Assembly: GCA_002269645.1 (NCBI GenBank)
Contig: NIVC01000304.1
Span: forward strand, 1 to 64,000
From: Macrostomum lignano
Taxonomy: Eukaryota
Direction of reading: 5' to 3'
DNA: 64,000 bases
Of this stretch, positions 1-64,000 are shown piece by piece; within the stretch, counting starts at the first letter, position 1, and every line of letters begins with the position of its first letter. Position numbers and translations under genes: made by a program. The notes beneath the pieces are model-generated. The model worked only from the letters and a program-made list of their open reading frames with translations. It had not been told where the DNA came from and made no database searches.

Positions 1-402
1 CACTGACTCACTAATCAGCATTATTCCTGTCGCGGGCATCCGTGACTGTGCCTGGCTTTAACTGGCATCAATTGGTCTTCGCCTTCTTCGCTAGCAAATT
101 TATTTAGACTGCTGGGAGCCTAGGAAGAGTGTTCAAGGAGGAATTCTTTGCCCATATTTGAGCTGAAGAAGGGCCTGATGAAGTCTTTCCTCTCCCAGCT
201 GAGAGACCAAATGCGACGGATCTCAATGCCTGTCCGTTGTCACGCAATGTGCACAATTTTCATTCACAGCTCTGCAGAGTGCATAAATTCCTGCACACTC
301 TGGGAATTAAAACCGCTGATGAAGTTATTGATAGTTATAGCTATTTATTCACAGTGAGAATTTCCTTTGAGAATGGAGTTGTTCGGTATAATTGGTGGTA
401 AT

Positions 403-545
403 ATCGCTTTGTCGCTTTGCACGGATGAATTTGCACGGGGTATATTTGGTGGTACTGTCGCTTTGTCGCTTTGCACGGATGAATTTGCACGGGGTATATT
501 TGGTGGTACTGTCGCTTTGTCGCTTTGCACGGATGAATTTGCGCG
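403..545. repeat. 54-bp tandem repeat, about 2.5 copies
   Basis: Unit tcgctttgtcgctttgcacggatgaatttgcacggggtatatttggtggtactg; the ORF track shows an 18-aa period. Confidence 0.9.
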
Positions 546-1520
546 GCCAAATTATTGAGATACAATTTGCGTTATATTTTAAATTTCAATTGGTTATTCT
601 CTTTTATTGAATCGGAGAAATCAGCCTCCATGCTACGAGCGTAGTCCTCCTGAACATTTTACAAAAACTTCCTTCAAATGAAAGTTCGCTTCCTAAATTC
701 CTGCCAAAAAGCTCCAGTTTTTCTCCCAGCCCCACACAGTTCTGTCTCCTAAAACCGGCATCTGCAATCTGGCTGACCCGATCTTCACAGACCAGCGCTT
801 CCACGCCGCTGCGACGATCCGTCACACACAAATGGACGGACGCGTCCGCGAAAGTCCAAGTTGTCAGAGTTTTTATCCAGCTAATTTCCTTTTCATCTCT
901 GCGCGTCTTGATTTTCCAATTATTCAGCCAATTTCATAAGACACCAGACAGGCAGGCTTTAGCTGGCTGGACAATTCGTTACTCGCGACAGCAATAGTTA
1001 CAAGATTCGCCAAGTCCCCCACACACTCAGGTGATAACTATGTTGGACCTGGCTAGTTAATCCAATCACAATCCAACGGATTTGTGTTATTTTCATGCGA
1101 AATCCCAGCTTTTTCAATAGTACGTATCTAAACCCCGGCTCAAGTGAAGAGAATGCATGTAGTAAGAGAAGTTTCTTTGCTCAAACGTTGGTAATTAGAT
1201 GCACCGGAGCTCGAGTGCTGCAGAAGCATAGGGATTTCCCTGTATCCCCTTCTGTCTGAGCGGCGGCAATCTTCACAAAGTCAATTTTCTGTTAAGCCTC
1301 CCCTGCCCTGACCAGCCGCAGTCGCTCACAGCACCGAAGCCGGGTGTCCCAGCGGCTTGCGGCTTAAGTCCCAATATGCTGCGCTTATTACTAGCAGTAA
1401 ATGGTTCAGTCTCAACCCATCGATAATGAAATTGTCTCCGCGGGCGAAGGAGTAGAAGAAGAATAAGAAAAAAATAACAAAAAACGGATTAGCTACGGCT
1501 GATCGATCTGAAAGTCGCGC

Positions 1521-2020
1521 CAGGCAGAGGCTGGGATGGGAACATGAAGCATGGGACATTGCAAGTGTGTCAAGCAGAGGCTGGGATGGGAACATGAAGC
1601 ATGGGACATTGCAAGTGAATCAAGCAGAGGCTGGGATGGGAACATGAAGCATGGGACATTGCAAGTGAATCAAGCAGAGGCTGGGATGGGAACATGAAGC
1701 ATGGGACATTGCAAGTGAATCAAGCAGAGGCTGGGATGGGAACATGAAGCATGGGACATTGCAAGTGTGTCAAGCAGAGGCTGGGATGGGAACATGAAGC
1801 ATGGGACATTGCAAGTGTGCCAAGCAGAGGCTGGGATGGGAACATGAAGCATGGGACATTGCAAGTGTGCCAAGCAGATGCTGGGATGGGAACATGAAGC
1901 ATGGGACATTGCAAGTGTGCCAGGCAGAGGCTGGGATGGGAACATGAAGCATGGGACATTGCAAGTGTGTCAAGCAGAGGCTGGGATGGAACATGAAGCA
2001 TGGGACATTGCAAGCGTGTC
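1521..2020. repeat. 50-bp minisatellite, 10 copies
   Basis: ca(a/g)gcagaggctgggatgggaacatgaagcatgggacattgcaagtg.. recurs every 50 nt from 1521 to 1971. Confidence 0.97.
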
Positions 2021-3038
2021 AAGCAAGTCATACGCCAAGCAAAGCGTAATGAGTATCGCATCGCATACAATCATTGGAGCTGCTTTTTAGTTGCTGCTTG
2101 ACCGCAACTTTGGCTGAACTGAACTCAGATAAATCCATGCAGATCACGCACTGGGAGCAGTGTGATACATAAAGTGCATTGCAGTCAGAGGCTTACACAG
2201 ATTCCCCCGTGCAGATTTCCAATACTAGCAGCGCTCACTGTTCACACCGCGGCGCGCTGCTTGGGTGGGTGGGGGATGTCTTTTTATCGGACCGCTGCAT
2301 CGCTATAGGCATGGGATGGGGATGGGATGGGGAGCGGAAAATGGGATAAGGGGACCGGGCGCGACAGGCAGCAAGCTGAGATGGAGGAAGACAAATCCTT
2401 CGCGAAATTGCACTGCACTTCCAGCTTCCCACAGCCGCGCTCTCCGTGGACTCTCTCCTGCAGACTCTTTTTTTTTCGTTTTCTCCGTCGATCTTAGCGG
2501 TCTCTGGTGGATTCGCCGCGCAGGCCAGCTCAGCCCAGAGCTGAACTCCGGCTTTGCTTGCTTTGCGCTGGGAGGAGGGGCGAAAATTGCCCGAACATTT
2601 GTCGGTTAAGCGTTTCTTCCTCGGGAATTTATTTTCTGCCATTTGTAGACAAAAAAGCCAAAAACTTGCTTGCGTCCGATGCTTTCAATAGCGATGCGTC
2701 TATAAGAGGCTGAGCAAGGCCAAGGAAATCAGTTCGATTAGCACATAGGTGACCGGCTTTAGGCACCTTGTATTTACATTGGAATATTATAACAATAAAT
2801 CATGACGCAATGATGAATGGCTGCAATGATCAAGCCACGGGCATACGGGAAGGCAATTACTAATAATTTAACGACAGGATTGAGGAATACCTGATTTTTT
2901 ACTCGATTAATTTTCCTTTTTTCATGTCGAGCTACAAACCGAAAATCTTATAAGTCTACTAAGCCATATTATTAACCAGCTACTCATAGTAATCTGGCTG
3001 ACATTTCAACTGAAAACTAATCCCCCTCCCTTCTGCAG

Positions 3039-3598
3039 GCTGCATTGTGACTGGCTTGGCCATACCGATCATTGGAAACAACTTCAACACCTACTACAAG
3101 TACATGCAGAACCACCTGAAGGAGACAAAGTACATGAAGATAATGCAGAAGGACAATCAGAGCCAGCAGTGCAGCGGCCGCTATGGCCAAGGCGGCAACA
3201 AGAAGTTCATCCAACGAAATCACGACATGGACGACAAAGCGATGAACGGCCTGATCAAGAAGAACCGGCAGCAGAACTTCTCCGCCAGGATGCCGCCGCC
3301 CATGGCCAGGCCGGCCACAACCGGCGGCTCCCCCCGAGACGTTGACAGCCCGGTGAAGACCGCCGCCACCGCGGCTGCTGAAGCCGCCCCAACGCCCGCA
3401 GTTGTCGAAGAGTCCGTGTCAGAGACAATAACAACGGTGGCAGTGGTTGAGGAGGCCAAGATCGCCACCATGGCCGCTGTCGAATCATCACCGACTCCGC
3501 CGCCACCCCCGCCGACGCCGCCGCCGCCGCCGCCGCCACAGTCGGCTCCGTGCGCAGTGGAAGAGTCGATGGTGGAAGAGCAGGAGCAGTTTGTGTAG
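3039..3598 (+). CDS. Terminal coding exon of a voltage-gated potassium channel alpha subunit (S6 end plus Pro-rich C-tail); upstream exons not seen in the window
   Basis: Branch-like ctaat plus ttctgcag acceptor at 3038, then (G)CIVTGLAIPIIGNNFNTYY resembling Kv S6 (P-x-I-x-x-N-F-x-x-Y-Y), then a low-complexity tail to TAG at 3598. Confidence 0.75.
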
Positions 3599-4862
3599 CA
3601 ATCAGCTGCACGCAGGTCTGTCAGTTAACGCGAACTGACCAACTTGCGACTTTGTTTTTTGAGCGGCAAAAGGCGAATCACCTTTAGAGTAATTGAGTCT
3701 GGTAAGCAACATCAACATTGATTCACCCCATGGGGCTTCTAACCGCCATAATAAGTGTTATAGTTAAGATATAATTGATGCGATACCGGTAGAGATGTTG
3801 TTTTACTGTCCTAATTAAAATAAACATTGTTGCTTAAGTGCATGTCAATCATACATAATAAAAGTACAAATTGCTTGAGTTGTGCAGGATTCTAATCGAT
3901 TCTGCGGCTTCATCTGTAACGAATTTATTTCGTGAGAGTCTCTCAGTCTTACTCCTATGTCTATGAGCTGTATTAATTCGAATCTCACTATCATGATGAG
4001 GCAGTACAAAGCTTTGCTTAGTTATTCTATTCCTACAGATGTAGACGTACTGCTGGCCCAGTTCCACAGAACTTTATTCTGACATGCTCTATATATAAAA
4101 TGATATAAACTACTCGTATTGCTATTTATTCCCGATTTTGCGCAACTTGCACCTGGTATAATTAGTGTAAATTTAATCATCTGAGCACAAGCGAATCATA
4201 AAATATCGTTTGAACTACGGTATTACTCATGAAGTTTTGTAGATCAGAAATCGTGATAGCTAGAACAACAGTGCTAGGATTATAACGCCATTGTTCTTTT
4301 CACCGATTTAAAAAAATTTTTAAACCCGGAAAATATTCACGAATGGCTGTATGTAATTTCGCGAAACGCAATTTTTCCGGGTTTTTTGGTTTTTTAATGG
4401 CATAATGCGAGCTGTCACTACATCGGAAATGTATTCTCTGAGTGTCTTATACAGAATATATTTTTCCTTGTCTGCAATGTACTATTACTATTCCTGTGCT
4501 GGTTTTTCACTAATTGAATCTCTATTGAATATTCATATGTGCAACTTAGCACACATGCATTAATCTTGTTTGTGTAAAACCATGCGTTTGGCCATCGTTA
4601 ATTAAAATCTTTACTTCCGTTAACGGAACGTAGCGTTAACGTACGAATGAAAAATGAATTTAAATTAATTTTTAACGCATATGTGTTCGTTAAAATTAAA
4701 AACATCTCTACGGTCAACCGTTAATAAGCGTCAACCCGTTAACGTTAACTTTTAGAGTCTTAATTTTCTATTTTACTAGTGCAGAAACTTGCTGTGCCTT
4801 CGTTGACTCATTACATTAGGTTACCAACTGATGATAACACAGTTCTGCTAATTAGTTTCAGC

Positions 4863-10800
<5,938 letters not shown>

Positions 10801-11539
10801 TACCTCAATGCCGCTTTGCTAATTATTGTAGATATGTTTTAAATCTGTTAATAATATCCGGATAAGTGGTGGCTTTTACTCCAGTCAGTTTACTTATAGT
10901 AGAGAAGTTTAGATATCAATGCTAGGATTATTTATGTCCCCCTCTCCCCCTCTCTGACTGACTGACAGAAAAGTGAATGTTCAATCTATCAATAAAAAGT
11001 GCAAGCTGTCACCACCGAGTGCCTTGTTTGTGGGGACTGGGGGGGGGGTTGTGCCTTTGGAAAGAAATAAAAAAACAATTCTTTTCTATCTGGCTCTCGG
11101 CTGATAATTTTAAGCAAAGCTGGTTTTTCGTGTGCATTTCTCTTATGTTGTTCGGACTTTAATCAGCTACGAGTATTATTGTCCCTATAGAAGTTCTCTA
11201 TAGCCGAGATTACAGAAGGCAAACCAACCTGTATCTGTGTAAAGTCCGTTTTGGCACGAACTCAGTATAGTGCACAAGGTGAAAAGGTACTGTGTTATCT
11301 GGGCTGTGCTGCCAATCTACATGCAGTGCACCAGAAGACATGGGTTTCCTTCCAGGGCAGGTTAGAACCAGGCGCAAAACAGACAATTCTTGACAGCTTA
11401 CACTTGCTGGTTCATCCCCTTTTGTTATGGATTGACGACCCAGGTACATTGTGAGGAAGATTGATGACCCAGGTAGCAGGGTTGGTATGGAGTCACACAG
11501 TCACACAGGAAGGGGAATTAACGGGGAGCATTGACGACC

Positions 11540-12050
11540 CATACAGGTAGCAGGAAGTAGCAGGATTGAGGACCCACACAGGTAGCAGGTAGTAGCAGGA
11601 TTGAGGACCCATACAGGTAGCAGGAAGTAGCAGGATTGAGGACCCATACAGGTAGCAGGAAGTAGCAGGATTGAGGACCCATACAGGTAGCAGGAAGTAG
11701 CAGGATTGAGGACCCATACGGGTAGCAGGAAGTAGCAGGATTGGGGGAACATATGGGTAGCAGGAAGTAGCAGGATTGAGGGAACATATGGGTAGTAGGA
11801 AGTAGCAGGATTGAGGGAACATATGGGTAGTAGGAAGTAGCAGGATTGAGGGAACATATGGGTAGTAGGAAGTAGCAGGATTGAGGGAAAATATGGGTAG
11901 CAGGAAGTAGCAGGATTGAGGAACCATACGGCTAGCAGGAAGTAGCAGGATTGAGGACCCATACGGGTAGCAGGAAGTAGCAGGATTGAGGGAACATATG
12001 GGTAGCAGGAAGTAGCAGGATTGAGGAACCATACGGCTAGCAGGAAGTAG
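11540..12050. repeat. 35-bp minisatellite, about 15 copies, between the SLC6 and SLC15-like genes
   Basis: Unit caggtagcaggaagtagcaggattgaggacccata. Confidence 0.95.
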
Positions 12051-12902
12051 TGGGGGCAAACTGGGGTAGATGGTCGTGATGCGTATGTTACTAAGAATAA
12101 AGCATAGCAGACAACTATTTCAAGCCCCACAAGAAAGCATCACACAGTAATCTCACCTATTTTCGAAAGTCACCAGCGGCAACAGCAAGAAATATTTGCT
12201 CGACTTTAATTAATAAACGAAGCAACAGTTGCGGAAAAGATTGGTGCCGACCCAGCGCGACTTTAAATCCAGCAGTGTTCAAGCGACGAATTGGAAGCGA
12301 GCGGCCAAGGCCGGAGATTAGGAACCAGTTTGAGCCGGAGATTCAAGCCCTGTTTCTCACCACTTTGTCAAAACTGGCACGCTCAACGCATTGTGTCCAC
12401 TGGCTTGGCTTATCTGAAGATTGGCCAAGCTTTGACTCAGAATTTCGGAATTGACGCAGTACATGTTGTACTCGTACAACCTCAGTTTCGTTCTACGTGT
12501 TGATTAAAATTTGGCGTTTGCAACAGAACTGAACTTGAAATTCGTGGTAGCAAATGATCTCTCACCAGTAAACAGCCCAGCAACGTCCTTAAATTTATAT
12601 TTATTGGGAACGTTAGCTAGAAAATTACCTAGACAAGAGACATCGCGGGTAATGCATGCAAACCGTGGATTTTTCAAGATTGACGCAATAATTTTTACGG
12701 CCTTCAGCTCGTTATTTTACGTGATTATTTAATAAGATTATTGGTAGGAATTAATTAGTAGGAACATTAAATATTAAGTAGGAACATTATTTAGGCCCAC
12801 AATTAGTATTGCATTTTGCAAATCGCTGTCAGATAGTGCAAATACTAGCTAGTTTAGCAAGAGTTAAACTATACTACTCATAGTAGGCCAAACGAAGCAT
12901 AA

Positions 12903-14339
12903 TCAACGATTAGAGGCGGCCTGGATGTTCACCAGGAATCGGAGAGCATTTTTTGACGAGAATTTGAAAAACAGCAGCGCCAGCAGCAGAGCGATGCCCA
13001 GAGCAAGGCGCATGTAGGCGGTCCCCAGACCGTGAAATATTTCCTGCTCGTTCGTTGCAGCTTGGTAACCCAGAAGTATGATGACGGTAGTGAAGAACCC
13101 AGAGCCTCTCAAAGACATGAAAAGTCCAATCATGAAAGTTCGAATTTCGGCCGGCGCAATTTTGAAGGCGATTTCGTTGACAGATACAAATATCAGCGCC
13201 TCGGATGCAGCACCGATGACGCTCTGACTGCCAAAGATGTACCGCAGCGTTCGTATATCTGGTGGATTTGTGTGACTTTTTTCTACCGATTTTAAGTAGA
13301 AGATAATACCGGATTCGATGAACATATTCCCGGCTGCAACTGCGATGCCCAGAGCAATGCGAAAGAAGCGCGACTTGAAAGTTGGACTGTACCGAACTGC
13401 CAGTGCCTGAGCGGCCACGAATAGAAGCAGACTGACTGACCAGACCAACAGCAGCAGGTCGCGATTCGTCATCAGGTCCTGTAGAGTTTTCTGCTTAGCT
13501 AGATGGGTAATCTCCCAGCCATTGATAGTGAACGAGTTCAGCATGAGGACGCAGGATGACAGAATGATCGGCCAGATCACGATGAGGATGCGCCGAGTTC
13601 GCGGCCAATAGGGCAGGCGAACTAGGCCGGGATTCCAGCCCGCGCGCACCGTGTGCGTCAGGGCGATGGTCAGACAAATCATGGTGTACGTGCTGCACAC
13701 GCATGACAGGGTCAACGGCTCCTCTCTGAGGTCAGTAGCGTACGCCAAAAAGCAGCCAATCACTTCGCCGATGGCTTCAAAAGCGTAGTACAGATGACAA
13801 ACTCCGATTGTGCCCATCATTGGCTGACCTATTTCGTAGGTTAAAGTCATCAGACTGGGCCGGACTAGGCCGGAGCCCAGAGCCAGGGCCGCCTGACAAA
13901 TGAACTTGCACGTGGCGTTGCAGGCGGAGGGCACGTAGATCATGCTTACGATGAGCATAGCGCCCAGCGAGTACACGGTGAAGCCAGTCTGCAGCACACG
14001 CAGGCATCCGCAGTGCCAGTCAGCAGCTACTCCACCTAGCACTGGCAGTAGGAAGGCCAGTCCTAGTAGCGTTTGATCCTTCCAGCTTTCAAACAGATTT
14101 TCTATGTTGTAATTATTATCCCCAAGGATGCCGCAGTAGTCCAGCGCCTGCGAGTGATTTGGCCGGCTGTTCATCACATCGGCGACGTATTCGTAGAATG
14201 TGCACCTTTCCAGCGCGCAGATGATTAAAAGAAGCGCTAAATTTAGCAGCTTGATGCATCCGGTGTAGGCAGTAGCTGCGGGTCTCTCTTGCCGGATTAA
14301 CATTGTCGCTTCATCCATTTCCTCTGTGTGTTCCGACAT
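12903..14339 (-). CDS. Intronless MFS transporter, divergent SLC15/POT (PTR2) family-like, 478 aa
   Basis: Open 478-aa ORF with many hydrophobic segments; TM1 ALERCTFY resembles the ExxERFxYY motif; GGVAADWHCG resembles MFS motif A; late EIAFKIAPAEIRTFMIGLF resembles the POT E..Y..AP..MKS segment. Confidence 0.8.
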   Translation of the reverse strand: MSEHTEEMDEATMLIRQERPAATAYTGCIKLLNLALLLIICALERCTFYEYVADVMNSRPNHSQALDYCGILGDNNYNIENLFESWKDQTLLGLAFLLPVLGGVAADWHCGCLRVLQTGFTVYSLGAMLIVSMIYVPSACNATCKFICQAALALGSGLVRPSLMTLTYEIGQPMMGTIGVCHLYYAFEAIGEVIGCFLAYATDLREEPLTLSCVCSTYTMICLTIALTHTVRAGWNPGLVRLPYWPRTRRILIVIWPIILSSCVLMLNSFTINGWEITHLAKQKTLQDLMTNRDLLLLVWSVSLLLFVAAQALAVRYSPTFKSRFFRIALGIAVAAGNMFIESGIIFYLKSVEKSHTNPPDIRTLRYIFGSQSVIGAASEALIFVSVNEIAFKIAPAEIRTFMIGLFMSLRGSGFFTTVIILLGYQAATNEQEIFHGLGTAYMRLALGIALLLALLFFKFSSKNALRFLVNIQAASNR

Positions 14340-14796
14340 ATCGTATCGATTAATGCTGCCTGCAGCCTTGGGGTTTTCTTATAATTGAAACTGTAATTAC
14401 GAGAAAAAATATAGCCGCCTTTTTTCTCTATGAAAAGGCGTATTTTAATGATGCTACGAGCTTTATAGTTTACAGCAGTGAATACTTTTACGGTCAGGAC
14501 GCGGGAGTAATTTAAATACAGATCACCCTGCAGTGAACTTGCACGCAAATTTTACTGCAGCTTGCATGTTCGTACAAAATAACGAAGCAATGCAAATGTA
14601 AACTAATGTTGGATTATTCCTTGTGTTTGGCATTCGCCAGAATCTACCTACCTGATACGATCGTTTGTTTTATACTATATCTAAAAACGGACAAACTCAA
14701 GTCAAAAGCTTGTTTATGTGCACGTACGTGATGTATATGCATAATTGCACATGTATACTGCACTGGTAAACATGCATCTACAATCTACGTGCACAT

Positions 14797-15003
14797 CACG
14801 TAGAACAATTCGACGTCGGCGACGTTGGCCACATTTCCGACGTCTATCCATGTATTTTGACATACTTTGCACTAACGTCTAGCCGACATAAGACGTCATT
14901 TGTCGGCACAGTGTAAAAATTCGGCGGCCATTTTGGGCGACGCCCATCGACGTCGGGTAGGTAGGGTACGCGTCAGCGGACGTCGAAATTAATGTTGTAC
15001 GGG
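14797..15003. mobile_element. Small MITE-like element with degenerate terminal inverted repeats
   Basis: cacgtagaacaattcgacgtc on the left versus gacgtcgaaattaatgttgtacggg on the right; internal gacgtc repeats. Confidence 0.4.
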
Positions 15004-15004
15004 C

Positions 15005-16055
15005 ATGATATATTGCGGCGCAGATCCTGGCTCTTCGCCGAGTCATCGAGGAGGCGCGGATTCGCCAGTCGATCCTGATTCTAATCTTTATTGATTTCAA
15101 GAAGGCATTCGACTCGGTTGTCAGAGCCGTGCTTCCAATGGTGCTCCGCGCGTACAACGTGCCTAAGCAGCTGATCTCCGCCATCATGGCGATGTACCGT
15201 GATACGACAGCTGCTGTGACAACACCGGACGGCCTATCGGACTCCTTTGAGACATCCTCCGGAGTACGTTCCTATTCCGCCGTTCCTGTTCCGCCTGGTA
15301 CTTGACTGAGTGCTGCGGACTGCTCTTCCTACCGACGACGACGGTTTTCTGCTGCGGCGACGCGTGGGTCGACGTCAACCGGAGGAGCGGCTCAGCGTGC
15401 TTGGCTACGCCGACGACCTCGCCCTGCTGTCCTCGACCGTCGAGGGCGCCCAACGGCAGCTGGACAGGCTAGTTGCCGTTGCGGCGAGTGTCGGCCTGGT
15501 GGTCAACACGCAGAAGACCGTTGTGCTCTGCGTGCCGGACGACATCGAGGCTGCAATATTCTGCCGAGGCGCTGACGGGCAGGCGACCGAACTCCCGCGA
15601 TGTCAGCAGTTCGTCTACCTCGGCGGTCTGGTTCCAGACGCTCGCGAAGACCTGCGACGCCGCCGCGGGCTTGCCTGGGCTGCCTTTCGTTCTGTGAGGG
15701 CAGTCCTGCAGTCCGAGGCCCTACCGGACCGCCAGAGGGCGGCGCTGTTCCAGGCGGTAATCGAGACCGTCCTGCTGTACAACGTCGAGACCTGGACGCT
15801 GACGGACTCACTCGAACAGCAGGTCGATGCGGCGCACGCTGGCCTGCTGCGCGCCGCCTTCAACATCGGCGTCGAGCGAGTCAACAATAGTCGCCGCGCT
15901 GGCCTGCCACGTCCAAGTGATCTACTGCGCCGTCGGCGACTCCAGCTCGCAGGCCATCTCATCCGCGCCGAGTCGTACTGCCCACAGCCGGTGCAGGAGG
16001 TGCTGCTGCTCACGCTGCAGGCACCCTACCGGCGAGGTCAAGCGCGAACTCGGCG
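15005..16055 (+). pseudogene. RTE-clade LINE reverse transcriptase fragment, truncated and disrupted
   Basis: QILALRRVIEEARIRQ..IFIDFKKAFDSV..LRAYNVP (15020-15265); the QGD motif region is damaged, with an in-frame TGA at about 15306; then LGYADDLALLS, FVYLGG, VLLYNVETWTLT, RRRRLQLAGH. Confidence 0.92.
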
Positions 16056-16616
16056 TGCATGGAAAATTAGCCGACAATGCTTTCAAACGAGCCCCCAACT
16101 TTTTTCACCATGATTTGGCTTGTTTCGCGTCCCGGTAGTGTTAGTTGTCCCTGATTCCTACGTTTCAATTACTTTGAGAATCGTGTTGTCAACGCTCATT
16201 TTGGCGCCGCAGGCACTCATTTTGGCGCCGCAGGCACTCATTTTAGCGCCGCAGGCACTCATTTTAGCGCCGCAGGCACTCATTTTAGCGCCACAGGCAC
16301 TCATTTTAGCGCCGCAGGCACTCATTTTAGCGCCACAGGCACTCATTTTAGCGCCACAGGCACTCATTTTAGCGCCACAGGCACTCATTTTAGCGCCGCA
16401 GGCACTCATTTTGGCGCCGAAGGCGCCATATTTTCTTCGCGCTATTTTAAGGCGAAGAAAAATTATTGATTATCACAATTTGGGTCACAATTAGTGGGGT
16501 GGGGGGGGGACAAAGCATTGGCATGTCCCCCCATAGCTTTTACTATCAGGGGGACATATCCGGGGGTATGTCCCCCTGTCCGTCCGTCCCCCCCTCCTGG
16601 TGGCGACGCGCCATGC
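16056..16616. mobile_element. Probable non-autonomous DNA-transposon remnant carrying a 21-bp array
   Basis: Begins GCATGG, ends CCATGC; gcgccgaaggcgcc and G/C-run motifs typical of hAT-like non-autonomous elements; no TSD seen. Confidence 0.35.
16196..16420. repeat. 21-bp minisatellite, about 10 copies
   Basis: Unit ctcatttt(a/g)gcgcc(g/a)caggca. Confidence 0.95.
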
Positions 16617-19309
16617 CTTCTGCTGACGATTTTAAAGTATAACTAGCAATCTAGTGCCCTCCTTCGGGGCGCCCAAAAGAGCAAGGAGAAAAATTCTTCA
16701 TGCAAATCCATTAAAAAAGCACCAATTCTTAAGAACCAATTCCTCCTCTTTAGTTTTATAATAAATCACCTCATTCGGGTAAAATTGTCACAGAAGACAA
16801 ATAAAGATGTTTACTAGAATCGAAATAAAGCCTTCACAAAGAGCAGTACATATCGAGTAGTAGTTAGAGTATATTCTGTGGACATTCCCCCCCCCCCTCA
16901 ATAGAAAGCATCCCCAGATCGCAAGCATCCCCCAAAAAGCAAGCATGCAGAAATGAAAATTTTCGGCGCATCGAAAGATGTGGACATGTAAAACTATTTT
17001 TTTTCATTTTTTATACTTTTATTTTGTTGGTCTAACACCTATGGGCATTTATATATACATGCACGGTTGCATCCTTATTGACAAATAGAGCCTCTAAGGT
17101 AAAATATACCCCATTTCATTGTACAATAATCAGAATCTTTTGTCAGCTCAAATGCATTCAGTTCGTTGCTTATCAACACGGAGTTCTGTATATAAATTAA
17201 AACTTTAATTGTATGCAGCGATGGTTTATTTACCTTTTCGATATCTCATTGTCGTCGTTATCAAAGTTGTCTAAGCAACATATGCTGTAATGGCATTTAG
17301 AGCAATAAACATTCTGAATAGGCCCAAGGCGACCGAAATTGCGATAATTGGGACTTGATTGCAAGTTGGCGTGCAGATCTTGCGCACGTATTGAACAATT
17401 GCTTGCAAGTGAATTGTAATTTTTGCAATTGGCTTACAATTGAATTGCAATTATCACAATATTATTTTGAAAAGTTACTTTAATAAGATATTAGAATGAT
17501 TTTAGCATAGTCATGATTTTTTTACAATTTAATGTGCATCTAAACAACACATTTATTTATAAAAGGAAGAAATAAAGAAATGAAGTGAGTGACAATTTTT
17601 CTAAGTAAATTTACATTTTATTCTACTATTAGTAATGATAGTAGAGTACATTTATAATTATAAAGCGTGCAATTAGCTTGCGCAAGTGACTTGCAATATT
17701 CACAATAGGCAGTAAGTGGCTTGCAATTAAGTCAATAATTGCAAGCAGATTGCAATCTGCAGTCGCGATTCCTGCGCAATCCGGGCATCTGGGGTTGCAA
17801 CGTATAAATGTATTTTACTTCGAAATATACATGTACATTTTATTTGCAAAAAAACACAGACAAAAATTTTGAGAAACTTCGAAAAATTATAGATTTCTTT
17901 TAATCCACCACCCGAGGAAACGTAAATGCAATTTCGTCATATATGCATCGTAAATCGCGATTATTAACTCTTAGAAAAATCTGAAATATATTTCTCTAGA
18001 GGTGTATTAAAATAAACGAGATATACTAATAGATAAAAGGCACAATATTTCCTTCAATGTATCAATTTTTGTTTTATCTTGTACTTTTTAAACGAAAAAT
18101 GCGAGTTTTAAAGTTGACCACAGACAGTTCAAGTCAAGAGAAATTTTTTGTGCAATACAGCCTCGGATTGCATCATTTGGTGTAACTGCGAGAATTTGAT
18201 TGCGGTATAATTAATTTTGAATTTTATTTTATAGCAAAAAATGGACGGTTTATTATACTTCTCATTTTTAGATTTTCTACTACTCTCAAAGCCAAGAGAT
18301 TGTCAAGAAGTCTCGTCAAGAAACGAGTAATGCTTAGGCCTACAAGACGAGATGCAGCTTCTCGGCTTAAGTCAAGACATTATTCATAGAAAGCTTGATA
18401 ATATTTGAATGGCTAGAACATCCCTTTGCCTTGAAAAAACCCTTTTTGGATTTTTTGAGTTTTGTTTGCTATGATTTAAATGAAAAAGTGCTAGACTGCT
18501 TGACATATTACAAAACCTAAGAGTAGGCCTACAGCTACAGTTTTGCCATCTTAATTGTCATCGATAATTTTATTAATTTATATTCATTACCATTATTAAT
18601 AATACTTTTAATCTCTAATATCTAAATCTATCTCTAAAATTGATTGATATTTCATAGTCATAGGTGCCATGCCAATCTATATCTGTATACTAGCTTAGCT
18701 TAGTCTAGTGATGTTAAGAATTATTAAGTTCCATTGGCATTTGTTAAATTGTTTTTATTCCAGGAAATTAAACTGGGACTTATAAACTATTTTAAGTAAG
18801 AATACTGCTACTTTTAAAAGATTTCTATACTAGAAAACCTGAAACAGTGAAAGTTACATATTACATTTAAAAAATGAACTTCTCCATCTTTTATATACTT
18901 AACACTAACTCTTCTATGTGATTAATATAAAGTGCATACTAGCCTAGGTATATATGCAACATGCACACTATTTTCTTAAAATTAATATATGCTAATTTAA
19001 CTATGCATATTTAACTTTTGGCATATTAGGCCAATGCATACCTAAATTTTTGGGTATATATTATATGATCTAGAGTATGGCTAGCATTGGCCATACTATA
19101 GCATAGTTCAGAACATTCTCTATGTAATGTACCCCAGAAAAAATGACCTATTTTTTGGTATATACCTTACATGCGCAATATTGGAAATCACCTCTGGCTG
19201 TCTCTATTGGCAATACACCCAGACTCTAGAAGGTTATATGTATGCCAGAATTTTCTGGCATACAAATGACCTCTTTCAAAGTTGGTGTACAAATTGTGGT
19301 ATACAAATT

Positions 19310-19720
19310 CATGCAATTTTTTGGTATACTAATTTTGATAAATATTCGTAAATTCATGCCATGCATGAATGTTGTAATATAAATTAACCTTTTACATAAA
19401 ATAAAGAAAAATTTGTATAGTCTAGAAAGTCAGTGATAAACTAGTGATAAACTTTTTGCTTCTTGAAAATTAACAATAAATAAAATTAGTGTAAATGATT
19501 GCTAAAAAAATTGCTATGAATTGTGCATTATTATTTCTATAGGTTTAATTTAAGTTTGTTTATAATGAAAATATATTTGTAATATTTAAAAACACTTTTT
19601 GTATAAAAACCTTTCTTAGAAAACTCTACTTGTGAAAACCAAACAACCTTTTTAGAAGGAATTTTTGGTGTATTATTTTAGGATTTTTTTTGTTTTTGGC
19701 ATACACTGGTGTACATTTAC
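19310..19720 (+). repeat. Old AT-rich dispersed repeat, copy 1 (homologous to 39395-39770)
   Basis: Shared collinear blocks aaattcatgccat, cagtgataaa, tttttgcttctt.aaaattaacaat, cctttcttagaa.actctacttgtgaaaac. Confidence 0.8.
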
Positions 19721-19769
19721 CTAAGATAGGATTCTTGTTCTGGTGTACACTACTACACAATCCAGACCC

Positions 19770-19900
19770 TGGCAACACACATATGTAAGTCGCTATTGGC
19801 TGAGAGCAGTCATGTGATTACTATTCTGTCCAATAGCAATATACATATGTGTTGCCAATAGAAATAGCCAAGTGAATCCCAAGGTTGTGCCCAAGCATGG
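19770..19900. mobile_element. Decayed copy of the palindromic hAT-type MITE seen at 22739-22910 (opposite orientation)
   Basis: ggcaacacacatatgtaagtcgctattggctgagagcagtcatgtgat...cccaaggttgtgcccaagcatg matches the 22739-22910 element with CpG-type changes. Confidence 0.75.
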
Positions 19901-21759
19901 TATATACCAATGTATATTATATACATTACCTTATGCAAAGCTTTAAATTGTCAATTTATTTGTTTCTACTATACTAGTGATTTGACAAGGTTAAATAAAA
20001 AAATAGTTTAAATAGTTTAACTAAAAAAACAAAACTAATGACTTTTATTTGTATAATGTCTTTTATAAAGAACAAAAATATATTTTTAAGTAAAGTTAGA
20101 TATATAGTCTCCTAAAATATAAATAAAAAGTCTAGTATAAAATGCACCTATATGCTATATTTATAATTATCAATCCCTAATTTGTAATAATCATAGTCCT
20201 AATACTATATCAATTTTGCTTGAAAATTATTAAAACAATATTTTTGGTCATTGTATCTTAAAACACTCAAAGTCATTTAGTAATTAATAGGAATGCATGT
20301 CATTTTAGCAATAGACATTTCTATGACAAGTAATAGTTTTGGTTACAAGTTGCTTCTATGATATTTTGCCTTTAGTTAAAATAGAAAATTTAGTAAGTGG
20401 GGATTTTAATGATTGGAAACACCTAATAATATCAATTGTAGTTATTTTGTTAATATTTAAATTTTATATATTTCAAAACTTTCTTTTAAGAGATAAATAT
20501 ATTAAGGGAAAAATATTAACTTTTGGAAAAATCAAATCAATTGGTTTTATTTTTTGCAGATCATTTAAATATATAAACATAGAAGATCCTTATCCAGAAA
20601 GACATGGAAAAAATTTCTAGTATATAAAAACAGACTAATCAAAAAAGTTTATAATCCTATGATAGTAAATAAATAAAGATAAAATTAAATGAAACAATAC
20701 TTGACTATTTTAGCAAACCTCTGAAATTTTGGTTTTATTTATTTAAAATTGGCAAGAAAGTTTTCTATTCATGTCTGCAACAACACTGGCTATCACCAAA
20801 AATGTATTTTCTTGTCATTGAAATGACTTTTGCCTGTTACCAAAGTGACTATAATCCATTGATAGCTATAAAATTTACCCTTTAAATTATATATAATTGC
20901 TTGAATAAATATGATTGTTAGATAGGTTTAATTCTTATCACTATTATTATATATGACTGCTAATGCCTACCTAATAGGCATGTATTTAGCTCCCTATAAT
21001 TATTCTTTTCTAGGTGGAAAACTATAGGGATAGCTTGGGTTGTCTTGAAATTAGAATATATATATGGGTCTAACATATTCAAAGGTCATTGACATTTTTA
21101 AAGACAATTATTGCAAACCAAGAGTGGTTACATTGGTTGCTATGTAGGTTATAAGTCTATTTACTTTTTTATATAATTAGCAATTATTTGAGATTGTTCT
21201 TAACTAGATGCATATAGGCACACAAATATGTATATATATATATATATGTTGGATTTAAGCTTTTTAAATAAAAAATAAAGCCAGCTGAAATTACTTTGAT
21301 AAGTTTAGAAGCCCAAACTTGCAGGTGTAGACAACTTGCTAATTAGTTCAGCAATACTGTAATGTACATTAGACAGTCCACTGAAATGTGCATGCCAGCT
21401 TTAGGCTAGAATTCCGAGAGAAAGGCAATTAAAATTGGGGTGCACAGGGGGGTAGTGTGAAAGTGCATGGTTGGAGGGTTTAAGCTGGGGGGGGGGGAGT
21501 AAGAGCCATGAAATGAGCCTTGTCTTTTAAAAAATACATTGAAATGCTTCAGTTTAACTTACTACTGAACAGAAAGTAGCTTACACGCAAATGTGTTGAG
21601 TAAGTGCATTGGTGAACATAGACACAATAATGATAATACTGTGATTAATATACTTTAATGATATTACTTTGATACTAATTAATATGAGAAATACACTTCT
21701 ATTAGGAAGATACGAGTATGAATAATAACAATTCAATATGGGCATTTTTTACAACTGAA

Positions 21760-21782
21760 TGCTTTTTTGTTTTTCTTTCCAG
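21760..21782 (+). promoter_or_regulatory. Strong 3' splice acceptor 15 nt upstream of the RNF25-like ATG (cis- or trans-splice site)
   Basis: tgcttttttgtttttctttccAG then agttgttaatcaaca ATG. Confidence 0.7.
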
Positions 21783-21797
21783 AGTTGTTAATCAACA

Positions 21798-24105
21798 ATG
21801 GAACGCGTGATCGCAATTCTGAAGAAACAATATGGCGATGATTGCCTTTGCGACAAGAGGTAAAACATTTAGTCATGCGTATAACCTTTATCGGTTGAAT
21901 GTTTGTATTCCGCTGATGATCGGCAATCCGACCACTCCGCCTTTATTCTATTCTATATTTGCAGCGACTCTGGCGCCATTAAGTTCACTGTGACCATTCG
22001 CGTTTCCAAGAAAAGTGAAGGCGACGACGGTGGCGAGCCGGGCTTCTCCGCCACCGCTGTCATCAGCTGCGCACCCGACTACCCGGAGAGCTGCGCCTCT
22101 ACGCAGATTGTCTCCAACACTGGCATGCCGGCCGATGCGATTGCTAAGATGACCGAACGACTAGCTAAAGTTACCGAAGAGAAGAAAGGCGAAGAGAATG
22201 TACTTTTGCTAGTCAGGGTGAGTTTCTTGTTCTTATTGACAATCAGACCCTTAAAACGGCTACGTCGGCAGATGGTTGTGGTGGCTACCACAGCCTTTGA
22301 GACGTACTTATCTATGGCGATTAACTCACCCTTCTTATCATACTTTAGCATGCCGTATCAAACTGTTCTTAGCTCCACTTTTGAAGTACTTGTGAACTAT
22401 AATTTTGCAGTCTGCTATTGCTTAGAAAGCTATAATCAGTCAGTATTGCGACTCGTTAGCGTCAACTGGCAAAAATTATGAAATTTGGACTAAACAGGCT
22501 ACCTATCCTTACCAAGCACTACTCAAGTAGAAGAACAGGAAACCTCGTTTCTTGGAAAATTTTAGGGGGCAGGATCTTCCGAAAAAAATACACTACGGAG
22601 ATAGGAAGTTTTCATTTTTTCAGCTCAAAAATTGTTCTTTATTTCGATAGGAGGCAGACCCAATGCTCATATTTTGACATGTTTTGCCTTTTTTGTAGCT
22701 CTATTGATATTCATGAAATTTTTTTGGTTGCTAGGTACCATACTTGGGCGCAACCTAGGGATTCACCCGCCCATTTCTATTGGCAACACACACATGTAAG
22801 TCGCTATTGGACGGAATAGTAGTCACGTGACTGCTCTCAGCCAAAAGCGACTTACATGTGTGTGTTGCTAATAGAAACGGCCGAGTGATTCCCAAGGTTG
22901 CGCATGTATGTAAGGTACAGTGGATGTACGTAGATTATAAAAGTAACCATTTTTGTGCTGAAAAAATGAAAACTCCTATCTCCGTAGTGTAAAAAGCTTG
23001 CCTCCTAAAATTTTCCAAGAAACGAGGTTTCCCATCCAACTTGAGTAGTCCTTGATCCTTACATGGCCATAATCGAACACTCGGCTCTGACCTCCCCTCG
23101 CCGCAGATTGTGCGCCGCTTTCTACTTGACCAACGCGTCCACGAGTGCCCGAATTGCAAGGCCGACCTGGTTGCTGGCGATTCCGAGAGCTGGCGTTCCC
23201 ACTGTGGCCATTTCTACCACCGGGGTTGCATTGTGAGTCTAATTGAGAACAGCGCCCGCGCGCAGCAGGAGAACCGGCCTGAAGGCGGCGACGAGCAGGC
23301 GCAGACGGCCGAACGTCGGCCAGTCTGTCCGGCCTGCGGCTTGTACGAATTTTTTCTGCGCAACGACAAACCGGTTAGCCGTTGCATCAAGCCCGGCGGT
23401 GGCGGCGGCAGGTTCCGCAACCGTCGCAACCGAAATCGACCCTCGGCTGGCGATGGCGAGACCGGCGGCGAAGGTGAAGGCGAAGGCGAAACTGGCCAGG
23501 GCGACCAGCGTCGTCGGCGTCAGCGGAAGCCTCGCAACAGGCGCGGAGGCGGCGGAGAGAACGACGAAGCCCCTGGCGGCGAGGGTGAAGGCGAGGCCGA
23601 AGGCGACGCCGCTCCCGGCCAGCGCCGGCAGCGTAAAAAGAAGCCATCAAATCGGCGCCGCCGCCAGCAGCAGCACTCCGGCGGCGAGGGTGACGTTGAA
23701 GGCGAAGGCGGCGACGATCCAAAGCTATTTAACCAGCGCCGCCAGGCCGATATGCGCTTCAACGAGTTCGAACAGCTGCGCAACCAGGTTGGCGGCGGCA
23801 AGGGAGGTGGCCGCCGCGGTGGTCGAGGCGGCGGTGGCGGCGGCTATCCAGGCGACTATCCGCAGCCCGGCTACATTGACGAGAACGGCGGATTCTACGC
23901 TCCGGATGGATATTATTATTATGACGGGCCGCGCGGATTCTACGCCGCTCTGGAGGCTTTCGGCGGTGGCGGCGGCGGCGGCCGTGGCGGTTCTCGCGGC
24001 GGCGGCCGCAGGCGCAATCGCCCTCGCCGTCCTCGAGGCGAAGGCGGCAACGGTGACGCCGGCGGTCCAGCCGAGAACCAGTCGGACCCTGTGGCCGCCG
24101 AGTAA
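21798..24105 (+). CDS. RNF25: RWD-domain + RING-H2 E3 ubiquitin ligase, RNF25/AO7-like, 437 aa. Exons 21798-21859, 21965-22217, 23107-24105
   Basis: GT-AG introns in consistent phase; RWD-like APDYPE motif; RING-H2 ligands CPNC..CGHFYHRGC..CPAC with a long insert before the last pair; Arg/Gly/Glu-rich tail. The RWD + RING-H2 order matches RNF25. Confidence 0.82.
22513..23054. mobile_element. Long-TIR MITE (hAT- or P-like, 8-bp TSD) in RNF25 intron 2
   Basis: CAAGCACTAC...GTAGTCCTTG termini, about 110-bp inverted arms, perfect TSD ATCCTTAC at 22505-22512 and 23055-23062; same family as 35863-37822. Confidence 0.9.
22739..22910. mobile_element. Palindromic hAT-type MITE nested in the 22513-23054 element
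   Basis: CATAC..GCGCAAC...GTTGCGCATGTATG termini, flanks ctaggtac / taaggtac (6 of 8 identical), symmetry centre gtcacgtgac at 22822-22831. Confidence 0.8.
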
Positions 24106-26681
24106 GCCGGCTTAGAAATCGGATGGGATCTGGCTTGGGACCAGGCTATCAGTACTATCGAGGCTCGTTGTGTTCCGTTGTTAATCCCCTTCTCGCGCCC
24201 GATAACAATTTGCTCGATTGCTGAGAGGTGGGGGCCGTTTAATTACATGTATAACATCCAGCGTTTTGCCCGATCCGAATTCAACCAAGCGTTAGGAACC
24301 CCCTCAATTTGATTTCTTTTTCAACAACTTATCTAGTTGATTATAATAAAAAATTGGCATGCTGTTGCTCTTGCTGCTTTTCCTCTCTGTGCGACGCTAT
24401 GCACGCAGCGAAAACGCTTTGTAGGAAGGGCCATGGATATTGGTTGCGTCATCTTTTTGAGTGGAGCTTTTGTGACGTTTATTAGCTCTTTAAACAATGA
24501 GCTAAACTCCGCGGATCCTTGGTTTCTTTCTGGCGATTTTATCAACTGTACTACTACTACTACTAATAATAATAAGAGTATTGTACTAATCTTCATCATT
24601 TTCTCAATATATTGGCGTCAATGGTTTCCTTTTGTTTGCCGCCGAGTTGAGCTAGCAGGTGGAGCGCAATAGAAATTATATCAAAACAAACACTGCCGCG
24701 CCCCTAGTGATAGAGCTTGTGCACGGGAAGGCTATAACAGATATCGTTAGAATCATCCCTCCTTTTTTACTAGTGCGTCTTTGTTTTCCTTTTTCTGTTT
24801 AAAATTTTCTTACTAATTTTTTTCGTACGCGCGCCACCTTACCTATATTGGCCTATATCTCATTGCATTGTCATCACCTACGGCTAGAGCATGACTGTTA
24901 AGACATTAATTAGTCTCTATGCGTTTGTTAGTTTAAAGGCTATATTTTGCATATTGTATCTATGCTCGTAGATTTGAGCTATTTCTGCAGAAAGAAATCA
25001 GCCTGGACAACTATGCCAGTTAGATGGAATCTGAGCTGGGGATAACTCCTGTCGTTATTTTAGTTCGCACCCGTTTCTCTCTCTGTCCATCATTCAACTT
25101 TCTCCTACCCAAAGACTCGAGTTGGTGGCGGCGGTGTTTTTTATTACTATTAATTTGTCTCTTTTGTTTCGGTTGTCGCAGCATTTGTTTTCTTGGCGCA
25201 TCAGATTAAGATAATGAATAAATGTTTTAAGCTAAACAGTCTTCATTTAGCGCGTAACTTTTATTAGAATAGTCAGTTCTTAATTAGTAACTTTTATTAT
25301 TAGGTTACTTAGAAAATGGAAATCTCTAAAAGCCTGTCAAGATCTTATAGAAGCTTATATTGTACAGTGTGATATAGAGAGCTATGATTAATATAATATT
25401 CATACATTTAGTACAATCCTGGGGGCAGTCAATCGGCTTTGGTCATCTCTGCGCTGTTGCAGTGAAATTTAGTAAATAATATTTTTAGTATAGTGGATTG
25501 AATCTACTTCGCCAAAAAGGCCGCTAGTAATGTTAAACAAAACGTCTTCTTCTCTACGCAACAACGTTCTTTTCAACTTTTTTTCTGAGAAAAAATGAGT
25601 AAATAAACTGGTGCATAATTTGATTGAAGTAAAGCAAATTTGATAATTATAAAGTTTTGTTTCCAACGCCCTACCGTTTCAAATTTATTGATACATACTC
25701 GTCTGTAGAACCTCTGTTTTTACATGACTTTTCTTTTGTGACTTAGATTTACAAGTAACAGTATAGCTCTCGTGGGGACTGTCTATATGGCTTACAGTAG
25801 GAATAGAACAACGGACAGCCTATCGGACTTTTCGCCTTCTCGGCCTGGTGATCAACACTCAAAACACAAAACGCGATCTTGCTCTGCATGCCAGGCGACA
25901 TCAGCGACGCTGACTGACAAGCGACGGAATTTCTACCTCACGTCTTTCTGTAAGCTGTTCGTCTGTTTCCTGACGTCCGCTGGGATCTGCTTATCTTATA
26001 AATCCACAAGCCGTTACATAAAGGCTAAAAAACATGCTTGTTCATCCATTTGCATGGCTTCTCTAGGCCTAGGTGTTAAACAATTAAGCATTTCATTCCA
26101 ATTCCTATTAATAAAAATCTATTTCTGAATTTAACTTTATGCATGTTGAGACAAAACAATTCATTTACATTATGAAAAAAGGACCCATTTATTATAACTA
26201 TAGTCGAGTGCAAGAGGGCAGGGTACATACAGTATGGCAAAGTAAGTAAAAAACAAGAAGCTACACAAAATCGAAGCTTAATTAACGTAGCTTAAAATAA
26301 AGTTCATAAAAATCTTAAGACTGCAACTTTAAGGCCGGAATGTTACGAAGTTAAAACAAAATAAAAGTAAAAAAGCGTCAGTTAAAAGATATAGCTTGCG
26401 TAAAGATATAAAATGTTTGTAAAAAGTTTTTTTAGATGAGAAAAGTTCATTATAGACTATTTCTATGCATACAAGTTTATGATTTGCACATTCTGTTATT
26501 ATTATTTTGACGAAAAATAAATATATGAAATATATTAACTTCATTAACAAAAAAATGCGTCAAGCTTTTGGTAACAAGTCAACGAAGTCGTGTAGATAAT
26601 GTTGCTTGACCATCAATCTCAAAGTTTTAAAGACTAGATTTATAGCCTATGATAGTAGGCTTTAGTCTATTTCTTCATTTA

Positions 26682-26790
26682 GGCTTTTCATATTACCAAT
26701 TCCAGAACCAGAATCCGAATCGGTTTGGAGCTTTTTATATTGCCTGCTCCGTTTTAGAATCGGTTCCAGAACTGTTTTGGTTCTGAAATT
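26682..26790. mobile_element. Partial copy of the Harbinger-type MITE family
   Basis: aggcttttcatattaccaattccagaaccagaat matches the left TIR and core of 36552-37809 and 38099-38361. Confidence 0.6.
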
Positions 26791-27929
26791 TGGATTGAGA
26801 AATTTTCTCGATCCATTGCTATGTTATGTTTATACTTAAATAATATAATCGGCCTATAGAGTATATTTAAAAATTGTCATTTTTTAATTATTATTATTGC
26901 TAGGGCTATAGTAAGCTTTTTGTGATTTTATTAAGTACATGCCAGGTGTGCATATATAATTTTTTTAAAGAGTGATGCACACTGGGTTTTTTGTGCAAAT
27001 GGGTGCAAAAAGCATCCTGGTCTTAAAAATCGCACTTTGAAATTTGACTCAGGGTGCTAAAAGTGCACCAGAATTTTTTGCAAGGATGTGATGCCTATTT
27101 CACAATTTAGTGTTATGGATGTCCCATAGTCTGGATCATGCTGGGTGCATGCCCCAACAAAAATTGAATAATTACAAATACATGCCAAAAAATGTAGTAC
27201 ATGCCCATTCTCAAAAATATGCTGGTGTTGTGACAATAAATAACCTTTTTTTCATTGGGACAACAAAATACCTTTAAATTGTGTAATAGACCCTTTTATG
27301 AGATAATTTGGTTGCTTTTTATGCTTTTTTGGCAATACTATTTACAGTTATATTTTTTCTACTTTACAATAACTCTCACGTGTGATTCTGTAAAATACAT
27401 GCCAGGTGTGCATGTATTTTTTCTCAAGAATGATGCACGCCAACTATGCATGCCTAATTTTGGCATGCAAAGCCAAATCATGCCCAAATTTTGGGCGTAT
27501 ACTACATGATCTAGAGTGTGGTGGACATCTTCAGTCTATAACTTTGTATTCTTAGAATTAGCTAGTAATTTAAAACACACTATTAATGTTAGACTAGTTT
27601 TTGTCTATAGCAGTGCAGCGTATCCTGGTCTTGAAAATTGTACCCAAGTTATGGATGAAAAAAACCCAGGTCTAGGATGCATACCAACTGTACATATTTA
27701 TCTTATTTTAGTGTATTCAATAATGATTTTTATATTTACTTTTATCATACAATATTCTAAATAGATAATAGACAAAAGTAAGGGGGTTTAAATGAGGATA
27801 TATTTTAATATAAAATTGTCATATTAATTTTTTTCATTATTATGGTTTTTTATTTTTAAGATTTCCATTTCTTTACCCTTTGCTACTCCTTTATATAATC
27901 TATCCAATTCTCATTTTCATTTTATAATA

Positions 27930-29564
27930 CAAGGTATATCCCAAAAAGTGAGTTTCGGTCAAATGCCAACAGTGAGTAATTAGTTTTAAAAAATATAAAC
28001 TTTGTCCAACCACAATTTCAAATATTTGTCACTCTTCAAATTGGTCGCCAAGCTTAATGCACTTTTCCCAGTGATGCACCCACGCTTCAAAGGTAAGCCT
28101 GTAGCCGGCAATTGCCAGATGTTAATGAGCTGATGAAGCGCTGTTGTTCAACTGTTTCTCAGATCCAAAATGCTAGCCACAAAGGCTCTTTTTCATCTGT
28201 GGGAACAGATAGAAGTCCACTAGAGCCAAATTAGGCAAGTAGCGCCAGTGGCAGAGAACTGCCCAATTCCAGGAGTCAAGCAGCTCTTCAACCCATCTGG
28301 CCCAATGCACTGGGGCATTGTTGTGATAGAAGATGGCACCTCTTTCTAGAAGGCCTGGCTGCTTTTTCCTTATTGCTGATTGCAGTTTCTCTTGAAGCAC
28401 CCATCAATAGTACTCACCATTCACTTTGGTATCCATAGGCATAGGCCAGTCCAGAATGATCCTATCAATGTAAAAATGATGTGTATCACCTTTAATGAGC
28501 CTTGCTTGCCTTCTTAGGACTTGCCAATCCTATTGGAAGCCATTGCATTAACTGCTGCTTCAGCTCTAGGTCCCATTTGTAGACCCATGTCTCATCTCCA
28601 GTCACTATTCTACTGAGAAATCCCTTGCCTTCACAACAAACCCAATGGAGGCAGTCCCAGGATACCACCACCTGCTCTTCCATCTGCTCATCAGTTAGTA
28701 AGTATGGCACCAATTTGGCAAAAAGCTTCTGAAGGCATAAATTCTTGGTTAGAATCATACATGCGCAACAGTCGGCCGAGTCGGCCGATCCGGCCGACCG
28801 ATTTGGCGGCCAACCAAGTAAGTTGCAAAAATGCCCACCCAAAAAAATAACCAAATAGTAGTACTAAGTAGCTGACGAGGCATTTTGGATTAATAACACA
28901 GTCATAGTTACTCCTGCCGTTTACCTAAAGTTGCGTTAATTTTGCTTTAGGGTTTTTTTTACATGTAAGTCGCATTTTTGGCCAAAAACTACGTCGCATT
29001 TTTGTTAAAACTAAGTCGCATGGCCGACCGAATTTCGGAGGTTGCGCATGTATGGTTAGAATGCAGTGGATAGTGCTGTGAGGAATGCCAAGGAGTTCCT
29101 CCAGCTCACTGCAAGTCCTTCTATTGTCTTCACTTATAGCAGCCATCATGCAATCAGCATTGGCATCAGTTGTTAGAGTCCTTGGTCATCCAGAATGCTC
29201 TTTGTCCTCCATGCAGTCGCATCCTCAAATTTCTTGCACCCACTTCTTGACTATTTGAATGGATAGTGCGGCTTCTCCTAGGACTTTCACAAGTTCTTGG
29301 TGAATTTGGTGTCAATTTTCCAGACAGTATAGAAAACTTATGATGTTTCAAACATTATAGTAAGAGAATAAGCTAGATGTGACCATGGTTGCAAAGGGTT
29401 GTATGCTTTGGTTGCAGCCATGCAGCTCAAGAACAAGCTAGGACTTAGGAACTTTAAGGTTGGGCCATAGACAAAAAAGAAAGCAACAACATACATGGCA
29501 CCTAGCTAAGCTTCTTGGGTGCCATGGTACATATGAGGGAAACTTACTTTTGGGATATACCTCA
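27930..29564 (-). mobile_element. Full-length but decayed mariner (DD34D) transposon, about 1.33 kb without the nested insertion
   Basis: TA-flanked TIRs caaggtatatcccaaaaagt (27930) and acttttgggatatacctca (29546-29564); minus-strand remnants SRIVTGDETWVY, HNNAPVH (from HDNAPxH), YLPNLALVDFYLF (from YSPDLAPSDF), and HTH-like EDNRRTCSELEELLGIPHSTIHCIL. Confidence 0.92.
28756..29054. mobile_element. 299-bp hAT-type MITE inserted in the mariner
   Basis: TIR CATACATGCGCAAC / GTTGCGCATGTATG; perfect 8-bp TSD GTTAGAAT at 28748-28755 and 29055-29062. Confidence 0.92.
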
Positions 29565-31037
29565 TACATTAACAAATTGTCTATTTAGAGTATTATATAA
29601 CAATAGTAAATATGCTCTAATAGGCAAAACAAAAAGAAATAAAAGTTATAAACAAAAATGTTATAGAAAATTGGTGGCTTTCATTAAAAGCAAAATGTGT
29701 TTGGCATAAAACAAAATTATCACTAAATGACTATTTGCTGCCAAAATGACCAGATAACCTAAACCTAAAAAATGTTAGTGCATAAAATTTTAAGAAAATA
29801 GTATGTTTTCTTATTATTCTTACTCTTATACAAACAAGTTTGAAATTAGGTTATTTGAAATATAACCTATAGTCTAGATAACCTTTTTGCTTTTCATTGA
29901 GAATCATATTCTCTTAGTTAATATGTTCTATGTTTGTACAAATTTTGCTTAATAAGTTTGAAGAAAAAGACACTTCTAAATATGCTGTTACTTCAAAAAT
30001 TTATTTGCATATATCCCCACCTAGTGAGATTTCAACAATTTCAACAAATGCATCAGATAGACTGCTGCATTTTTCTATCTTATAAAACCATTTTGCAAAT
30101 TAGTCCCTCAATTCCATCTGCAAACTTATCAAGCAACCCTATAAGCAGTGTCAGACACATTATCAGATATATTTTAAATAAATATCATTTTTTCAAGAAT
30201 TTTTTTCATTTTTTCACAATAAAAGTTCTATTTTAAATCTATATAATGTTTTTTCTACCAATAAAGCTGATGACTCACATTGCTAGCATTAAATTTTATT
30301 GCAGACTTTGTCACAATCTATTTGATGCATGTTATTTTCACTTTTATCCCCACTTCTATTCACATACCAGTTTAAACATCTCCAGATTATATCTATGTAT
30401 ATTTGTATTTCTAACAAATTGAGAAAAAGAGTTTCTGCCTTCAAAAAGAAAAAATAATGTAAAAGCAACATGAAACAATTCAAAAGCACAAGAAATGCTT
30501 TATTGCCTCCATTTCTCTTAGGGTTTGTTTGTGAGCCTAGAGTAAAATAAATGTTAGCCATCCACTTCTCCTTGCGCTGTACTTTGTGCTGCCTTTGTGT
30601 GCCATCATCTCTACCCATTCTTGGGATGGGGGGTTTGCTCACCCACTTGTATTTAAATGACATTTGATACCATATAAATAAAGGATTAGAAAAAAATATT
30701 TTTGATAAAAAGGTGGACTGATATACACTAAATAATATATAGAAACTAAAAAATAGGTCTGGGTCTATTGATTTTCTATATTTATTCACTCTATCAACCA
30801 GGCATAAAGTATATTTGAATTAGTATGACATAAATCTTATTAAAATGTCAAGTCTATTATGCAACACTGCTACATTAGTAATTTTTGTTTCCATTTTATT
30901 TATACTTGATGATTTTTATTTAAATGAAGCTCAACATTTTACATATTTTCCTGCATGCCATAATATCAAATCAAATTAGTCAAAAAATCACTTAAAATTT
31001 TGTGTTGCTAAAACATGATGATTTTGTCTCCCAATTC

Positions 31038-32693
<1,656 letters not shown>

Positions 32694-33624
32694 GAGTGTC
32701 GAGTGTCGTAATTAGAATTTGCAATTTTTAGATTTTACATAGTGCACAAACCAATTCTCAGTGTGAAGCCATCTAAGCAGTAATAGTTAATTTTATCTTT
32801 AAAATTTTCACAGCAAAAGTAGTTAAAATTCGTTTTTCTGCGTAGTTTCAATCAGTCAAATGCCTGATCTATTTTTAAAAGTGAGTATCGCTTTTTTAAG
32901 CTAAGGACGGTAGTATTTGAGCAGGTTTTGCTCACAATGCCATGCGAGGTTGTTGTAATTCCAGTGTTAAATGCTTCTAAGCAACGCATCCTCCTTTTAG
33001 CTTATCTACACTGATGCGCGAGTTACTTTAGGATTATTAAAGCTCTGAAACTTAGTTTCCTTTTTATCAGTCGATTTTTCAAGCGATTTATTCCATAATG
33101 TAGTTTTTTGTTGTCCGTTCCACGTGTATCTTATTGTTGTCACTGACAATTCAGCGTTGTGACCGCTGCTTTATTAATTTTTACGAATTTCATTTCTCTT
33201 ATGTGACCACTGCTTAACTCTCAGTTCAACTATTATTTATTATTGATATTGGCCTATTCGTTTTGATGTTGTATTGTTATACTCGGATCGCGTTAAGTCG
33301 TTATTAATTAATTATTTTTTTCATATTGTCTGCACAGTAGAACTTGACTATTATAGTCCTTGCTTGCGTCTCTAATTTTGTCTAGGTTCTTTAATTTCTG
33401 TATAACTATTGAAAACTCGCGGATACTAGAATCAGTTATAGATAGGTCACTTGCAATTAAAGTTGTTATAAAGCTGAGCGTCTACTCTTTTGCAGTAGTT
33501 TGTTTGCGCGTCAACACTAAAATTTCATTTAGCAGCTAGAATTTCCTTTTCTTCAACGCGTCAAGGATGAAAGCTAAGAATAAACAACAACTATTTAACA
33601 GGATGTACACAAGTGACTAGGGCG

Positions 33625-33825
33625 CGGTCCAATCCATCTCAGCTAATGAGAGAGCAGTAAGAATAGGTCAAATTTAGACGGACGAAACTCAGCCTAGGGA
33701 GGGGCAGGCCCAATCTAGCTCAGCCAATGAGAGAGCAGTAAGGAGAGAGGTCAAGGTAAGCCTAAGAGACAGGCCCAATCTGTCTCAGCCAATAAGAGAG
33801 CAGTAAGGAGCGGGGTCAGTCAAGC
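33625..33825 (+). promoter_or_regulatory. Three dispersed-tandem copies of a CCAAT-containing module of about 45 bp
   Basis: ccaatc..ctcagc(c/t)aat(g/a)agagagcagtaag.a...ggtca at about 33629, 33711 and 33776. Confidence 0.4.
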
Positions 33826-36551
33826 GGGGAAGAGGGCAGGCAGTCCAACTGGTTATCAGCTTATTGGGGGGAGCTCAGAGCTGCCACCCTTTTTCTCTGC
33901 TCGCTATGCACGCACTGGATTTGGTCTAAAATTTGTTTTTTTATCATTTCGAGTCGAAGGAGTCTGGAGTCAGTTAAAACAGGATAATTTCAAAATATAT
34001 AGAGGTGAAAACGCTAATTTTGCTACTGAGAAGAGTAGATAAACGCATTTTATTGCGAGGGACGTATCTAGTTATTCTAGTAGCTTATCATTGATCTCTC
34101 CACTTATTAACCTTTGATTATAATCAACAACATGTATAATATATGCATTGTATTCCAAATGTATACCAATTTACCTGGCCTTTTATGGCATTATGAAAAA
34201 TTATTTCCTTAATAAGTGCTGCTCGGAGTTAAAGTTGTTTAAATTTATTTATAATTTCGAGATTATCCGAGCGCGTGTCACAATCAGCTCATAGTTAAAG
34301 GGAACACTTTTTCTCCATATAGACACTGCTATTCTTTTACTGACATTCTATTAGCCATGTTATAATTGCGTATTTATCTAATGCGAAGTCTTATGTATGA
34401 GCACTTTTGTGTAGTGAAAGCGCGATACATTTTTGCACTTTCCGATTAAAAAGTAAAGTACTTGAATTAGTCTGTTCGCGAATATTTTTGCCATTCTCAG
34501 CAGCTGTTTGATTGCTCCGTGTAAGAAATCACTGTTTTCGTTTTGATTCAAATATTATCTGGCTCAGTATTTACCATAACTTTTCTTAACTTTATCATGG
34601 ACACAAAAATCAAGAGATGTACATATGACAAACCAATTTTAAATACTGTCTTAAAAGTAAATGACGAAACTGTTGATTTATTGCGTTCGACGAATCAAGT
34701 TTTGTATTATGTATATAACTTTTTTAACGAAAATATACGAATATTAAAGTATTAAAGTAACGTAGTGGGTAAGACTTATCTTTTTCTGTGCAAGGTTTTT
34801 TCTCTTTTCTTGCAGCTTCGCGGATCACGCGCGCCGTTCCAAAACGTGTTTTAAAAAAGTAACTTTTGTTTTCTTAATTTTTATTTATTGCATTAACTAC
34901 AATTGGTAGCCAAGCCGCACGTGCGGATGTAAGGGAGGGGGGCAGTCATCCCCCTCTCGTGGCTGGCGATGATGGCGTCTATTTTCCACTGGACTAGCAT
35001 CTCAATATTCTGAACTATAATACTTCGAATATACGGATTAATTAAATCCGAAACAGTAAAAAAGACGGGAGTGTCAAAATCAAGCGTAGAAATTGCCTGG
35101 CTATTGTGGCTAACTTCATACTATACTTACCGCCCTCAGTTTGCTCAGTAGGACGCCCCCACTTATGGTTAAAATCCGTCCCCCCTCATTTTATATTTCT
35201 AAATCCACCTCTGAACAAAGACGCATGCATGTAAAAGTTTTGACAGTTACAGTTTGGTGCGCTTATAAAAAACACCTTGACGTAAGTGAGTCTTCCTGCA
35301 ACCGATTTCGATCATATTTTAAACACAGCTATAGGATATGTTATTATACGTAAGCACGTAATGAATCACTGCATGCCGATTCAGAGATAAGTGTACAGTC
35401 GATATTTCTATTGGCTAGAGCTTTCATCATCGTCCACTGAGCACCGTACAATCTGCTTACGTGTGGCAGTTTCGGGTAGTCAAAAGAACTATTTCAAGAA
35501 TTCATGGAAGCAGCAAGTACCACTACTGTAATACATGTACGTAGGTGTACAATGGTCTTTGGGCAGCAGCTGTACTCGTCGAATAAAAAGTTTAACGGTT
35601 TTGTCTTGTTTAGCTACAGAAAGCACTGTTACTATATCAAAAATTCTGTCGATAGATTATATAGCTCGTAAAGCTTCGGGTTCATTTATACATGGACCTA
35701 TAGGCTTCATTTAATACTAATGGACAAAACAAAAGCATGTAAATTTCACCGGTACGATTAACGCTTTAATTATAAACAATAATTATGTATGGCCACCAAG
35801 CCCACCATGTACCTGTACCAGCACATGTGTGCGGACGTGTTTCCGAGAGGAGAGGCCGGGACCAAGGACGACTTAAGTAGAAGGACGGGAAACCTCGTTT
35901 CTTAGAAAATTTTAAAAGGCAGGTTTTCCCGAAAAAATACGCTATGGAGATAGGAAGTTTTCATTTTTTCAGTACAAAAATAGTTTTTGCTTTTGATAGG
36001 AGGCAGATCCAGTGTTCATCTTTTGATATGTTGTGCCTTTCTTATTGCTCTATCGATATTCGTAAAGCTTTTCGTTCAGAAAAATAGGATTCTAATGTTA
36101 ATTTTTTATTCTACGTACATTTGCGGATGTCTTGTGCCTAAAAGCCATTAAAATAGCACAGCTCGGCTCTTTGGTTTTATGAGTCTATTTTATCATTCTT
36201 AGCTGACTGCAGTGTAACAAATATGCGTAGCACAAATGATAAAATGGATTAAAAAAAATCAAATATTTAGAGCTGTGCAATGCATTTTTATTATTTTTAG
36301 GTACAGGAAATGTACGTAGAATAAAAAACTAACATAGAATCCTACTTCTTTGAACAAAAAGCTTTACGAATATCGATAGAGCAATAAGAAAGGCACAACA
36401 CATCAAAAGATGAACACTGGATCTGCCTCCTATCAAAAGCAATAACAGTTTTTGTGCTGAAAAATGAAAACTTCCTATCTCCGTAGTGTATTTTTTCGGG
36501 AAAACCTGCTTTTTAAAATTTTCTAAGAAACGAGGTTTCCCGTCCTACTAA

Positions 36552-37809
36552 GGGCCTTTTCATATTGTGGCAGTGGGGTTGCCACCATTTAATAATTTTA
36601 TTTTAATAATTTTTTCCATTTTGAATGCGCGCCCGTATTCTTTTTCTTCGTGAATACCAACCCGTGAGTCCAACCATTGTTATATGACATCACCCCCTCC
36701 TCCTGTTGGCCCCGTGTGTGGACCCACCGTTGCTAATCAGTTTCCCATCGTTGGCTAACAGCCTTTTCATTAGTTGGAATTAAGCGGTTAATTATATATT
36801 TTCTGTGTGATTACTCCTTTAACCATTGTATGGCCCCCTTGTTGGCTAATCTTTCCCCCATGCTTTGGACGTTGCCCTACTTTTGCTTATATATACTACT
36901 CATGCTCAGTTGCCAATTTTTTTCCCTTTTCTTCTTGCGCGATCGCTCCCTCACTATCTTGTCTGTTTATCTCTACGGTTCATTAATTTATTAGTTTATT
37001 AGCGCACCGGCGCCCGTGTATTCATCATCGTCATTATAATACTCATTAATCCATAAACAACCTGCTTTAAAATTATAATAACCAAATTACTTCAATAAAT
37101 AACAACAAATTAACGCTTAATATTTATTCCGTTGACTTAAGCCATAGCCTATCTTGAATCCTTTGCCCGTGGGGCGTAAAATAACCGAAATCTCATCTCA
37201 AAGAAAGCTCTGAGATCACTAAACGTTCCGTAATACGTAAATTACGGTGGTGGCAGCAACTACCCTACTGACAGTAATCAGCTCTGCAAATCGACACATT
37301 ACTTTACGGTGTCAAATCTACCCCAGTGTTTTCTACAACTGAACGACCGTGCCGCTCTACGACCGCTCCGCTACGATTACAACTACCCCCCCCTCCGGAC
37401 TTGAGAACCCGGCAGTCGGAGTAAAGGAGAAGAATTTCGTTGTGATTCGTCTGCGCGATTTTCCGGTTTTATTCGTGCGAACGCAACGCTACCGGTTTCG
37501 AAGAATTACCGGCCGACCTCCAAGTTTCAACTTTGTTAAAACTTCTCCACCCCCACCTCAATATTACCAATTCCAGAACCAGAATCGGTTCGGAATTCCA
37601 AGAAAAACAGCAGTATAACTATTAAACTCTGTTAATATTTGACTGCCTAACAACCTAACTTAGCACAATTTTTCACTTTCTTCTTGGCGATTGTCGTTCA
37701 ATAATAAAAACTTTATAGCACGTATCTCCCTCTAGTTATGGAGACAAAAAGTTATACTTCACAAATTGGTTCTGGTTCTGGAACCAGAGCAAGCAATATG
37801 AAAAGGCCC
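36552..37809. mobile_element. PIF/Harbinger-type MITE enlarged by a 995-bp insert
   Basis: TIR GGGCCTTTTCATATTG / CAATATGAAAAGGCCC, TAA TSD at 36549-36551 and 37810-37812. Confidence 0.85.
36566..37560. mobile_element. Probable solo LTR (TG...CA, 4-bp TSD)
   Basis: Starts TGTGG, ends CCTCA, flanked by ATAT at 36562-36565 and 37561-37564; the copy at 26682 shows the uninterrupted catattacc; no long ORF inside. Confidence 0.6.
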
Positions 37810-38098
37810 TAAGTCGTCCTTGGCCGGGACACGTACCATGCAGCTGAAAGCAAGCTTTAAGAAGCATGGTCTCGATCATTCTCGATGACTGAAGGTTTGT
37901 GATGAAATTAAAAGGCTCCATTCAATTTGTAGAAATTTAATCGACCGTAAAAATACACGAAATAGCTCACGAGTACGTGGCGCTTTTGACTGGTTAAATT
38001 TGACCCAACCGCAATTGGAGCCGGGCCAGCTTAGCTGTTTTAGTTTTTTTTCTGATCTTTTTTTCAAATAATTAGTTAAATTTAATTGCACATTCAAA

Positions 38099-38361
38099 GG
38101 GCTTTTCATATCAAGTTGCTTGTTTAGGAGACTGAAAGTTATAACTTACAAATTGGATCTAGTTCTAGAACCAGAACTAGAAGAATATACGTGCTATAAA
38201 GTTGTAATTATTAAATGGCAATAGCCAAGAGGAGAGTTAAAAACTGTGCAAAGTGAGGCTGTTTACGCAGTCAGACATTCAACAAAGTTTATTAGTTATA
38301 CTGCTTTTTTTCTTGGAAAATCCGAGTCGATTCCGTTTGGAATCCGGTAATATGAAAAGTC
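38099..38361. mobile_element. Short Harbinger-type MITE, inverted relative to the core at 37561-37809
   Basis: gggcttttcatat ... aatatgaaaagtc termini; interior is the reverse complement of 37565-37790. Confidence 0.75.
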
Positions 38362-39394
38362 AAAAATATATTACGGAATCTGGATTTGAAACCGGTCTGG
38401 CAGTCTACGACCTACGAGCTACTCGGTCCGTCCGTCAGGTTCAAAACTTCAAACGTTGGCTGGCGAGCTACCATGGTTCAGTGAGCCAATCCATCTTTCA
38501 GTCGCCCATTCTGAAACTTGACACAGTTTACCAACTTTACTTTTTTCTATTGTTGTTAACCTCTTACTTGCATTGCACTGTTGCAGTACAACTTTACTAT
38601 AGATTTATCATTATTTTTTCTTAGCCTTAGCTCTAACCCTAAGCGGGACTGTAGTTGTAATTGTAGGTCTAGGGCCTAATTGTAGAAACATGAAGAGGTA
38701 GGGGCTCTGGGATCTGGGATTGTCCTCTGTAGAACTCTGCAAATTGGCTTCATTGGCCCGCTTGGGGCTTTTATTTATACTAGTTGAGTGGTCTATTTAA
38801 GACAAATTTTTTTGCAAAATAACATTTTATATTGCAACATTTAAACAATGTTTTTAGCTATAAATTTAAACATGGCAGTTTCAAGAAAAAAGCAAACTAA
38901 TTGTAAAAATAGAAATATAGAAGGCTATGTTATAAGGAGTTATTATCATGCACTATATCATTATATCAAAAGTGTCATAGTTGCTCCTTTCATTTACCTT
39001 TATTTTCTGCTTACTAATCAAAACACATTTGGATATTTGGATTTGGATTGGGAACTTTTGGTATCTTTAGATTTGCTTTTACTTTTAGAAACTTGCAAAA
39101 ATCTATATTCACTCTATCACTACAGTGGTGCTATATACTATATGAACATATATGCCCAACCTCAAAATTTCACCTGTCCAATGCAACTTAGTTTGTCCAA
39201 ATTTGTGACTTAGTTTCTCCCAATTGCAACTTAGTTCCTTTCCAGGTTGCGGATGGTATGCATGTATGCCGGAACTTTTCTGGCATACAAAATAGCCACC
39301 CTTGAAGTCCTTGGTGTACACAATCGGCATTCACAACCCCTGGCAAACTTTGTTGGCATACACTATTGGCATATACAAGTAACACAGCCACACA

Positions 39395-39770
39395 TACTTT
39401 TTTGGCATACAAATTTTGGTGAATAAATTCATGCCATATATGAAAATTGTAATGTAAATTAACATTTTAAGGTAAAGTAATAGAAAATTTGTATCGTCAG
39501 TGATAAAATTTTTGCTTCTTCAAAATTAACAATGAATAAAATTAGTGTAAATTTTTGCTTAGATTATCAATTTTGGGCCATATTTTTGTGGGTATAATTT
39601 GAATTTGTTTAAATTGAAAATATTCATAATATTTTATAAACACTTATCATACAAAAGCCTTTCTTAGAAGACTCTACTTGTGAAAACTGTATTACCTTTT
39701 TTAGAAATTTTTGGTGTACATTTTAGTGCAACATTTTGTTTTTGGCATATATTGGCATACAAAGTTCTTG
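39395..39770 (+). repeat. Old AT-rich dispersed repeat, copy 2 (homologous to 19310-19720)
   Basis: Same collinear blocks as copy 1. Confidence 0.8.
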
Positions 39771-41350
39771 ATGCCCAAATTTGGTCCAGCATACACGGAT
39801 ACATGATCTGCACACTGGGTTCCTCTTGATTGCAACTTAATTTTCACTTTGTATATGACTTTTCTTGCCTTTTTTTCTCTTTCTCTCTTTTCTTTCCTCT
39901 CTCTCTCTCTTCTCCTTCCTTTTTTCCTTTCTTTTCCTCTCTTCTTTCTTTTCCCAATTTTTCATATTTCATATTTTTGATTTTGTGACTTATCTTGGCC
40001 AATGGCCATTTCACGTTTTTTACCTGTCTGGTTTGGATAGGTCAGATAGATGTTGGGCATGTATGTATATGAAACTTGCATTTGCAAATCCTTTAACTAT
40101 GTTGATATAAATAAAGAAATCTTGAGGATTTTGTTTTTTAAGAAGTCATTGTAAAATATAAAACCAATATAAACTGAGTCTATTTTTCAATTTTCAACCA
40201 ATCTAAATTTACTAAATCTCTAAGATCTGTCTATTTGTCTGTTTGTAATGCTTTTTGTGTACTAAAAATAATTTTTTAAATTGACAAAATTATCTTTTTT
40301 TAGTTTATTATAGGTCAGTATTGTTGTCCCTAGTTAGGAAACAACTTTTAATATACTAAATCAAGTCTACTACATGATAGAAAGAAATTAAAGGCATTGG
40401 ATATATATACAGTGAAGAATAGCAAAACAATTTCTTTAGTTATCCCATGCATTTGAGACCTAAGGCTAACTTTTTAAGATATTATTGCAAATGTTTTGGC
40501 TATTCTATTTATATCAGATTTATTATTATTAATAGACAAGAGACAAGAGCTAAAAATGACATTAGGCATAAGAATTGGTCAATTGAAATTGTTTATATAA
40601 AAAGATTTATTGCAATAGTGCAACCAAAAATTTTTTAGGGGGGGGGGCAGATTCTGGTAGGTAAAGTCCCAGGAGGGGGACAGAGGTTTGGTTCTGTTTT
40701 TGGTGAAAATTCTCTTGGCCCCCATTTGATTTTTTGAGTCTCCACCTAAGGGGGGTGACTGCCCACCTCGCCCTCCCCCCCCCCCCCCCCCAGTTGCGCC
40801 ACTGATTTCTTAGGCCTAAAAACCTAAAAAAAATTAGGTAAAAATGATCAGTGTCTACTAATACACAATAATTGTCAAAGTATTATATACCCTATATAAT
40901 AAGGGTATATATACTCAAAACTTCAACAAGGCAAAAAGCCTAAAGTATTTCCCTCCCCCCATCTTATTTCTCCTGGGTGCCACTAGTATAAAGATGGCAT
41001 ACTTAGGGTAAGAATAAGAGTAAAATGTGTTGAAGCCATGCACTACAACAGAGATTTTTATTATTAGGCTTTATTCTAAATGATTGGTCATAAAATATAT
41101 TAGTTTTCTATTAAGATATTTGCTTTAAAAATTGAAGTATATCAATTATTTTTTACTTTAAACCCTATATATTTTTTATTGGGGAATTCAGAAATATACT
41201 ACTGCTTTATGTTTCTTTTATTATTTAATTTGAATCAAGCTCAACATTTTACATATTTTCCTGCATTCCATAGTATCAAATTAAATAAGTCAAAAAATCA
41301 CTTTAAAAAATTTTGTGTCGCTAAAACTTGATGATTTTGTCTCCCAATTC

Positions 41351-43012
<1,662 letters not shown>

Positions 43013-43377
43013 CCAATGTTTTCTTGACATTTATAATTTCTACCTTAGCAATCTACTTAATTACATGTGTTTTGTTCGTCGCTATTTAATGCCGAATGTC
43101 GTGCTGCAATGCCGCTTTGCTAAGTTTAAATTATTTTATGTGTACATGTACATAAACAAACGTATTTAATTGTATCTAATTTTTAATATAAAATTTTATT
43201 TGCGCATGGAGTTCGGCGTCTTCATTTTTTCGTTTTTTGATTTAGGCAGAAGCTCCTAAGTAGTGTTTCTTCTGCGCGCTGTAGTATCTCTGGCTGAGTA
43301 TCTATCACCAAGGCCGTTTTTAAACTAGATAAGGACAAGCCAGAGATGTTTAAATATTGAAAGTTTTTTTAGCCATA

Positions 43378-43765
43378 GTTGGCGCCCCCTCCCCCTGTAG
43401 CTGGCGCTCCCTCTGTTGCTGGCGCCCCCTCTGTAGCTGGCGCCCCCCTCTGTAGCTGGCGCCCTCTGTAGCTGGCGCCCCCTCTAGCTGGCGCCCCTCT
43501 GTAGCTGGCGCCCCCTCTAGCTGGCGCCCCTCTGTAGCTGGCGCCCTCTCTGTAGCTAGCACCCCCCTCTGTAGCTGGCGCCCTCTCTGTAGCTAGCACC
43601 CCCCTCTGTAGCTGGCGCCCTCTCTGTAGCTAGCACCCCCCTCTGTAGCTGGCGCCCTCTCTGTAGCTAGCACCCCCCTCTGTAGCTGGCGCCCCCTCTA
43701 GCTGGCGCCCCCCTCTGTAGCTGGCGTCCTCTCTGTAGCTAGCACCCCTCTCTGTAGCTGGCGCC
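43378..43765. repeat. GC-rich tandem repeat of about 18-21 bp, upstream of SPRYD7
   Basis: (ctctgtagctggcgccc / ctctgtagctagcaccccc)n. Confidence 0.9.
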
Positions 43766-43978
43766 TCCTGTGCGCCCCCCTCTAGCCTTAAGTCAGATTA
43801 TTTAGTGAAGATATTTAGGTCTATAGAAAATGAGTCGTCCATTTTCAACAACTCATACTCAAACGTATACTCATTACCCTTCAGTCAGCCTATTCTCATT
43901 GGACTCATCAACGAATCTGCAGTTTCGGCCCTGCGTCAAAGCATTTAATCTGTCGCATTCAAATCAACGAACCAATCA

Positions 43979-46900
43979 ATGGCTTCCTGCGCTCGCTGCT
44001 TTCGGCGTATGTACCGGGACCAGTTTGCCTACCAGCCGGTGACCCTGGCGCCGCCAGTGCAGCTGGATAATGCCACAATGGGCCAGGGTGTTGTCCTAGT
44101 TAAAAATGGCCGCCGTATCTGCGGTACGGGTGCCGCTAGGGCTAATTGCCCGGTGTCGCAGGTGAGCCAGAGAATTCGACTTAAATTAGAGCCCTCTCTA
44201 CTTGTGTTTGTTTGTGCGTTTGTGTATGCAATAACATACAGAGACAGGTGTGTCGCACACACATTACACGATAAACATTGAGCCCTTCAATCCGAGTATT
44301 TTATGTTTCTCATACAGGGTGGGGGGTGGGTCGAAAGTCTATTTTGCAATTTGCGTCCGCAGTTTTTTTGGCTACAAAAGCAAGTAAGAAACGATTTTTT
44401 ACAAGTAGCAAAGACTCACTTGTAGCAAGGCAGAGACTCGGCTCGATTAAAAAAATGATTTCGACATTCTATCCGGTTGGTTTCTAAGATGGTATGGTCG
44501 CCGAGCTAGTAAAGTTTAACAGTGCTGTTATATAATAACGGCATAAATTAGTCTGGAATCCATAGGCGTTAGGAAACGCACAATGAATTGCCAGGAATCC
44601 AGAGTGGTTAGGAAACGCACAATGAATTGCCTGGAATCCAAAGTCGTTGAGCAACGCACAATGAATTGCCTGGAATCCAAAGTCGTTGAGCAACGCACAC
44701 TGAATTGCCTGGAATCCAAAGTCGTTGAGCAACGCACAATGAATTGCCTGGAATCCAAAGTCGTTGAGCAACGCACAATAAATTGCCTGGAATCCAGAGG
44801 CGTTAGGAAGCGCACAATGACTTGCCTAGAATCCAGAGTCGTTAGGAAACGCAAAATGAATTGCCTAGAATCCAGAGCGGTTAGAAAACGCACAATGACT
44901 TGCCTGGAATCCAAAGTCGTTGAGAAACGCACAATGAATTGCCTGGAATTCAGAGGCGTTAGGAAACGCACAATGAATTGCTGGAATCCAGAGTGGTTAG
45001 GAAACGCACAATGAATTGCTGGAATCCAGAGCGGTTAGGAAACGCACAATGACTTGCCTGGAATCCAAAGTCGTTGAGAAACGCACAATGAATTGCTGGA
45101 ATCCAGAGGCGTTAGGAAACGCACAATGAATTGCGCGCCTGGAATCCAGAGGCGTTAGGAAACGCACAATGACTTGCCTAGAATCCAGAGTCGTTAGGAA
45201 ACGCAAAATGAATTGCCTAGAATCCAGAACGGTTAAGAAACGCACAATGACTTGCCTGGAATCCAAAATCGTTGAGAAACGCACAATGAATTGCCTGGAA
45301 TCCAGAGGCGTTAGGAAACGCACAATGAATTGCTGGAATCCAGAGTGGTTAGGAAACGCACAATGAATTGCTGGAATCCAGAGCGGTTAGGAACGCACAA
45401 TGACTTGCCTGGAATCCAAAGTCGTTGAGAAACGCACAATGAATTGCTGGAATCCAGAGGCGTTAGGAAACGCACAATGAATTGCCTGGAATCCAGAGGC
45501 GTTAGGAAACGCACAATGACTTGCCTAGAATCCAGAGTCGTTAGGAAACGCAAAATGAATTGTCTAGAATCCAGAGCGGTTAGGAAACGCACAATGACTT
45601 GCCTGGAATCCAAAGTCGTTGATAAACGCACAATGAATTGCCTGGAATCCAGAGGCGTTAGGAAACGCACAATGAATTGCTGGAATCCAGAGTGGTTAGG
45701 AAACGCACAATGAATTGCTGGAATCCAGAGCGGTTAGGAAACGCACAATGACTTGCCTGGAATCCAAAGTCGTTGAGAAACGCACAATGAATTGCTGGAA
45801 TCCAGAGGCGTTAGGAAACGCACAATGAATTGCCTGGAATCCAGAGGCGTTAGGAAACGCACAATGACTTGCCTAGAATCCAGAGTCGTTAGGAAACGCA
45901 AAATGAATTGTCTAGAATCCAGAGCGGTTAGGAAACGCACAATGACTTGCCTGGAATCCAAAGTCGTTGAGAAACGCACAATGAATTGCCTGGAATCCAG
46001 AGGCGTTAGGAAACGCACAATGAATTGCCTGGAATCCAGAGGCGTTAGGAAACGCACAATGAATTGCTGGAATCCAGAGCGGTTAGGAAACGCACAATGA
46101 CTTGCCTGGAATCCAAAGTCGTTGAGAAACGCACAATGAATTGCTGGAATCCAGAGTGGTTAGGAAACGCACAATGAATTGCTGGAATCCAGAGTGGTTA
46201 GGAAACGCACAATGAATTGCCTGGAATCCAGAGGCGTTAAGAAACGCACAATGAATTGCCTGGAATCCTGAGGCGTTAGGAAACGCACAATGAATTGCTG
46301 GAATCCAGAGTGGTTAGGAAACGCACAATGACTTGCCTGGAATCCAGAGTGGTTAGGAAACGCACAATGACTTGCCTGGAATCCAGAGTCGTTAGGACTT
46401 TAGGCGTTGGGACGCGCAGTGGATTTTCTATTGCTCGGTACAGATAAAAGTATGATAGCTAAGACTGATTGCGTAGCTGATACTGATACGCAATGACCTC
46501 GCTGATGGTAAGGAGTTACACGGAGTCTGAGTGCTTACTAGTCGTACGACACCGTAGTGCCCGCCCACGGTTGATATCGCTTGTCCATTCCTTGCAGCAG
46601 AAAACAACACTCAAAATGTAAAAAATCGAATAGGTAATCTTGGCGGAAAATTGGTCGAAATCTTGAGTGAAATTCCAGAGCAGACCGCGATCCCGGCAGA
46701 CTGCTACTTCACAGTTTGTCTTAGTGTGAATACCCCTACACGAAATCCAACCCCACAGGACAAGGCCTATTGGGAGGTGAAGCTGCAGTCCTGCGGCAGC
46801 TGGGGCATCGGCCTCGGCACTGTTCGCTGCGACCTTGAGTCGCCTAACAATCTCGGCTCCGACGCCGAGTCGTGGGCCCTGCGCGACGATGCAGCTATTT

Positions 46901-47160
46901 ACCATGGCAACCAGCCGGTTGCTAAGCTGCCCGACCCGGTACAGGAGGGCGACGTCATTGGCCTCACATACGATCACGTGACCCTGGAGGTGTTCCTGAA
47001 CGGCAAGCCGATGCACACGCCGGTCACGGGGATCAGGGGCACAGTGTTCCCCACATTCTACGTCGACGATGGCGCAATTCTGGACTGCGCCTTTGCGGCA
47101 TTCGCTTTCGGACCGCCTGTGGGCTTTCGCGAGCTGATCAAGGAGAAGCAACTGCTGTAG
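43979..47160 (+). CDS. SPRYD7: SPRY domain-containing protein 7 (CLLD6) orthologue, 194 aa. Exons 43979-44161 and 46759-47160
   Basis: VQLDNATMGQGVVLVKNGRRICGTG|DKAYWEVKLQSCGSWGIG..QEGDVIGLTYDHVTLEVFLNGK..GIRGTVFPTFYVDDGAILDC matches the SPRYD7 family; GT-AG phase-0 intron. Confidence 0.95.
44570..46395. repeat. 38/39-bp minisatellite, about 47 copies with higher-order structure, SPRYD7 intron
   Basis: Unit aggaaacgcacaatgaattgcctggaatccagaggcgtt with ordered variants. Confidence 0.97.
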
Positions 47161-47204
47161 CTGCCCGAATCTCCTGGCTCCTGCCTTGAATCGTTGCTGA
47201 GCCA

Positions 47205-48065
47205 CTGCCGCCCTCCCAGATCCTTAGGCTGAGCAGCCAGCTTCCAAGATCCTCAAGCTGAGCAGCCAGCCTCCCAGATCCTCAGGCTGAGCAGCCAGCC
47301 TCCCAGATCCTCAGGCTGAGCTACACTCCCAGATCCTCAGGCTGAGCCTCCCAGATCCTCAGGCTAAGCCTCCCAGATCCTCAGCTGAGCAGCCAGCCTC
47401 CCAGATCCTCAGGCTGAGCAGCCAGTCTCCCAGATATTCAGGCTAAGCATCCCAGATCCTCAGGCTGAGCCTCCCAGATCCTCAGCTGAGCATTCAGCCT
47501 CCCAGATCCTCGGGCTGAGCCTCCCAGATCCTCAGTTGAGAAGTCAGCCTCCCAGATCCTCAGCTTGGCAGCTACACTCCCAGATCCTCTGGCTGAACCT
47601 CCCAGATCCTCAGCTGAGCAGCCAGCCTCCCAGATCCTCAGCTGGGCAGCTACACTCCCAGATCCTCGGGCTGAGCCTCGCAGATCCTCAAACTGAGCAG
47701 CCAGCCTCCCAGATCCTCAGCTGGGCAGCTACACTCCCAGATCCTCGGGCTGAGCCTCGCAGATCCTCAGGCTGAGCAGCCAGCCTTCCAGATCCTCAGG
47801 CTGAGCAGCCAGTCTCCCAGATCTTCAGGCTAAGCATCCCAGATCCTCAGGCTGAGCTACACTCCCAGCTACACTCCTCGATCCTCAGGCTGAGCCTCCC
47901 AGATCCTCAGCTGAGCAGCCAGCCTCCCAGATCCTCAGCTGGGCAGCTACACTCTCAGATCCTCGGGCTGAGCCTCCCAGATCCTCAGGCTAAGCCTCCC
48001 AGATCCTCAGCTGAGCAGCCAGCCTCCCAGATCCTCAGCTGGGCAGCTACACTCCCAGATCCTCA
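47205..48065. repeat. Compound tandem array (units about 21-29 bp) just 3' of the SPRYD7 stop
   Basis: (gcctcccagatcctcaggctgagcagcca)n with ctacactcccag variants. Confidence 0.93.
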
Positions 48066-48427
48066 GTTCTGGGCCACTACCTCCCAGAACCGGATTTGCT
48101 TTTGTGAAATCGAAGCAAATACATATTTTCTGTGTTAAATGTACATAGGAGTACAGTATTTTAATAATGGCTTGCTCATCCTTATAATTTGTCGAGCTCC
48201 CGTCTCCTGCACCATGCAAGAAAGGCATAGGTAATAAAATATATCAGTTTATTTATCTTTGCGTCCGTGTCAGTTCCAACGATTGCGTCTTCTGATTCAA
48301 CGAAACCTTCACTGCGCGCGGCTAATAAAATGTTCGCACAATAGTACTTAATAATAATAGTGACGCCAGTAGTACGCATGAATGTTGTCTGGCAGTCGGT
48401 TAAGAGTAAAACTCTTTTTATCTAAAT

Positions 48428-48661
48428 CAGGGGTCGGCGATATTTTTTACCTCAAGGGCCCGGATGAGGGGTGAGAGGAGAGGGAATTGAGACGAGAGGA
48501 AGATAGGAGAAAGGAGAGGCGAGAAAATAATAGAAGAGGATAGGAAAGAGGAGAGGAAGAGATTACTGAGAAGGGATTTAGAAATTGAGCGAGCCGGATT
48601 GCTGTTGTAAAATTTAAAGGACCCGAAGGCCGGATAGAGAGGCTTTGCGAGCCGACCCCTG
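48428..48661. mobile_element. hAT (Charlie-type) MITE
   Basis: TIR CAGGGGTCGGC / GCCGACCCCTG, internal ggcc(c)ggat motifs, 8-bp flanks atctaaat / atctaacg resembling the NTCTAGAN Charlie target. Confidence 0.82.
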
Positions 48662-49185
48662 ATCTAACGGGTTTTTGTCGCAAAAGCGCCTTATAGTTCC
48701 TAAAGTTCGGTATATGCTTTTGAGCACAGTTGCCGCATTATATTGTTATTTGTTACGATCAATATTGCCGAAGAATCTTGAATGTCAAACAGGACATGTG
48801 TTTTTATAGTTTCTATCCTTATATTTTAATTTTAGTGGTTGCACTCGCATGCGTTAATGTGTGTTTTGTTTTAAACGATCTTGTCATCCACGCAGACTAC
48901 TATAGATGCTCGATCATTATATTAAGCGTTAACTTTGAGTAAATTTTAATATACTTGGCGTAAATATATTATAATGCCGTGTTGTTTACATTGATTTATA
49001 AGTGTGAAAATTAAGATGAAACATTGCCTGGCCTCTTTCACTGCTTTGATTCTTTCTCATTCGAAAATATAAACATAGCATCTGCTGACTGGCTATGGGA
49101 TTAGTGGCATCCGCTGACTGGCTATGGGATTAGTGGCATCCGCTGACTGGCATAAGCAGTGTAGCTCACTAATAGCAGTGAGCTA

Positions 49186-49887
49186 CCTTAGTGCATTCAA
49201 AAAGTTCTTAGACACCCCTCATATCTCTGCATCTACGGGAGAAAATCTAAGCAGACGGGAGCTACTGCAACGGCGTCGGATCGTGCGCAAGGGCGTCTTG
49301 CTGCACTGCGACAATGCCCGGCCGCACTCGGCAGCCCTCACTCGCTCTTACATCGACAGCCTCAGATTCCAGCAGTGGCAGCATCCGCCCTATTCGCCTG
49401 ATTTGGCACCGTCTGACTATGGCCTTTTTGGACACGTCAAGGCGCAGCTGAGAGGCAAGAGGTTCGCTAGCTTCCCCGAGCTGCAAACGGCTGTTGAGGG
49501 GCTCATCAGAGCGACTCCTAGAGACACGTGGTTAGGATGGATCGAAGAGCTGCCGATGCGGTATGACAAGTGCATTCAACGGAACGGTGATTACTTCGAA
49601 GATTTTCATGATTGGTGATCTGATTTTTGAAGTTTGGGAACTTGCCAACTTGAACCGTTTGCCCTTTAGCTTGTACGTTTTGTTATGTGCTTAAAATCGT
49701 ATTGCTAATTTCGTAGGTTCGTCAGTAAATGATCGATTGCTTTCGTTCTGTCTATATACGACCAAGCTGAAACTCTAGCACTGAATTCATCAAATATAGA
49801 CCCATGTTTGTATAACTTCTCATCAAAATCGGTCGAACAGATGCAGAGATATGAGGGGTGTCTAAGAAATTTTTGAATGCACTAAGG
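49186..49887 (+). mobile_element. Internally deleted mariner retaining the 3' third of the transposase
   Basis: TA-flanked 49-bp TIRs (49186-49234 and 49839-49887, one mismatch); LLHCDNARPH...HPPYSPDLAPSDYGLF with 34 residues between the two Asp, ..KCIQRNGDYFE. Confidence 0.92.
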
Positions 49888-50665
49888 TATTTCGCATATT
49901 TAATAAGCCAGACAAATTTGATTGTAATAATTTGATCTACAAGCATGACTGCTGTTGGTTGGCATCTTCAGTAGACAGGTTCAGTATGAGTGCAGTAAAA
50001 TCGCATTGCAATTGTTTGTATTTGACATGCCATCTGGCAGTTAAGACAAATTTTTGAACAAATTTAGCATGTTTTCAATTTAATTTTCTAAGCCAGTGTT
50101 TTCCTGCTTGCGCGCTTAAGCAAGATATATTACCGGTATTTTTATTATTCGGTGTCCTTGAAACAAATCTACTTTCAAAAAGCTCGTCACGTGAGCAGTC
50201 CACAGCGGAGCTACTGGACTTGTGAAAACATGCTGGCAGTTGATAAATGTGTAATAATAATCCGTAGCAACCATCTCCAATACAAACAGATCGCTCTATA
50301 TGAGAGCGCAGTACATTTCAGTTACCTTCGTCCAGAAGTAGTGAAAAAGTCCGTGCTGCCTGTAAATACTTGTGCATACCACTGAGCTCAACGGAGTTTT
50401 ATCTAAGTCTGGAAAGAGACCAAGGCACACGGATCCAATCTTATCAATTTTTACTGTGCGAGAGGCCGCCCGCCAGTCGCAGTAATAAAAATCCAAGCTA
50501 AAAATGCTCAAAGGCCAAGAATTCGGCAAATCTTCGCCCTTTTCGGTTTGGGCGTTGCCGCCAGCTCTCCAAGCGATCGAGACTCTCAGAGCCCGCAGCT
50601 GAAGTCACTGCCGCCAGCTCCAAGCGATCGAGAATCTCAGAGCCCGCAGCTGAAGTCGCTATTCG

Positions 50666-53600
50666 ATGTACCGAGCCGCCATTGCTACGCTCGCCGTCGT
50701 CGCCCTGACGTTGACGGCGGCCCGAGGGCAGCCGCAGCCGGTCGGAGAGGCCAATGTGACCATCGGAAGCTGCTCGATCGTCGGCTCCGAGTTCAATCTG
50801 ACGATGCCCGACGGTCTCGGCAGCCGCCTGCTCCGCTTCCTGCGGGTGCCGTACGCCGAGCCGCCAATCGGCGACAGGCGGCTCGCCAAGCCGCAGCCGT
50901 TCAACTTCAGCCGCTCCGACTGCCGGCTGACCGGCGAGGAGGCCGCTGACCCCGAGGAGAACTTGCTCCGCCTCAGCATTCGAACTCCCGACCTTGCCCC
51001 CGCTGATCCGCTGCCCGTCCTGGCGCTGCTGCTCGACGGCTCCTCCGACTTCAATGACAGCCTCGGTCACGAAGTCGGCGACGCTATCGGCACAAATGTC
51101 GTCATGGCAACCATCGGCAGTCGATTCGGCGTCCTTGGCAACGTGCCGGCAGGGCAGAACAACGGCCTTGAGGATCAGCGCCTGGCGCTGGAGTTCCTGC
51201 GCGACCAGCTGCACCGATTCGGCGGCGACCCGGCGCGAGTGACGCTGGCCGGCCACGGCGCCGCCGCTGCCGCTGTCGGCCTGCACGCGGTTGGAAGCGG
51301 CGGATTCTCGCGCGTCGTCATGATGAGCGGCTCCATCGCCGCGCCGCTGGGCTGGTCGGCCTCCGCCGAAGTGGCCGCCGCCCTGGACCGCCAGCTGGCC
51401 GCCAGCCTGAGCTGCGGCATCGGAGATGAAGGCCGCCTGCCGCTCGACTGCCTGCGGAGCAAGCCGCTGAAGGACCTGCTGGATGCTGAGTCGCTTCTCC
51501 GGCGGGACTACGGCGACGGCGCTGGTCGGTTCGCGCCGTCCTTCAACGTCTCCTTGCTGCCGGACGCGCTCTGGCGCTCTGGCGCCTTCAACGGCTCCCT
51601 GATGGTCGGCGTCGGAACTGGCGTCGGCCCGGCGCTGGCGGAGCTGGCGCTTCGCGTGCAGGGCGCCGACTGGGGCGCGCTCGACCAGACGGCATTTGAG
51701 ACCGTGAGTGGCGCGCTGCTCTGAGCTGGGGCTGAGCTGAGCTCCCTGATCCCTTCATGCAGTGCCGTTCCAGCCATGCAGCTGCCTGACCCACCTGGCC
51801 ACTGCAGCTGCCACTCACCTGACCAACCTGGCCACTGCAGCTGCCACTCACCTGACCAACCTGGCCACTGCAGCTGTCACTCACCTGACCCACCTGGCCC
51901 CTTTGCAGCTGCCACTCACCTGATCCACCTGGCCACTGCAGCTGCCACTCGCCTGACCCACCTGGCCACTGCAGCTGCCACTCACCTGACCCACCTGGCC
52001 ACTGCAGCTGTCGCTCACCTGACCCACCTGGCCACTTTGCAGCTGTCACTCACCTGACCCACCTGGCCACTTTGCAGCTGTCACTCACCTGACCCACCTG
52101 GCCACTTTGCAGCTGTCACTCACCTGACCCACCTGGCCACTTTGCAGCTGTCACCCACCTGACCTACCTGGCCACTTTGCAGATCCTGGACCGCGAGTTC
52201 GGCCAGTTTCCCCGCCTCCACTCGGCCGGCCGAAACGCCTCGGTCAGCGGGCGCCGCTACCTCCGACTGACTCTGTCCGACTGGCCGCACTTCGCCTACG
52301 GCGGCCGCGTCCGCCACATTTTGGCCCGCGCGCTGTCCGACTTTGGCGCCGTCTGTCCGGTTTGGGAGGCCGCCAACGACCTGATTGGCTCAGGCCGGGT
52401 GTTCGTCTACCTGCACGATGAGGACGGCGATCCCGCAGCTGCACTGTCGGTGGCGAATGATGCGAAGGTGCTGCTGGGAGAGCCGCTGGTGCGAGCGAAC
52501 TACTCAGCTGAGCACAGGAGCCTGTCCAGAATCATGATGCAGCACCTGGTCGATTTTACTGCTAGTGGAGGTGAGTTCTTAAGGCAGCTGTGTAATTGAA
52601 ATGCCTGGTCAGAGTTTCTGCTTCAAATGCCTGCTCAGAGTTGCTGCTTCAAATTCCTGCTCAGTGCTCAGAGTTGCTGCTTCAAATGCCTGCTCAGAGT
52701 TGCTGCTTCAAATGCCTGCTCAGAGTTGCTGCTTCAAATGCCTGCTCAGAGTTGCTGCTTCAAATGCCTGCTCAGAGTTGCTGCTACAAGAGCCGCTTTC
52801 ATTTCTTCTTTAAGCTCCCAGTCCCGGCTGGCCCTCCAGCAGCGCCGGCGCCTTTGATTTCCTGCGCTTCGGCGCCAAAACCGGCGTCAATTCGACAAGC
52901 GGCGGCTTCGCCTTCGAGCCCGGCCGCTGTCCACTCTGGTCGGCCGAGATGTCGCTGGCCAGCAACCTGTCCGCCTCGCCGCCTCCTCCGCAGCCGCCGC
53001 TGCCGCCTCCGCCACCGCGAATCTCGCCAGGAGGTGCGCAGCCGTTCTCGAACACGGTGCTGCGGAACTACACCGTGAATATTCTTGGGCTGGGTCTGAC
53101 GTTCGGCCAGACGATCCGCACCCCCGCTGGCAAAGTGATGACGCAGTTTCTCGGCCTGCCCTACGCCAAGCCTCCCATCGAAGGGAAGCGCTTTGCTGTT
53201 CCGGAGCCGGCGGATCCGTTCGGTGAGCTGCCGCTACCAGCCTCGAGTCCTGCATTGAGTCCCGCATTGAGTCCCACATTGAGTCCCGTATTGAGTCCCG
53301 CATTGAGTCCCGTATTGAGTCCCGCATTGAGTCCCACATTGAGTCCCACATTGAGTCCCACATTGAGTCCTGCCCTAGCAACTAAGCGTTGATCCACGAC
53401 CGACTTCCTTTTACCCTGCAGGCGAGGACTTCCTAGCGATAAGCCCGAAGCCCGCATGTCCGCAGCCGGGGCCACTCGCGACCTCCGAGGACTGCCTCTA
53501 CCTGAACTTGTGGACACCGCGCACTCGGACCGGGAAGTCAAAAACCTCCCCGTCTTGGTGTTCCTTCACGGCGGCTTCTTTCAGACTGGCGACGCCTTCG

Positions 53601-56600
53601 ATGAGCGCTGGCGGGGCAGCCACGTGCTGGACCAGGTGGATGCGGTGGTGGTGACGGTCGCCTACAGACTGGGTGAGTGGGTGAGGAGAGGGTGAGGAGA
53701 AGGTGAGGAGAGGGTGAGGAGAGGGTGAGGAGAGGGTGAGGAGAGGGTGAGGAGAGGTTGAGGAGTGGGTCAGGAGAGGGTGAAGAGAGGGTGAGGAGAG
53801 GATGAGGAGTGGATGAGGAGAGGGTGAGGAGAGGGTGAGGAGAGTGTGAAGAGAGACTGAGGAGATGGTAAGTGAGGAGAGGGTTCTCAGGCCTTTGGTG
53901 AGCTGCGGCAGCAATGGCAGGTGATGGGATCTGAGGTGCTCAGGCCTTTGGTGAGCTGCGGCAGCAATGGCAGGTGATGGGATCTGAGGTGCTCAGGCCT
54001 TTGGTGAGCTGCAGCAGCAATGGCAGGTGATGGGATCTGAGGTGCTCAGGCCTTTGGTGAGCTGCAGCAGCAATGGCAGGTGATGGGATCTGAGGTGCTC
54101 AGGCCTTTGGTGAGCTGCAGCAGCAATGGCAGGTGATGGGATCTGAGGTGCTCAGGCCTTTGGTGAGCTGCAGCAGCAATGGCAGGTGATGGGATCTGAG
54201 TTGCTCCGGGCTGCAGTAGCAAAGGGGATCTTCCAGCTTCAGTCGCAATGCTTGCTGATTCCCAGGTGCTCTGGGCTTCCTGTGGCTGCAAAACGCCTCG
54301 GTGCCCGCAAACCTTGGCCTCCGAGACCAGGCGCTGGCCCTCCAGTGGGTGCGCTACAACGTGCGCTTTTTTGGCGGCAGCCCCAGCAAAATCAGCCTGG
54401 TGGGCGTGGAGGCCGGCGCTGCCTCCGTCGGCTTCCACCTGCTGGTGGAGCCGCGGCAGTTCCAGCGCGCCGTCCTTCTGTCGGGCTCGCCGAACTCCCC
54501 CTTCGCGGTGTCGCCAATGCCAGACGAAGTGCGGGCAATGCACGAAAATTTTACAGGTGAGACACCTGCAGATGCCCGTTTGCTTGCAGTTTAGGAGTAC
54601 TTTGAGTACTGTGCTTGTGCTCAGCACAGTCCGCGCAAGTATTATCTGCCAGACTGCACAGGTGTCAGCTCATCCTCCCCTCCGACTCCTCAGCCAGCTA
54701 CCTGAACTGCAGCCAGTCGACCCCCGCTGAGCTGCTGGACTGCCTGCGCAACCTCACCTCCTCGGAAATCGTCAGCGCGGCCGCAGACTTCCAGCGCGAC
54801 GTCGCCGGCCTCCAGGCGCCCTTCGTCGCCTTCGGACCCGCCCTGGACGCCGACTTCCTGAAGTCCGACCCGTGGTCGGTGGACGCCTTGCCGCCGGTTC
54901 CGCTGCTGCTGGGCGGCGTGGACTCCCCCGGCAACACGCTGGTGCGGCTGCTGCTGCCCGATGGCCTGAACGTGACGCGGGACCGCGTGCTGGAGGTGAG
55001 GTGCACAGCACCTGGGCCAGTCACTGCTGAGTCCCGCACTCCTCTCACCTCCTACAGCACCTGGGCCAGTCACTGCTGAGTCCCGCATTCCTCTCACCAC
55101 CCACAGCACCTGGCCCAGTCACTGCTGAGTCCCGCACTCCTCTCACCTCCCACAGCACCTGGGCCAGTCACTGCTGAGTCCCGCACTCCTCTCACCTCCC
55201 ACAGCACCTGGGCCAGTCACTGCTGAGTCCCGCACTCCTCTCACCTCCCACAGCACCTGGCCCAGTCACTGCTGAGTCCCGCACTCCTCTCACCTCCCAC
55301 AGCACCTGGGCCAGTCACTGCTGAGTCCCGCACTCCTCTCACCACCCACAGCACCTGGCCCAGTCACTGCTGAGTCCTGCACTCCTCTCACCTCCCACAG
55401 CACCTGGGCCAGTCACTCCTCTCACCTCCCACAGCACCTGGGCCAGTCACTCCTCTCACCTCCCACAGCACCTGGGCCAGTCACTCCTCTCACCTCCCAA
55501 AGCACCTGGGCCACTCGCTCCTCTCACCACCCACAGCACCTGGGCCACTCGCTCCTCTCACCTCCCACAGCACCTGGGCCAGTCACTCCTCTCGCCACCC
55601 ACAGCACCTGGGCCACTCGCTCCTCTCACCTCCCACAGCACCTGGGCCACTCGCTCCTCTCACCACCCACAGCACCTGGGCCACTCGCTCCTCTCACCTC
55701 CCACAGCACCTGGCCCAGTCACTCCTCTCACCACCCACAGCACCTGGGCCAGTCACTCCTCTCACCTCCCAAAGCACCTGGGCCACTCGCTCCTCTCACC
55801 ACCCACAGCACCTGGGCCACTCGCTCCTCTCACCTCCCACAGCACCTGGGCCAGTCACTCCTCTCACCACCCACAGCACCTGGGCCACTCGCTCCTCTCA
55901 CCTCCCACAGCACCTGGGCCACTCGCTCCTCTCACCACCCACAGCACCTGGGCCACTCGCTCCTCTCACCACCCACAGCACCTGGGCCACTCGCTCCTCT
56001 CACCTCCCACAGCACCTGGGCCAGTCACTCCTCTCACCTCCCACAGCACCTGGGCCAGTCACTCCTCTCACCACCCACAGCACCTGGGCCAGTCACTCCT
56101 CTCACCTCCCACAGCACCTGGCCCAGTCACTCCTCTCACCTCCCACAGCACCTGGGCCAGTCACTCCTCTCACCACCCACAGCACCTGGGCCACTCGCTC
56201 CTCTCACCTCCCACAGCACCTGGCCCAGTCACTGCTGAGTCCCGCACTCCTCTCACCTCCCACAGCACCTGGGCCAGTCACTGCTGAGTCCCGCACTCCT
56301 CTCACCACCCACAGCACCTGGCCCAGTCACTGCTGAGTCCTGCACTCCTCTCACCTCCCACAGCACCTGGGCCAGTCACTCCTCTCACCTCCCACAGCAC
56401 CTGGGCCACTCGCTCCTCTCACCACCCACAGCACCTGGGCCACTCGCTCCTCTCACCTCCCACAGCACCTGGGCCAGTCACTCCTCTCACCACCCACAGC
56501 ACCTGGGCCACTCGCTCCTCTCACCTCCCACAGCACCTGGGCCACTCGCTTCTCTCACCTCCCACAGCACCTGGGCCAGTCACTCCTCTCGCCACCCACA

Positions 56601-59399
56601 GCACCTGGGCCACTCGCTCCTCTCACCACCCACAGCACCTGGGCCACTCGCTCCTCTCACCTCCCACAGCACCTGGCCCAGTCACTCCTCTCACCACCCA
56701 CAGCACCTGGGCCAGTCACTCCTCTCACCACCCACAGCACCTGGGCCACTCGCTCCTCTCACCTCCCACAGCACCTGGGCCAGTCACTCCTCTCACCTTC
56801 CACAGCACCTGGGCCAGTCACTCCTCTCACCTCCCACTGCACCTGGGCCAGTCACTCCTCTCACCACCCACAGCACCTGGGCCAGTCACTCCTCTCACCT
56901 CCCACAGCACCTGGGCCAGTCACTGCGCCACTTCCCCCGCTTCGGCGAGTCGCTGTCCTCGGTCGGACTGGAGGCCGCGAGTCGCCGCTTCGCCGAATTC
57001 CCCAGCTCGACCGCTGACGCCGGCGTCGGGGACGTCAAGGAGGCCCAGCTGCTATCGCGGGCGCTGGGCGATCGGCACTTTACCTGCCCTAGCTGGAGCT
57101 TCATGGCCAAAGCGGCTGCTTTGAGCACTGCTCAGGTTTTCGGCTTCCTGCTCGCCGAGCCGGCCGAGGAAATCGGGGATCGGCTGGTCGGCGCCAGCCT
57201 CTGTGAGCAGGCGGGGCTGAGGGGAGCGGGGAAGCCAGGCAGGTGGGATGAGCTCGCTCAGGTTAGCACTGAGGCACTGGTTATCCAGTGCAAATCGCCT
57301 CTCACTGACGTGCTCCAAAGCCCCTCCAACCGCTTAGCTCCCACTCACTGAAGTGCTCCAAAGCTCCTCCAACCGCTTAACTCCCACTCACTGACGTGCT
57401 CCAAATCCCTCCAACCGCTTAGCTCCCACTCACTGAAGTGCTCCAAAGCCCTCCAACCGCTTAACTCCCTCTCACTGAAGTGCTCCAAAGCCCTGCCAAC
57501 CACTTAACTCCCTCTCACTGAAGTGCTCCAAAGCCCCGCCAACCGCTTAACTCCCACTCACTGAAGTGCTCCAAAGCCCCGCCAACCGCTTAACTCCCAC
57601 TCACTGAAGTGCTCCAAAGCCCCGCCAACCGCTTAACTCCCTCTCACTGAAGTGCTCCAAAGCCCTGCCAACCACTTAACTCCCTCTCACTGAAGTGCTC
57701 CAAAGCCCCGCCAACCGCTTAACTCCCACTCACTGAAGTGCTCCAAAGCCCCGCCAACCGCTTAACTCCCTCTCACTGAAGTGCTCCAAATCCCTCCAAC
57801 CGCTTAGCTCCCACTCACTGAAGTGCTCCAAAGCCCTTCAACCGCTTAACTCCCTCTCACTGAAGTGCTCCAAAGCCCTGCCAACCACTTAACTCCCTCT
57901 CACTGAAGTGCTCCAAAGCCCCGCCAACCGCTTAACTCCCACTCACTGAAGTGCTCCAAAGCCCTGCCAACCGCTTAACTCCCACTCACTGAAGTGCTCC
58001 AAAGCCCTCCAACCGCTTAACTCCCTCTCACTGAAGTGCTCCAAAGCCCTGCCAACCACTTAACTCCCTCTCACTGAAGTGCTCCAAAGCCCCGCCAACC
58101 GCTTAACTCCCACTCACTGAAGTGCTCCAAAGCCCCGCCAACCGCTTAACTCCCTCTCACTGAAGTGCTCCAAACCCCCCTCCCAACTGCTTAACTCCCT
58201 CTCACTGAAGTGCTCCAAAGCCCCGCCAACCGCTTAACTCCCACTCACTGAAGTGCTCCAAAGCCCCGCCAACCGCTTAACTCCCTCTCACTGAAGTGCT
58301 CCAAATCCCGCCAACCTCTTAGCTCCCACTCACTGAAGTGCTCCAAAGCCCCGCCAACCGCTTAACTCCCACTCCAGCGGATGACGCCGTCTACGCCTTG
58401 GGCAGCCCTGCGAGACCCTCCAAGCCGCTTGGCGAGGCGCGCGCCCAACTGTCGGGCTTCCTCGTCCGCAGCCTCGTCGAGTTCGCCAACAGCGGCAACG
58501 TGAGCTGGGAGGCCTACGGGGCCGACAGCCGGCGGGTGCTGCTGCTGCGCGACTCTGGAAGCGGCGGCTGGAACGTCAGCTGGCCGCCTCGCTACGTTGA
58601 GCACGCGCTCCGCGGACTGGACTGCGCCTTCTGGGACCAGACGCTGCCGTGCGTCGCCTCGCCTGACTGCATCAACGACCTCCCTACGCCCTCGCCGACG
58701 ACACCGACAGAGGCACCGACGGAGACACCAACGGCACCACAGACGGAGACACCAACTATGGCACCGACGCAGATGACGGAGACACCCAGTATGGCACCGA
58801 CGAAGATGACGGAGACGCCCACGAAGGCACCGACGGAGACGCCCACGAAGGCACCGACGGAGACGCCTGAGACATCGACTACTTGGACAGAGGCATCGAC
58901 CCAGACACCGAAGCCAACTTCCACTTGGACAGCGACGGAATTCACAAGAGAAACACAGGTGACTGATGAATCTACAATCGCTACCGATTCCATCACTGAT
59001 CCATCCAGGCCTACCAGTCCACGGGCAACCAGTGGCATAACTGGGACAACCGATCCAAGACCAACAGACCCGAGATGGTCCGCTAGTACAGAAGCACCCA
59101 CAGAAACCACGGGGCTCGCCACTGACCAAACAGCAACTAAGAATCCCACCGCTGCCACCATGTCAACAACCGCACTCACCTCTCCGATCCTCCCATCCAA
59201 GACTACGCCGGTGGCGACGCCCGAACCGGATACAGGCCTTGAAACTTGGGTCATTGCGCTGCTGGTTGTGGGCTCCATCCTCGGCGCTGTACTGCTCGTC
59301 GGAGCTGGCTTCTTGCTCTACAAGTTCAGCTTGAGGACAAACTCGGTGCACAGCGTAGAGATGCAGGGCACTGGACAGTGGCGACAGCGCCATGAATAG
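50666..59399 (+). CDS. Type-I membrane protein, about 1,331 aa: signal peptide, cholinesterase-like domain 1, Pro linker, cholinesterase-like domain 2, Thr/Pro stalk, TM helix, short tail. Exons 50666-51703, 52183-52570, 52815-53222, 53422-53672 (1-nt frameshift near 53540), 54266-54556, 54694-54995, 56908(or 56920)-57202, 58378-59399
   Basis: Two sets of type-B carboxylesterase motifs. Domain 1: FLRVPYAEPPIGDRRL, GLEDQRLALEFLRDQLHRFGGDPARVTL, CPLW. Domain 2: FLGLPYAKPP, SEDCLYLNLWTP, LPVLVFLHGG, YRLGALGFL, NLGLRDQALALQWV..FGGSP, LGDRHFTCP, CAFW. TM segment WVIALLVVGSILGAVLLVGAGFLLY; phases join to 3996 nt after a +1 correction. Confidence 0.88.
51775..52182. repeat. 33-35-bp minisatellite, about 12 copies, intron 1 of the esterase-like gene
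   Basis: Unit ctgacccacctggccact(tt)gcagctg(c/t)cactcac; the last unit supplies the acceptor. Confidence 0.95.
52605..52790. repeat. 26-bp tandem repeat, about 7 copies, intron 2
   Basis: Unit cctgctcagagttgctgcttcaaatg. Confidence 0.93.
53245..53372. repeat. 12-bp tandem repeat, about 10 copies, intron 3
   Basis: Unit ttgagtccc(g/a)(c/t)a. Confidence 0.93.
53673..54200. repeat. Two arrays in intron 4: 13-bp (gagggtgaggaga)n, then a 53-bp unit in about 6 copies
   Basis: 53-bp unit ctcaggcctttggtgagctgcagcagcaatggcaggtgatgggatctgaggtg. Confidence 0.93.
55004..56925. repeat. 34-bp (and about 49-bp variant) minisatellite, about 50 copies, intron 6
   Basis: Unit cctctcacctcccacagcacctgggccagtcact, overlapping the start of exon 7. 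Confidence 0.97.
57300..58372. repeat. About 43-bp minisatellite, about 25 copies, intron 7
   Basis: Unit tcactgaagtgctccaaagccccgccaaccgcttaactcccac. Confidence 0.97.
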
Positions 59400-59784
59400 A
59401 CTTGGCCAGTACCGCATTACAATTTGTTATCGAACTGCTTTAGTTTAACTTTTACTGCTGCAGTTCTTGTGGAAAACGACGCTTTTGTATCTATAAGACT
59501 GACCTTCCATGCAATTGAATCTTAGTTGAGCTGACACGGATTTTATATTTTAATCGAATCGTTTCAACTTGATTTTTTCACGCGCAGTCTTGATTTTATA
59601 AAGCTTTATAATTTTACAAGGATGAACAAAACAATTGAATTTAAAATATAAAAACTACTATCTGACGTTCCTTTTTGCTAGCAATTCTTTCATACAAACG
59701 GAAAAGAACGTTTTTTATCCTTCTTATAATCTATCAAGATTGACCATCCAAAGACTGCAATATATTTTTGTATGCTCCCCACCA

Positions 59785-60325
59785 GAAACAAGTGCAGTCT
59801 ATGGCATATCACACCGGAAACAAGTGCAGTCTATGGCATATCACACCGGAAACAAGTGCAGTCTATGGCATATCACACCGGAAACCAAGTGCAGTCTATG
59901 GCATATCACACCGGAAACCAAGTGCAGTCTATGGCATATCACACCGGAAACCAAGTGCAGTCTATGGCATATCACACCGGAAACAAGTGCAGTCTATGGC
60001 ATATCACACCGGAAACAAGTGCAGTCTATGGCATATCACACCGGAAACCAAGTGCAGTCTATGGCATATCACACCGGAAACCAAGTGCAGTCTATGGCAT
60101 ATCACACCGGAAACCAAGTGCAGTCTATGGCATATCACACCGGAAACAAGTGCAGTCTATGGCATATCACACCGGAAACAAGTGCAGTCTATGGCATATC
60201 ACACCGGAAACAAGTGCAGTCTATGGCATATCACACCGGAAACAAGTGCAGTCTATGGCATATCACACCGGAAACCAAGTGCAGTCTATGGCATATCACA
60301 CCGGAAACAAGTGCAGTCTATGGCC
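59785..60325. repeat. 32/33-bp minisatellite, about 16 copies
   Basis: Unit ggaaac(c)aagtgcagtctatggcatatcacacc. Confidence 0.97.
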
Positions 60326-61227
60326 TGGCCAAATCACGCCGGAAACAAGTGCATTTTTAGCAGGTGTCACGCTCTTGTCTCTATTGCCGTCGTAATACTG
60401 GAAACAGGTGGAAGTGTTAAAGAATTCAGTCTACTTATCACACAGAAAAAAGTATTCCGGAAATGTAGTGGTAATTTCTTAACTAAACAGTGTATTTACA
60501 ATAGTATTATGCAAAACAAATGAATTACTTTGATGTTAGAATTAGTCAATTTTTTGGTATTGGTTTCGGTTAGTGATTAAGTGAATTGGATTGATATGAA
60601 CTAATTGGATAGTGTGGAATTCGTTTTTAATCATATATAAAACATCTGAAATAAAGATTGATGAAATATGATGCGGCAACTAAGGTATATATATACAGCT
60701 TTGTATATATACCTTTGTACTCAAATGTGCATGGAATGTAGGGTATATCGATAGTGAAATACCTATTGGAATATAGGAGTTTTATATGAGTATACAAAAA
60801 ATTGTAGATTTTTTAGACTGACATCTTTTAATAAAGCTGCATGTTACTCTATCATATGCACACATATTTTTATTATGTAGCTATTATTAGCGAAAATAAA
60901 GCTTGTCAGCCTAAAATAACCTCAACGTTATGTGCCAAATTTTAGAAGTTGGTATGATATGAAGGGCTTTCTTAATTTAATTTCGAAATACCAGTGCGTT
61001 CAAAATGGCAAGTTAAAAGTTTCAAATTGACGCCAATTTATACCAAGAGAATTTGGACAATATTTTTGCTGAATATTGAGTAATTAAATTTTCAAATAAT
61101 ACTCGCTTTAGTTAGCAAAATCAATCCCTAATTATTGTTAATTTTGGCGCCAATTTAAAATCGAATAAAAAATAAAATGATTCGTTTAGTCTCGGTGCTG
61201 TGCCAGCCGGCCTCCGCTGCTGCTCGA

Positions 61228-61803
61228 TCACTTGACGCCGATAACTCCGCAGGCCATCCGGGCTCCGGCATTTCCGGTAGTCTTTGACGACGGATGGCCG
61301 CCTCGTCCGAGATCGTCCACGCCGGCGTGGATGACGATGGACCGGCCGAGTACCGACTCGGTGTTGACCAGCGAGGCCACGCTGTCGGTGATGCTGACCC
61401 TGGTCACTCCGTCCGATCCGCCGACAATGTTGCCAAAGTCTCCGACGTGTCGGTCGGAGTCGGTGGGCGCGCCGTGGTCCTTGCCGTAGGGATTGTAGTG
61501 GCCGAGGGCGCCGCCGCAGCCGGTGCTGAGGTCGCCGGACTCGTGGATGTGGAATCCGTACTGCTGGCTGGCGTTCAGGCCGGTCACATTGCCGCTGATG
61601 ACCAGGTTGGCTCCTGACTGCTCCAGCGAGATCATCCCGAAGACGTTGTAGCCGCTGCCGTGAGGGGTGAGGTAGGCCACGGCCGACCTGGTTGCGGCGT
61701 GGCAGGACTTCGCGCCGGAGCTGCCGCAGGCCTGGACGCCGCAGCAGCAGCAGTAGCACAGCAGCAGGGCAGCGGTCAGCAAGACCAGCTTGAACAGTTT
61801 CAT
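61228..61803 (-). CDS. SOD3: Secreted (extracellular) Cu/Zn superoxide dismutase, intronless, 191 aa
   Basis: Signal peptide MKLFKLVLLTAALLLC; all metal ligands present (FHIH, GHYNP, DHG, RHVGD, VIHAG), disulfide Cys pair and the catalytic Arg in GARMACG. Confidence 0.93.
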   Translation of the reverse strand: MKLFKLVLLTAALLLCYCCCCGVQACGSSGAKSCHAATRSAVAYLTPHGSGYNVFGMISLEQSGANLVISGNVTGLNASQQYGFHIHESGDLSTGCGGALGHYNPYGKDHGAPTDSDRHVGDFGNIVGGSDGVTRVSITDSVASLVNTESVLGRSIVIHAGVDDLGRGGHPSSKTTGNAGARMACGVIGVK

Positions 61804-63324
61804 TTTTGTTAAAATTTTATCGGCTGCTATTTTACAGAGCGCTGACTCGTAGTTTAACAGCTTGTTGTGTCAAGGTGTGTCTTATTCGAGTGCTCTTTTA
61901 AATAGCAATATTTTATAGCGATTCCTAGCCTAAAGCCCCCTTCCAGTTTGATAACCTGCCCCCTTCTGCCTGCGATGCACGGGTGCTGTACGGGCTTATC
62001 GATCCAAGCCAAGCCCGGCAGCGGGACACCCCTGCCCCCCGCTGAGAATAAGTCTAATTTAACGTTGTACACTCATTTGCTCCCCTCCACCACCCCTACT
62101 TTTATAGCCCAACTCCCCCCTGTCCAAGGTTGAAACATTTCATCCCGAGCCGCGCAAAGCGAATGTACTTTCACTATAAATAAGGGTAGATAGCTAAAAG
62201 AAGGAGAGTCCTGTGAAAGTCAAACACGGGGGTGTACGTGAACAGTTCGGTAATTTATGGTGGCAAGGCGCTCATTAGAGCAGGTTTGCTGGCCCCTGGG
62301 TGACCTTGCTTGTAAATTAAGAAAGTGGCCTAATTCTGCGCTGCTGGACCCACCTGCTTGCTGAATTAGTCAATGCTTACTTAATTATAAGCATTGTGTG
62401 CAAGTTAAATGTGAAAATTCAGAATAATTATCTGGCCTTGTCTTCAGTATCGGTTTATCTGGAAAGCTTAACTGAATTTAAATTATTAGATGGCTCACAT
62501 GTAAAAGCCCTCTCTGTATGCATGTGTCTAGCCTCCATTTACTAAACTAATCAAATCAAAATCAAAAGATTTTGAAGCACAGATTGAGGCATGAGCATAT
62601 AGTCTGAGCACAGATTGAACTTAGTCGGAGCATGACTTTGCTTGACTTAGCTGCAAGGTTCCGCGGGCATCCGGATGCTAATGCAGCGGGGAGGCGTCGC
62701 CATAGTCGGAGCATAGATTGAGCATAGTCTGAGCACAGATTGAGCATAGTCGAAGCATAGAATGAGCACATTCCGCATATCAGTCATGTATACGAGTACA
62801 TTAAGCATGCAATTTGGATCACAGGCTGACTATCTATATAGAGGGCATAAATTAATAATTGAGCATAGATAGTTAAGTAGCACAAAAATCGCTGTATATA
62901 TAATAAACTCTACATGCCAAAGGCAAAGCTGTCGAACCTCTGTATTTCCATATAGACTGGTGAAATGTAACAATTACAGAGTGGTGACTAAATTAACAAA
63001 ATAATAGCTGGTGGAAAAATCAAAGCCGGACAAAACATTCTAGGAAGCGTTGTTGATTTTCCAAGAAGTAAGTAACGACTTTTCGACTATTCGACCTGTG
63101 CTTAGCAGAAAACTGAAAAAAGACAGTATAAAAACGTACAAAATCGAGAAGAGATTTTTGGAGCACAGCTAATCCCTAGATTCGAGCTAAAATAGGTCAC
63201 GAAAAATTGTGACACTCAGCAGCTATAGTTTTAAAGTAGTTATAAAAGTAGCAGAAAGTTAAAATTAATAAAAATTCACAGCAGTTTTAAATACAAGTAT
63301 CTAAATAAATAGTTTTAAACTAGC

Positions 63325-63995
63325 TCCCACGGACCCTTCAGTGGGCAGCCTCTACCCCCATCCCCACAGACCCTTCAGTGGGCAGCCTCTACCCCCATCC
63401 CCCACAGACCCTTCAGTGGGCAGCCTCTACCCCCATCCCCCACAGACCCTTCAGTGGGCAGCCTCTACCCCCATCCCCACAGACCCTTCAGTGGGCAGCC
63501 TCTACCCCCACCCCCCCACAGACCCTTCAGTGGGCAGCCTCTACCCCCTTCCCACAGACCCTTCAGTGGGCAGCCTCTACCCCCACCCCCCACAGACCCT
63601 TCAGTGGGCAGCCTCTACCCCCACCCCCCCCCACAGACCCTTCAGTGGGCAGCCTCTACCCCCATCCCCACAGACCCTTCAGTGGGCAGCCTCTACCCCC
63701 ATCCCCACAGACCCTTCAGTGGGCAGCCTCTACCCCCACCCCCCTCACAGACCCTTCAGTGGGCAGCCTCTACCCCCTTCCCACAGACCCTTCAGTGGGC
63801 AGCCTCTACCCCCACCCCCCACAGACCCTTCAGTGGGCAGCCTCTACCCCCACTCCCCCCACAGACCCTTCAGTGGGCAGCCTCTACCCCCACCCCCACA
63901 GACCCTTCAGTGGGCAGCCTCTACCCCCATCCCCCACAGACCCTTCAGTGGCAGCGTCTACCCCACCCTCACAGACCCTTCAGTGGGCAGCCTGC
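63325..63995. repeat. About 37-bp minisatellite, about 18 copies, with variable C-runs
   Basis: Unit acagacccttcagtgggcagcctctacccccatcccc. Confidence 0.96.
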
Positions 63996-64000
63996 GAGTG

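Follow-up and report, generated by a model that had tools for sequence, protein, structure and literature searches.

The gene at positions 50666-59399 (+) of the window, the 64,000-nucleotide stretch of Macrostomum lignano DNA analyzed here, is a copy of the Mlig025559 type. We consider it probable that genes of this type encode a membrane glycoprotein with a tandem, non-enzymatic cholinesterase-like ectodomain used for binding or adhesion, the two domains being the product of a duplication in the flatworm lineage. As assembled, the window copy does not encode the full-length protein.

We used an exon model, together with tblastn of the annotated paralogues BOX15_Mlig025559g1 and g3 (here g1 and g3) onto the window, to define the coding region, which runs from an ATG at 50666 to a TAG stop codon at 59397-59399. 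The gene has eight exons, probably nine, and 7/7 introns of the eight-exon model are GT..AG; all features given below lie on the + strand. Exon 1 (50666-51703) encodes a predicted signal peptide, the hydrophobic N-terminus MYRAAIATLAVVALTLTAARG at 50666-50728, and the first two thirds of the first domain (D1), including its nucleophile elbow and acid position. Exon 2 (52183-52570) contains the part of D1 with the His region, and exon 3 (52815-53222) contains the C-terminal helix of D1, a poly-Pro linker (PPPPQPPLPPPPP, 52979-53017) and the N-terminus of the second domain (D2) in a single unbroken frame. D2 continues through exon 4 (53422-53672, EDCLYLN ... HGGFF, with an internal frame change), exon 5 (54266-54556, with the elbow), exon 6 (54694-54995, with the acid position) and exon 7 (56908-57202). 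Exon 8, or exons 8 and 9, at 58378-59399 encodes the end of D2, a Thr/Pro stalk, a TM helix, the tail and the stop codon. An earlier annotation made from the letters alone (the sequence-only reading) had recognized the same signal peptide and the same linker joining the two domains. For exon 7, the annotated paralogues use the acceptor at 56908, which adds the residues HLGQ; an alternative AG at 56919 would give a start at 56920. The last exon probably holds a further, in-frame intron of 243 nt within the stalk (58959-59201, CAG/GTGACT ... CCAAG/AC); the transcript-based g1 model splices out its counterpart, and UniProt A0A1I8GYJ1 splices out this intron itself. Several introns are filled with tandem repeats: intron 1 (51704-52182) is nearly all 33-bp minisatellite, intron 6 (54996-56907) consists of 1.9 kb of 34/49-bp minisatellite in about 45 copies, and intron 7 (57203-58377) contains a 43-bp minisatellite repeated 25 times. 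The locus thus shows minisatellite-filled introns as well as copy-to-copy mosaicism, in a genome that is neopolyploid.

D1 and D2 appear to be parts of one gene rather than two, because exon 3 runs in one continuous ORF from the end of D1 through the linker into D2. The translated gene model has no stop, no internal signal peptide and no hydrophobic segment at the D1-D2 junction. A potential concern is that two neighboring single-domain genes have been wrongly merged, given that predictors often fuse tandem COesterase genes and that some of our database matches, such as P0023 and P0011, are plainly fused, signal peptides or TM segments occurring within them. Such an artefact is very improbable here, since D2 has neither a signal peptide nor a start of its own, no stop or hydrophobic segment lies between the domains, and the transcript-based g1 and g3 models have both domains in one protein. 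We accordingly dropped a pair of fused genes from consideration, the junction lying within exon 3 with no internal leader.

The two domains are full type-B carboxylesterase modules, as had been proposed. By Pfam scan, in which the gathering cut-off for COesterase (PF00135) is 27 bits, D1 scored 153 bits (E 1.8e-44; aa 54-485, profile positions 24-487 of 515) and D2 scored 299 bits (E 8.9e-89; profile positions 10-501). Solved cholinesterases also gave near-full-length sequence alignments to D1 and to D2 taken separately. Alignment with BChE and AChE and our own domain-HMM alignments placed Gly at the Ser position of the D1 elbow (GHGAA, 51251-51265) and Glu at that of the D2 elbow (GVEAG, 54403-54417). 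The catalytic His is likewise missing from both domains; in D1 the residue at this position is Asn or Val (SVANDA, 52447-52464), the two alignments disagreeing, and in D2 it is Leu (SLSDDA, 57196-58388, straddling intron 7). Loss of Ser and His agrees with the sequence-only reading, and we find in addition that the acid residue is gone from both domains, being replaced by Val in D1 (TGVGP, 51617-51631) and by Pro in D2 (DSPGN, 54921-54935). Because both domains lack the Ser, the acid and the His of the triad, the predicted protein of the Mlig025559 type cannot act as a serine esterase. The ectodomain contains 18 N-glycosylation sequons and 14 Cys, and all three canonical disulfide pairs are kept in D2.

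Comparison with solved structures favors the cholinesterases. A Foldseek search matched one domain-sized half of an AlphaFold2 model of the g1 ectodomain (about 555-565 aligned columns, which half not being reported) to human AChE and BChE with a TM-score of 0.83-0.86 on the target, consistent with a common fold; the enzymes are about 29-30% identical to D2 and have three disulfides in common with it. The window protein differs from them in that neither domain has the Ser, His or acid and in that it would be anchored by its own TM helix. In a ranking of PDB sequences, both domains scored higher against cholinesterases than against neuroligins: all of the top 60 matches to D2 were cholinesterases (60/60), and neuroligin-2 ranked approximately 58th for D1, with an E-value of 7e-25 compared to 4e-32 for BChE. 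Our tree includes a single neuroligin-like sequence, a low-quality one from Pollicipes, and it falls apart from the window protein.

Neuroligins, gliotactin, neurotactin and glutactin have a non-catalytic cholinesterase-fold ectodomain, with one such domain per chain. Judged from its sequence, the window protein appears to qualify as a cholinesterase-like adhesion molecule in having a non-catalytic cholinesterase-like ectodomain and a membrane anchor, but it has two domains where these proteins have one. Their tails are also longer than that of the window protein, and those of neuroligin and gliotactin end in PDZ ligands. The window protein contains a Thr/Pro stalk beginning at 58683 (188 aa, 32% Thr and 16% Pro when exon 8 is read literally), followed by the only C-terminal hydrophobic helix, a TM helix at 59247-59321, and by a tail of 25 aa (59322-59396, KFSLRTNSVHSVEMQGTGQWRQRHE) that ends in RHE, with Glu as the last residue. 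The stalk may have a length of 107 aa instead of 188, because the last exon probably holds the intron at 58959-59201. These features had been read correctly from the letters, as had the absence of a PDZ motif from the C-terminus, and no recognisable motif was found in the 25-aa tail. The tails of g1 and g3 end in YTG and that of the window copy in Glu, so the PDZ ligand typical of neuroligins is found in none of them. A neuroligin orthologue was dropped as a candidate on the basis of the two domains, the lack of a PDZ ligand and the closer match to cholinesterases. Both neuroligin and gliotactin are type-I single-pass proteins, and the neuroligin stalk is glycosylated (PMC5943944).

The locus appears, by sequence, to be one of at least four copies of an M. 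lignano family, of which g1 and g3 are annotated members. These are deposited in GenBank (Mlig_3_7) and in UniProt ('Carboxylesterase type B domain-containing protein') as proteins of 1234 and 1232 aa, and their GenBank models derive from a genome-guided transcriptome (PMC5730564). They have 97-98% protein identity to the window copy over both domains and share its architecture, including the exon structure, dead triads, poly-Pro linker and TM helix. By blastn, the block 50423-58753 (8.3 kb) is 94-99% identical to the g1 and g3 loci (NIVC01001827 and NIVC01000640), with exons at 96-99% and introns, the minisatellite-filled ones included, at about 94-95%; homology falls off sharply beyond this block. 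More distant paralogues are also present. A0A1I8I8B3 (P0007), an older M. lignano paralogue, is 43% identical in one stretch across both domains, and A0A1I8G704 (P0006) is a model of 3380 aa with 7-8 domain pieces, probably the result of a predictor joining several two-domain genes that lie in tandem. In both, a D1-type domain (GHG..) precedes a D2-type domain (GVEAG/GDDAG) as in the window copy, but they are far more diverged than g1 and g3, and some of the D1-type domains keep the His. The nucleophile position of D2-type domains is acidic (Glu or Asp) throughout paralogues that are only 33-40% identical, the elbows reading GVEAG, GAEAG and GDDAG. The architecture had been described as unrecognized; with g1, g3 and several UniProt entries on deposit, the family was already in the databases.

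The frame of exon 4 is intact in g1 and g3 and broken in the window copy. The literal splice of the coding sequence is 3983 nt long (mod 3 = 2), and the frame of exon 4 switches between EDCLYLNLWTP and AHSDREVKNLPVLVFLHGG. Comparison with paralogue DNA locates the frameshift to 53517-53519, where the window has CC and the paralogues have CCC, a C being absent between 53518 and 53519; the sequence is GGACA-CCGCGCAC in the window and GGACACCCATGCAC or GGACACCCAAGCAC in the paralogues. The assembled frame terminates approximately 50 codons past this site (…MRWW*). The sequence-only reading overlooked the frameshift, which is relevant to the pseudogene that it had named among its possible refutations, and the spliced product that it described exists only when one base is added. 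We tried two other ways of accounting for the frame. A correction within the A5 run at 53540 was ruled out by the paralogue DNA, which puts the missing C at 53517-53519, and a mini-intron that would rescue the frame was rejected, as the sole GT..AG candidate in exon 4 is 28 nt long, the wrong length modulo 3.

The 1-nt deletion has two candidate origins: a fault of assembly or polishing, or a disabling mutation acquired very recently by one redundant copy in a neopolyploid genome. If the missing C is real, then the window copy is a young unprocessed pseudogene, with function residing in the intact copies g1, g3 and A0A1I8GXE…; any product would consist of a secreted D1 with part of D2 attached, and its mRNA would probably be lost to nonsense-mediated decay. 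We put the likelihood of this slightly below even. The frameshift is present in the window, and the frame also changes at the identical place in P0005 (A0A1I8F5T…), which was modeled on this type of locus in the older ML2 assembly; this favors a real deletion or an error shared at the level of the reads. Systematic homopolymer errors would be less expected in a run as short as CC/CCC, the neopolyploid M. lignano genome has 3-4 redundant copies of the gene, and the window copy lies in a different genomic context with a DDE transposase fragment adjoining. Our protein-database searches also found no protein from the exact window locus, no annotated protein from it being among the matches. On the other hand, the frameshift is the sole defect in a coding sequence of about 4 kb, the remainder of which has no second stop or frameshift, and the splice sites are all intact. 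P0004, a further copy that shares this Ala codon, keeps WTPAHSDREV in frame. Both public assemblies were made from the same PacBio reads, for which ORF-breaking errors are known, and multi-copy genes polish poorly. Pairwise dN/dS among the window copy, g1 and g3 is 0.41-0.45, all pairs being alike, and the ratio of synonymous to non-synonymous copy-specific changes in the window copy (15:14) matches those in the intact copies (10:11 for g1 and 16:19 for g3). By these two measures the window copy does not show relaxed constraint relative to the intact copies.

The window copy also differs from g1 and g3 at its 3' end, where by sequence comparison its stalk appears to be longer, its TM helix diverged and its tail truncated. 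In g1 and g3 the stalk measures about 40 aa, compared to 107-188 aa in the window copy, and the tail is about 85 aa, ending in GGYTG, compared to 25 aa ending in RHE; no counterpart of the g1/g3 tail occurs in the window. The TM helix is about 55% identical between the window copy and g1/g3, with the TM region at about 69% in DNA. The flanking genes are also unlike those of g1 and g3, and in a comparison of neighbors the PHD/zf-CXXC gene found upstream at the g1/g3 loci was absent from the window.

The domain duplication looks, from sequence comparison, to be independent of similar arrangements in other phyla. When the full protein and its two-domain part were used as queries, a word-index search of proteins gave 5-7 matches; an exhaustive search of representative proteins turned up dozens of predictions, each with 2-4 complete COesterase domains. 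Many known double-domain homologues had been named as something that would refute the sequence-only reading, and to a large extent they exist: these dozens include proteins with a signal peptide, two domains and a TM helix. Proteins with two COesterase domains and a TM helix are present in Lytechinus (L. pictus XP_054767789 and L. variegatus XP_041477957), Diadema (XP_071500051), Acanthaster (XP_022079595 and XP_022100211), Saccoglossus (XP_006825066), Glandiceps (XP_077983973) and Lineus (XP_064622620), and tandem proteins with 3 and 4 domains are present in Styela, Lineus and Solemya. Like the window protein, the two-domain ambulacrarian and nemertean proteins (about 1140-1350 aa in total) combine two full domains with a TM helix near the C-terminus and a short tail; for Lytechinus and Glandiceps, a hydrophobic segment was also detected at the N-terminus. 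Their membrane-proximal domain is non-catalytic in every case. In the sea urchins and Lineus, Ser is missing from both domains, as in the window protein, whereas in Acanthaster, Saccoglossus and Glandiceps the distal domain retains the Ser, acid and His and in the window protein neither domain is intact. They are only 22-25% identical to the window protein, and their stalks are short, without its long mucin-like region.

In a neighbor-joining tree, all M. lignano domains fell into one clade with a bootstrap of 96/100, although the method relies on distances and a species clade could be inflated by the GC-rich composition of M. lignano. This result supports the lineage-specific origin proposed in the sequence-only reading. 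The echinoderm D2s group elsewhere (99/100), and the ambulacrarian and nemertean D1s and D2s are apart from the M. lignano clade; the grouping of D1 with D1 and D2 with D2 expected of orthologues was not found in the tree, which represents the distance method only. Because of this separation, the ambulacrarian and nemertean proteins would be convergent analogues rather than orthologues. Intron 1 in D1 and intron 6 in D2 have an equal position and an equal phase (0), and this shared intron, with the single M. lignano clade, suggests that D1 and D2 go back to a tandem duplication in the genome of the flatworm lineage.

The presence of two such domains in one chain bears on dimer formation. Cholinesterases, neuroligins and thyroglobulin form dimers through a four-helix bundle (PMC5943944), and D1 and D2 might pack against each other through the equivalent alpha3(7,8)/alpha10 bundle, an intra-chain pseudo-dimer thereby replacing the inter-chain dimer. 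We regard this as rather unlikely. An AlphaFold2 model, made on the g1 ectodomain (98% identical) and not on the window sequence, predicts that both halves are folded, with a mean pLDDT of 78.4 and a pTM of 0.59. In addition to the precedent of dimerization in the three groups of proteins, the linker, at about 30 residues, would in principle have sufficient length, the two-domain layout evolved more than once, and the pTM may be somewhat above what would be expected for two wholly unplaced halves. The pTM is nevertheless low, and linker residues 500-533 of the g1 model have a pLDDT below 50 and are predicted to be disordered. The 3- and 4-domain proteins of Styela, Lineus and Solemya fit an arrangement of beads on a string at least equally well.

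By analogy, the most likely role is in adhesion or binding, the protein being a tandem-domain variant of the cholinesterase-like adhesion molecules. It would be a type-I membrane protein with a signal peptide, two cholinesterase-fold domains connected by a flexible proline linker, a stalk, a TM helix and a short cytoplasmic tail. The Thr/Pro stalk is probably O-glycosylated and would hold the ectodomain, acting as a non-enzymatic binding surface, off the membrane. Because the 25-aa tail has no recognisable motif, the window copy may serve mainly as an adhesion molecule or as one that presents or captures a ligand, rather than as a signaling receptor. Literature searches found no expression, localization or binding data for any family member and nothing relevant on proteins with tandem or double cholinesterase or carboxylesterase domains, and no mention of Mlig025559 was found in the main texts or supplements of the papers searched. 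The ectodomain could instead function mainly as a soluble or shed ligand trap, either scavenging choline esters or other small ligands without catalysis or acting as a decoy, and not in cell-cell adhesion. The conserved acidic residue at the D2-type nucleophile position suggests a retained pocket function, and the very short tail leaves little room for signaling, but the window copy, g1 and g3 all have a conserved TM helix, and we consider a ligand trap distinctly unlikely.

The adhesion or binding role has precedents in neuroligins, gliotactin, neurotactin and the ChEL domain of thyroglobulin, in which an enzyme fold is reused for adhesion and dimerization. To our knowledge, all non-catalytic cholinesterase-like proteins described so far have one such domain per chain. 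It is conceivable, but improbable, that tandem dead cholinesterase-like ectodomains on a single-pass anchor form a recurrent, undescribed class of animal surface proteins with independent origins in flatworms and in ambulacrarians and nemerteans, in which the second domain serves as the partner subunit of an intra-chain four-helix-bundle dimer and the conserved acidic residue of the membrane-proximal domain marks a retained ligand pocket. GenBank and UniProt already list the family as an uncharacterised protein, and the occurrence of two dead domains per chain in a conserved family raises the question of how this fold dimerizes. The layout is found in a flatworm that is amenable to genetics and, apparently through separate origins, in sea urchins, sea stars, hemichordates and a nemertean, and it would provide a test of whether the geometry of the dimer is a selected property.

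Three-frame translation and splice-site inspection resolved the gene at 50666-59399 (+), where GC content is ~61-64% (mostly 30-55% in the remaining window), into eight exons on the plus strand (50666-51703, 52183-52570, 52815-53222, 53422-53672, 54266-54556, 54694-54995, 56908 or 56920-57202, and 58378-59399), with GT..AG at every boundary. The conceptual product starts with a hydrophobic leader (MYRAAIATLAVVALTLTAARG). Two COesterase domains (PF00135) follow, the distal D1 and the membrane-proximal D2, which matched the Pfam profile at 153 bits (E 1.8e-44) and 299 bits (E 8.9e-89), respectively, the family cut-off being 27 bits. The domains are joined by the linker PPPPQPPLPPPPP (52979-53017). 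D2 is followed by a stalk of 188 residues (Thr 32%, Pro 16%) if no extra splice is assumed and, after one strongly hydrophobic helix (59247-59321), by a tail of 25 residues whose last three are RHE. The ectodomain contains 18 N-glycosylation sequons and 14 cysteines, and it keeps three of the three canonical cholinesterase disulfide pairs in D2 and two of the three in D1. The sequence-only reading had described almost the same overall layout, including the poly-Pro linker, Thr/Pro stalk and single transmembrane (TM) helix, and the Pfam scan it proposed recovered both domains.

The last exon of the gene probably holds one more intron (58959-59201), which would be 243 nt long, in frame, and bounded by a usable acceptor and the same donor as in the paralogue BOX15_Mlig025559g1 (g1). 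The transcript-based g1 model excises an in-frame stalk stretch, CAG/GTGACTGG…TTCCGAG/AC, and UniProt A0A1I8GYJ1, a 124-aa model 96% identical to the window C-terminus, has the stretch homologous to 58959-59201 removed. If this intron is excised, the stalk is 107 aa rather than 188 aa.

We located the positions of the Ser/acid/His triad by residue alignments to butyryl- and acetylcholinesterase and by a domain HMM built on 46 single-domain relatives. The nucleophile position is occupied by Gly in D1 (GHGAA) and Glu in D2 (GVEAG), the acid position by Val in D1 and Pro in D2, and the His position by Asn or Val, depending on the alignment, in D1 and by Leu in D2. The absence of Ser and His noticed in the initial reading was confirmed, and the loss goes further, the whole triad, acid included, being gone from both domains. 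These alignments show that neither module is capable of serine-esterase chemistry. The D2-type nucleophile position (Glu744 in the window, 54409-54411) is acidic throughout the proteins P0001, P0002, A0A1I8G704 and A0A1I8I8B3 (GVEAG, GAEAG, GDDAG), and is kept so among M. lignano paralogues only 33-40% identical. Ser-to-Asp/Glu replacement at this position recurs in unrelated COesterase matches (GLDAG, GQDAG, GSDTG), some of which retain Glu and His. By its lower profile score (153 vs 299 bits) D1 is more degenerate than D2; between copies D1 is more constrained, with a dN/dS of 0.21-0.28 (window 50666-53222) versus 0.57-0.78 for D2 (53018-58640).

The closest protein matches were other M. lignano proteins. 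The paralogues g1 (1234 aa) and BOX15_Mlig025559g3 (g3, 1232 aa) have the same architecture and are 97-98% identical across D1 and D2. In GenBank both are annotated from a genome-guided transcriptome (StringTie/TACO/TBONE on RNA-seq; PMC5730564), and this transcript origin supports one mRNA over both domains. In independent support, exon 3 of the window carries the last part of D1, the linker and the first part of D2 in one open frame, and between D1 and D2 the product shows neither a leader nor a hydrophobic stretch. At the window locus both dead domains belong to one genuine gene, as had been proposed.

Comparison with the two paralogous loci, NIVC01001827 and NIVC01000640, revealed homology to both from 50423 to 58753, with exons 96-99% and introns ~94-95% identical. 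Identity to g1/g3 falls sharply in the last exon, from ~98% to ~69% (window 58753-59399 against 17018-17490 of locus L001), the TM region being ~69% identical in DNA and ~55% in protein. Nothing in the window corresponds to the ~85-aa g1/g3 tail (…GGYTG); the window tail stops at TAG whereas g1 runs on for ~60 more codons; the stalk of the window copy is expanded and its TM helix diverged. The upstream neighbor in g1/g3 is a PHD/zf-CXXC gene, whereas that in the window is a DDE transposase fragment. A fourth copy, A0A1I8GXE…, is mosaic, combining residues of the window type with others of the g1/g3 type. This mosaic and the abrupt 3' divergence suggest that older paralogues recombined or underwent gene conversion with one another. 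Two further M. lignano proteins, A0A1I8I8B3, which aligns over D1 and D2 in one stretch at 43% identity, and A0A1I8G704, in which D1-type (GHG..) and D2-type (GVEAG/GDDAG) domains alternate, indicate that the two-domain unit long predates the recent genome duplication.

Literal splicing of the window exons yields 3983 nt and does not keep the frame; the features described from sequence alone for the spliced product stand, except for this frameshift, which that reading had missed, and the probable extra intron. Exon 4 encodes the strongly conserved EDCLYLNLWTP in one frame and AHSDREVKNLPVLVFLHGG in another. DNA alignment places GGACA-CCGCGCAC in the window opposite GGACACCCATGCAC or GGACACCCAAGCAC at the two paralogous loci, one C of a CCC run being absent between 53518 and 53519, and in the assembled sequence a stop is reached ~50 codons past the deletion. 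Because of this 1-nt deletion, full-length protein was obtained only with one base added. We judge the chance that the frameshift is real, and the window copy thus disabled in exon 4, to be slightly below even. In favor of a real lesion, an identical frame jump occurs in A0A1I8F5T…, a model of the window-type locus from an older assembly, a run of just two or three bases fits systematic homopolymer error poorly, no protein from the window locus itself was found among the databases searched, and a neopolyploid genome is expected to lose redundant copies. However, the ~4 kb coding sequence has no defect besides the deletion, dN/dS is 0.41-0.45 in all three pairwise comparisons of window, g1 and g3, and the window-specific codon changes (15 synonymous to 14 non-synonymous) are indistinguishable from those of g1 (10:11) and g3 (16:19). 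Furthermore, the same PacBio reads lie behind both public assemblies, in which ORF-breaking errors are known. The mosaic copy A0A1I8GXE… is in frame at this site (WTPAHSDREVKNL).

Six of the seven introns are each filled by their own minisatellite, with units of 33 bp (51704-52182), 26 bp (52571-52814), 12 bp (53223-53421), 11 and 53 bp (53673-54265), 34/49 bp (54996-56907) and 43 bp (57203-58377). Several units contain splice-site-like motifs: a (GGTGAGGAGAG)n array begins right at the exon-4 donor, and in introns 1 and 6 the units terminate in ..GCAG and ..CACAG, the real acceptor coming from the last copy. The intron 6 array varies strongly in length (1912 nt in the window, 807 nt in g1, 341 nt in g3). 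Large arrays also occur outside the gene (59780-60324, 44543-46397, 47212-48064, 7729-8654); a 32-bp unit is repeated 17 times just past the 3' UTR, and the array at 44.5-46.4 kb spans ~1.9 kb. A 51-bp direct repeat (50556-50657; two copies, 94% identical) lies directly upstream of the start codon inside the paralogue-shared region, and the DDE_3 transposase fragment (49124-49618), a transposon remnant, precedes the gene by ~1 kb and sits just beyond that block. Elsewhere are a second transposon remnant, a reverse-transcriptase fragment (15310-16113), and two 98.8% identical copies, ~10.3 kb apart, of a large ZMIZ1/2-like ORF (30912-32671 and 41220-42984) with a GBD-like domain and a MIZ/SP-RING zinc finger; this pair is a local segmental duplication.

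We also searched exhaustively with HMMER, using the two-domain ectodomain as query, and sorted matches by domain HMM, hydrophobicity scan and source names. The sequence-only reading did not recognize the architecture and held that many double-domain homologues would count against its proposal; predicted proteins containing two to four full COesterase domains were numerous at the top of the ranking, including ones from sea urchins, Acanthaster, Saccoglossus, Glandiceps and Lineus. Proteins of Lytechinus pictus and L. variegatus (1191 aa; GQGEG, GMGSG) and three of Diadema have two domains, both without Ser, a C-terminal TM helix and a short tail. Those of Acanthaster (two genes), Saccoglossus and Glandiceps have two domains and a TM helix, but their distal domain looks active and the proximal one is dead. 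A Lineus protein lacks Ser in both domains, and a Styela protein has four domains and a TM helix. Some other multi-domain matches were plainly fusions, but the conservation of length and domain state across species, with internal leaders absent, argues for real genes over fused models in the groups named. No description of tandem cholinesterase-like membrane proteins was found in the literature searched. The architecture is not new: it is already deposited, uncharacterized, with apparently convergent analogues in other phyla, and the window protein represents a known protein type in a tandem-domain version.

A bootstrapped neighbor-joining tree of 61 domains (482 aligned columns) placed all M. 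lignano domains, namely window D1 and D2, the older paralogues and single-domain esterase-like proteins, in one clade (96/100), in agreement with the proposed lineage-specific duplication; the method is distance-based, and M. lignano composition could inflate a species clade. Echinoderm D2s cluster (99/100); in other parts of the tree the hemichordate D1s pair with each other, as do the D2s (100/100 in both cases). From this tree, the flatworm and deuterostome two-domain architectures look convergent. Intron 1 in D1 (FET/ILDREF) and intron 6 in D2 (VLE/(HLGQ)SLRHF) occupy equivalent positions in the alignment, both in phase 0, which fits a genomic tandem duplication.

Residues 24-1096 of g1, 98% identical to the window protein, were modelled with an alignment of 39 two-domain sequences. 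The modelled ectodomain folds with a mean pLDDT of 78.4 (at least 70 in 816 of 1073 residues), linker residues 500-533 fall below 50, and pTM is 0.59. Foldseek aligned a domain-sized part of the model (~555-565 columns, in an unspecified half) to human AChE/BChE with a target-normalized TM score of 0.83-0.86, and D1 and D2 individually gave near-full-length sequence alignments to solved cholinesterases. It had been proposed that D1 and D2 might form an intra-chain four-helix-bundle pseudo-dimer in place of the inter-chain dimer; the modest pTM and disordered linker lend this no positive support, and the three- and four-domain relatives suit a "beads on a string" arrangement at least equally.

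The predicted topology is that of a single-pass protein of the secretory pathway with two cholinesterase-fold modules. Neuroligins, gliotactin and neurotactin form a class that uses this fold as a non-catalytic binding surface (PMC5943944), and by analogy the fold may serve so here. D1 and D2 are nearer in sequence to cholinesterases than to neuroligins, and the window protein lacked the neuroligin features tested; our working class, by analogy, would be a cholinesterase-like adhesion molecule, not a neuroligin. D2-type domains keep Glu/Asp where the nucleophile once stood, a hint that the pocket may have kept a function. A glycosylated stalk would hold the modules out from the membrane. No PDZ ligand or other recognizable motif was found in the 25-aa window tail, and such a tail would favor adhesion, ligand presentation or capture rather than signalling, while the 85-aa Gln/Pro-rich tail of the g1/g3 copies may couple them to cytoplasmic partners.
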